Shown in pieces: positions 1 through 40,000 of a stretch of 40,000 bases of DNA. Numbering within the stretch: the first letter of the stretch is position 1; every line of letters begins with the position of its first letter. The position numbers were made by a program, and so were the translations under genes. Source of the stretch: Amycolatopsis orientalis DSM 40040 = KCTC 9412 (GTDB lineage Bacteria; Actinomycetota; Actinomycetes; Mycobacteriales; Pseudonocardiaceae). The stretch is taken from contig NZ_ASJB01000062.1 of NCBI RefSeq assembly GCF_000478275.1, positions 56,344-96,343 on the forward strand. Direction: 5' to 3'. Under the pieces are notes generated by a model. It searched no databases, had not been told where the DNA came from, and saw nothing but the letters and a program-made list of their open reading frames with translations.

Positions 1-9
1 CACGAGGAT

Positions 10-1224
10 TTACGCCCAGGTGACGGGCAGGGCGTGGACGCCGTAGATGTTCATGTCGGTCTTGAGCCGCACCTCGTCGGCGGGCACGGCGAGTTCGAGG
101 GTCGGGAAACGCCGGAGCAGCCCCTCGAAACCCGCGCGCATCTCGATCCGCGCCAGCTGCTGGCCGAGGCACTGGTGGATACCGTGACCGAACGACAGGA
201 GACCGCGGGCGTTGCGGCGGATGTCCAGGGTGTCGGGGTTCTCGAACCGCCGCGGATCGTGGTTGGCGGCCAGCAGCGAGACGATGACGGTCGATCCCTC
301 GCGGATCGTTTCGCCGCCGAGTTCGAGGTCTTCCGTGGCGTAGCGGAAGAAGATGTCGGCGACGGACAGGTAGCGAAGGAGTTCCTCGACGGCGCCGGGC
401 AGCAGTTCCGCGTCGGCGCGCAGTTCGGCCAGCTGCTCGGGGTGTTCGAGGAGTGCGAAGGTGCCCAGCGCGAGCATGTTCGCGGTGGTCTCGTGACCGG
501 CGAGCAGCAGGAGGAAGGCGGCGCCCGCCAGCTCCTCGATGGTGAGGTCGTCGTGCTTGCCGAGGTCGGACAGGATGTCGTCGCCGGGTGTCTCGCGTTT
601 GCGCGTGACCAGTTCGGTGAGGAAGGTGTTCATCCCGATGAACGCGGCCATCTTCTCCTCCAGCGTCTGGTCCCTGACCATGAGCTGCGCGGAGTTGGCC
701 TGGAACTTCTCCCGGTCCTCGTAGGGGACACCGAGCAGTTCGCAGATCACCAGCGACGGCACCGGCAGCGCGAACTCCTTGACCAGGTCGACCGGCGGGA
801 CGAGGCGGGCCATCGCGTCCAGCTGCCGCTCGGTGATCTCGACGATGTGCTCTTCCAGCTGTTTCATCCGTTTCACGGTGAAGGCGCCGGTGAGCCGCTT
901 CCGCAGCCGTCCGTGGTCCGGCGGGTCCATCGCGATGAACATGCCCGGCATCGGCGGGGAAGGTTCGGTCGGCGCGGGCATCCCCGGCGTCTCGTAGGGC
1001 ATGTGGAGGATGCCGATGTCCTGGCGGGAGCTGAACCGGGTGTCGGCCATCATCTGCCGGACCTCGTCGTAACCGGTGACGAGCCAGCCCTCGTGACCGT
1101 CGGGGAAGACCATCGGACTCACCGGGCGGGCGTCGCGCAGCCGGGTGATCTCGCGCGGCGGGTCGAAGGGACCCGCGTCACGCAGCATCGGGAGGCCCTG
1201 CGGGACGGGAACCGTCTGAGTCAT
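10..1224 (-). CDS. cytochrome P450 monooxygenase
   Basis: ORF 10..1278 (-). It has the haem-binding signature FGHGIHQCLG, an I-helix AGHETT and an ExxR motif (EELLRY). Start trimmed to the ATG at 1224 (MTQTVPVPQ...), which is preceded by an AAAGGAAA purine run. Confidence 0.9.
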   Translation of the reverse strand: MTQTVPVPQGLPMLRDAGPFDPPREITRLRDARPVSPMVFPDGHEGWLVTGYDEVRQMMADTRFSSRQDIGILHMPYETPGMPAPTEPSPPMPGMFIAMDPPDHGRLRKRLTGAFTVKRMKQLEEHIVEITERQLDAMARLVPPVDLVKEFALPVPSLVICELLGVPYEDREKFQANSAQLMVRDQTLEEKMAAFIGMNTFLTELVTRKRETPGDDILSDLGKHDDLTIEELAGAAFLLLLAGHETTANMLALGTFALLEHPEQLAELRADAELLPGAVEELLRYLSVADIFFRYATEDLELGGETIREGSTVIVSLLAANHDPRRFENPDTLDIRRNARGLLSFGHGIHQCLGQQLARIEMRAGFEGLLRRFPTLELAVPADEVRLKTDMNIYGVHALPVTWA

Positions 1225-1271
1225 CGGGTTTCCTTTCGTGGTGGTTGTGCCGACCACCCTCGCCGCCGGGC

Positions 1272-1345
1272 CTGACATCCGGCTGACACGGCACTGACAC
1301 CGGCGCCGCGGAATCCGTGTCAGTGGCGTGGCGGGAGCGTGTCAG
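1272..1345 (+). promoter_or_regulatory. candidate SARP-type operator: three direct CTGACAY heptads at 11-bp spacing plus two inverted copies
   Basis: CTGACAT at 1272-1278, CTGACAC at 1283-1289 and CTGACAC at 1294-1300. Inverted GTGTCAG at 1317-1323 and 1339-1345. CGGAAT (-10-like) lies at 1309-1314, 8 bp after the third heptad. The site sits in the divergent P450/ABC intergenic region. Confidence 0.4.
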
Positions 1346-1368
1346 CCAGGCCGCCCACAGTGGCTCCC

Positions 1369-2304
1369 ATGACAGAAACAGCGATCGCGGTCTCCGGGCT
1401 ACGGAAGACCTTCGGTGACAAGGTCGTGCTCGACGGCATCGATCTCGACGTCCCGGCGGGCACCATTTTCTCCCTGCTCGGCCCGAACGGGGCGGGCAAG
1501 ACGACGACGGTGAACCTGCTGACCACCTTGACGCGGGCCGACGGCGGGACGGCGAGGGTCGCCGGGCACGACCTGGTGAGCGAGGCCAAGGCGGTGCGCG
1601 CGGCGATCGGGGTCACCGGCCAGTTCGCGGCGGTGGACGAACTCCTGACCGGCCAGGAGAACCTGCGGCTGATGGTGGACCTGAGCCGGGGTTCCGCCGG
1701 TGGCGACAGGGTCGTCGACGAGCTGCTGGAACGCTTCGACCTGGTGGAATCCGCGCGGAAACCGGCGTCGACCTACTCCGGGGGCATGCGCCGGAAACTG
1801 GATCTGGCGATGACGCTCGTCGGCGGTCCGCGGATCATCTTCCTCGACGAGCCGACCACGGGACTGGACCCGCGCAGCCGTCGCACGATGTGGTCGATCA
1901 TCCGCGAGCTGGTGGCCGACGGCGTCACCATCTTCCTCACCACCCAGTACCTCGAGGAAGCCGACCAGCTCGCCGACCGGATCGCGGTACTCGACCAGGG
2001 CCACCTGGTCGCCGAGGGCACTCCCGGCGAACTCAAGCGCCGGATGCCGGGCACGCACGTCCGGCTCCGGTTCACCACCGTCGCCGAACTCGACGCGGCG
2101 GCGCGGATCTTCCCCGGCGCCAGCCGGGACGACGAGACGCTGACCCTGCGGGTCCCCAGCGACACCGGGACGAAATCCCTGCGGGCGCTGCTGGACCGGC
2201 TCGACGAGTACGCGATCGCCGCCGACGAGTTCTCCGTCCACACCCCTGATCTCGATGACGTTTTCCTCGCCCTGACGGGCCACGACACGGAGGCCGCACT
2301 GTGA
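1369..2304 (+). CDS. ABC transporter ATP-binding protein (DrrA/daunorubicin-resistance-like)
   Basis: Walker A GPNGAGKTT, ABC signature YSGGMRRKL and Walker B IIFLDEPTTGLD. Start uncertain: ATG 1369 (MTETAIAVSGL...) or GTG 1339. Confidence 0.88.
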   Translation: MTETAIAVSGLRKTFGDKVVLDGIDLDVPAGTIFSLLGPNGAGKTTTVNLLTTLTRADGGTARVAGHDLVSEAKAVRAAIGVTGQFAAVDELLTGQENLRLMVDLSRGSAGGDRVVDELLERFDLVESARKPASTYSGGMRRKLDLAMTLVGGPRIIFLDEPTTGLDPRSRRTMWSIIRELVADGVTIFLTTQYLEEADQLADRIAVLDQGHLVAEGTPGELKRRMPGTHVRLRFTTVAELDAAARIFPGASRDDETLTLRVPSDTGTKSLRALLDRLDEYAIAADEFSVHTPDLDDVFLALTGHDTEAAL

Positions 2305-3095
2305 GCACCACGATCATGAGCACCAGCACCGCCCGCACCGGGACCACGCGGGCGAAGTCCCCTTCCGTGGTGATGTTGCGCCGCAACTTCAAGCACCTCA
2401 CCCGCAATCCGACCTCGGTGTTCAACGCCGTCCTCATGCCGGTCGTGATGATGCTGATGTTCGTCTACGTGTTCGGAGACGCGTTCAGCGTCGGCGTCGA
2501 CTACATCGACTACGCGACGCCGGGCTTGATGCTGATGGCCGTCTGCTACGGCCTCGGTGCCACCGCGACGGCGGTCAACTCCGACATGACGAAGGGCATC
2601 ATCAACCGCTTCAAGGTCATGGACGTCTCCCGCGGCGCGGTGCTGACCGGGCATGTGGTGGCCAGTGTGCTGACCAACCTGGTCGCCATCGTGGCGCTCG
2701 TCGGGGTGGCCTTCCTGCTGGGTTTCGCGCCGGCGGCGGGTTTCCTCGACTGGCTCGGCGTGGCCGGGATCGTCGTGCTGCTCGGTTTCGCCGCGGGCTG
2801 GCTCACGGTCGCGCTGGGATTGGCGGCGAAGTCCCCGGAAACCGCGGGAATGGCCTCCGTGCCGTTGGTCATGCTGCCGTTCTTCAGCAGCGCGATCGTG
2901 CCTGCCGAGAAGATGGGCCCCGGCCTCCGGGAGTTCGCGGAGTACCAGCCCTTCACGCCGATCATCGAGACCCTGCGCGGGCTGCTCAACGGCGCACCCG
3001 CCGCCGGCGACGTGATCCCGGCCCTCGGGTGGATCGCCGGGATCGCGCTCGCCGGGTACCTGTGGGCGTCCTCGACGTTCAAGAAGCGAGCGTGA
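2301..3095 (+). CDS. ABC-2 type transporter permease (DrrB-like)
   Basis: GTGA start/stop overlap with the upstream ATPase gene. Multiple hydrophobic helices. Composition typical of the ABC-2 family. Confidence 0.85.
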   Translation: MSTTIMSTSTARTGTTRAKSPSVVMLRRNFKHLTRNPTSVFNAVLMPVVMMLMFVYVFGDAFSVGVDYIDYATPGLMLMAVCYGLGATATAVNSDMTKGIINRFKVMDVSRGAVLTGHVVASVLTNLVAIVALVGVAFLLGFAPAAGFLDWLGVAGIVVLLGFAAGWLTVALGLAAKSPETAGMASVPLVMLPFFSSAIVPAEKMGPGLREFAEYQPFTPIIETLRGLLNGAPAAGDVIPALGWIAGIALAGYLWASSTFKKRA

Positions 3096-6000
3096 CCTCG
3101 ACCAGCTGTTTCCAATCCGCTTGGGTGCCTTCCCGCGCCGCCTCCGCGAACTTCGCTTCGCCGAGGCGGCGCAGCACTGTCCGCTCGATCCTGGCCACGT
3201 CCGGACGGGAACGATCCGGCAGCCCGCGCAGTTCGTCCGCCGCCGCGAGCAGGCGCGCGGCCTGCTCGGGCTCGTCGCGGCGCAGCGCCTGGTCCGCGAC
3301 CCCGACGATCATGTGGGCGATCAGGGGCACGTGCTGCGCCTCGGCCGCCGCCTGGCAGGCCGCTTCGCGGTGCTTGCGCGCCTCCTCGAGATCGTCCGCG
3401 AGGTAGGCCAGCAGGTCGTGGGTGATGGCACGGACGTGCCCGAGTTCCGCTTCCTCGCCCATCACGCTCGCCGCGAGGGCGAGCTGCCGGGACGCCTCCT
3501 CGGCTTCGCCGCGCCAGTGGGCGAGTTCCGCCCGCGAAAGGGCCAGCATGCCCAGCGCGTCCGGCCAGGTGACCCGATCGACGTGGCGCAGCGCTTCGGC
3601 GGTGGAGGCGGCGCTGGCGTCCTCGTCACCCAGCAGCCAGTACAGCTGGGCCTGCCGCGACCGCAGCCGGATGAGGTCTTCGACGGCACCGACCTCGGTC
3701 ACGACCGTGATCGCCTGTTCGTAGTAGTCGCACGCGAGCGCGAACTCGCCGCGCATGGCCATCCGGTCCGCCAGCTCGGTGAGGGCGAACGAGATCCCGA
3801 ACCGTTCGCCGATCGCCCGGAACTCGGCGAGCGCCTGCTCGAGATGGATCTCCGCCTCCGGTCCGGGGTGGCCGAGCACGATCCGCATCTTGCCGAGGTG
3901 CAGCCGGGCCAGTGCGCGCACCCAGGGGTCCGCGTCCTCGAGCACCGGTTCCCACGCGGACAGGAAGTCCGCCCCCTCCAGCATGCGGACCAGCGGCACG
4001 ACGAGCCCCGTCAGCGGATGGGCCGACTCGCTGAGCCTGCTCAGCCGGTACGACTCGTGGATCCACTTCGCCGCGGTGTGCTCGTCGGCGAAACCCGAGC
4101 TCACGAACAGCGAGACGAGCCCGTACACCACGGCCGCGACCGCGTCCGGCGACTCGCCTGGCGTCGCGACGGCCGCCCTGACCAGCTCCATGCCTTCGCC
4201 CCGGTGGCCGCTGAGCCACCAGTACCAGCCGGAGGCCGCCGCGAGCCGCATCGCCTCGGGCGCCTCACCCGCCGCGAGCGCGCCGCGCATCGCCGAACCG
4301 ATGTTGTCGTGCTCGGAGTTGAGCTTGGCGAGCCATTCCAGCTGTTCCGCGCGGCGGAGCATGGGCTCCGCGGCCTCGGCGAGTTCGGTGAAATACGTGA
4401 GATGCGCGTGGCGCGCCAGTTCCGATTCCCCCGCTTCGGCGAGCCGCTGCGCCGCGTACTCCTTGATCGTGCCGAGCATCCGGTAGCGCGGTGCCTCGTC
4501 GCCCGCGGCGACCAGCAGCGACTTCTCGGTCAGCGCGGTGAGCAGTTCGAGGACCTCGTACTGCTCGACGGCCTCGCTGACGCACACCCGCTCGGCCGCT
4601 TCCAGACTCGCGCCGCCCGAGAAGACCGAAAGCCGGCACAGGACCGTCCGCTCGGCCTCGGACAGCAGCTCCCAGCTCCAGTCGACCATCGCGCGCAACG
4701 TCCGGTGCCGGGGCAGCGCCGTCCGGCTGCCGCCGGTCAGCAGGCGGAACCGGTCGTCGAGCCGGTTGGCGAGCTGGTCGATGGACATGGTGCGCAGCCG
4801 GGCCGCGGCCAGTTCGATCGCCAGCGGCATCCCGTCCAGTACCCGGCAGACGCGCGCCATCGTCGACAGCGTGCCCTCGTCGGCCACGAAATCCTTGCGC
4901 ACCACGCGCGCCCTGTCGCGCAGCAGCCGGACGGCGGGGGAGGACTCGATCTCGCCGGGGGACGCGTGCTTGTCCGGCAGGGCCAACGGAACGACGTGCC
5001 ACAGGGCTTCCCCGGTGATGCCGAGCGGTTCCCGGCTCGTCGCCAGGATCCGCAGTCGGCGGCATTCCCCGAGCACCCGGTGGGCGAAGGCCGCGGCCGA
5101 TTCGATCACGTGCTCGCAGTTGTCCAGGATCAGCAGGACTTCGCGGTCGCGGATCGCGGCGATGACCCGGTCGGTCGGTTCGGCGCCGGTCGAGTCGCCG
5201 AGCAGCGCGTCCCGCAGGCTGAGCGCGGCGAGGGTCGCTTGCGCGATGTTGTTCCCACCCTTGTCGTCACCGTCCGGGCCGAGGGGGGCGAGTTCGACCA
5301 GCCAGGCCCCGTCCGGCAGGTCGCCTAACAGGGTGCGGGCGGTCTCGGTGGCGAGCCTGGTCTTTCCCGAACCGCCCGGCCCGATCAGCGTGGTGAGCCG
5401 GTGCTCGGCGACGAGATCGCGGACCGCGGCGACATCGTCGTCCTTGCCGACGAAACTGGTCAGTTCGGCGCGCACATTGGTCTTGCGGTTCTCCTCGCGT
5501 CGTCCCAGTTCTCCACGCAGCAGCGCGACGTGCACCGCGGACAGCTCCGGCGAGGGATCGACGCCCAGCGCGTCGGCCAGTGCCTCCCTCGTGCGCTGGT
5601 AGACGAGCAGCGCCTCGGTGTCGCGGCCGGTCGCGGCGAGGGCGCGCATCAGCGCGGCGACGAGCCGCTCGCGCATCGGATGCGCGGCCACCAGGTCGGT
5701 CAGCTCCGTGACCAGGCCCGCGCCGTGGCCGAGGTCGAGTTCCGCGTCGAACCGGTCCTCCATGGCCGTCAGGCGCAGCCCTTCGAGCCGGGTGACCGCC
5801 GCGTCGAACGCGCCGCTGTCCGGCAGGCCGACGTCCTGCATGGCCGCGCCACGCCAGAGGGCGAGCGCCTCACGCAGCCGTCGCGGCCCCTCGTCGCCGC
5901 GGGCCTGCCCGACGAGCCGTTCGAACCGCACCGCGTCGACGTCGTCGGGCGCCACTTTCAGCCGGTAGCCGTCCGTCTGGCCCTCGACGACGCCGTCCGG

Positions 6001-6222
6001 AAGCACCTTCCGCAGGCGGGAAACCAAGCGCTGCAAGGCATTCGTCGCGTCGGCCGGTGGCTGTTCACCCCAGATCCAGTCGACGAGCGTCGCCTTCGGG
6101 ACCACCCGGCCCGGTTCGAGCGCGAGGGCGATCAGCAACCCGCGCAGCCGGGCGCCCGGCACGTCGGCGAGGCCACCGTCGTCCGTGCGAACCTCGAAGG
6201 GGCCCAGCATCCCGATCTGCAT
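3079..6222 (-). CDS. AfsR/SARP-family large transcriptional regulator (OmpR-type wHTH + BTAD + NB-ARC ATPase + TPR)
   Basis: N-terminus MQIGMLGPFEV...LLIALAL...YRL is typical of a SARP DNA-binding domain plus BTAD. P-loop GPGGSGKTRLA. Long C-terminal helical-repeat region. Its 3' end overlaps the permease gene convergently by 17 bp. Confidence 0.9.
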   Translation of the reverse strand: MQIGMLGPFEVRTDDGGLADVPGARLRGLLIALALEPGRVVPKATLVDWIWGEQPPADATNALQRLVSRLRKVLPDGVVEGQTDGYRLKVAPDDVDAVRFERLVGQARGDEGPRRLREALALWRGAAMQDVGLPDSGAFDAAVTRLEGLRLTAMEDRFDAELDLGHGAGLVTELTDLVAAHPMRERLVAALMRALAATGRDTEALLVYQRTREALADALGVDPSPELSAVHVALLRGELGRREENRKTNVRAELTSFVGKDDDVAAVRDLVAEHRLTTLIGPGGSGKTRLATETARTLLGDLPDGAWLVELAPLGPDGDDKGGNNIAQATLAALSLRDALLGDSTGAEPTDRVIAAIRDREVLLILDNCEHVIESAAAFAHRVLGECRRLRILATSREPLGITGEALWHVVPLALPDKHASPGEIESSPAVRLLRDRARVVRKDFVADEGTLSTMARVCRVLDGMPLAIELAAARLRTMSIDQLANRLDDRFRLLTGGSRTALPRHRTLRAMVDWSWELLSEAERTVLCRLSVFSGGASLEAAERVCVSEAVEQYEVLELLTALTEKSLLVAAGDEAPRYRMLGTIKEYAAQRLAEAGESELARHAHLTYFTELAEAAEPMLRRAEQLEWLAKLNSEHDNIGSAMRGALAAGEAPEAMRLAAASGWYWWLSGHRGEGMELVRAAVATPGESPDAVAAVVYGLVSLFVSSGFADEHTAAKWIHESYRLSRLSESAHPLTGLVVPLVRMLEGADFLSAWEPVLEDADPWVRALARLHLGKMRIVLGHPGPEAEIHLEQALAEFRAIGERFGISFALTELADRMAMRGEFALACDYYEQAITVVTEVGAVEDLIRLRSRQAQLYWLLGDEDASAASTAEALRHVDRVTWPDALGMLALSRAELAHWRGEAEEASRQLALAASVMGEEAELGHVRAITHDLLAYLADDLEEARKHREAACQAAAEAQHVPLIAHMIVGVADQALRRDEPEQAARLLAAADELRGLPDRSRPDVARIERTVLRRLGEAKFAEAAREGTQADWKQLVEVTLAS

Positions 6223-6254
6223 TGGGCCGATTTTGCCACGATGATCGGCCGGTC

Positions 6255-6818
6255 CTACGACTTACCGCTGATCCTGGCCGAACCGACCGAGGCCGCGGTG
6301 ATCGCCCTGGCCGCGGTCTGGGTCGACGAACCGGAGTTCAGGCTGGTCAGCGACGTCCGGTCGAGGGCGTGCACGACGAATTCGTAGGTGTTCACCGTCG
6401 AGGGCGAGCAGGGGCCCTGGTAGCCGTAGAGGCTCGCGCTCCCGCGGTAGTAGACCTGCCTGGCTCCCGCGGGCACCGATGGGCGGTAGGCGTGCTGGAC
6501 GTTCTGGGGGAGCGACGTCGTGCTCACCGGGATGTCGTAGATGACCCAGTGGATGAGGTTGGAGTTGTCGAGGTCGCGCATGACGATCGCGTAGCTCTTT
6601 GCGTCGGCGGGGGCGCCTGACCAGGCCAGTGGCGGGGACTCGTTCCGCTTGGCCGGATCGTTCCCGCCGCCGCTGGTGCACTCGTGGACCTTGGGGATGA
6701 CGCCGCCGTCGGCGAAAGCGGTGCTGGACAAGGTGAACGCGCTTTGCCCTGCCGACGCGGCAGGGGAAAGGGCGGTGGCGCCGAGGACGAACAAGGCGCA
6801 GAGCACGATTTTTCTCAC
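6255..6818 (-). CDS. secreted YbhB/YbcL (PEBP, Raf-kinase-inhibitor-like) family protein
   Basis: Start trimmed to the GTG at 6818 (VRKIVLCALFVLGATALSPAASA, a signal peptide), preceded by GGGAG. Mature part matches the PEBP family pattern (SPPLAWSGAP...YAIVMRDLD...IHWVIYDIP). Confidence 0.8.
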   Translation of the reverse strand: MRKIVLCALFVLGATALSPAASAGQSAFTLSSTAFADGGVIPKVHECTSGGGNDPAKRNESPPLAWSGAPADAKSYAIVMRDLDNSNLIHWVIYDIPVSTTSLPQNVQHAYRPSVPAGARQVYYRGSASLYGYQGPCSPSTVNTYEFVVHALDRTSLTSLNSGSSTQTAARAITAASVGSARISGKS

Positions 6819-6943
6819 TGGAGGCTCCCGACGATACTTCGGTCCGTGGGGCGATGGGTGCGCGCGCTGGACTTCAGCGTAGGGAACCCGGATTCCGGCG
6901 GCTAGCGCACTTTCCGGGGGTAACAAGGTGAATTCGCCGGTCC

Positions 6944-6999
6944 CGTGGCTCGTGAGTGGTAATGACGGTTAGAACCGTCATTACCACTCACGAGCCACG
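6944..6999. repeat. perfect palindrome (26-27 bp arms, 2-nt centre)
   Basis: (C)GTGGCTCGTGAGTGGTAATGACGGTT-AG-AACCGTCATTACCACTCACGAGCCAC(G), checked base by base. Confidence 0.95.
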
Positions 7000-7046
7000 A
7001 GGGTGTTCAGAACGTGAGGGGAGCGCGAGGGTCACTCGGGGTGAGG

Positions 7047-7091
7047 GGTGTGTGGAAATAGGGACACTGAACGTCTCTATTTCCACACACC
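7047..7091. repeat. hairpin with 15-bp stem and 15-nt conserved loop
   Basis: GGTGTGTGGAAATAG (7047-7061), loop GGACACTGAACGTCT (7062-7076), CTATTTCCACACACC (7077-7091). Homologous hairpin at 37249-37293. Confidence 0.9.
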
Positions 7092-7116
7092 CTCGCATCG
7101 CCGGTCCCGTGGCTGT

Positions 7117-7169
7117 GTCCTGAAGGACCCCTTTGAGACGGTGAACGTCGCAAAGGGGTCCTTCAGGAC
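7117..7169. repeat. hairpin with 19-bp perfect stem and 15-nt conserved loop
   Basis: GTCCTGAAGGACCCCTTTG (7117-7135), loop AGACGGTGAACGTCG (7136-7150), CAAAGGGGTCCTTCAGGAC (7151-7169). A degenerate homologue lies at 37081-37126. Confidence 0.9.
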
Positions 7170-7300
7170 GCCCTCCGCTTGCCGGGGCCATCGCTCCTGG
7201 GCGATTTGGAACACCTCGCCGAATCCCCCATCGCAGGTCGGCAGTAGGTACGGAAGGGTCTCGGGTCGAGGGGAGCGCGAGTGTCACTCGGGGTGAGCCG

Positions 7301-7362
7301 GTCCAGTTCTCGTGAGTGGTAATGACGGTTCTAACCCTCATTACCACTCACGAGAACTGGAC
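7301..7362. repeat. palindrome (30-bp arms, one mismatch, 2-nt centre), possible terminator of the 7371..8216 gene
   Basis: GTCCAGTTCTCGTGAGTGGTAATGACGGTT-CT-AACCCTCATTACCACTCACGAGAACTGGAC. It ends 8 bp from the stop codon (7371-7373) of the upstream minus-strand gene. Confidence 0.9.
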
Positions 7363-7370
7363 TGAGGGCG

Positions 7371-8216
7371 TCAGGGGCGTACGAGGACGGAGAAGTAGAT
7401 CGGCTTGCTGGCGGGGAACAGTTCCCGGTCCTGTTCGTCGACCATCTTCCAGAAGACCTTGCAGTCCACCGGCGCGGTCGGTGGGGTGCTCACGGTCACC
7501 GTCACCTGCACGTGGCCTTGCGGGGCGGTGTCGTTGACGGGGATCCGTTCCGGGGTGCGGCAGGCGCCGGGCGCGACCGGGAGGTCCGTGCGCCGCAGGT
7601 ACCGCTTCCGCCACTCGACCGTGCCGGTGTTCTTGATCTCCCACACCTTCACGAACTGGCTGCCCGGCTTGACCACGGTTTCGTCGGGGATCGTCACGTC
7701 GCTGACGAACCGGCTGGAGTCGCCGGGATGCGGTGGCCCGGCCACGTCGTCACCGCCCGGCGCCACCAGGATCACGACGACGGCGGCGATCGCGGCGACG
7801 AGGACGAGGGCCAGCGGAACCAGCACGCGTTTGGACCGCCATCGCGACCGGACGGGCGCGGGCGCGGGGTCCGGCTCGCGGTCGCCGGAGAGGACGAGCT
7901 GGACGCCCTGCCATCGGGCGTGCCATTCCTCTTCGTCACCATCGCAGGCGCGGACGAACTCGCGCACGGTCTCCCACGGCTGCAGCCGTCTGCCGGTGAC
8001 GGTGAGGTGCAGTGTCGCGTGGGACACCGCGCCGGACTTCGCGGCCATCTTCCGGAAGGACGGCTCCCCGGCCCGCGTCCGGAGCTTCCGGAGCTCGGCC
8101 ATGAACGCTTCCAGCTCCGGTGCCCGTTCTCCCGTTCGCGGTCCCGGCACGCTCCCCCTCGCGATCGTGTCCAACGTGACAACGTTCTTCGTCACTCTGC
8201 GCGGCCGCGTAAGCAT
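7371..8216 (-). CDS. membrane-anchored HTH (XRE-like) protein with C-terminal NBR1-Ig-like domain
   Basis: N-terminal FMAELRKLRTRAGEPSFRKMAAKSGAVSHATL...WETVREFVRAC, then a single TM (VLVPLALVLVAAIAAVVVILV), then a C-terminus with FVKVWEIKNTGTVEW. Start could alternatively be the ATG at 8102. Confidence 0.7.
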   Translation of the reverse strand: MLTRPRRVTKNVVTLDTIARGSVPGPRTGERAPELEAFMAELRKLRTRAGEPSFRKMAAKSGAVSHATLHLTVTGRRLQPWETVREFVRACDGDEEEWHARWQGVQLVLSGDREPDPAPAPVRSRWRSKRVLVPLALVLVAAIAAVVVILVAPGGDDVAGPPHPGDSSRFVSDVTIPDETVVKPGSQFVKVWEIKNTGTVEWRKRYLRRTDLPVAPGACRTPERIPVNDTAPQGHVQVTVTVSTPPTAPVDCKVFWKMVDEQDRELFPASKPIYFSVLVRP

Positions 8217-8403
8217 ATCGCGAACCGCGTCCCGATCGCCGCGCCGACCAGCGGATTCGGCCGGGCGACGCGGCTGTCAAACGCTGTCAACCTGCGCTTT
8301 TGACGTCAGACGTTCCGTACAGGCGGTTCCGGACGCCCCCTCGGCCGGGCCAGTGTCGACCACGAGCTGTTCACCGGGAGCAGCACCGAGAGAAGGAGCA
8401 GTC

Positions 8404-9225
8404 ATGCGCAAGGTGGCAACCGCCGCGATGTTCACCGCTCTGTCCGGAGCCGCGCTCATGGGGGCGACGGCGGGACAGCCCGCGGTGGCCGCGCCGTCGG
8501 TCAACATGGAGGCCGTGGTCAAGGCCGCCATGTGGGATCCGTACAAGGCCGACCAGTCGATCACGCCGGGTTCCGGTCCGAGCGTCAAGGTGGTCGAGGA
8601 AGCGCTGGCGGCGAAGAACCTGCTCGACAAGAAGCAGGTCGACGGTCACTTCGGCACTTCGACGGTGACCGCGTACAAGAAGTACCAGAAGTCACTGGGA
8701 CACAGCGGCCTGGCCGCGAGCGGTCTGCCCGGCAAGGGTTCGCTGACCGAACTGGGCAAGGGCCGCTACACCGTGTCGGCGCCGATCGGCGTCGGTGCGA
8801 AGACCAGCCTGGACGGCAAGACGGTGAACAAGCGCACCGCCGACATGATCGCGGCCGCGGAGAAGAAGGCCGGGGTCAAGTTCACCGTCACCCAGGGTTC
8901 GTACAACGCCGGCGGCGTCGGAGCCTCGGGTGGCACGCACGACGGCGGCGGTGCGGTCGACATCTCGGTGAGCAACCTGTCCGACAAGACCGCGGCGGTG
9001 AAGGCGCTGCGTGAGGTCGGGTTCGCGGCTTGGCACCGGACCCCGAGCCAGGGGAACTGGGCGGAGCACATCCACGGTATCGCGATCAGCGACACCGACA
9101 TGTCGCCGCAGGCGCAGGCGCAGGCCGGTGACTACTTCGAGGGGCGCAACGGCCTGGCGAACCACGCCAAGGACGACGGTCCTCAGGTGAAGAAGGTGAC
9201 CTGGGAGGAGTTCAAGCGCGGATGA
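8404..9225 (+). CDS. secreted zinc peptidase, M15/LAS family, with N-terminal peptidoglycan-binding-like domain
   Basis: GAAGGAG RBS at 8392-8398 and ATG at 8404. Signal peptide MRKVATAAMFTALSGAALMGATAGQPAVAA. PG-binding-like segment VKVVEEALAAKNLL...DGHFGTSTVTAYKKYQ. HxxGxAxD motif (THDGGGAVD) and EHIH. Confidence 0.8.
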   Translation: MRKVATAAMFTALSGAALMGATAGQPAVAAPSVNMEAVVKAAMWDPYKADQSITPGSGPSVKVVEEALAAKNLLDKKQVDGHFGTSTVTAYKKYQKSLGHSGLAASGLPGKGSLTELGKGRYTVSAPIGVGAKTSLDGKTVNKRTADMIAAAEKKAGVKFTVTQGSYNAGGVGASGGTHDGGGAVDISVSNLSDKTAAVKALREVGFAAWHRTPSQGNWAEHIHGIAISDTDMSPQAQAQAGDYFEGRNGLANHAKDDGPQVKKVTWEEFKRG

Positions 9226-9242
9226 CCGCGGTGACCCGGGCG

Positions 9243-9268
9243 GGGCGGGCGGCTTCGGCCGTCCGCCC
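9243..9268. terminator. GC-rich stem-loop with TTCG tetraloop between convergent genes
   Basis: GGGCGGGCGGC-TTCG-GCCGTCCGCCC, 11 bp including one G:T. No T-tract, as is usual in actinomycetes. Confidence 0.5.
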
Positions 9269-9292
9269 GCTCGCGCCGGGTGATCGCGAGCC

Positions 9293-9550
9293 TCAGCGCT
9301 CTCGACGCCGTTGTGGTGCTCCTCGCCGGCGGGTGCGAACCACGCCGATCCACAACAGCACCGACACCAGCGCGCTGGGCACCACGATCAGATAGACGGG
9401 CCACGCGCGGAATCCCGACACCCACAGCATCGTCGCCAGGCCGAGGGTGATGAACGTCCACGCCATCGCGAGGGTGTTGCCCCGTTGCCTCCAGCGGACG
9501 ATGACGCCCCGCATCCCCGCTGCTCTTCTCACACCGCTCGGCTGGTCCAC
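9293..9550 (-). CDS. small hypothetical membrane protein (two predicted TM helices)
   Basis: ORF only. Hydrophobic segments WTFITLGLATMLWVSGF and VYLIVVPSALVSVLLWIGVV. No recognisable family. The start may be the internal ATG (MRGVIV...). Confidence 0.4.
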   Translation of the reverse strand: MDQPSGVRRAAGMRGVIVRWRQRGNTLAMAWTFITLGLATMLWVSGFRAWPVYLIVVPSALVSVLLWIGVVRTRRRGAPQRRRER

Positions 9551-9592
9551 GTCGCCTGGGTACCCGTTCTTCGCCTGGTCAACCCAAGAAAA

Positions 9593-10210
9593 TCAGCCGC
9601 GGAGGTAGCCGGTGATCATCGCGACGAGTTCGTTCTCCAGCCGGGTCGTGTCGATGGAGGCGGGCGCGGCGATGAGCTGATGCACGGTCAGCTCCACGGT
9701 CGACGCCACGAGCCGGGCCGCGGTGTCCTTGTCCTCGACGTGGACCTCGGGGTGAGCGTGGAGCAGATCGCGCAGATCGGCGATCATCTCCCATTCCAGC
9801 CTGGTGACCCGCGCCAGTACCTCGCCGGAGCGGGGTGCCTGCTCGATCATGATCCGCAGCAGCTGCGGATCGTCGAGGTGGTTGTCGATCACCACGCGCA
9901 CGAACTCCCGGACGATGGTCTCCAGCGATTCCGGCGATTCCTTGTAGCGGCGGAGGGTCGCGGTGGCCCGGTCGCCGTCGAGATGGCGGGTCAGCAGCTC
10001 GGCCAGGATCGCGTCCTTGTTCGGGTAGTACTGGTACAGCGAGCCGATCGAGATCCGCGCCCGTTCGGCGATGCGGTTCGTGGTCCCCGCGGCGTACCCG
10101 TACTCGGCGAAAATGTGAGCAGCGGCGGTGAGGATGCGCTGCCGGGTCAGCTCGGCCCGGACCTGACGCGGTCGTTTACGTGGCTGAAGCCGTCGTTGCT
10201 CCGACGTCAT
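9593..10210 (-). CDS. TetR/AcrR family transcriptional regulator
   Basis: N-terminal HTH RQRILTAAAHIFAEYGYAAGTTNRIAERARISIGSLYQYYPNKDAIL. Divergent from the PPOX-type gene. Confidence 0.9.
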   Translation of the reverse strand: MTSEQRRLQPRKRPRQVRAELTRQRILTAAAHIFAEYGYAAGTTNRIAERARISIGSLYQYYPNKDAILAELLTRHLDGDRATATLRRYKESPESLETIVREFVRVVIDNHLDDPQLLRIMIEQAPRSGEVLARVTRLEWEMIADLRDLLHAHPEVHVEDKDTAARLVASTVELTVHQLIAAPASIDTTRLENELVAMITGYLRG

Positions 10211-10277
10211 GACACCCCCTGCGAAGCGGCCCGAAAGCGAGTAGCCAGCGGACTGAACAATTGCTCATAATTATGGC

Positions 10278-10919
10278 ATGACCAGCAGTTATCTCGTCCG
10301 TGACCGGCGTCCGCGCCGCCTCTCCTTCGACGAGGTGCGTGCCCGGCTCGGCGAGCCCGAGGCCATGATCAAGGCCAAGGTCCACGACCGCCTCGACCGG
10401 CACAGCCACCGCTTCATCGCCCATTCCCCGTTCCTGGTGACGGCCACGGCGGACGCGACCGGCCTGCCCGACTGCTCACCGCGCGGCGACTACCCGGGCT
10501 TCGCCAAGGTGCTCGACGAACGCACGCTCGCGATCCCGGACCGGCCGGGCAACAAACTCGCCGACACCTTCCGCAACCTGGCCGAGAACGACGGGATCGG
10601 GCTGATGTTCGTGGTCCCCGGCGTGCGGGAAGTGTTGCGGGTCAACGGCCGCGCGTATCCGACCGACGAACCGGACGTGCTCGCCAGGATGCGGACCGAG
10701 GGCAAGGACGCGGAACTCGCGATCATCGTTGACGTGGCGGAGGTCTTCTTCCACTGTGGACGCGCGCTGATCCGGTCCCGGCTCTGGGATCCCGCGAGTC
10801 AGGCGCTGGCGGAGGAGTTGCCCTCCGTCGGCGAGATCGCCACCGACCAGATGGGGCTCGACGTCGAGCCGTCGGTGCTGGAGGCCATGCTCGAAGCCGG
10901 CTACCGGCAGTTGTACTGA
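10278..10919 (+). CDS. pyridoxamine 5'-phosphate oxidase-like FMN-binding flavoprotein (MSMEG_1061-type)
   Basis: Family-typical segments HSPFLVTATADATGLPDCSPRGD, LAIPDRPGNKLADTFRNL and GIGLMFVVPGVREVLRVNGRA. Confidence 0.8.
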   Translation: MTSSYLVRDRRPRRLSFDEVRARLGEPEAMIKAKVHDRLDRHSHRFIAHSPFLVTATADATGLPDCSPRGDYPGFAKVLDERTLAIPDRPGNKLADTFRNLAENDGIGLMFVVPGVREVLRVNGRAYPTDEPDVLARMRTEGKDAELAIIVDVAEVFFHCGRALIRSRLWDPASQALAEELPSVGEIATDQMGLDVEPSVLEAMLEAGYRQLY

Positions 10920-10929
10920 GGGGAACCCG

Positions 10930-11841
10930 ATGATGCAGCGAACGATTCTCGACCACGTGGAGCCGGTCGCCGAGGGCGCCGTCTCGCTCGTCCTGCGTGG
11001 TGCCGAAGGCCCGCTGGCCCCCTGGGAGCCGGGAGCGCACGTCGACCTGGCGCTGCCGAACTGGCTGACGCGGCAGTATTCGCTGTGCGGTGACCCGGCC
11101 GATCGTGAGAGCTATCGGGTCGCCGTCCGGTACGACCCGCTCAGCCGGGGCGGCTCGGATTACGTCCACCTCTTCCTGCGCACGGGCCGCACCCTCGAAG
11201 TCTCCTTGCCGCGCAACAACTTCCCCTTGCTGCCCGCGCCGGAGTACCTGTTCCTCGCCGGCGGGATCGGCATCACGCCTCTCGTGCCGATGCTGGCGGA
11301 GGCCGTCGGGGCGGGAGCGTCGGCGAGGCTGGTGTACGTGGGCAGGTCGGCGGCCACCATGCCGTTCGCCGCCCACCTGGAGGCCGCCTACGGCGACCGG
11401 CTGCGTGTCTACGCCACCGACGACGACGGCAGGCCCGATTTCGCCGCGTTGGCGGCCGGACTCGGCCCGGGGGCGCTCGTGTACTGCTGTGGCCCCACCT
11501 CGATGCTCGACGCGGCCGAGGCGGCGTTCCCCGCGTCGCGGCTGCACGTCGAGCGGTTCCGCCCCGTCGCCAAGGAGTTCGGTCCCGGCGAACCGTTCGA
11601 CGTACGGTGTGTCCGATCAGGACGGACGGTGCAGGTCGCCGCGGAAGAGTCCATGTTGGACGCGTTGAACCACGCGGGGTTTCCGATTCCGTCCGGTTGC
11701 CGCGAAGGGGTGTGCGGCAGCTGCGAGATCGCGGTCGTCGGCGGTGAGCCCGAGCACCGCGACGACATCGGCGCACCACCAGGACGCATGTACTGCTGCG
11801 TTTCGCGTGCGTCGTCGTCCACTCTCGAGGTTGACCTCTGA
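10930..11841 (+). CDS. PDR/VanB-family oxidoreductase (FNR-like flavin/NAD domains + C-terminal 2Fe-2S ferredoxin)
   Basis: RQYSLCG flavin-binding motif, FLAGGIGITP NAD-binding motif and C-terminal CREGVCGSCE cluster motif. GAGGGGA RBS. Confidence 0.85.
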   Translation: MMQRTILDHVEPVAEGAVSLVLRGAEGPLAPWEPGAHVDLALPNWLTRQYSLCGDPADRESYRVAVRYDPLSRGGSDYVHLFLRTGRTLEVSLPRNNFPLLPAPEYLFLAGGIGITPLVPMLAEAVGAGASARLVYVGRSAATMPFAAHLEAAYGDRLRVYATDDDGRPDFAALAAGLGPGALVYCCGPTSMLDAAEAAFPASRLHVERFRPVAKEFGPGEPFDVRCVRSGRTVQVAAEESMLDALNHAGFPIPSGCREGVCGSCEIAVVGGEPEHRDDIGAPPGRMYCCVSRASSSTLEVDL

Positions 11842-11938
11842 CCGGGCGGAGATCGACGTTTCGAATTGCCGGGGGCAGGCGGCGGTGTAACCCTGGAGGT
11901 ACCGAACGACACCACCACCACGAAGTACAGGAGTCGTT

Positions 11939-12235
11939 ATGACCACCACCGAAATGCCCGCTGTCCACGAATGCACCGTCAGTGGCTGTTCCTACAACCA
12001 CGACGGGTGTCACGCTTTCGCCATCACGGTCGGCGGGGGCAACGGATCGGCCGATTGCGGCACCTTCGTCCCGCTCAACACCAAGGGCGGTCTCGATCGG
12101 GTGACCGCGCAGGTGGGCGCCTGTTCCCGTACCGACTGCCGCCACAATTCGGCGCTGGAGTGCACCGCGTCGAGTGTGCGGGTGGGCCCCGGCGAAGGTG
12201 ACCACGCTGCCAACTGTCTGACTTACGCTCCGTAA
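11939..12235 (+). CDS. DUF1540 domain protein (Cys-rich small protein)
   Basis: Two repeats of the pattern C-x-V-x-x-C-x-(Y/H)-N...C-x-A (ECTVSGCSYNHDGCHA and ACSRTDCRHNSALECTA). CAGGAG RBS. Confidence 0.75.
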   Translation: MTTTEMPAVHECTVSGCSYNHDGCHAFAITVGGGNGSADCGTFVPLNTKGGLDRVTAQVGACSRTDCRHNSALECTASSVRVGPGEGDHAANCLTYAP

Positions 12236-12248
12236 CGTGTCGACGGAG

Positions 12249-12325
12249 CTGAAGGACGCTTTCCCCGCATAAGATGCGAGGAAAGCGTCCTTCACCGCGT
12301 GAGATGCGGGGAAAGGGCCCTTCAG
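12249..12325. repeat. 77-bp structured repeat (one left arm, two alternative right arms), copy 1
   Basis: L CTGAAGGACGCTTTCCCCGCAT (12249-12270), AAG, R1 ATGCGAGGAAAGCGTCCTTC (12274-12293), linker ACCGCGTGAG, R2 ATGCGGGGAAAGGGCCCTTCAG (12304-12325). Second copy at 21477-21553. It lies between convergent genes and overlaps the stop codon 12322-12324 of the minus-strand gene. Confidence 0.9.
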
Positions 12326-14505
12326 CTCCCGATCGCCCACGTCTGGAGTGCGGAACCGGTATCGGCCCGTTGCGTCACGGCCGCTCCGTCCGAAGTGGAC
12401 GCCGTGGTCAACAGCAGGCCGGAGCGCACGCTCGTGAGCTTGTACAGTCCGGTGGACTGCTTCGCCGCGGTCCACCGCTGGTTGGCGCCACCGGTGCACG
12501 TCCACTGGATGACGCGCGCACCCGCGGCGGTGGACCCGCCCTCGACGTCGGCGCACAGCTTCGAATGCACGTTCGTCAGGGTGTAGGAACCGTCGGACTG
12601 CCTGGCGAACAGCCACTTCTGGTTGTCGCCCGCGTTCGGCGCCCAGGTGATCAAGGGTGTGCCCGCCGAGGTGGACGAGTCCGGGTCGTCGAGGTTCTTG
12701 CCGGACGCGGCCAGGGTGTGGATCCCGTCGAGGGTGCCCGCGCCGAGGTCGGTGAACTTCAGCGTCTGCTCGGCCGCGGTCCGGCCGCCGCCGACGGCGT
12801 TTCCGGTGGTGTCGGTCCATGACCGCAGCGGGGTGGTCTCCGCCAGTCGCGACGTCTTGCCGGAGAGGCCGAGCACGAGCCCGCTGTAGCGGTTCACCAG
12901 CCGGAAGGTCCCGGCGTCCACAGTGGACGGGATGACGAACCACTGCTGGCCCACGGTCGACGACGAGGTCACGGTGGGTTTCGCACCCCATGCCCGGCCC
13001 GCCTGCACGGCGTCGACGCCGAGGAACTGGCCCGTCGCGGCGTTGGTGACGCGGTACGAGCCGTCGCCGTTCGCGGAGAACTGCCACGCCTCGCGGCCGG
13101 AGCCGGTCGCCGCCGCGACGGACGTCGCCTCGGTTCCGGTTCCCTGCGCGAGAACCCGGCCGTCGCCGAGACCGATGCGGTACTTGCGGGAAGTGTCCAC
13201 AGGGGACGGTGCCGGTGCGGACGACGTGATGGTCTGCGTGGTGTACTCGCCGCCCGCGCCGCCGGAGCACGCCACCGCGCAGTACGACCGGAACTGCTTG
13301 CCGATGATGGTGGAGTTCGTCTTGTTCGCGGCGTCGACGAACCAGCGGTACCAGGACTGGTTGGTGTAGCCGCCGGTGTCGCCGATCAGCCGCCATTTCT
13401 GGGTCGACAGGTCATCGGTCGCGTAATAGCGCTGCGGGACGACGCTGTCGACGGCCTCCGGTGCCCCGATGTAGAGGCCCAGATGCGCGTTGTAGGCGAT
13501 GTTCATGATGAACAGATCGGATTTCCGCGGCAGCTGGCCCGCTTCGATCTGCTGGGTGACGTTGCCGGTGTTGGCGGGGTCGTAGTCGTCCGCGACAGGG
13601 GTGTAGCCGGTGTCGCCCGCCGAAACCACGGGCACCATGTTGCTCTCGCGGCCGCCGACGCCGGGCTGGCTCCAGCCGCCGTCGAACCACTTCTGCCACG
13701 AGCCGGTCGCCATCTTGCCCGAGATCGGCGCGCGGGCGACGTGGGCCAGCCCGGTCATCGGGCCGCCCGCGCCCGCCTTCGGCACGATGCGCGAGCCGTA
13801 GTAGACGTAGAAGTAGCCGGAAGCGGTGTCGACGAACAGGCGCGGGTCGCCGTCGCCATAGTCGAACGTCTGGTGCGGGAAGGCCGAGGTGTCCCCGCGT
13901 TTCGTGCTGTAGTGCGAGGTGATCGCGTGGTCCTTGACGGCCCAGGTCCGGCCCTGGTCCTTCGACACCGCCCAGTCGATCGCGTCGTAGTGGGAGAACG
14001 AATACGCGCCGAACGGCTCGGGGGTGAACTCGTTGTGGATCAGGCCGTACCAGTCGCCGGTGTCGGGATCCACCCAGACGCCGACGAGGTCGCAGAAATT
14101 GCGCTGCGAGTAGCCGGATCCGGCGGGCGGATAGGTGGATTCCTTGCCGGTGGGGCTGTTGTTGCACCGCCAGGTCGTGTCGTCGTTGCGGTCGGCGGGG
14201 TTGGCCGGGTTCACCGCGTCGCTGATCGCGTTCTTGGTGAAACCATCGAAATCGCGGCCGCTGTAGAAGTCCCATTCGCGCGGCTGGTCGGCGCCGTAGA
14301 GGGCGGCCGCCTGCTGGAAGTAGAAGGTGCCGTCCTTGTCGATGTAGGAACTGGCAGGCGTGTCGGTGGTCGGGCTGAACGACTTCTTGGCGTCGACAGT
14401 GACGGTGTACGTCGCGTCCGGCGGCGCGGCGTCGGACGACGCCGGTGCCACCATGGTCGCCGCCACGGCCAACGCCGCGGCGCCGAGAAGAGGCAGGGTC
14501 CGCAT
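12322..14505 (-). CDS. secreted protein with C-terminal tandem ricin-type beta-trefoil lectin domains; N-terminal (possibly glycoside-hydrolase-like) domain unassigned
   Basis: Signal peptide MRTLPLLGAAALAVAATMVAPASS. Repeated QxW lectin motifs (EAWQF, QQWFV, QKWLF, NQRWT, LQTWA). Confidence 0.8.
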   Translation of the reverse strand: MRTLPLLGAAALAVAATMVAPASSDAAPPDATYTVTVDAKKSFSPTTDTPASSYIDKDGTFYFQQAAALYGADQPREWDFYSGRDFDGFTKNAISDAVNPANPADRNDDTTWRCNNSPTGKESTYPPAGSGYSQRNFCDLVGVWVDPDTGDWYGLIHNEFTPEPFGAYSFSHYDAIDWAVSKDQGRTWAVKDHAITSHYSTKRGDTSAFPHQTFDYGDGDPRLFVDTASGYFYVYYGSRIVPKAGAGGPMTGLAHVARAPISGKMATGSWQKWFDGGWSQPGVGGRESNMVPVVSAGDTGYTPVADDYDPANTGNVTQQIEAGQLPRKSDLFIMNIAYNAHLGLYIGAPEAVDSVVPQRYYATDDLSTQKWRLIGDTGGYTNQSWYRWFVDAANKTNSTIIGKQFRSYCAVACSGGAGGEYTTQTITSSAPAPSPVDTSRKYRIGLGDGRVLAQGTGTEATSVAAATGSGREAWQFSANGDGSYRVTNAATGQFLGVDAVQAGRAWGAKPTVTSSSTVGQQWFVIPSTVDAGTFRLVNRYSGLVLGLSGKTSRLAETTPLRSWTDTTGNAVGGGRTAAEQTLKFTDLGAGTLDGIHTLAASGKNLDDPDSSTSAGTPLITWAPNAGDNQKWLFARQSDGSYTLTNVHSKLCADVEGGSTAAGARVIQWTCTGGANQRWTAAKQSTGLYKLTSVRSGLLLTTASTSDGAAVTQRADTGSALQTWAIGS

Positions 14506-14661
14506 GACTCTCTCCCAAGGGTGACCCGCACCACAGTTGGCGGGGCGGTCGCCGATGTTATGAACGTTACTGCACGTAAGTCAACGCGTTCGCTCAACTT
14601 CGCGCGTTGTTCATGCACTTAATGCGCGGAAAGTCCAAGTGGTGCCGTGCGAAGTCCAAGC

Positions 14662-15555
14662 TCAGCCGGACTCGTCCGTCGGCACCAGCGGCGGGTCGTC
14701 GGGGGAGGGGATCCGCGAACTCCAGCCACCGGGGACGGCCTGGGCACGTGAGTCGCGAAAACGGCCGGGGGAGACGCCGACCCGGCGGGTGAAAAGCCTG
14801 CTGAAGTAGGCGGCGTCCTCGTAACCGATCGCCTGGGCCACCTCCTGCACCGGCATCCGCGTGGTGGCCAGCAGCTCCTTCGCGCGATTCAGGCGAAGTG
14901 TCAGGAGGTGATCCTTCAGCCCCGATTCGGTACTCCGGCGCACCGCCGCGCGCAGTTCGGGCAGGGTCATCCCGCGGCGGGCCGCGATCTCCGCGACGCT
15001 GATCGGCAGCAGCGCGTCCCGCGCCAGTGCCTCCAGCAGGGAACCGCCGCTGGGCGTGCTGTCGGCGCGGGCCCGCCGCAGCGCCACCAGCAGGTGGTGC
15101 ACGGCCGCCGAGGCGTCGACCTGGGCCAGCGGGCTGCCGCCCCGCGCGCAGCGCACGATCCGGTTCACGATGTCACGGACCGGCACGACGTCGCTCAGCG
15201 CCACCACCGGCGCGCCGGGCGTGACATAGCCGAGCTCCACATAGGACTCGACGGCACTGCCGTCGAAATCGACGAAGCATTCTTCCCAGCCCTGCACGGG
15301 ATCGGGCGCGTAATGGTGCGCGACGCCGGGGACGAGCCACAGCAGTGCGGGCGCGACGACCTCCTGCCGTTCCCCGCCTGCCACCGCGAACCAGCCGCGG
15401 CCCTTGGTCACCACGACGGCCACGTAGTGGTCGAGCACGCGTGGTCCCACGGCGGGAAGGACGCCGTGCTGGAGTCCGACCCCCAGGCACACCAGGCCCA
15501 GCCGTCGGTGCACGGCGGACGGTGTGAAGTACCGCATCCAGGTCCGGTAACCCAT
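14662..15555 (-). CDS. AraC-family transcriptional regulator (cupin-like N-domain + C-terminal HTH)
   Basis: C-terminal SVAEIAARRGMTLPELRAAVRR...AKELLATTRMPVQEVAQAIGYEDAAYFSRLFTRRVGVSPGRFR. Confidence 0.9.
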   Translation of the reverse strand: MGYRTWMRYFTPSAVHRRLGLVCLGVGLQHGVLPAVGPRVLDHYVAVVVTKGRGWFAVAGGERQEVVAPALLWLVPGVAHHYAPDPVQGWEECFVDFDGSAVESYVELGYVTPGAPVVALSDVVPVRDIVNRIVRCARGGSPLAQVDASAAVHHLLVALRRARADSTPSGGSLLEALARDALLPISVAEIAARRGMTLPELRAAVRRSTESGLKDHLLTLRLNRAKELLATTRMPVQEVAQAIGYEDAAYFSRLFTRRVGVSPGRFRDSRAQAVPGGWSSRIPSPDDPPLVPTDESG

Positions 15556-15743
15556 GTCCGCATCTTCGCGCAGGGATCCGCCCGCGGCCCGCCGGGCCGC
15601 CGGAAACTCCCTTTGGATCTTGTTTCACGGCGAAATCCTCAGCCGTGCTCCGCCTTCCGGGTCGCCGATGGAAATTCAGGTATATGTGGAAGGGACGGCG
15701 TTGCCGGGGAGGACGGCACGCTGATTCCGCAAGGGGGAAATCG

Positions 15744-17096
15744 ATGTACGACACACGTATCGCCATTGATCGACTCAGTCCGGCCGCCAAGCCGAAGATC
15801 AGAATCCTGTTCTACACGGATTTCGTCGGTTTCACCGGGAACAATGGCTTCGCACTGGGCATTCTCCGTGATCTGATCTTGGGGAACCAGCCGTTCTTCG
15901 CGGAGTTCGAAGTCGATTTGATCAACCGGCACGACGGAGACCAGGCCGCCAACAAGCTCACCGCCGACCTGCTCGGCCGGTACCAGCAGGTGTGGTTCTT
16001 CGGGGTGCGGCTGTGCGATCTGCCGAATGAGCCGGAGAACGAACTCGTGGACGCCGAGGTCGCGGCATTGCGGTCCTGGATGGACGCCGGCGGCGGTGTC
16101 CTCGTCTGCGGCGACCATTCCAATCCGCGTCCGGTGGAGGCGGACCCGTCGTTGCCCGATTACCTGAATCTGGGGCGCGCGCTGGGTCATCGCATTCCGC
16201 GCGCGGGTGAATTGCGGGAATGGAACGACCGCCCGGATTCGAGTATCGAATTCAGCCACAACACCCATCAGCCCGACCCGTGGGGCAGCGACGTCAACAT
16301 GCCCATCCCGAACGATCTCGACCCTTATCCGCAGGAACTGATCCTGCGCAGATGGGGCGGCAGGCCGCACGCGTTGTTCCAGGGCAGACGCGGTCCGATC
16401 ACCGTCTTCCCGGACCACATGCACGAAGGCCAGCTGCTCATTCCCGAGCGGTATCCGGCGGAGGTGTGGCCGTCGGGCCGCGCAGGGCAGCCGAAACCCG
16501 AGATCGTCGCGCGCGGCACCGACAAGCGCGACGGCCAGGTCTACGGCGTGACCAGCGCGTACGACGGGGCGGCGGCCGGGGTCGGGCGGATCGTCGCGGA
16601 TGCCACCTGGCACCACTACTTCGACCTCAACCTGTGGGGTTTCCAGAAGGGTGGCGAGGTGCTCGGCAGGCTCACCGAGTACTACGTGAACCTCACGCTG
16701 TGGCTGACGCCGAAGCCGGTCAAGCAGGAGGTCAACGCGCAGTTGCTGTACTGGCTGTCGCACAGCATGAGCGTCCGCGCGGTGCTGCCGGAGGGCTTCC
16801 GGGTACCGGGGATCACCGCGGCGGGCCTGGTCCGCGAGGTCGGCGGGCAGGGTGTGCTCGACGATCTCGTCTGGCCGCTGGAAGGGACACCGGCGGTGCC
16901 CGAGGAACTGCTGCTCGGCGCTGTCGTCAAGGAGTCCGTCGCCGCGCTGGACGGTGGGGACGCCGAGTCGTTCGACAGCGTCGGCGTCGTCGAGCGGGGC
17001 CTGCGCGCCGGGGCCGGGGAGTACGCCGCCGAACTGCGGGCGGCGCTCGGCGAGCTGGACGGCCTGGACGAGTTCATCTCGCAGGGCCTCCGCTGA
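15744..17096 (+). CDS. hypothetical protein (450 aa); N-terminal part possibly a class-I glutamine-amidotransferase-like (ThuA/DUF4159-like) fold
   Basis: AAGGGGGA RBS at 15731-15738 and ATG at 15744. Strong GC3 coding bias. The pattern KIRILFYTD...VWFFG...EVAALRSWMDAGGGVLVCGDH resembles GATase1-like sheets. No catalytic assignment is possible by eye. Confidence 0.7.
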   Translation: MYDTRIAIDRLSPAAKPKIRILFYTDFVGFTGNNGFALGILRDLILGNQPFFAEFEVDLINRHDGDQAANKLTADLLGRYQQVWFFGVRLCDLPNEPENELVDAEVAALRSWMDAGGGVLVCGDHSNPRPVEADPSLPDYLNLGRALGHRIPRAGELREWNDRPDSSIEFSHNTHQPDPWGSDVNMPIPNDLDPYPQELILRRWGGRPHALFQGRRGPITVFPDHMHEGQLLIPERYPAEVWPSGRAGQPKPEIVARGTDKRDGQVYGVTSAYDGAAAGVGRIVADATWHHYFDLNLWGFQKGGEVLGRLTEYYVNLTLWLTPKPVKQEVNAQLLYWLSHSMSVRAVLPEGFRVPGITAAGLVREVGGQGVLDDLVWPLEGTPAVPEELLLGAVVKESVAALDGGDAESFDSVGVVERGLRAGAGEYAAELRAALGELDGLDEFISQGLR

Positions 17097-17102
17097 TCGA
17101 TC

Positions 17103-17145
17103 GAACGGCGGCCCTGGCGCATCCGGTGTGTCAGGGCCGCCGTTC
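17103..17145. terminator. 14-bp perfect stem-loop between convergent genes (overlaps the TetR gene 3' end)
   Basis: GAACGGCGGCCCTG (17103-17116), 15-nt loop, CAGGGCCGCCGTTC (17132-17145). Confidence 0.5.
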
Positions 17146-17763
17146 CGCGCGTTCTCCGGCCGGTTCGAGGCCGAGCGCGAGGTGCAGCTGACGCGCCCAC
17201 CAGTGGATCTGGGCGGCCGGATCGTCCGCCGCCTCGCCCGTGAACCCGGCGCTGCGCCGGAAGTCGCTTCCGTACAGAGCCTCCATCGCCATCGCCTGGT
17301 GCAGGGCCGCGACCGCGAGCCGGGTGTCGTCGATCGGGCTGCCGGGTGGCCGGAGTCCGTGGAGGGCGTCGACGAGCGGGGCGAGCATGCCGCTGCCCGG
17401 GTCGCGCCAGCCCGCCGCGTGCAACGCCACCGCCAGCTCGCCGAAGCCGCCTTGGTACAGGGAGTGCAGCGCCTCGACGAGTTCGAGCAGGTCGGCGTCG
17501 TGGTCCAGCCAGCCGGCGAGGAGTTCGCGGAGCGCGTCCCGAAGACGACGGCCCCCGTGCCGGAGGAGTTCGGCGAGCAGCTTCTCGCGATTGCCGAAGT
17601 GGTGCGCGACGCCGGCGTCGGTCATGCCGACCCGCGCGGCCACCGCGCGCATCTGGACGGCGGCCACCCCGGATTCGGCGAGCAGCGAAGCCGCGGCGTC
17701 GAGGATCTGACGGCGAGCCTCCTCGGGCGTCCGCCGTGCTCGGGGTGTCGTCACGATCGGCAT
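17131..17763 (-). CDS. TetR family transcriptional regulator
   Basis: ORF 17131..18147 trimmed to the ATG at 17763 (MPIVTTPRARRTPEEARRQILDAAASLLAESGVAAVQMRAVAARVGMTDAGVAHHFGNREKLL). The upstream part of the ORF is low-complexity. Confidence 0.85.
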   Translation of the reverse strand: MPIVTTPRARRTPEEARRQILDAAASLLAESGVAAVQMRAVAARVGMTDAGVAHHFGNREKLLAELLRHGGRRLRDALRELLAGWLDHDADLLELVEALHSLYQGGFGELAVALHAAGWRDPGSGMLAPLVDALHGLRPPGSPIDDTRLAVAALHQAMAMEALYGSDFRRSAGFTGEAADDPAAQIHWWARQLHLALGLEPAGERAERRP

Positions 17764-17764
17764 C

Positions 17765-17813
17765 CTACCTTGAGGCGCCAAGGTGCCTGCGCTACCTTGA
17801 CATCTCAAGGTAG
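17765..17813. promoter_or_regulatory. candidate TetR operators in the divergent intergenic region
   Basis: CTACCTTGA occurs twice (17765-17773 and 17792-17800). Each copy is part of a palindrome: ACCTTG-AGGCGC-CAAGGT (17767-17784) and CTACCTTGA-CATC-TCAAGGTAG (17792-17813). Confidence 0.5.
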
Positions 17814-17833
17814 TGGCGACGGAAGGGTTCCCC

Positions 17834-18547
17834 ATGACTCGATCAGCGACGGCCGAAGTCAGTCTCGACCTGGGCGAAGTCACCCTGCGGGGCACGGTGA
17901 CCGGCGCCGGCCCGACGATCCTGCTGCTCCACGCGGGCGGGGAACGCCGCGACGTCTGGGTGCCGGTCGCCGCGGTGCTGGCCCGGCACGGGCTCCGGAC
18001 GGTGGCCTTCGACCTGCGCGGCCACGGCGAAAGCTCCGGCCGGGCGACCACCCTCCGCGTCCTCGCCGATGACGTCGTCGCGATGATCGGCCGCGAACCG
18101 GCGCCGATCGTCCTCGTGGGCGCCTCGATCGGCGGACTGGCCGCCATCGCCGCCCTCGCGGATCCGGCCGTCGCGGCACGCGTGGCCGGTGTCGTGCTCG
18201 TCGACGTCGTCCCGGACCCCGCTCCGGCCCGGGCGCGCTCGTGGCTCGACTTCCATGGCCTCGGCGACCGCTACACCCATCTCGTGGAGGACGTCCTCGG
18301 TTCGGGGCCGGCCCTGCTCGCGACGGCCGGGGCGCTGGACCTGCCGATCCTGGTCGTGCACGCCGGGCGGGATTCGCCGCTCAGCGACTCCGACGTGCGC
18401 CGCCTGCGCGCGGCCAACCGCCGGGTCACCGTCGCCCACATCCCGGCCGCCGGGCATCTCGTGGCCAGGGACGCGCCGGAGGAACTCGCGAAGCTGGTGC
18501 TGGAGCACGCGGCGTTGTGGCAGGGTCACACTGGGTCGCGCAGCTAG
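17834..18547 (+). CDS. alpha/beta hydrolase fold protein
   Basis: PTILLLHAGGERRDVW (oxyanion region), nucleophile elbow VGASIGG, C-terminal AGHLVARDAPEEL. ATG 17834 with GGAAGGG RBS is preferred over GTG 17813. Confidence 0.8.
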   Translation: MTRSATAEVSLDLGEVTLRGTVTGAGPTILLLHAGGERRDVWVPVAAVLARHGLRTVAFDLRGHGESSGRATTLRVLADDVVAMIGREPAPIVLVGASIGGLAAIAALADPAVAARVAGVVLVDVVPDPAPARARSWLDFHGLGDRYTHLVEDVLGSGPALLATAGALDLPILVVHAGRDSPLSDSDVRRLRAANRRVTVAHIPAAGHLVARDAPEELAKLVLEHAALWQGHTGSRS

Positions 18548-18856
18548 GTCGGCGCTTGAGGTACGTGTGACCTGAGGCACGAGCCTCGCGGGACCCCGAT
18601 CGTGACCGCCAGTGACACATCATGGCCGCCCGTGATCGACAACGCCGATGACCAGGCGTGTGACCACCGGGTTGTCGCCGCCCCGAGTTCGTCACTCTAC
18701 CGGTCGGTAACCTACCGTTGGCCTATTGAGAACCACGTAAGGGCCGGGATCGGCGCGCTGCTTACACTGCTGGGCATGACCTACAGCGAACCAGCACCGG
18801 CCGCGGACAGCCGCACGCGTTCGCTGGCGTCCGCGTCCTCCTCGGCCGTCCTGGCA

Positions 18857-19816
18857 ATGGGGATCACGATTTACGGATGCGGACAGGACGAGGCCGCCTT
18901 GTTCCGGGAGATGGCACCCCGTTTCGGTGTGCTGCCCACCATCGTGGACGCGCCGGTATCCGAGGCCAATATCGATCTGGTGGCCGGAAACCGGTGCATC
19001 AGTGTGGGTCACAAGAATCGAATCACGAACTCCACGCTTCGCGCGCTCAGCGAGGCGGGCGTGGTGTATGTCTCCACGAGGAGCATCGGGTTCAACCATA
19101 TCGACGTGGACTACGCCGCGAGCGTCGGTATCACCGTCGGAAACGTCTCCTATTCGCCGGACAGTGTCGCCGACTTCACGTTGATGCTGATGCTGATGGC
19201 GATCCGGAACGCGAAATCCATCATCCGCAGGGCGGATGTGCACGACTACCGGCTGCAGGACGTACGCGGGAAAGAACTGCGCGATCTGACGGTCGGCGTG
19301 ATCGGCACCGGGCGCATCGGCGTCGCTGTCCTCCAACGACTTCGAGGCTTCGGCTGCGAGGTGCTGGCCTACGACAAGTACCCCCAGGCCGACGCCGATT
19401 ACGTTGCCCTCGACGAATTGCTGCGGCGGAGCGACATCGTCACGCTCCATGCCCCACTCGACGCGGATACCCACCATCTCCTCGATCGTCACAAGATCGA
19501 GGAGATGAAGCACGGCGCGTTCGTCATCAACACGGGACGCGGTGCGCTGATCGAAACCGAGGCCCTCATCGCGGCCTTGGACAGCGGCAAACTGGGCGGT
19601 GCGGCGCTCGATGTCGTCGAAGGAGAGGAAGGGATTTTCTACGCCGACTGCAGCGACAAGGCCATCGACAGCAAGCCGTTGCTGCGGTTGCAGGAGCTGC
19701 CGAACGTGCTCATCAGTCCGCATACCGCCTATTACACGGATCACGCACTGAGTGACACCGTTGAAAACTCTATCGTCAATTGCCTGAAATTTGAAAGCGG
19801 GAAACAGCATGGGTAG
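18857..19816 (+). CDS. vanH: D-lactate dehydrogenase VanH (D-isomer-specific 2-hydroxyacid dehydrogenase)
   Basis: Collinear by eye with enterococcal VanH from MGITIYGCGQDEA to the C-terminus (SVGHKN, STRSIGFNHID, GTGRIGVAV, PHTAYYT). Track ORF 18602 is over-extended at the 5' end. No clear RBS at 18857, so the start is tentative. Confidence 0.9.
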   Translation: MGITIYGCGQDEAALFREMAPRFGVLPTIVDAPVSEANIDLVAGNRCISVGHKNRITNSTLRALSEAGVVYVSTRSIGFNHIDVDYAASVGITVGNVSYSPDSVADFTLMLMLMAIRNAKSIIRRADVHDYRLQDVRGKELRDLTVGVIGTGRIGVAVLQRLRGFGCEVLAYDKYPQADADYVALDELLRRSDIVTLHAPLDADTHHLLDRHKIEEMKHGAFVINTGRGALIETEALIAALDSGKLGGAALDVVEGEEGIFYADCSDKAIDSKPLLRLQELPNVLISPHTAYYTDHALSDTVENSIVNCLKFESGKQHG

Positions 19817-20849
19817 GTTGAAACTCGGCATCATCTTCGGGGGAACTGGCGAAGAGCACCCTATCTCCGTCAAATCCGCGCGTGAGGTGGCGAACAGCCT
19901 CGACATCGAAAAGTACGAGCCGTACTACATCGGTATCACCCTGAACGGCGAATGGAAGCTCTGCGACGGCCCGAGCGCGGACTGGGAGTCCGGCAACTGC
20001 CGCCCCGTCATCGTGTCGCCGGACCGGAGCGCGCACGGCCTGCTGGTCCTCGACGAGGGCAAGTACGAAACGATCGCCCTCGACGTGGTGCTGCCGGTCC
20101 TGCACGGCAAGTTCGGCGAAGACGGCGCGATGCAGGGCCTGCTGGAACTCTCCGGCATCCCCTACGTGGGCTGCGACGTCCAGAGCTCCGCCCTGTGCAT
20201 GGACAAGTCCCTCACCTACACCGTCGTCCGGAGCGCGGGCATCGCCACGCCGAACTTCTGGATCGTCACCGCGGACAACGACGTCGATCCCGACGAGCTC
20301 ACCTACCCCGTCTTCGTGAAGCCGGCCCGTTCCGGTTCGTCCTTCGGTGTCAGCAAGGTGACCAGCAAGGAAGAACTGGCGGCGGCACTGGAAACCGCGC
20401 GCGAGTTCGACTCGAAGGTGCTGATCGAAGAAACCGTCATCGGCAGTGAGATCGGCTGCTCCATCCTGGGCAACGACGGGGATCTGCTGGCCGGCGAGGT
20501 GGACCGCGTCGCGCTGACCCACGGCTTCTTCAAGATCCACCAGGAAGAGAGCCCTGAGACCGGCTCCGAGAACTCGACGTTCATCGTGCCCGCCGACATC
20601 CCGGCGGAGTCGCGCACGCTCGTCCAGGAGACGGCGAAGGTCATCTACCGCACCCTGGGCTGCCGGGGCCTCGCGCGCGTGGACCTCTTCCTCAAGGAAG
20701 ACGGCAGCGTCGTGCTCAACGAGGTCAACACCCTGCCCGGCCTGACCTCGTACAGCCGTTACCCGCGGATGATGGCCGCCGCCGGTATCCCGCTCGGCGA
20801 CTTGATCGACCGGCTGGTGACGTTGACCTTGGCGGGCCGTAACGGATGA
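19809..20849 (+). CDS. vanA: D-alanine--D-lactate ligase VanA
   Basis: MGRLKLGIIFGG..EEHPISVKSA...YIGIT...HGKFGEDGAMQGLLELSGIPYVGCDVQSSALCMDKSLTY...YPVFVKPARSGSSFGV...NEVNTLPGLTSYSRYPRMMAAAGI is collinear with VanA. It overlaps the vanH stop by 8 nt. Confidence 0.93.
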   Translation: MGRLKLGIIFGGTGEEHPISVKSAREVANSLDIEKYEPYYIGITLNGEWKLCDGPSADWESGNCRPVIVSPDRSAHGLLVLDEGKYETIALDVVLPVLHGKFGEDGAMQGLLELSGIPYVGCDVQSSALCMDKSLTYTVVRSAGIATPNFWIVTADNDVDPDELTYPVFVKPARSGSSFGVSKVTSKEELAAALETAREFDSKVLIEETVIGSEIGCSILGNDGDLLAGEVDRVALTHGFFKIHQEESPETGSENSTFIVPADIPAESRTLVQETAKVIYRTLGCRGLARVDLFLKEDGSVVLNEVNTLPGLTSYSRYPRMMAAAGIPLGDLIDRLVTLTLAGRNG

Positions 20850-21454
20850 AGGATGATTTCGTCTACGTAGACGAGGTCGTGCCCGGAATCCGCTGGGACG
20901 CCAAGTACGCCACCTGGGACAACTTCACCGGCAAGCCGGTGGACGGGTACCTCGTGAATCGGATCGTCGGCACCAAGGCGCTGTGCGCGGCCCTGGAAAA
21001 GGCGAGGGACAAGGCCGAGTCTCTCGGCTTCGGCCTGCTCCTCTGGGACGGTTACCGTCCTCAGCGTGCCGTGAACCGCTTCATGAGCTGGGCGGAAGAG
21101 CCCGAGGACGGCCGGAAGAAGTCCCGGCACTACCCGAACATCGACCGGCCCCAGATGTTCGAAAAGGGCTACGTGGCGACGAAGTCGGGGCACAGCCGGG
21201 GAAGCACGGTGGACCTGACGATCTACCACCTGGCCACCGGCGAACTCGCCCCGATGGGCGGCGACCACGACCTGATGGACGTCGTCTCGCATCATGGCGC
21301 CGAGGGGGTCACGCCGGAAGAGGCGAAGAACCGCCTGCACCTCCGCGCCATCATGGAGGACTGCGGCTTCAACTCGTACGAGTACGAGTGGTGGCACTAC
21401 AACCTGAAGGACGAGCCTTACCCGGACACCTACTTCGACTTCCCGATCGAATAG
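20846..21454 (+). CDS. vanX: D-Ala-D-Ala dipeptidase VanX
   Basis: 202 aa. ATGA overlap with vanA. Motifs LLLWDGYRPQRAV, SGHSRGSTVDLT and EWWHY. Confidence 0.93.
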   Translation: MKDDFVYVDEVVPGIRWDAKYATWDNFTGKPVDGYLVNRIVGTKALCAALEKARDKAESLGFGLLLWDGYRPQRAVNRFMSWAEEPEDGRKKSRHYPNIDRPQMFEKGYVATKSGHSRGSTVDLTIYHLATGELAPMGGDHDLMDVVSHHGAEGVTPEEAKNRLHLRAIMEDCGFNSYEYEWWHYNLKDEPYPDTYFDFPIE

Positions 21455-21476
21455 GCGGTCGGTCCGGAGCAGAGGG

Positions 21477-21553
21477 CTGAAGGGCGCTTTCCCCGCATGC
21501 GATGCGGGGAAAGCGCCCTTCGTCGCGTGAGATGCGGGGAAGGGCCCCTTCAG
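21477..21553. repeat. 77-bp structured repeat (one left arm, two right arms), copy 2, between vanX and vanY
   Basis: L CTGAAGGGCGCTTTCCCCGCAT (21477-21498), GCG, R1 ATGCGGGGAAAGCGCCCTTC (21502-21521, a perfect 20-bp complement of L), linker GTCGCGTGAG, R2 ATGCGGGGAAGGGCCCCTTCAG (21532-21553). Confidence 0.9.
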
Positions 21554-21608
21554 TCCAAGCCTCACCGCGGTCTGCGAGGGGGGCCGCGGGCGGTGTTGAC
21601 TGGAGGGC

Positions 21609-22172
21609 ATGATCAGCAGCGAACGAGTACGGACCACGGCCCGCCGGATTCCCGGGCTCCTCGTCTCGGTGATCCGCCGGGTCCGGAGCACCCTCGCGGC
21701 CGGGCGGCGTGGCGCGCTCGGCAAGGAGCACGGAGCCGTCCCCCGCGGCACGACCGTCTTCGACGACAGGGTGCCCGGCGTGGCCAACCTCGACCCGGCC
21801 CTCCTCGCCGCTCTGCGCAAGGCCGCGAAGGACGCCGCGGACGACGGTGTCGAGCTGTTCGTCAACAGCGGCTGGCGCTCACCGGAGTATCAGACCAAGC
21901 TTCGCCGCGACGCGGTCTCGAAGTACGGATCCGAAGAGGAAGCCGCCCGGTGGGTCGCCACGCCGGAGCGGTCCATTCACGTGGCGGGCCGCGCGGCGGA
22001 CATCGGGCCGCCCGCTTCCGCGGCGTGGCTGTCCCAGCACGGCGCCCGGTACGGATTGTGCCGGATCTACCGCAACGAACCCTGGCACTACGAACTGCGC
22101 CCCGAGGCGATCGAGCACGGCTGCCCGCCCATGTACCCCGACCCCAGTCACGACCCGAGGTTGCGCGACTGA
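21609..22172 (+). CDS. vanY: VanY-type D,D-carboxypeptidase (peptidase M15B)
   Basis: GGAGGG RBS. Motifs SGWRSPEYQ, SIHVAGRAAD (SxHxxGxAxD) and EPWHYE. Confidence 0.88.
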   Translation: MISSERVRTTARRIPGLLVSVIRRVRSTLAAGRRGALGKEHGAVPRGTTVFDDRVPGVANLDPALLAALRKAAKDAADDGVELFVNSGWRSPEYQTKLRRDAVSKYGSEEEAARWVATPERSIHVAGRAADIGPPASAAWLSQHGARYGLCRIYRNEPWHYELRPEAIEHGCPPMYPDPSHDPRLRD

Positions 22173-23354
22173 TCCGAATGGGTGGGCGGGTGAATCCCGT
22201 TGGAAGATTACCCACCACGCACCGCGACATCGGACGGCGGCCCATCTCGGACCGCTATTCCGGAATCCGGGCTGGGTCCGGGGGACGTCCGGCGGAAAAG
22301 GCCACGTCATCGTCGCAGGACGGCCGGTCGCGGCACCGGACAGGGCATCCCGAATGTCGGATCGACAAACTCGGGTAAACCACACCGACGGGACGCTTGT
22401 TGTCAATCCCGGAGACACCTCGGCGCCATTCGTCACCAATAACGCGCCCTGATGTCCGCGTTTTCACTCACGCAGAGTGCCCATTCTCGCCGGACCGAAC
22501 CACCTTTCACGGCACTGCCGCTCGATCAGCCTGTGCCCGCCCCGTGTCGGAAGGGGTGGGCACGCCGGCATCCTGCCGACCATGGCGTCGCGGATGCCTC
22601 AACACCCTGTCCAGCATGGCATCGACCGCTTTGCTCATGGGGTTCGACGGCTCACGGGGTCCCCGGCCGTCCGGTGTCGTCACCTGGGGATTTCGTGTTT
22701 CCGGAACTCGATCGGCGTAAGGGACCGAGGAATGGAACGTCGATTCGACCATTCGTGTGAATAATTGTCGATGGACGGAACGTGGCCGCCAGGTGCCATG
22801 ATCATCCCGCCCGGAAAAGCAAGCCCTGCGAACGGACCAATCTTCCCTGCGAACAGCCTAGCCGGGCGCCTCAGGGTTGCGCGGGTATCACGCGGGGGCG
22901 TTGTACTAAAAGGGTGGGGAACGAGTCAATAGCCAAGAGAAAAGTTCCGGAAAGTGATCTTGTAAGCCGACCTGGCTGCGGAAATCACACTGTTTGTCAA
23001 TTGCCGACAACGATTGATCATGTCATGCTGCCATGGTGAGCACTCACTGGGGCTGTGCGCACTAACTGGGGCTGAGGGGGTGCGACGGTGACTCGCGATC
23101 ATGAGGAAATCGTGGACTTTCCACGGTGAGACCACTGATTCGAGCGCGAGGCCGGGTTCATCCCGCGATCTTGTCCAGTAGTGCGCGTTGGCTTCGTCCA
23201 ACAGAACGTAAGACGGCTTGCCCGGTCGAGGCAGTCGAGTAGAACTGAAGGTAGCCCGTGTGCATGCGGGGCTGCCGACGCTTTTCGAGGGGGATCCTCA
23301 ACGTCGAGGACACCCCGCCGCGCAGCCGAGTCCGGCGCCGGACGGGATCTTGGT

Positions 23355-23383
23355 GTCCAACCATCGAGGCTGAGCACTTGGAC
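23355..23383. promoter_or_regulatory. StrR/Bbr-type box GTCCAA-N17-TTGGAC upstream of the StrR-like gene
   Basis: Perfect inverted repeat GTCCAA (23355-23360), 17 nt, TTGGAC (23378-23383). TATAAA (-10-like) lies at 23419-23424, which puts the box centre near -62 of the inferred start site. Confidence 0.6.
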
Positions 23384-23442
23384 TGCGCGGTTTTCCATGC
23401 CATACCGCGAAGTTGCCGTATAAAAGATTCAATGGGGGCTAG

Positions 23443-24408
23443 GTGGATCCGACGAGAGTTGACCTATCCGCTCTCCCGATCGTCGAGATCGAGCTGTCCA
23501 GGCTGTCCTCCGTACGTTCGCCGCGAACCTCGGGCGAGGATCCGGAGCACGTCGAGGCGCTGTTGTCGGCCGAGTGGGAGCTTCCGCCTATTCTCGTGCA
23601 CCGTCCAACGATGCAGGTGGTCGATGGTCTGCACCGGTTGAAGGCGGCGCGCGTCAGGGGCGACACGAAAATCCGCGCCAAGTTCGTCGACGGCACCGAA
23701 TCCGATGCCTTCGTCCTGGCCGTGGAAGCGAACATCCGGCACGGCCTGCCGCTTTCGCTCGCCGATCGCAAACGGGCGGCCGTCCAGATCATCGGGACGC
23801 ATCCGCAGTGGTCCGATCGGCGGGTGGCCTCGGCGACCGGTATCTCCGCCGGCACGGTGGCGGATCTGCGCAAACGTGGTGGTGAAGGCGGGAACGAGGC
23901 CAGGATCGGGCGGGACGGGCGGATCCGGCCCGTCGACAGCACGGAGAGACGAAGACTCGCCGCCGACCTGATCCGCAACGATCCCGGCCTTTCGCTCCGG
24001 CAGGTCGCCAAGCAGGTCGGCATCTCGCCGGAGACGGTCCGGGACGTGCGAGGACGGCTGGAACGCGGGGAGAGCCCGACCCCGGACGGGAGCAGGAGGT
24101 TGCGGACCAAGACACATCCGCTGAGCCTGACGGAGTCCGAACTGGGCCATGCGCTGGATCGCGAGCGGGTCGCCGTGCTGGAGCGGCTCAAGGCCGATCC
24201 CACTCTGCGGCTGAGCGAGGTCGGCCGGATCCTGCTGCGGATGCTCGCCATGCACTCCATCGACGGACAGGAGTGGGAGAGGATCCTGCGCGGGGTCCCG
24301 CCGCACCTGTACGGCGTGGTCGCCGGCTTCGCCAGGGATCATGCCCGGGTCTGGGCGGGTTTCGCGGATCATCTGGAGAACCGGGCGACCGATCTGGCCG
24401 CCGGCTGA
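23443..24408 (+). CDS. bbr: StrR-family pathway-specific regulator (ParB-like N-domain + HTH), Bbr/Dbv4/Tei15*-like
   Basis: GTG start after GGGGG. MDPTRVDLSALPIVEIELSRL...SPRTSGEDPEHVEALL...PPILVHRPTMQVVDGLHRLKAARVRG is typical of StrR-like regulators of glycopeptide clusters. Confidence 0.9.
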   Translation: MDPTRVDLSALPIVEIELSRLSSVRSPRTSGEDPEHVEALLSAEWELPPILVHRPTMQVVDGLHRLKAARVRGDTKIRAKFVDGTESDAFVLAVEANIRHGLPLSLADRKRAAVQIIGTHPQWSDRRVASATGISAGTVADLRKRGGEGGNEARIGRDGRIRPVDSTERRRLAADLIRNDPGLSLRQVAKQVGISPETVRDVRGRLERGESPTPDGSRRLRTKTHPLSLTESELGHALDRERVAVLERLKADPTLRLSEVGRILLRMLAMHSIDGQEWERILRGVPPHLYGVVAGFARDHARVWAGFADHLENRATDLAAG

Positions 24409-24519
24409 GCGGGTGGCCCGCGGCGGACGTCATGGTCCACAGTGGACATCACGACTCGTTCCGCCGCGGTGCCCAGTCAGTCGCTCGACATCGGCCGGTG
24501 CGCGGCTTAAGAAGTAGAG

Positions 24520-25359
24520 GTGACCATCGAGAAGGTGCTTGTCGTCGGGACCGGGCTGATCGGTACCTCGGTCGCGCTGGCCCTTCGCGAAAAGGACGTG
24601 GCGGTCCACCTCTCCGACGCCGACGCGCGGGCCGCGGCGCTCGCACGGGACCTCGGTGCCGGCCGGGAATGGGCGGGCGAAGAGGTCGACCTGGCCCTGA
24701 TCGCCGTTCCGCCGCACCTGGTGGGGGAGCGGCTGGCCGCGCTGCAGAAGCGAGGGGCCGCTCGGGCTTACACCGACGTGGCCAGCGTCAAGGTCGATCC
24801 GATCGCCGACGCGGAACGGCTCGGCTGCGACCTGACCTCTTACGTGCCCGGCCATCCGCTCGCCGGCCGGGAGAAATCCGGACCGGCGGCGGCCCGCGCC
24901 GATCTGTTCCTCGGCCGTCCCTGGGCACTGTGCCCCGGCACGGAGACGGACGCGGATGCCTTGCGGCTGACCGGGGAACTGGTGTCGTTGTGCGGGGCGA
25001 AGGCCGTCACGGTGGACGCGCGCGAGCACGATGCGGCGGTGGCGCTGGTCTCGCACGCCCCGCATGTGGTGGCGTCGGCGATGGCGGCGAGCCTGACGGG
25101 TGGTGACGACGTCGCACTGGGCCTGGCGGGGCAGGGATTACGGGACGTGACGCGGATCGCGGCCGGGGATCCCTTGCTGTGGCGGATGATCCTCGCGGGG
25201 AACGCCCTGCCGGTCGCGGGAGTGCTCGACCGGATCGCGGGCGATCTCGCGGCGGCGGCCTCGGCGTTGCGGTCCGGCGACCTGGACGAGGTGACGGATC
25301 TGCTGCGGCGCGGCGTCGCGGGACAAGGCCGGATCCCGGCGGGTTCCCCGGGACGCTGA
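24520..25359 (+). CDS. pdh: prephenate dehydrogenase (TyrA family)
   Basis: Rossmann motif VLVVGTGLIGTSVALAL, GHPLAGRE, HDAAVALVSHAPHVVA. GTG start. Confidence 0.9.
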   Translation: MTIEKVLVVGTGLIGTSVALALREKDVAVHLSDADARAAALARDLGAGREWAGEEVDLALIAVPPHLVGERLAALQKRGAARAYTDVASVKVDPIADAERLGCDLTSYVPGHPLAGREKSGPAAARADLFLGRPWALCPGTETDADALRLTGELVSLCGAKAVTVDAREHDAAVALVSHAPHVVASAMAASLTGGDDVALGLAGQGLRDVTRIAAGDPLLWRMILAGNALPVAGVLDRIAGDLAAAASALRSGDLDEVTDLLRRGVAGQGRIPAGSPGR

Positions 25360-25457
25360 GACGGCGAACGCCGCCTTCGTGTTTTCGCTGTACAGCAAGC
25401 GAATTCCGTTCTTGCCGGGAGTCACCGGCGATTCCCCGGAAGTGCGATCCCCGACGC

Positions 25458-25486
25458 GTCCAAGTGTCGAAAATGCTCGCTTGGAC
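25458..25486. promoter_or_regulatory. StrR/Bbr-type box GTCCAA-N17-TTGGAC upstream of the exporter-NRPS operon
   Basis: Perfect GTCCAA (25458-25463), 17 nt, TTGGAC (25481-25486). TGAGAT (-10-like) lies at 25520-25525, which puts the box centre near -60. Confidence 0.6.
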
Positions 25487-25556
25487 CCACTCGTGGACAT
25501 CGACTCGATTAAGCACGATTGAGATCGCCGACTTGGCTTACGAGAGAGGTGACCGG

Positions 25557-27515
25557 ATGGAAGTGGTGTTGCGCTTCGAGGGGGTGGACAAGAGCGAGAA
25601 CGACCCCGATCCCTGGGTGACGAAGGTCCGCAAGGGGACGGTGCGCCGGGTACTCGCCTACTTCCGCCCGCACATCGGCAAGGTGGCGCTCTTCGTTCTC
25701 GTCGCCGTGCTGGAGTCGCTCATCGTCGTCGCAACCCCCTTGCTGCTGAAGGAACTCATCGACGGCGGCATCGTCAAGAACGATCCCGGGGTCGTGGTCC
25801 TGATGGCCTCCCTCACGGCCGGACTCGCCGTGCTGGCCGCGGCGCTGGCGCTGCTGTCCGGCTACATCTCCGGAAAGATCGGCGAGGGGATCACCTACGA
25901 CCTCCGGGTGCAGGCGCTCGACCACGTCCGGCGGCTGCCGATCGCGTTCTTCACCCGCACCCAGACCGGTGTCCTGGTCGGCAGGCTGCACACCGAACTG
26001 ATCATGGCGCAGCAGCATTTCACCGGTTTGCTGATGGCCGCCACCAGTTTGGTCATGGTCGTGGTGGTGCTGGCCGAGCTGATCTACCTTTCGTGGCTCG
26101 TCGCCGTCATCTCGCTGCTGCTGATCCCGATCTTCCTCGTGCCGTGGATCCGGGTCGGGCGGGCGATCCAGCGGCGCAGCATCCGGCTGATGGACGCGAA
26201 CACCGGCCTCGGCGGACTTCTCCAGGAGCGGTTCAACGTCCAGGGCGCGATGCTCTCCAAGCTCTTCGGCCGTCCGGACGAGGAGATGGCCGAGTACGCG
26301 GACCGCGCCGGGAAGATCCGCGAGGTCGGCGTGAGCCTTTCCGTCTGGGGCCGGATGGCCTTCGTGATGATGGGGCTGATGGCCTCGCTCGCCACGGCGC
26401 TCGTCTACGGGATCGGCGGCGGGCTCGTGCTCGCGGGGGCCTTCCAGCTCGGCACGCTGGTCGCCATCGCCACGCTGCTTTCGCGGCTGTTCGGGCCGAT
26501 CACCCAGCTGTCCGGGATGCAGGAGCTCGCGCAGACCGTCGTGGTCAGCTTCTCCCGGGTCTTCGAGCTGCTCGACCTGAAGCCGCTGATCCAGGAGCGT
26601 CCCGACGCGGTCGAACTCGAAAAGGACGTGGCGCCGGACATCGAGTTCGAGGACGTGGTGTTCCGCTATCCCACCGCGGACGAGGTCTCGCTGGCGTCGC
26701 TGGAACACCTGCGCGCCGAGCGGGAGCGCGGGGAGGTGTCGCCGGATGTCCTGCGCGGCGTGAATTTCCACGTGCGGGCCGGAACGCTCACCGCGCTCGT
26801 CGGCCCGTCCGGCGCGGGGAAGAGCACCATCACCCACCTGGTGTCCCGGCTGTACGACCCGAACTCCGGAAGCGTCCGCGTCGGCGGGCACGATCTGCGG
26901 GACCTCAGCTTCGCCTCGCTCCGCGACACGGTGGGCGTGGTCAGCCAGGACGCCTACCTCTTCCACAACACGATCCGGGAGAACCTTCTCTACGCGCGTC
27001 CGACAGCCACCGAGGACGAGCTGATCGAGGCGTGCAAGGGGGCCCAGATCTGGGACCTGATCGAATCCCTCCCGCTCGGGTTGGACACCGTCTCGGGTGA
27101 TCGCGGCTACCGCATGTCGGGCGGGGAGAAGCAGCGACTGGCCATCGCCAGGCTGCTGCTGAAGGAGCCGACGATCGTCGTGCTCGACGAAGCCACCGCG
27201 CATCTGGACTCCGAATCGGAGGCCGCCGTCCAGCGGGCGCTCAAGACCGCGCTGCGCAGCCGTACCTCGCTGGTGATCGCCCACCGGTTGTCCACGATCC
27301 GCGAGGCCGACCAGATCCTCGTGATCGACGGCGGCCGGGTGCGGGAGCGCGGGACGCACGACGAGCTGCTGGCCGAAGGTGGCCTTTACGCCGAGCTCTA
27401 CCGCACGCAGTTCGCCGACCCGGCGAACGACGCGGCCAAGCCGGAAATCGAAGAAGCCGAGCTGGACGAGCCTGAGCCTCAGCCGGCGATCCAACCCATT
27501 GGCTTCGGAGGATGA
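25557..27515 (+). CDS. tba: fused TMD-NBD ABC exporter (MsbA-like), glycopeptide export (Tba-like)
   Basis: [11 protein letters not shown] and ATG at 25557. Six-helix TMD, then Walker [10 protein letters not shown], signature [14 protein letters not shown] and Walker [13 protein letters not shown]. Track ORF 25179 is over-extended at the 5' end. The stop overlaps the NRPS ATG (ATGA). Confidence 0.9.
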
Positions 27516-29230
27516 CGATGAATTCCGCAGCGCGGACCCCCGCGACGGTGCTGGAGCTGTTCGCCTCGCGGGTGGGGCGGACGCCCGGCGCGGTGGCCGT
27601 GGTCGACGGCGACCGGGTGCTGACCTACCGGGAACTCGACGAGGCCGCGGGCCTGCTGGCCGGACGGCTGGCGGGCCGGGGCATCCGCCGTGGCGACCGG
27701 GTCGCGGTGATGATGGGCCGCTCGGCGGATCTGCTGGTGGCGCTGCTCGCCGTGTGGAAGGCGGGGGCGACGTACGTACCGGTGGACGCCGCCTATCCGG
27801 CGCCGCGGGTGGAATTCATGGTGCGCGATTCGGCGGCCGCGCTGATGGTGTGCTCGGTCGCGTCGCGTGACGCCGTACCGGAGGGCGTCGATTCGCTCGT
27901 GGTGGACGCCGTCACGGACGAGGACGGGCGTGCGCCGACGGCCACGGTGCGCCCGGAGGACCTGGCGTTCGTGATGTACACGTCCGGCTCCACGGGCAGG
28001 CCCAAGGGGGTGGCGATCACCCAGGGCAGTGTCGCGGACTTGGTGCGGGACCCCGGTTGGGCGATGGGGCCGGACGACGCCGTGCTGATGCATTCACCGC
28101 ACGCCTTCGACGCGTCCCTGTTCGAGGTCTGGACGCCGCTGGCCTCGGGCGCGCGGGTGGTGATCGCCGAACCGGGTTCGGTGGACGTGCGGCGCCTGCG
28201 CGCCGCGGCCGCGGCCGGGGTGACGCGGGTGTACCTGACCGCGGGGAGTTTCCGCGCGGTGGCGGAGGAGGCGCCGGAGTCGTTCGCGGCGTTCCGTGAG
28301 GTGCTGACCGGCGGTGACGTGGTGCCCGCGCACGCGGTGCAGCGGGTGCGGCAGGCCTGTCCCGAGGCGCGGTTCCGGAACATGTACGGGCCGACGGAAG
28401 CGACGATGTGCGCGACGTGGTACCCGCTGGAACCGGGCGAGGTGCTGGGTGCGGTGGTGCCGATCGGACGTCCGCTGGCCGGCCGCCGGGTCCAGGTGCT
28501 CGACGAGTCGCTGCGCCCGGTGGAGCCGGGCGTGGTCGGCGACCTGTACCTCTCCGGATGTCTGGCGGAGGGCTACTTCGGCCGGCCGGGGCTGACGGCG
28601 GAGCGGTTCGTCGCGGATCCCTCCGCGCCGGGACAGCGGATGTACTGGACGGGTGACCTCGCCCAGTGGACGGCGGACGGTGAGCTGCTGTTCGCGGGCC
28701 GGGCCGACGACCAGGTGAAGGTCCGCGGGTTCCGGATCGAGCCCGGCGAGATCGAGGCCGCGCTGATCGCCCAGCCGGAGGTCCACGACGCCGTGGTCGC
28801 GGCGATCGAGGGACGGCTGATCGGCTACGTGGTGGCCGATGAGGACGTGGATCCCGTCGTCGTCCGCGAGCGCCTCCGCGCGGAATTGCCGGAATACCTG
28901 GTTCCCGTCGTCGTCCTCACGCTGGACGCGTTGCCCTTGACCCGTAACGGAAAGGTGGACAGGGCGGCGCTGCCCGCGCCCGAGTTCGCGACGGGCGCCG
29001 CGGGCCGTGAACCCGCCACCGAGGAGGAACGCGTCCTTTGTGGACTGTTCGCCGACGTGCTCCGGCTCGACCGGGCCGGGGTCGACGACGGCTTCTTCGA
29101 CCTGGGCGGGGATTCGATCTTCGCGATGCGCCTGGCGGCACGCGCGGCCAAGGCGGGCCTGCTGGTGACACCCGTCCAGATCTTCGAGGAGAAGACCCCC
29201 GCGCGGCTGGCGGCGGTGGCGCGTCCGGTA
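27512..29230 (+). other. NRPS module 1: A-T (approximate bounds), no E domain
   Basis: A3 core [11 protein letters not shown] at 27977-28009. A10 NGKVDR near 28950. Carrier Ser codon at 29114-29116 in FFDLGGDSI. The next domain begins directly with the C-domain N-terminus [11 protein letters not shown] (about 29318). Confidence 0.8.
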
Positions 29231-32200
29231 CCGGCCGACGAGCCCCTCGACGGCCCCCTGCTCGATTTGACCGAAGCGGAGGAGGCGGAGCTGGCGATCG
29301 CCGCTCCGGGTGCCGAGGAGATCTGGCCGCTGGCGCCGTTGCAGGAGGGGTTGCTCTTCGAGTCGATCCTGGACGACGAGGGCTCCGACATCTACCAGGT
29401 GCAGGTGATCCTGGAGCTGAACGGGCCGCTGGACGAAGCCCGGCTGCGGGCCGCGTGGGACACGGTCGTCCACCGGCACCCCGAGCTTCGGCTCACCTTC
29501 CACCGGCTCGAGTCGGGCAAGACGGTGCAGGCCGTCCACGGGGACGTCGCCGTGCCGTGGCGGGCGGTGGATCTGGCGGGTGCCGACGACGTCGACGCGG
29601 CCGTCGGGGCCTTGGCCGGACAGGAACAGGGAAAGCGGTTCGATCTCGCCAAGGCGCCGCTGGTCCGGCTGGTGCTGATCCGGATCGGCGAGGACCGGCA
29701 CCGGCTGCTGTTCGTCATCCACCACATCCTGGTCGACGGCTGGTCGGTGGCGGTGATCCTCAACGAGGTCGCCGACGCGTACACGGCGGGCGGACGGCTG
29801 CCGGAACAGCGCGGCGGCGCCTCCTTCAAGGACTACCTGGCGTGGCTGGACCGGCAGGACAAGGACGCGGCGAGGGCGGCCTGGCGCGACGAGCTGGCCG
29901 GTCTCGACGAGCCCGCGCTGATCGCGACGACGTCCGTCGAGACGGACTACGACTACCGCGCCACCCACCTGACCCCGGCGCTGCACACCAGGCTGCTGGA
30001 GTTCGCCCGTGAGCACGGGCTGACGCCGAGCACGGTGGTGCACGCCGCCTGGGCGCTGGTGCTGGCGCGTCTCACGCGGCGGACCGACGTGGTGTTCGGC
30101 ACCATGGTCGCGACCCGCCCCGCGGAACTCGAGGGTATCGAGTCGATGCCGGGCCTGCTGATGAGCGCGGTGCCGGTGCGGGTGCCCCTCGACGGCGGCC
30201 AACCGGTCGTGGACCTGCTGACCGACCTGCACACCAGGCAGACGGCCCTCAAACCGCATCAGCATCTGGGCCTGCCGGAGATCCAGAAGGCGGCCGGACC
30301 CGGCGCGGGCTTCGACACGCTGCTGGTGATCGAGAACTACCCGCGGGAGTACGCCGCTCAGTTCACGCATCTGCGCACCATCGAAGGCACGCACTATCCG
30401 CTGACCCTCGGCATCACGCCCGGGGAGCGGTTCAAGATCCAGCTCGGCTACTGGCAGGGACAGGTTCCCGACGCCGTCGCCGAATCGCTGCTGGAGTGGT
30501 TCGTCGGCGCGATCGGCGCGCTGGTCGCCGATCCCGCCCGCCCGGTGGGGCGGATCGGGGTGGGCACGGCCGAGACGCGCGAGTGGGCCGCGCCGTTGGT
30601 GGCGGGCGAGCCGCTGCCGTCGCTGGTCGGACGGATCGCGGCGCGGCTGCCGGACAACGTGGCGCTGGTGGACAGCGAGGGTGAGCTGTCCTACGCGGAG
30701 TTGTGGGAGCGGTCGCTGAAGCTCGCGGCCGTGTTGCGGGACAACGGTGTCGGGTCCGAAAGCCGGGTCGGCCTGGTGGTGGGGCGCTCGTCCTGGTGGA
30801 CGGTCGGCATGCTGGGCGTGTTGCTGGCGGGCGGCACTTTCGTGCCGGTGGACCCGGCCTATCCGGACGAGCGCAAGGAATGGATCTTCCGGAGCGCGGA
30901 TCCGATGCTGGTGGTGTGCGAGGGGACGACGCGGGGAGCGGTGCCCGTCGAGTTCGCGGACCGGCTGCTGGTGGTCGACGACGTCGACCTGTCGGCGACT
31001 CCGGAAGCGGAGCTGCCGCGAGTGGATCCGCGCAGCGCCGCGTACGTGATCTACACGTCGGGGTCGACGGGAACTCCGAAGGGAGTCGTCGTCACCCATA
31101 CCGGCCTGGGAAACCTGGCGCTGGCGCATATCGACCGGTTCCGGGTGACGCCGTCGTCGCGGGTGCTGCAGTTCGCCGCGCTCGGCTTCGACACCATCGT
31201 GTCCGAGGTGATGATGGCGTTGCTGTCGGGCGCGACGCTGGTGGTGCCGCCGGAGCAGGAACTGCCGCCCCGGATGGCGTTCTCCGAAACGCTGGAACGG
31301 TGGGGCATCACGCAGGTGAAGGCGCCGCCGTCGGTGCTGGGCACGGTCGACGCGCTGCCGCCGACCGTGGAAACGGTGGTGGCGGCGGGCGAACTCTGCC
31401 CGCCGGGTCTGGTGGACCGGCTGTCCGCGGACCGGCGGATGATCAACGCCTACGGGCCGACCGAGACCACGATCTGCGCGACGATGAGCCTGCCGCTGAC
31501 GCCGGGTCAGCATCCGATCCCGTTCGGTGGCCCGGTTCCCGGGGTGCGCGGATATCTGCTGGACTCGTTCCTGCGTCCGCTGCCTCCCGGGGTGACCGGT
31601 GAGCTGTACCTTTCCGGGATCGGGGTGGCCCGCGGCTATCTGGGCCGTCCGGGGCTGACGGCGGAGCGGTTCGTCGCCGATCCGTTCGCCCCCGGTGAGC
31701 GGATGTACCGGACCGGGGACCTGGCCTACTGGACCGACCAGGGTGAGCTGGTGTCCGCCGGGCGCGCCGACGACCAGGTCAAGATCCGCGGGTTCCGGGT
31801 CGAACCCCGCGAGATCGAGTTCGCCTTGTCCGCCTACCCCCGGATCACGCAGGCCACGGTGACCGTCCGCGAAGACCGCCTGCTCGCCTACGTGACACCG
31901 GGCGACATCGACACGCAGGCGGTGCGGAAACATCTCGCGTCCCGGATGCCCCAGTACATGGTGCCCGCGGCGGTGGTGGCGCTGGACACCCTGCCGCTGA
32001 CGGCGCACGGGAAGATCGACCGGCGCGCGCTACCCGATCCCGAGTTCACCACCGGGGCGCCCGCCAGGGAACCGGCCACCGAGACCGAGCGGGTGCTGTG
32101 CGAGTTGTTCGCCGGTGTCCTCGGTCTGGAGCAGGTCGGGGTGGACGACAGTTTCTTCGATCTGGGCGGGGACTCCATCCTTTCGATGCAGCTGGCGGCG

Positions 32201-35200
32201 CGGGCACGGCGTTCGGGGCTGACGTTCTCCGCCGCCGACGTCTTCGACGGGAAGACACCGGAGCGGATCGCGCGGCTGGCGGAGGAATCGGCGCCGCCGG
32301 AGCCGGGGCGTCCGGCGAAATCCGACGGTGTGGGCGAGGTCCCGTGGACGCCGGTGACGCGGATGCTGGGCGACGGCGTCACGGGATCGGCGTTCGCGCA
32401 GTGGATGGTGGTGGGCGCGCCCGCGGATCTGACGGAGAAGACGGTGGCGGCCGGGTTCGCGGCCGTGGTGGACGCGCACGACATGCTGCGGGCACGGGTC
32501 GTCGACGACGAGAGCGGCCGTCGCCTGCTGGTCGGCGAGCGTGGTTCGGTCACCGGGTCGGTCACCCGCGTGGGACTCGACGGCCGTCCGGTGGACGAGG
32601 TCGTCGAGGAGGCGGCGCGCGACGCCGTGAGCAAGCTGGATCCGTCGGCTGGCGTGCTGGCGCGGGCGGTGTGGGTGGACGCCGGACCGGACCGGATCGG
32701 GCGGCTCGTGGTGGTGGTGCACCACCTGTCGGTCGACGGTGTGTCGTGGCGGGTGCTGCTTTCGGATCTGCAAAGCGCTTGCGAGGCGGTGGCCGCGGGC
32801 CGGGAGCCGGTGCTGGAGCCGGTGGAGGTGTCCTTCAAGCAGTGGGCGGGCCTGCTCGGTGAGTGGGCGGTCTCCGCGGAGCGCGTCGGGGAATTGGCGG
32901 CGTGGAAGGCGATCCTCGGACAGGAGCAGCCGGCCGCCACCCGTGAGCTGACCACGAGTCAGGCCGCGAAGGGCGAAGTGCGCTCGCGGTCGTGGGTGGT
33001 GCCGAAGACGGAGACGTCGGCGTTGGTCGGGCGGGCACCGGTCGTGTTCCACTGCGGCGTCCACGAGATCCTGCTCGCCGGGCTGGCCGGAGCGGTGACG
33101 CGGTGGCGTGGCGGGGACACGGTCCTGGTGGACGTGGAAAGCCACGGCCGCCATCCGGCCGACGGGATGGATCTGTCCCGGACGGTGGGCTGGTTCACCA
33201 GCGCGCATCCGGTCCGGCTGGAAGTGGCGGGGACCGAGCTGGCCGACGTGCTCGCCGGTGGTCCGGCGGCCGGGCGTCTGCTGAAGACGGTCAAGGAGCA
33301 GTCGCGGGCCGTGCCCGGCGACGGGCTCGGCTACGGACTGCTGCGCTACCTCAATGACACGACCGCGCCGGTACTGGCGGAACTGCCGTCGGCGCGGATC
33401 GGGTTCAACTACATGGGCAGGTTCGCCACCGGTGAGGACAGCGGGGTGCGGGCGTGGCAGCCGGTCGGGGACATCGGCAGCTCGCTCGAACCCGGAATGG
33501 GCCTGCCGCACGCGATCGAGGTCAACGCGATCGTCCAGGACCTGCCGGACGGGCCCGAACTGACGCTCATGCTGGAATGGCAGGAGGATTTGCTCGGCGA
33601 AGCCGAGATCGACCAACTGGGCCAAGGGATGCTGGCCGTGCTGGCCGGGCTCGCCCGGCAGGCGGAGGATCCCGCCGCGGGCGGGCACACCGCGTCCGAC
33701 TTCGCTCTCGTCGCACTGGGCCAGGACGAGATCGAGGCCCTCGAAGCCGAATTCGCGGACGCCGGTGGGGTGGCCGACCTGCTGCCGCTGTCACCGTTGC
33801 AGCACGGTCTCGCCTTCCACGCCGGTTTCTCCGGTGACGGCGTCGATGTCTATACCGCGCAAGCGGTGCTGGAACTGACCGGTCCGCTGGACATGCCGCT
33901 GCTGCGGAAGTCCGTCCGCGCGCTCCTGGACAGGCACGCGAATCTGCGCGCCGGCTTCCGGCACGCCGCCGACGGGTCCGCGTACCAGGTGATCCCCGGT
34001 GCCCTGGCGGTGCCGGTGACCCTGGTGGACGTGACCGGGTCGGCGGATCCGGAGGCCGAGGCGGCGGCGGTGGCCGCGGCCGAGCGGGCCCGGCCGTTCG
34101 ATCTGGCCAAGCCCCCGCTGCTGCGGCTGACGGTGGTGGCCTTGGGCGAGAACGACCACCGGCTGGTGCTGACCAACCACCACATCCTGCTCGACGGCTG
34201 GTCGACGCCGCTGCTGCTGGACGAACTGCTCACGCTGTACCGCGACGGGGCGGTTCCGTCCGCGCTCGCGCCGGTCAACCCGTACCGGGAGTACCTGGCC
34301 TGGGTGCGCGAAACCGATCGGGACGCGGCGATCACCGCCTGGCGCGACGCCTTGGCGGGACTGCCGGAGCCGACGCTGGTCGCGGCCGACCGGGCGGTCC
34401 CGGTCCAGGTGCCCGGGCAGATGTGGGCCGAACTGGACGAGGCGTTCGCCGGTGCGCTGGCCGCGCGGGCCCGCGAGTGCGGGGTCACCGTCAGCACGAT
34501 GCTGCAGGCGGTGTGGGGCATGGTGCTGGCCGCGATCACCGGACGCGACGACGTCGTGTTCGGGGCGGTGGTGTCCGGCCGCCCGGCGGAACTGCCCGGC
34601 ATCGAGACCATGGTCGGGCTGTTCATCAACACCGTCCCGGTCCGGGTCCGGATGGAACCCCGGCACACCTTCGCCGAACTGGTGAAGGAAGTGCAGGACG
34701 AGCAGATCGCCTTGCTGGCCCATCACCACGTCGGCCTCACCGACATCCAGCAGACCGCCGGACTGGGCAGGCTGTTCGACACGCTCGTCGTCTACGAGAA
34801 CTACCCCCGGCCAGCCGAGACCGCCGACGCGGAACCGGATCGGTTGCGGGTGCTGGGAATGACCGCCGCCGACGCCACGCACTATCCGCTGGCGCTGGCC
34901 GTCGTCCCGGGCGAAAGCCTGCGGCTGCGGCTGGAACACCAGCCCGCGATGTTCACCACCGAGCAGGCGGCCGCCGTGCTGGACCGGTTCACGCGGGTGC
35001 TCGAAGCCGTGGTCGCCGATCCGGGGACGCCGCTCGCGGCGGTGCCGATCCTGTCCGAGTCCGAACAGCGAGAGCTGCGGGCGCGCAACGACACCGCGGT
35101 GCCGGTGCCGGACCGGACGCTGCCGGAGTTGTTCGCCGCGCAGGTCGCCGCCACCCCGGACGCGACCGCGGTGACCTTCGAGGACCGGTCGCTGTCCTAC

Positions 35201-36958
35201 GCCGAACTCGACGCCCGCGCCGATCGGCTGGCACGCCGGCTCATCGAGCGGGGTGTCGGTCCCGAAGGCCTGGTCGCGGTGATGATGCCCCGGTCGCTGG
35301 ACCTGGTCGTCACGGTGCTGGCGATCACCAAGACCGGAGGAGCCTGGCTGCCGATCGACCCGGTCTACCCGGCCGATCGTGTCACCTACATCCTCGACGA
35401 CGCCCGGCCGGCACTGGTGATCACGAGCGCCGCGCTGGCGGACTCGCCCGCCGGTGAGGTGCTGGCGGCACGGCCGGCGACGGTGGTGCTCGACGATCTC
35501 GCGACCGCGGGCGGCGAGCACACGCCGGTCACCGACGCCGATCGGATCCGGCCGCTGGATCCGCGTCATCCGGCCTACCTCATCTACACCTCGGGCTCGA
35601 CCGGCCGCCCCAAGGCCGTCGTCGTCACCCACCGGAACCTGGCGAACTATCTGTTCCACTGCGGGAAGAAGTACCCGGGGCTGCGGGGACGGTCGCTGCT
35701 GCATTCGTCGATCGCCTTCGACCTGACGGTCACCGCGATGCTCACCCCGCTCACCGTCGGGGGAACGGTCCAGGTCGGTGCGCTGGAAGACCTGATCGGC
35801 ACGGTGGAAAGCGCCCCGGCGCTGTTCCTCAAGGCCACGCCGAGCCATTTGCAGACGCTGGAGACCGGCTCCCGGGAGATCGCCGTTCCCGGTGATCTCC
35901 TGCTCGGCGGCGAACAGTTGTCCGTCGAGACGGTCGCCGACTGGCGCCGGACGTATCCGAACACCGTGGTGGTCAACGAATACGGGCCGACGGAGGCGAC
36001 GGTCGGGTGCGTCGAATACCGGCTCGAACCCGGGCAGGCGGCGCCGTCCGGCGACGTGGTGCCGATCGGCACCCCGATGACGAACATGCGGGCGTTCGTC
36101 CTGGATTCGTGGCTGCGGCCGGTGCCGCCGGGCGCGGTGGGCGAGTTGTACGTGTCCGGTGCGGGCGTGGCACGGGGTTATCTGGGGCGGGCGGGGCTGA
36201 CCGCGACGCGGTTCGTGGCCGATCCGTTCGGTGCCGGTGAACTGATGTACCGGACCGGGGACCTGGTGCGGTGGAACCCGGACGGGGAACTGGTCTTCGC
36301 CGGCCGTGTCGACGACCAGGTGAAGGTGCGGGGATACCGCATCGAACCCGGTGAGATCGAGGCGGCACTGGAGGCGCACGAATCGGTGGGGCAGGCCGTC
36401 GTACTGGCCAGGGACAGTGCTTCCGGCAAACGACTGATCGGCTATGTGACTCCCGCCGGGGACACCGGGGTGGACGTCGCCGCGGTGCGCGCGGCCGTGG
36501 CGGCCCGGCTGCCGGAGTACATGGTGCCCGCGGCGGTGGTGGTGCTCGACGCGCTTCCGTTGACGGCCAACGGGAAAGTGGACCGGGACGCGCTGCCGGA
36601 TCCCGACTTCAACGAACGCGTCTCGGGCCGGGAACCCGTCACGGAGGCCGAACGGCTGCTGTGCGCGCTTTTCGCCGAGGTCCTCGGCCTGGAGCGGGCA
36701 GGCGCGGACGACAGTTTCTTCGAACTGGGCGGGGATTCGATCCTGTCGATGCGACTGGCGGCGCGGGCGCACCGCGAGGGAATGGCCTTCGGCGCACGCG
36801 AGGTGTTCGAGCTGCGGACGCCCGCCGGGATCGCGGCGATCGTCGAGCGGGCACCGGATGTGCCCGCCGCGGCGGACTATGCCGGGTCCGACGTCGCCCT
36901 GCTCGAACTGAACCAGGACGAAATCGACGAATTCGAAGCCGAGTTCGACGCCTCGTGA
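27512..36958 (+). CDS. bpsA: glycopeptide NRPS 1, three modules (A-T / C-A-T-E / C-A-T), BpsA/CepA-like
   Basis: 3148 aa. Three adenylation cores, three carrier-protein GGDS sites, and three HHxxxDG motifs (two C, one E). Hand-read specificity codes are DAFYLGMMCK (Leu), DTSKVAAICK (Tyr/beta-OH-Tyr) and DLTKLGEVGK (Asn). The stop codon TGA 36956-36958 lies inside a repeat element. Confidence 0.95.
29300..33715 (+). other. NRPS module 2: C-A-T-E (approximate bounds)
   Basis: C HHILVDG at 29720-29740. A3 core [11 protein letters not shown] at 31052-31084. Carrier Ser at 32174-32176. E-domain [10 protein letters not shown] starting at 32720. Confidence 0.8.
33770..36958 (+). other. NRPS module 3: C-A-T plus a short acidic C-terminal tail (approximate bounds)
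   Basis: C HHILLDG at 34178-34198. A3 core [11 protein letters not shown] at 35585-35617. Carrier Ser at 36737-36739. Tail ...[23 protein letters not shown]. Confidence 0.8.
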
Positions 36959-37222
36959 GTGGTAATGAGGGTTATTTGAGGGGTAGGGCAAATGTGTCCC
37001 CAATGTGGCATTGGGGACGTTCAAGGTCTCCAATGCCACATTGGGGACACCGGCTCCGAAACACGGGCCCGGATCCCGTTCTGAAGGGAAGGTTCGAGAC
37101 GCTCCACGTCTGAAAGGGGCCTTCAGGGCACCCCAGGCCGCGAAAACCCCACCTGGCCCAGGGTGCACCACGCAGCTGTGTTTGCCTTACCTCTCAATAG
37201 AACCGTCATTACCGCTCACGAG
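36952..37222. mobile_element. MITE-like 271-bp element with terminal inverted repeats of about 33 bp, no coding capacity
   Basis: Left end CTCGTGAGTGGTAATGAGGGTTATTTGAGGGG (from 36952). The reverse complement of the right end (37190-37222) is CTCGTGAGCGGTAATGACGGTTCTATTGAGAGG, about 27 of 33 matches. Interior carries the hairpin 36994-37050 (21-bp perfect stem) and a degenerate CTGAAGG hairpin at 37081-37126. No target-site duplication is evident. Confidence 0.6.
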
Positions 37223-37472
37223 AGCGCGAGTTGTCACTCAGGGTGAGAGGTGTGTGGAAAGAGAGACGTTCACCGTCCCTCTTTCCACACACCCCTCGCA
37301 TCTCCACCGGTCTGGCCGAGGTGACCGGGCTGATCGCGCGGGACTGTGTGGATTTCTGTTCATCTAACGGAACAAAATCCACACAGTCGGCGCCCTTCGG
37401 TGGGTCGTGAGTGGTAAGTGTCGTTAGAACGACACTTACCACTCACGACCCGCCAGACCCACCACTCACGAG
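37222..37472. repeat. continuation of the hairpin-repeat block (locus 2)
   Basis: GAGCGCGAGTTGTCACTCAGGGTGAG at 37222-37247. Hairpin 37249-37293 (GGTGTGTGGAAAGAG / loop AGACGTTCACCGTCC / CTCTTTCCACACACC). CTCGCATC. Hairpin 37342-37388 (GACTGTGTGGATTT...AAATCCACACAGTC). Perfect palindrome 37402-37451 (GGGTCGTGAGTGGTAAGTGTCGTT-AG-AACGACACTTACCACTCACGACCC). Solo end fragment ACCACTCACGAG at 37461-37472. Confidence 0.85.
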
Positions 37473-37542
37473 GCCGCGGGGAGACTGGACATGTTGTCCG
37501 GTAAGGCCTTTCAGGCGGATGATTCTGCTGCCGGGGGGACAG

Positions 37543-37635
37543 GCGGGTTCCGATGCCGCCCTCCTCGAGCCGAATCGAGACGGGATCGTCGAATTCGAAC
37601 CCGAATTGGACGACGTACTTCAGGCCCTTCGCTGA
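37543..37635 (+). pseudogene. relic of an NRPS-1 3' terminus (diverged duplicate of 36881-36958), ending with its own TGA 15 nt before the NRPS-2 ATG
   Basis: Translation AGSDAALLEPNRDGIVEFEPELDDVLQALR* versus the live tail [25 protein letters not shown]. By hand count, 52 of 69 nt are identical over 36881-36949 versus 37543-37611. GAGGGAG RBS at 37638-37644. Confidence 0.6.
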
Positions 37636-37650
37636 TTGAGGGAGATATCG

Positions 37651-40000
37651 ATGAACCAGTCGCGGATTGAGGAAATCTGGCCGCTGTCGCCATTGCAGGC
37701 CGGGTTGCTCTTCCACGCGGTTTACGACGGCGAAGGGCCCGACGTCTACATAGGACACTGGATCCTGGACCTGACCGGGCCGGTGGACGCGCCCAGGCTG
37801 CGCGCGGCCTGGGAGACGCTGCTCGCGCGGCACGCCCCGCTCCGGGCCTGCTTCCGGCAGCGCAAATCGGGTGAGACGGTGCAGATCATCGCCCGGCAGG
37901 TCGACCTGCCGTGGCGGGAGATCGACCTTTCCCACCTCGACGACCCCGAGAAGGCCGTGCGGGAGCTGGCCGAAGAGGACCGGACGACGAGGTTCGACCT
38001 CGCGCAGGCGCCGTTGCTGCGGCTGACTTTCCTCCGTCTCGGCGACGACACGTACCGCCTGGTGGTGACCTGCCACCACACGATCATGGACGGCTGGTCG
38101 CTGCCCATCGTGCTGGACGAGATGTCGAAGCTGTACGCGGCAGACGGCGAATCGCCGGGCCTGCCGGAAGTGACGTCCTATCGCGACTATCTCGCGTGGC
38201 TGGGCAGGCAGGACAAGGAGAAGTCGCTCGCCGCCTGGGCGGAACGCCTGCGCGGAGTCGACGAGCCGACGCTGGTGGTGCCCGCCGATCCGGGCCGTGC
38301 GCCCGCCGAACCGGAGAGCGTCGAGGTCGGGCTGCCGGAGAACCTCACGCGATCGCTGGGCGAACTCGCCCGCGCTCACGGGCTGACGCTGAACACGGTG
38401 GTGCAGGGCGCGTGGGCGCTGGTGCTGGCGCAGCTCGCGGGCCGGACCGACGTGGTGTTCGGCGCGGCGGTCTCGGCGCGCCCGCCGGATCTGCCCGGCG
38501 TGGAAGGCATGGTCGGGTTGTTCCTCAACACCGTTCCCGTGCGCGTGCGCCTGTCCGGCGCGACGCCGGTCGTCGAGCTGCTGACGGAAGTGCAGCGACG
38601 GCAGTCGGCGCTCATCCCCGACCAGTACGTGGGGCTGGCGGACATCCAGCAGGCCGTCGGTCCCGGCGCGGTCTTCGACACGTTGATCGTCTTCGAGAAG
38701 TTCCACCACGATTCCGGCGAACTGGGTTCCGCGGACACCTTCGGCATCCAGGTCCATCAGGGCCGGGTCGCCGCCCACTATCCGCTGACGCTGGTCGCCG
38801 TCCCCGGCGAGTCGATGTACTTCAAGCTGGACTACCTGACGGAGTTCTTCGACCGGGACGCCGCGCTCGCCATCGCCGAACGCTTCACCGGCGTGCTGCG
38901 TCAGCTGACGCGTGCGGGCGACCTCACGGTGGCCGACGTCGAGGTGGCGAGCGCGGCCGAGCGTGCCTTGGTGGTCGACGCGTGGGGCGTGACGTCGCAG
39001 GCGGCGCCGGGCGTGCCCGCGCTGGATCTGTTCGACAGCCAGGTAAAGCGCCGGAGTGACGAGGTGGCGGTCGTCGACGGCGATCGGACGCTGACCTACG
39101 GAGAACTCGCCGGGCAGGCCGAGCGGCTCGCCGGATATCTGCACGACCGGGGAGTGCGGCGCGGGGACCGGGTGGCCGTGGTGCTGGACCGCTCACCCGA
39201 GCTGATCGCGACCCTGCTCGCGGTGTGGAAGGCGGGCGCGGCCTACGTGCCGGTGGATCCCGCCTATCCGGTGGACCGCGTGCAGTTCATGCTGGCGGAT
39301 TCCGCGCCCGCGGCGGTGGTGTGCGCGGAGCGGTACCGGGACGCCGTGCTGGACACCGGCCTCGCCCCGGTCATCCTGGACGATCCGCGTACGCGGCGGG
39401 AGGTGGCGGACTCCGCTCGCCTGTCGGCCGTCACGAGTGCCGACGACCTCGCGTACGTGATGTACACGTCTGGTTCGACGGGGACGCCGAAGGGCGTCGC
39501 CGTGTCGCACGCCAACGTCGCGGCGCTGGCCGGTGAACCGGGATGGCGGGTGGGTCCCGGCGATGCCGTGCTGCTGCATGCCTCGCACGCCTTCGACATC
39601 TCGCTGTTCGAGCTGTGGGTGCCGCTGCTGTCGGGCGCCAGGGTGGTGCTGGCCGGATCGGGTGCGGTGGACGGCGCGGCGCTGGCCGCCCATGTGGCCG
39701 CCGGTGTCACGGCCGCCCACCTGACCGCGGGGGCCTTCCGGGTACTGGCCGACGAGTCGCCGGAATCCGTCGCCGGGCTGCGCGAGGTGCTGACCGGTGG
39801 CGACGCGGTGCCGCTCGCGGCGGTGGAACGCGTCCGCCGGGTGTGCCCGGACGTGCGGGTGCGTCATCTCTACGGCCCGACCGAGGCCACGCTGTGCGCG
39901 ACGTGGTGGCTGCTCGAACCCGGTGACGAGACGGGCGCGGTACTGCCGATCGGCCGTCCGCTCGCGGGGCGGCGGGTCTACGTCCTCGACGCGTTCCTGC
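37651..40000 (+). CDS. bpsB: glycopeptide NRPS 2 (BpsB/CepB-like), 5' part: C domain + partial A domain of module 4, continues beyond the window
   Basis: Not in the ORF track because it has no stop codon in the window. Own translation from ATG 37651: MNQSRIEEIWPLSPLQAGLLFHAVYDGEGPDVY...CHHTIMDGWS (HH motif 38074-38094). A3 core [11 protein letters not shown] at 39463-39495. Hand-read code DIFHLGLLCK (Hpg). Confidence 0.9.
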   Translation, partial: MNQSRIEEIWPLSPLQAGLLFHAVYDGEGPDVYIGHWILDLTGPVDAPRLRAAWETLLARHAPLRACFRQRKSGETVQIIARQVDLPWREIDLSHLDDPEKAVRELAEEDRTTRFDLAQAPLLRLTFLRLGDDTYRLVVTCHHTIMDGWSLPIVLDEMSKLYAADGESPGLPEVTSYRDYLAWLGRQDKEKSLAAWAERLRGVDEPTLVVPADPGRAPAEPESVEVGLPENLTRSLGELARAHGLTLNTVVQGAWALVLAQLAGRTDVVFGAAVSARPPDLPGVEGMVGLFLNTVPVRVRLSGATPVVELLTEVQRRQSALIPDQYVGLADIQQAVGPGAVFDTLIVFEKFHHDSGELGSADTFGIQVHQGRVAAHYPLTLVAVPGESMYFKLDYLTEFFDRDAALAIAERFTGVLRQLTRAGDLTVADVEVASAAERALVVDAWGVTSQAAPGVPALDLFDSQVKRRSDEVAVVDGDRTLTYGELAGQAERLAGYLHDRGVRRGDRVAVVLDRSPELIATLLAVWKAGAAYVPVDPAYPVDRVQFMLADSAPAAVVCAERYRDAVLDTGLAPVILDDPRTRREVADSARLSAVTSADDLAYVMYTSGSTGTPKGVAVSHANVAALAGEPGWRVGPGDAVLLHASHAFDISLFELWVPLLSGARVVLAGSGAVDGAALAAHVAAGVTAAHLTAGAFRVLADESPESVAGLREVLTGGDAVPLAAVERVRRVCPDVRVRHLYGPTEATLCATWWLLEPGDETGAVLPIGRPLAGRRVYVLDAFL

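Follow-up and report, generated by a model that had tools for sequence, protein, structure and literature searches.

Short palindromic hairpins with a shared centre form a multi-copy intergenic family in Amycolatopsis orientalis and other Pseudonocardiaceae

Hairpins that carry the same tip on stems of different sequence raise the question of what keeps the tip alike, and whether it is read in DNA or in RNA. We addressed this question for a 40,000-nucleotide stretch of the Amycolatopsis orientalis DSM 40040 genome (G000:C62:56344-96343, hereafter the window; genome of 9.06 Mb and 69% G+C). The four hairpins for which a first-pass annotation had described a common 15-nt loop were verified, with coordinates, loops and stems all matching that account (Table 1). 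Exact GACGTTCAnnGTC sites numbered four in the window, all of them hairpin tips, and GACGTTCANNGTC at one mismatch or fewer gave six matches against 1.22 expected, a number reached in none of 100 shuffles. The 15-nt loop itself has to be redrawn: it is the partly decayed interior of an odd palindrome, in which GAC pairs with GTC and often the next G/C pairs as well. Folding leaves loops of 3-7 nt and a 1x1 junction mismatch. The consensus centre pairs nearly to its middle, an A-type copy folding into a 23-bp stem with a 3-nt loop, and in the window copies one or two changes widen the loop to 5-7 nt. Each of the four window copies has a mismatch immediately outside GAC/GTC; over 101 copies the junction pair is the worst paired of the inner thirteen (82% paired), and it is unpaired in 7 of the 24 representative sequences.

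Table 1 Palindromic features of the window (positions count from its first nucleotide; a dot means no strand assigned).
Feature	Position	Strand	Arms	Centre	Fold or remark
Intergenic block of stacked palindromic elements	6927..7370	.			immediately follows the stop codon of the gene at 7371-8195 (-)
Large palindrome, most abundant family	6950..6993	.		GACGGTTAGAACCGTC	
B-type hairpin	7047..7091	.	GGTGTGTGGAAATAG	GACACTGAACGTC at 7063-7075 (flipped copy)	DNA fold -21.4 kcal/mol, z -9.3
D-type hairpin	7117..7169	.	GTCCTGAAGGACCCCTTTG	GACGGTGAACGTC at 7137-7149	-29.9 kcal/mol, z -10.4
Large palindrome, second copy	7310..7353	.		decayed	
Composite of about 270 bp, inverted ends of about 42 bp (large-palindrome type)	36952..37222	.			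encloses the C-type and decayed D-type hairpins
C-type hairpin	36994..37050	.	GTGTCCCCAATGTGGCATTGG (each arm a small hairpin by itself)	GACGTTCAAGGTC at 37016-37028	fold
Decayed D-type copy	37081..37127	.		GACGCTCCACGTC (degenerate fifth loop of the first-pass annotation)	-10.6 kcal/mol, z -3.1
B-type hairpin	37249..37293	.	GGTGTGTGGAAAGAG	GACGTTCACCGTC at 37265-37277	fold
Large palindrome, third copy	37404..37449	.		core GTTAGAAC kept, frame covaries (GTC..GAC)	

The window blocks are mosaics of several repeat units. A direct repeat of 28-30 nt, GAGGGGAGCGCGAGKGTCACTCRGGGTGAG, is present at 7018-7047, 7270-7297 and 37219-37247, preceding a B-type hairpin or a large palindrome, and a 14-nt repeat, GCCGGTCCCGTGGC, at 6938-6951 and 7100-7113. 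A further hairpin at 37342-37388, GACTGTGTGGATTT-CTGTTCATCTAACGGAACA-AAATCCACACAGTC, has A/B-like arms and a different, longer tip; copies similar to it are present in the NRPS spacer of two other genomes (G135 and G159).

Genome-wide, the family amounts to about 100 hairpins. The consensus of the centre, GACGTT-S-AACGTC, an odd palindrome of 13 bases, was found at 34 sites compared with one for a reversed control pattern, and exact motif matches numbered 96, some 63 of which cap a perfect stem of at least 6 bp. Palindromic flanks were detected at 145 of the 4944 GAC-N7-GTC sites, and because about 100 of these 145 carry [GA][TC]T[CG]AAC inside, the conservation reaches beyond the GAC/GTC ends. 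A lack of such enrichment at hairpin apices over the whole genome, which the first-pass annotation had named as a ground for rejecting its finding, was thus not seen.

The stems, which had been taken to be unrelated, fall instead into about six (at least six) discrete multi-copy subfamilies with shared arm positions. These are group A (arm CGAGTGTGGAGGATTTGG, centre GACGTTSAACGTC, about 30 copies), group A' (arm CGACGATGAAGGAATTGG, asymmetric centre GACACTCAACGTC, approximately 25-30 copies), group B (arm GTGAGGGGTGTGTGGATTTAGG, centre GACGTTCAACGTC, about 20 copies), group C (arm GTGTCCCCAATGTGGCATTGGR, centre GACCTTGAACGTC or GACACTGAGCGTC, about 30 copies), group D (arm CGTCCTGAAGGACCCCTTTGA, centre GACGGTGAACGTC, about 15 copies) and group H (arm GTGTCATGAGGGGTCCCCATAG, centre GACGAAWTTCGTC, about 20 copies), the last with the same GAC/GTC frame and a different interior. 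The elements have arms of 15-26 bp, followed by a short variable junction, often mismatched, and then by the conserved odd-palindrome centre. When the arms were anchored on the centre, some positions were fixed across the family: position -11 is G in all 101 copies, -12 is T in 82%, -4 is T in 95% and -2 is G in 96%. Other arm pairs vary, with three or four types of pair seen, four at pair 10 and four at pair 16. Among 24 representatives from four genomes, 95.8% of the arm cells were paired compared with 64% in shuffles, and 17 of 21 pairs had changes on both sides, which supports that the arms remain complementary through double changes. One such compensatory change, AATAG/CTATT versus AAGAG/CTCTT between homologous B-type stems, had already been noticed in the window and is real. 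The picture of a sequence-specific, conserved apex on freely varying stems thus stands as regards the tip, which is found again on other kinds of arm, both in this genome and in other genera, and has to be given up as regards the stems, which are subfamilies.

The two orientations of the tip were then compared within subfamilies. One of four B-type copies with the left flank TCACTCRGGGTGAG is inverted at its tip, the three others reading GAC-RTTCAC-YGTC; the centre at window position 7063 is the reverse complement of the other three, with one difference when flipped and five when read directly, and where it closes with a G.T mismatch, the copy at 37265 has A.C. The loop flip is therefore genuine, and from these four copies on one flank and from the orientation counts across subfamilies, inversion of the tip through the arms can occur. 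Asymmetric centres flip rarely (13 to 1 in A', 7 to 0 in C), and perfect centres have G or C as their single central base with about equal frequency (7 to 6 in A, 5 to 2 in B). Strand switching in quasi-palindromes is known to invert the sequence between the arms; small inversions of a hairpin loop between inverted repeats are found in chloroplast non-coding DNA, and template switching at quasi-palindromes in bacteria. As in those cases, the unpaired tip and the mismatched closing pair (G.T to A.C) are inverted here with the arms in place; unlike them, the inversion lies inside a multi-copy repeat family and is rare for asymmetric tips (1 in 15 and 0 in 7).

The family stands beside a larger population of palindromes. 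Perfect palindromes with stems of at least 12 bp number about 1750 in the genome and fall into about ten centre classes. The biggest class (305-367 copies) has the core GTTAGAAC, one base longer than and related to GTTSAAC; GACGGTTAGAACCGTC, the centre of the window copy at 6950-6993, is likewise a relative of the hairpin centre with one base more. This most abundant palindrome family has the form TCGTGAGTGGTAATGA-CGGTTAGAACCG-TCATTACCACTCACGA; GTTAGAAC is kept in it and the adjoining pairs covary (CGG/CCG, TCG/CGA, GCG/CGC). Its flanks showed a weak, copy-specific palindromic extension of 2-4 bp, and they gave no excess of direct repeats of the kind that a target-site duplication would leave: such repeats were present beside 24 of 305 large palindromes (k=2) and 4 of 305 (k=4), to be read against a yardstick of about 8-10% at k=2 that is a rough guess and not a computed value.

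Hairpins of the family also occur inside longer elements. Two more copies of the 270-bp composite of the window, at 90% identity, lie at G000:C4:21488-21759 and C99:213347-213617. The window copy provides the TGA stop codon of a gene for a 3148-aa NRPS. The A and A' hairpins often lie as modules inside a composite about 330 bp long, whose inverted ends of about 48 bp read GTGAAGGCCTCCTTCCCTACC...GGCAAAGTCG. It is present at G000:C64:73650-74250 and at about 12 similar loci, the sequence between the A and A' hairpins being conserved, and about 50 short hairpins, with the centre TACCYTSARGGTA, look like its two ends joined directly.

We investigated the distribution of the family in the genus and beyond. 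The exact consensus is present at 10-92 sites in some 20 of the 100 species sampled from the genus and at 0-7 sites in the rest, with 0-2 for the reversed control. One genome (G140) shares the A, A', B and D arms, every one with a perfect centre, and a genome of another genus (G032) has 20 consensus sites on a different arm, GTCATGAAGGTGCCGTTTGG, again with a perfect centre; GGCGTTSAACGCC is clearly raised in the latter (35 sites). A covariance model built from 24 hairpins, a check proposed together with the first description of the loops, matched at least 75 loci in the own genome and detected the family in 15 of the 60 Pseudonocardiaceae genera sampled; two low-count members of the genus (G020 and G070) gave at least about 25 model loci each. 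The centres in the other genera read GGCGTTGAACGCC and TGCGTTGAACGCA, which are frame-covarying variants, or GACGTTGAGCGTC, so the universal core is CGTT-S-AACG, kept across genera with a frame that covaries between GAC/GTC, GGC/GCC and TGC/GCA. In one species of the genus (G113, loci L071-L089), 95-nt units contain the 13-nt odd palindromes GAACGTGGCGTTC and GACGTYWGAYGTC/GACGTTSAACGTC in the alternation P1-P2-P1-P2-P1 with 2-3-nt linkers, an arrangement that allows several alternative foldings. The A-type hairpin had no match in plasmid and phage collections. The searchable literature yielded no description of such a palindrome family in Amycolatopsis or other actinomycetes, and the family and its centre appear undescribed.

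In general outline the hairpins resemble the REP, BIME and REPIN elements of Proteobacteria. Both consist of short, GC-rich extragenic palindromes that number tens to hundreds, cluster behind genes, form mosaics, differ between related species, and divide into subfamilies with compensatory stem changes. REP and REPIN sequences are mobilised by RAYT, a Y1 HUH transposase, whereas the Amycolatopsis genome that carries the family is without RAYT: no match to Y1/RAYT (Y1_Tnp, PF01797) was found in it (99.99% complete), the profile is absent from 100 of 101 genomes of the genus, and the sole genome with a match has no motif sites. Unlike REPs, the hairpins have no GTAG-type 5' tag, their outer ends being CGAG, CGAC/CGTC, GTGAG or GTGTC; conservation lies in their centre instead of their 5' end, and their stems are much longer (15-26 bp). 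A second comparison is with the CGTC-tagged REPs, which occur mainly as head-to-head dimers and lack an associated transposase (Di Nocera et al. 2013, PMC3733652) and are also called Ssn-related motifs, cut by the SsnA GIY-YIG single-strand nucleases (Chenal et al. 2025, PMC11893778). The pattern of these motifs, SRM, comprises a CGTC head, an 8-9-bp stem starting with A/T pairs, a 4-5-nt loop and a 3-nt tail, and ssnA is a gene of about 94 aa for a single-domain GIY-YIG nuclease in repeat-rich genomes (PMC11893778). As in the head-to-head dimers, which form a large palindrome with GACG-spacer-CGTC in its middle, GACG-TTSAA-CGTC stands at the Amycolatopsis centre, there is no association with a transposase, and the C-type arms fold alone. 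Most arms here, unlike those of SRM, do not fold alone: A, A' and B arms gave an MFE of 0 and only the C arm formed a hairpin (-16.8; 9-bp stem, 5-nt loop), so that a reading of every arm as a REP hairpin, and hence of every element as a REP dimer, is true of the C type only. The bases after GTC are C/G and not A/T, the tag becomes CGCC or CGCA in other genera while CGTT-S-AACG stays, and CGTC-tagged REPs are not reported from Actinobacteria. With MITEs, finally, the hairpins share their non-autonomous and palindromic nature and the presence of long composites (270-330 bp, 42-48-bp inverted ends) beside short collapsed forms; they differ in that no parent insertion sequence with their ends was found in the genome and in that conservation peaks at the centre and not at the outer tips.

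Searches for a partner or a parent element in the genome gave the same result as that for RAYT. No TnpB gene was found, nor any small single-domain GIY-YIG protein of the Ssn kind, the only two PF01541 matches of the genome lying inside frames of 667 and 757 aa. The IS91 Y2 profile had no match in the genome, and control genomes gave none either. No gene is flanked on both sides by family hairpins and no neighbour gene family recurs beside them, only NRPS paralogues clustering there. An autonomous element or parent insertion sequence with the same arms was likewise not found in this genome: arm pairs lie at most 60 bp apart, one pair at 1.7 kb encloses an ordinary oxidase gene, and no arm pair encloses a transposase gene. 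Among other resemblances, a DosR-type box, TTSGGGAC..GTCCCSAA, fits subfamily A with a spacing of 7 and not 4, and its flanking GG/CC is not conserved in other subfamilies; a likeness to the tRNA T-loop is in the wrong register, and HspR, KstR and LexA boxes match half-sites only.

Taken together, the hairpins are on balance probably a REP- or MITE-like superfamily of small non-autonomous palindromic repeats in Amycolatopsis and other Pseudonocardiaceae, with the centre as a cis site for their spread. The centre would act in cis to let a source copy multiply, and a putative protein would read it either as a palindrome in double-stranded DNA or as an extruded or single-stranded hairpin. An inserted copy would no longer need its centre, which may then decay, as it has in the four window copies, and strand switching between the arms would occasionally invert it while the arms stay complementary. 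Whatever effect the hairpins may have on transcripts, two-way termination or 3'-end protection for example, would be a by-product of the hairpin and not of the centre sequence. Because the centre is kept across genera without either known REP partner (RAYT or Ssn), it points to a new DNA-hairpin-reading activity in actinomycetes. We suggest more tentatively, as a possibility that we hold to be less probable than its contrary, that CGTT-S-AACG is the site of an undiscovered enzyme, neither Y1/RAYT nor Ssn, acting on extruded or single-stranded hairpins, and that it would define a third, mechanistically distinct REP-type system by its centre rather than by its ends.

The assignment of the centre to source copies is based on how conservation is distributed. 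Divergence from the subfamily consensus, at the six inner positions of the centre and in the stem respectively, was 0.075 and 0.057 in A, 0.175 and 0.096 in B, 0.324 and 0.106 in C, 0.189 and 0.052 in H, 0.10 and 0.15 in A', and 0.08 and 0.15 in D, so that the inner centre diverges as much as the stem, or more, in four of the six. Across subfamilies, species and genera, no part is as constant as the centre. Since the inner tip is no better conserved than the stem within a subfamily, resident copies do not give the impression of ligand sites under individual selection; since it is constant between subfamilies, we infer that the centre would be needed by the source and not by the resident copies. 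Apex and stem divergence had a weak positive correlation (rho 0.22, p 0.012), too weak for a rule that younger copies have better centres. The same distribution bears on an account by neutral descent, which we judge unlikely. All hairpins would then stem from one ancestral palindrome, whose self-complementary centre was homogenised by arm-to-arm correction with no factor reading it. This account would explain why the inner centre is no better kept than the stems within subfamilies and why searches for a partner (Y1/RAYT, TnpB, GIY-YIG, neighbour genes) were negative, and the conserved positions common to the arms do point to common descent. It has more difficulty with arms that are near-random at many pairs, yet surround the same CGTT-S-AACG across arm lineages and 15 genera; moreover, the frame beside the core covaries, and change therefore does occur there. 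Conservation between subfamilies could still be partly due to common descent with slower change at a self-paired core.

The position of the copies relative to genes was determined with a crude GC3-based gene caller (6883 genes, 82% coding). None of 101 copies lies inside a gene; 51 are in convergent, 38 in tandem and 11 in divergent gaps, these gap types holding 21, 49 and 30% of the intergenic bases. The hairpins accumulate immediately after stop codons, and their frequency is highest between convergent genes. The block at 6927-7370 starts about 10 bp past a stop codon, and its 430-bp gap corresponds to an orthologous gap of about 5 bp in one related genome (G096) and to an unrelated palindrome of about 110 bp in two others (G088 and G089). 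A second orthologous gene 3' end carries a different hairpin in each species, D-type here and, in four sisters, a plain GC hairpin, a GTGAAGG-type hairpin, a large-palindrome type and A-like copies, while the NRPS spacer has a different palindrome set in each of ten species. These loci show that elements have been gained and lost between species; the species compared are about 85% identical, and the comparisons therefore reveal turnover and a preference for gene 3' ends, and no single insertion event.

This distribution has to be set against a reading of the centres as host protein sites, that is, as a 13-bp operator-like palindrome for a dimeric DNA-binding or nucleoid-associated protein that organises domains or controls downstream genes. 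Such a site, 13 bp and palindromic around a free central base, has the typical form of a dimer site; enrichment of the motif is strong, and the flanking T-4 and G-2 are also kept. Divergent gaps, where promoters lie, nevertheless hold only 11% of the copies as against 30% of the intergenic bases, the hairpins are absent at orthologous loci of sister species, and the centre decays in resident copies. A conserved regulon does not fit the counts, which run from 0 to 92 between species of a single genus, and we consider such a role quite improbable.

We then looked for signs that the hairpins are read at the RNA level. Isolated stem mismatches on the transcribed strand showed no wobble bias, with 37 G.T against 34 A.C in ++ gaps and 34 against 32 in -- gaps; 25 asymmetric centres have the same orientation as the nearest upstream gene and 30 the opposite one, and the covariance model scored equally on both strands. 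Rfam 15 covariance models at gathering score gave no matches in the 40-kb window, no T-tract follows the family hairpins, and no terminator-like site coincides with one of them. A symmetric constraint at the DNA level is favoured by this lack of mismatch strand bias, of centre orientation, of a T-tract and of an Rfam match, and the structured RNA that the first-pass annotation had envisaged found no support in the wobble and orientation counts, the strand scores or Rfam. A two-way effect of the hairpins on transcripts is possible. That they serve primarily at the transcript level, as two-way terminators, 3'-end stabilisers or structured RNA or RNA-ligand hairpins with a loop read in RNA, would suit their place directly after stop codons, mainly between convergent genes, their high stability (z -8 to -10) and the presence of some palindrome at the same 3' end in each species, but is in our estimate highly doubtful given those same observations on T-tracts, strand, orientation and Rfam, and little of the centre would be exposed in RNA because its consensus pairs down to a 3-nt loop.

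The elements bear on a genus that makes vancomycin-type antibiotics and whose genomes are loaded with palindromic repeats, both behind genes and inside biosynthetic clusters. They mark hot spots of intergenic turnover, and are likely to cause assembly breaks and instability in engineered clusters. Further palindrome families of the genome have outer arms of the type (C/G/A)TGA(A/G)GG...CCTT, for example GCTGAAGGGCGCTTTCCCCGCATCGCATGCGGGG (about 100 copies) and CATGAAAGGTCCTTTCCTTGCAAAATTTGCAAGG (about 80 copies). Many palindrome arms also contain GGAGG/CCTCC runs, which are Shine-Dalgarno-like or anti-Shine-Dalgarno-like.

Follow-up and report, generated by a model that had tools for sequence, protein, structure and literature searches.

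Palindromic repeats in an old spacer between the synthetase genes NRPS-1 and NRPS-2 of Amycolatopsis orientalis

In a 40,000-nucleotide stretch of Amycolatopsis orientalis DNA (here called the window), the synthetase genes NRPS-1 and NRPS-2 are separated by a 521-bp block (36952-37472) that is a pile-up of small palindromic repeats, and the first of these copies carries the NRPS-1 stop codon. We consider it probable that the block reflects a lineage-specific accumulation of non-coding REP/MITE-like repeats, some of them nested, within a much older spacer. Judged by comparison with orthologous junctions, a long NRPS-1/NRPS-2 spacer is the normal, ancient state of this junction. The block sits in an ancient non-coding scar that most glycopeptide-antibiotic clusters have in common; it is therefore repeat DNA of an ordinary kind and no new, disruptive insertion. 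The features are listed in Table 1.

Table 1. Features in and around the NRPS-1/NRPS-2 junction (positions refer to the window)
Feature	Position	Strand	Remarks
Functional module-2 E-domain end inside NRPS-1	33632..33761	+	of all coding DNA in the window, nearest to the scar
COM-donor type docking tail of NRPS-1	36848..36958	+	follows module-3 carrier domain
Long form (271 bp) of TCGTGAGTGG family	36952..37222		MITE-like; arms pair in minimum-energy fold
Twin hairpin GTCCCCAATGTGGCATTGGGGAC	36994..37050		nested in long form; 21-bp perfect stem (36994-37050)
Imperfect CTGAAGG...CCTTCAG hairpin	37080..37130		nested in long form; helix in fold
GAGCGCGAG..GTCACTC..GGTGTGTGGAAA..TTTCCACACACC..CTCGCATC unit	37224..37301		hairpin 37245-37297; 15-bp perfect stem (37249-37293)
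GACTGTGTGGATTT...AAATCCACACAGTC hairpin	37342..37388		14-bp perfect stem (37342-37388)
Short form of TCGTGAGTGG family	37399..37454		24-bp perfect stem (37402-37451)
Solo repeat end ACCACTCACGAG	37461..37472		perfect 14-nt complement of 36950-36963
Pseudogene scar: decayed 3' end of epimerization-domain and docking-tail coding sequence	37485..37635	+	
Box 1 of scar, CTGGACATGTTGTCCGG	37485-37501		17-mer
Box 2 of scar, GGCGGATGATTC	37514-37525		
Docking-tail copy in scar	37532-37612		old stop 37633-37635
Ribosome-binding site GAGGGAGA and NRPS-2 ATG (37651)	37638..37653	+	nearly invariant in all clusters
Second block of same repeat families	6940..7360		between two co-directional minus-strand genes

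The repeat block and the end of NRPS-1

The coordinates and hairpins given in the original prediction, the TGA inside CTCGTGAGTGG, the 692-nt gap from the NRPS-1 stop to the NRPS-2 ATG (36959-37650) and the 4-nt overlap of tba and NRPS-1 were all reproduced in the sequence. The predicted repeat-hairpin character was likewise borne out by perfect stems of 14-24 bp, by second copies in the window and by a fold beyond that of shuffled sequences: the minimum-energy fold of 36940-37480 reaches -331 kcal/mol compared to -204 +/- 7.5 kcal/mol for dinucleotide shuffles (z = -16.9), and none of 100 shuffles folded equally well. For 191 of the 521 nt a second copy exists elsewhere in the window, always within 6940-7360. 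This recurrence of the repeat families indicates that such blocks occur more than once in the genome. At up to two mismatches, CGTGAGTGGTAA occurs 10 times in the window, with 1.5 occurrences expected.

One family is present in the block in two forms, a long one of 271 bp and a short one of 44 nt, and four other hairpin families accompany it. Terminal inverted arms of ~42 nt (36952-36993 and 37181-37222) delimit the long form. Their outer 22 nt (36952-36973 and 37201-37222, pairing at 91%) correspond to one half of the short form, the ends are 96-100% identical to 6949-6994 and 7309-7354 of the window, and the arms are also present in the spacers L008 and L019. A pair homologous to the nested twin hairpin was found in the Amycolatopsis coloradensis spacer. 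The second nested hairpin has a motif that by eye is like that of a hairpin at 7117-7169, but BLAST gave no significant match between the two. The unit following the long form is 83% identical to 7021-7102, and further copies occur in L004, L008, L018, L019, L020 and L061; the next hairpin is 84% identical to the A. coloradensis spacer and is also found, inverted, in L008. In the short form, the 44-nt palindrome TCGTGAGTGG-N24-CCACTCACGA lies at 37405-37448 and complementary flanks lengthen its stem. Its inner-arm subfamily TAAGTGTCGTT recurs in A. oliviviridis (L006) and A. speibonae (L007), at the corresponding junction. The solo end is probably the remnant of a further repeat copy. The family is represented in the window by three short copies, one long form and one solo end.

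NRPS-1 (ORF 27512..36958, 3148 amino acids) ends with GAC GCC TCG TGA (36947-36958), and the TCG TGA falls inside CTCGTGAGTGG (36952-36962). As the long form lies flush against the last codons, the final Ser codon and the stop (36953-36958) are element sequence. The claim that the element supplies the stop thus holds insofar as Ser and stop lie within the conserved 10-mer of the repeat; it does not hold for the position of the stop, which is not new: EFEAEF followed by three codons and a stop is the NRPS-1 end common to the window and 13 other clusters. The identical ending EFEAEFDAS exists in A. coloradensis, which carries an avoparcin cluster (PMC12049478), and in two other strains, and there the stop is 9 nt upstream of the repeat. 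In avoparcin-type clusters Ser and stop (TCT TGA/TAA) precede the repeat by these 9 nt, and therefore the DAS* ending may predate the present overlap, which could stem from a small deletion.

It had further been asked whether the repeat altered the C-terminal docking tail of NRPS-1. The docking helix is intact and identical to that of L004, and compared with the nearest relatives the change is confined to the last 2-3 residues. A Pfam search of the NRPS-1 end region returned AMP-binding, AMP-binding_C and PP-binding and no condensation-family domain, and in tblastn the tail matched residues 11-42 of the E-domain-end consensus.

An old, plastic spacer and its epimerization-domain scar

The block had been thought to part genes that are otherwise tightly coupled. 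However, the spacer measures 75-1326 nt in 19 of 23 orthologous junctions; the junctions of L002 and L024 are compact. The first protein search for these junctions returned mostly short fragments instead of full-length CepA/BpsA, and two matches gave usable junctions. Whether homologous clusters share the spacer as an ancestral conserved feature has a divided answer: 37473-37650 is conserved, 36952-37472 is not. The hairpin block occupies the variable part upstream of the scar, which differs among species. In the close relatives the block is absent or different: a single hairpin is found in each of L003 and L006 and none in L005, where the stop directly adjoins the scar at TGG CTG GAC. The L010 spacer contains a pdh gene. 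Other Amycolatopsis junctions contain the same hairpin families, but number, order and orientation vary. Because the units are rearranged, MAFFT alignment of whole spacers was uninformative in the repeat part and pairwise BLAST was used instead.

Of the 692 nt of the spacer, ~165 nt directly before NRPS-2 (37485-37650) are not repeats but an old pseudogene scar that reads LDMLSGKAFQADDSAAGG / frameshift / GSDAALLEPNRDGIVEFEPELDDVLQALR*. This scar is common to Amycolatopsis, Streptomyces, Kutzneria and Actinokineospora clusters, and the module from Box 1 to the ATG is conserved at 18 loci from these four genera. In L005, L008, L009, L010 and L023, DNA identical to the scar lies in the coding sequence of the E2 domain. 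Within the window, the scar matches the module-2 E-domain end with 65% identity over 131 nt (E = 5e-11; tblastn E = 3e-17). The Kitasatospora cluster of K. putterlickiae (L022) has a full condensation-family domain at the position of the scar and a gap of 28 nt.

Conservation of Box 1 and Box 2 exceeds that of the corresponding bases of the functional E2 coding copy. Gene conversion from E2 does not explain this conservation, as identity within the same locus is 0.764 compared to 0.740 between loci and as the E2 copies of the window and L014, unlike the scar, show divergence at Box 1. That the scar harbours a conserved small ORF was rejected as well, since indels break the frame in most loci. 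Likewise, Box 1 (TTGGAC...GTCC) is not a canonical StrR site because neither the order nor the spacing of its half-sites is right. For the scar, the covariation term from RNAalifold was ~0; the Box 1 hairpin is invariant and thus carries no information on conserved RNA structure.

The comparison of junctions suggests that the ancestral first synthetase ended in an E domain and a short docking tail directly before NRPS-2. A rearrangement, most likely one in which the last ~50 codons were duplicated in tandem and the body of the E domain was then lost, would have left a tail copy attached to the carrier domain with a stop 3-4 codons after EFEAEF. Behind this new stop, the final ~55 codons of the former E domain and tail would have remained untranslated, in a scar that appears still to bear the ribosome-binding site of NRPS-2. 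As the comparison shows, the few bases between new stop and scar became a permissive landing pad: in the junctions compared it is empty in one strain, occupied by one to many hairpin repeats in Amycolatopsis and by the pdh gene in one Streptomyces.

Requiring exact 10-nt ends and calling ORFs by a GC3 heuristic, we found the short form on at least 120 soil-metagenome contigs; the contig L126, whose two copies have mirrored flanks but which is a fold-back chimera, was left out. Among the matches listed, 119 of 132 short-form copies are exactly 44 nt long and 81 distinct 44-mers occur, with invariant 10-nt ends and inner pairs that are 73-96% Watson-Crick and show three to four Watson-Crick pair types at most positions. 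Most copies listed lie outside ORFs. Of 98 distances from gene end to element among the listed matches, 21 have the stop inside the element and 53 have it 1-15 nt away, which adds up to 74 of 98 within 15 nt and a narrow position distribution without any orientation bias. The element's TGA closes a long high-GC3 ORF in 20 of 130 listed copies, and in about 15-20% of the listed copies the stop is the element's own TGA. The TCGTGAGTGG...CCACTCACGA family thus habitually resides at stop codons, either on them or no more than 15 nt away, and the stop is often the TGA of the element itself. It is the distribution of the repeats that suggests their mobility. A literature search for the repeat sequence or Amycolatopsis repeats matched only primer noise.

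Transcription across the junction and alternative histories

The hairpins had been likened to terminators, a likeness confined to the stems: no T-run follows any of them. Between 36500 and 38000, we detected two weak terminator-like sites with a U-tract (1.4 expected), and none at the strong hairpins. Hairpins lacking a U-tract make strong termination unlikely, and mycobacterial RNA polymerase does not terminate at such hairpins in vitro (PMC3993855). A sigma-70 consensus promoter was found neither in the window spacer nor in the knm spacer (L014). Perfect StrR/Bbr palindromes (GTCCA-N17/18-TTGGAC) occur in the window only at 23355-23383 and 25458-25486, and none lies within two mismatches in the window spacer; among the other spacers, weak matches occur only in L019 (1-2 mismatches) and L012 (2 mismatches). 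Lacking U-tracts, the hairpins would not be efficient intrinsic terminators alone and are more probably barriers to 3' exonucleases, while a hairpin at the stop codon could damp translation termination of NRPS-1. NRPS-2 may be expressed by read-through, from a promoter in the scar, or both.

More tentatively, two linked readings assign functions to these sequences: the scar has been co-opted as a control region and the TCGTGAGTGG palindrome is an actinobacterial counterpart of the 'Tuberculosis Rho-independent terminator' (TRIT) rather than merely selfish. In most glycopeptide clusters, CTGGACATGTTGTCCGG and GGCGGATGATTC would then serve the NRPS-2 operon as promoter, operator or 5' stabiliser. 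A dedicated protein would recognise the palindrome at gene ends, and the palindrome's fixed length, invariant 10-bp boxes and complete inner-stem replacement at orthologous sites would reflect a site-specific, structure-dependent mechanism.

We regard it as unlikely that homologous recombination with an avoparcin-type spacer brought in most of the block (about 36950-37390) in one piece, the crossovers lying in the conserved DNA that encodes the tail and further downstream. The window has the long form, the twin hairpin, the GGTGTGTGGAAA unit, the GTGTGGATTT hairpin and the DAS ending in common with avoparcin-type clusters, and its synthetase sequence groups with the vancomycin-type clade L003-L007 (85-88%), a combination suggesting that part of the block may have come by recombination. 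EFEAEFDAS, the long-form arms, the twin CCAATGTGGCATTGGGG hairpin, the GGTGTGTGGAAA unit and the GTGTGGATTT hairpin are common to the window, L012 and L008, and the order in L012 is partly the same; both the scar and the synthetase sequence that flanks the block fall into the group of L003-L007, and the tail DNA on both sides forms a direct repeat able to support exchange. However, the shared units are just 70-84% identical and partly inverted in L008, and no donor with a collinear block was found among the spacers compared. The same families also occur elsewhere in the window, which makes independent insertions of resident repeats equally possible.

The block could also be a selected transcriptional insulator or terminator that ends the tba-NRPS-1 transcript, NRPS-2 and the downstream genes forming a separate operon, but the balance of evidence makes this improbable. 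Its structures are very stable compared to shuffles and the TCGTGAGTGG family is, like TRIT (PMC3152330), tightly tied to gene 3' ends. Moreover, RT-PCR at this very junction found a break in knm and ris, where separate operons exist, and co-transcription in bal (PMC12049478). Against this stand the absence of U-tracts, which the actinobacterial polymerase needs in vitro, the small number of mapped 3' ends at which TRITs are found (bioRxiv 2022.06.01.494293) and the knm spacer, which shows the break without any hairpin block. A conserved function is also made less likely by the block content, which varies freely between species.

Assemblies do break at palindromic repeats, the only public contig with the exact tba product (6 kb) ends inside NRPS-1 before the junction, and one repeat-bearing metagenome contig is a fold-back chimera; an assembly artefact, that is a collapsed or chimeric join of repeats, is nevertheless exceedingly improbable given that independent assemblies of at least 10 species have comparable hairpin-filled spacers at this junction, with the same flanking tail and scar, and that reading frame, scar and ribosome-binding site are all in register.

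With lineage-specific accumulation of repeats in an old spacer as the preferred reading, the bpsA/bpsB-type junction is an old, plastic spacer in which hairpins totalling hundreds of bases, or even an entire gene, can be accommodated; this is relevant to cluster refactoring. Removal or replacement of 36959-37472 should be safe in engineering, and it is advisable to keep the 165 nt directly before NRPS-2 with their two ultraconserved boxes until tested. The scar would be a datable footprint of E-domain loss from module 3 and as such would bear on the origin of the D-D-L-D-D-L-L stereochemistry of these antibiotics; its ultraconserved 17-mer is a more interesting lead than the repeats. In soil actinobacteria, this hairpin family is a candidate for a gene-end element of general occurrence that routinely rewrites the last codons of genes, and this matters for gene calling in high-GC genomes.

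Comparison with known docking tails, repeats and terminators

The end of NRPS-1 resembles the trans-COM donor tails of glycopeptide NRPSs (C-termini of BpsA/BpsB) in its succession of carrier domain, linker and acidic helix, as described for BpsA (bioRxiv 10.64898/2026.08.07.743486). Unlike the described tails, the window has a second, untranslated tail copy fused to an E-domain end upstream of NRPS-2, of which we found no mention in the trans-COM literature on BpsA/BpsB (bioRxiv 10.64898/2026.08.07.743486).

Rfam gave no match for the whole window at gathering score, and at a permissive threshold the block returned only sub-threshold microRNA-hairpin noise, with no TRIT model among the matches. 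TRIT of Mycobacterium is a conserved palindromic hairpin with many copies tied to gene ends that typically begins inside coding sequence and thereby includes the stop codon (PMC3152330). The TCGTGAGTGG family, too, is a palindromic hairpin of conserved sequence with a narrow position distribution around stop codons. Compared by TRIT's description rather than its sequence, both are palindromic and both lack a U-tract. TRIT is bidirectional because it is palindromic, and its terminator function itself is doubtful. It is reported to be restricted to Mycobacterium, whereas the TCGTGAGTGG family is not so confined.

Bacterial MITEs such as Correia/NEMIS of Neisseria are short elements (under about 500 bp) that have terminal inverted repeats and no ORF. 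The same is seen in the long form, whose ~42-nt arms enclose no coding sequence and only further hairpins; like MITEs, it is also located at the end of a gene, whose last codons it alters. The short form resembles two fused termini of the MITE-like long form. In contrast to MITEs, other hairpins are nested inside the long form. The flanks of the short copies are complementary and not direct repeats (cgtgg/ccacg, ccagtt/aactgg, ggtggg/cccgcc), and no direct duplication was seen.

REP/BIME elements of enterobacteria and pseudomonads, including RAYT-mobilised REPIN doublets, are short, G+C-rich extragenic palindromes dispersed in mosaic blocks, as are the repeats described here. REP/REPIN sequences are defined as short imperfect palindromes of 20-40 nt, repeated and extragenic; the 44-nt palindrome here, which is repeated and lies mostly outside ORFs, is in keeping with this definition. 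Both concentrate just 3' of stop codons. In GTAG-type REPs, the flanking ORF often takes its stop codon from the REP terminus (PMC3733652), and ribosomes can stall when a REP lies within 15 nt of a stop, as cited in PMC12306157. The TCGTGAGTGG family differs from REPs in being a near-perfect palindrome of fixed 44 nt with an inner stem that varies and yet stays paired, and in residing in high-GC soil actinobacteria. It has the invariant ends TCGTGAGTGG and CCACTCACGA and no GTAG or CGTC tag as defined in PMC3733652. The repeats of the block are REP/MITE-like and form a new family of an already known sort.

The hairpin block between the two synthetase genes

In the window NRPS-1 ends with ...EFEAEFDAS and, as the original prediction had it, takes its stop codon from within a repeat end: in GAC GCC TCG TGA (36947-36958) the last two codons lie inside CTCGTGAGTGG. 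The claims of a matching repeat end ACCACTCACGAG further downstream, a gap of 692 nt between the synthetase genes, a 4-nt overlap of tba with NRPS-1 and strong stem-loops in the block were likewise borne out. The stem-loops have perfect stems of 21, 15, 14 and 24 bp; in addition there are a 22-nt pair of distant arms and a hairpin with an imperfect stem. The fold energy of the block region is -331 kcal/mol versus -204 +/- 7.5 kcal/mol in shuffles (z = -16.9), and the window has 10 occurrences of the repeat-end motif where 1.5 are expected. The block is a composite of several repeat units (Table). Hairpin blocks recur in this genome: the same families make up another block of ~420 bp at 6940-7360, with two 44-nt palindromes, one GGTGTGTGGAAA unit and one CTGAAGG hairpin, which is flanked by two minus-strand genes, one of the PEBP family and one an HTH gene. 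No Rfam match was found for the block or for the whole window. The block is genuine repeat DNA of the REP/MITE/TRIT-like kind.

Features of the NRPS-1/NRPS-2 junction and related repeat units
Feature	Position	Description
tba	25557-27515	
NRPS-1	27512-36958	3148 aa
271-bp element	36952-37222	inverted arms of ~42 nt; outer 22 nt of each arm are one half of the 44-nt palindrome
Twin CCCCAATGTGGCATTGGGG hairpin	36994-37050	nested in the 271-bp element
CTGAAGG...CCTTCAG hairpin	about 37080-37130	nested in the 271-bp element
GGTGTGTGGAAA unit	37224-37301	83% identity to 7021-7102
GTGTGGATTT hairpin	37342-37388	
Short palindrome	37405-37448	
Solo repeat end	37461-37472	
NRPS-2 start	37651	ATG, preceded by GAGGGAGA
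Intact 44-nt palindromes	6950-6993, 7310-7353, 37405-37448	
Docking-tail palindrome	L008 9408-9450; L012 9455-9489; L005 6544-6581	homologous window stretch about 36897-36935

Another hairpin family (TGAAGGRCGCTTTCCCCGCAT...ATGCGGGGAAAGCGYCCTTCA) is present in the window at 12250-12294, 25 nt past a vanX-like gene, and at 21479-21521, between a plus-strand ferredoxin-domain gene and the 3' end of a minus-strand ricin-lectin gene. Two perfect StrR/Bbr-type palindromes (GTCCAA-N17-TTGGAC) lie upstream of the bbr-like regulator gene (23355-23383) and of tba (25458-25486); by the latter, the start of tba is ATG 25557 and not 25179, where the longest ORF begins. The best orthologous junctions, from A. 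decaplanina and A. regifaucium, are just 88% identical to the window, and the only contig in public data with its exact tba product (L203; Logan, run SRR850342) is 6 kb long and ends within NRPS-1.

An old spacer with the relic of an epimerization-domain end

The block had been proposed to be what separates the two genes. However, only four of 23 orthologous NRPS-1/NRPS-2 junctions are compact (21, 28, 41 and 75 nt) and the other 19 span 83-1326 nt: the spacer is old, and it was not the block that parted the two genes. An 81-nt direct repeat (36870-36950 vs 37532-37612, 74% identity) reveals that the NRPS-1 tail is present again downstream of the block, in a copy that reads ...GSDAALLEPNRDGIVEFEPELDDVLQALR* and stops 15 nt ahead of the NRPS-2 ATG. 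Directly 5' of NRPS-2, 18 spacers from Amycolatopsis, Streptomyces, Kutzneria and Actinokineospora, including the window, share a module with the order (C/T)TGGACATGTTGTCCGG (Box 1), about 12 nt, GGCGGATGATTC (Box 2), a degenerate tail copy, TGA, GAGGGAGA and ATG; it is found at about 9830-10000 in the comparison loci L003-L014 and L017-L021.

Box 1 at first resembled a regulatory site, but in several loci identical DNA is coding and specifies the C-terminal end of the module-2 epimerization domain (E2). In the window, Box 1 lies at 37485-37501 and Box 2 at 37514-37525. The untranslated stretch 37485-37635, here called the scar, matches the window's own E2 end (33632-33761) with 65% identity over 131 nt (E = 5e-11). 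It is closer to E2-type ends (74-76% at the nucleotide level) than to E4/E5 ends (55%), and its translation gives LDMLSGKAFQADDSAAGG followed by a frameshift. The simplest reading is that NRPS-1 formerly ended in an E domain whose 3' end would be the scar; the present protein ends in the window with a carrier domain and tail only. In L022 (Kitasatospora putterlickiae), module 3 retains a full condensation-family (E-type) domain (8470-9972) ending 28 nt before NRPS-2, which is likely the ancestral state of the junction. The last ~50 codons of NRPS-1 would then have been duplicated in tandem, with an out-of-frame junction creating the stop, and the E-domain body would have been lost afterwards. 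Such a course would fit both the NRPS-1 stop after an Arg, 3-4 codons past EFEAEF, seen in many clusters, and the minimal spacer L005 (9810-9850), where this stop abuts the scar (...DSDR TGA atc TGG CTG GAC...). There, TGG CTG GAC encodes W-L-D of the relic and TGGAC is duplicated (5 nt), as if this were the junction left by the original duplication. The sequence coding for the docking-tail motif LLDL..DEIEE forms a 13-16 bp palindrome (CTCCTCGATCT...AGATCGAGGAG) of its own in several loci, and such a palindrome could make slippage or duplication more likely here.

Box 1 is almost invariant, even where coding E2 copies vary synonymously, and has been retained in the window and in the knm spacer (L014) although the E2 copies of both have diverged there. 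The scar 17-mer CTGGACATGTTGTCCGG is better conserved than the same bases in functional E2 coding copies. A conserved ORF was rejected since indels break the frame, and neither covarying RNA structure nor a StrR palindrome was found in the scar. Gene conversion was also rejected as the cause of Box 1 conservation, with identities of 0.764 within loci vs 0.740 between loci. Conservation of this kind makes a function of Box 1 at the DNA or RNA level likely.

All differences between clusters are confined to the stretch from the NRPS-1 stop to Box 1, which is a landing pad. It is empty in L005, holds one hairpin each in L003 and L006 (A. oliviviridis) and several in L004, L007 (A. speibonae), L008, L012, L018-L020 and the window. 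In Streptomyces, L010 contains a complete prephenate dehydrogenase gene (8695-9810) upstream of the relic and L011 1.1 kb of spacer DNA without a Pfam match (8830-9830). Amycolatopsis spacers contain the same hairpin families in differing order and orientation. Recombination, instead of insertion in place, could also have brought the block units here, given that four of them (long form, twin hairpin, GGTGTGTGGAAA unit and GTGTGGATTT hairpin) also occur in the avoparcin-type spacers L008 and L012. The short palindrome of the window shares its inner arm TAAGTGTCGTT with L006 and L007 at the same junction and was therefore probably inherited.

Consequences for NRPS-1 and for expression

On the question whether the NRPS-1 docking tail is altered, the block changes the protein hardly at all: the docking helix is unchanged, 13 of the other clusters have their stop at this codon position too, and the sole difference is the ending DAS in place of ESGR or DSDR in the nearest clade. 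The last ~21 residues of BpsA act as trans-COM donor, and removal of 37 residues lowered production without abolishing it (bioRxiv 10.64898/2026.08.07.743486); by analogy, a change in the last 2-3 residues of NRPS-1 is probably minor. EFEAEFDAS also occurs in A. coloradensis and two other strains, where TCT TGA/TAA lies 9 nt ahead of the repeat. An 11-nt deletion between TCTTGA and TCGTGA may thus have produced the overlap of stop and repeat seen in the window.

The hairpins resemble terminators, as had been suggested, in their stems only: none of the strong ones carries a T-run and terminator-like sites are at chance level. At TRITs, a palindromic motif of mycobacterial gene ends, mapped 3' ends are seldom found. 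Hairpins that lack U-tracts, as those of the block do, fail to terminate mycobacterial polymerase (PMC3993855). RT-PCR results for this junction differ (PMC12049478): the genes are co-transcribed in the bal cluster, whereas knm and ris have them in separate operons. No hairpin block is present in the knm spacer, hence its transcriptional break is not caused by such repeats, which points to a promoter in the scar region. By analogy with E. coli REPs, as cited in PMC12306157, the hairpin at the stop codon may slow translation termination of NRPS-1 and shield the upstream mRNA from 3' exonucleases.

A palindrome family at stop codons

The more novel of our results are the E-domain scar with its ultraconserved boxes and a family of 44-nt palindromes that hug stop codons. 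A metagenome scan with the pattern TCGTGAGTGG-N10-36-CCACTCACGA matched at least 120 contigs. Among the matches listed, nearly all contigs have a G+C content of 65-75%, 119 of 132 copies are exactly 44 nt long and the flanks are often complementary as well, which lengthens the stem. In the 81 distinct 44-mers among them, the scan pattern itself fixes the ten outer pairs, whereas the eleven inner pairs are 73-96% Watson-Crick, and most positions show three to four types of Watson-Crick pair. L019 (9238-9281) and L020 (9562-9605) carry the palindrome at an orthologous site with identical flanks. Although 12 or more of the inner 24 nt are different, each copy pairs fully, which indicates that the stem was exchanged as a whole and not mutated step by step.

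Among the matches listed, 20 of 130 copies end a long high-GC3 ORF in frame with the TGA of the element itself. For 98 gene ends among these matches, the stop lies inside the element in 21 cases and at a distance of 1-15 nt in 53, 16-30 nt in 18 and 31-60 nt in 6, without orientation bias. The contig L126 (Ga0137414_1161596), a giant inverted repeat over its whole length and thus a fold-back assembly chimera, was left out of the pairing statistics and the distance counts and is still within the 20 of 130. In two soil-metagenome contigs (L134, 1951-1994; L198, 4203-4246) one palindrome gives TGA to both of two convergent genes, one per strand. Supplying a stop codon is therefore a habit of the TCGTGAGTGG family. 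The termini of GTAG REPs have likewise been reported to provide stop codons (PMC3733652), and the mycobacterial TRIT motif takes a like position relative to the stop codon (PMC3152330).
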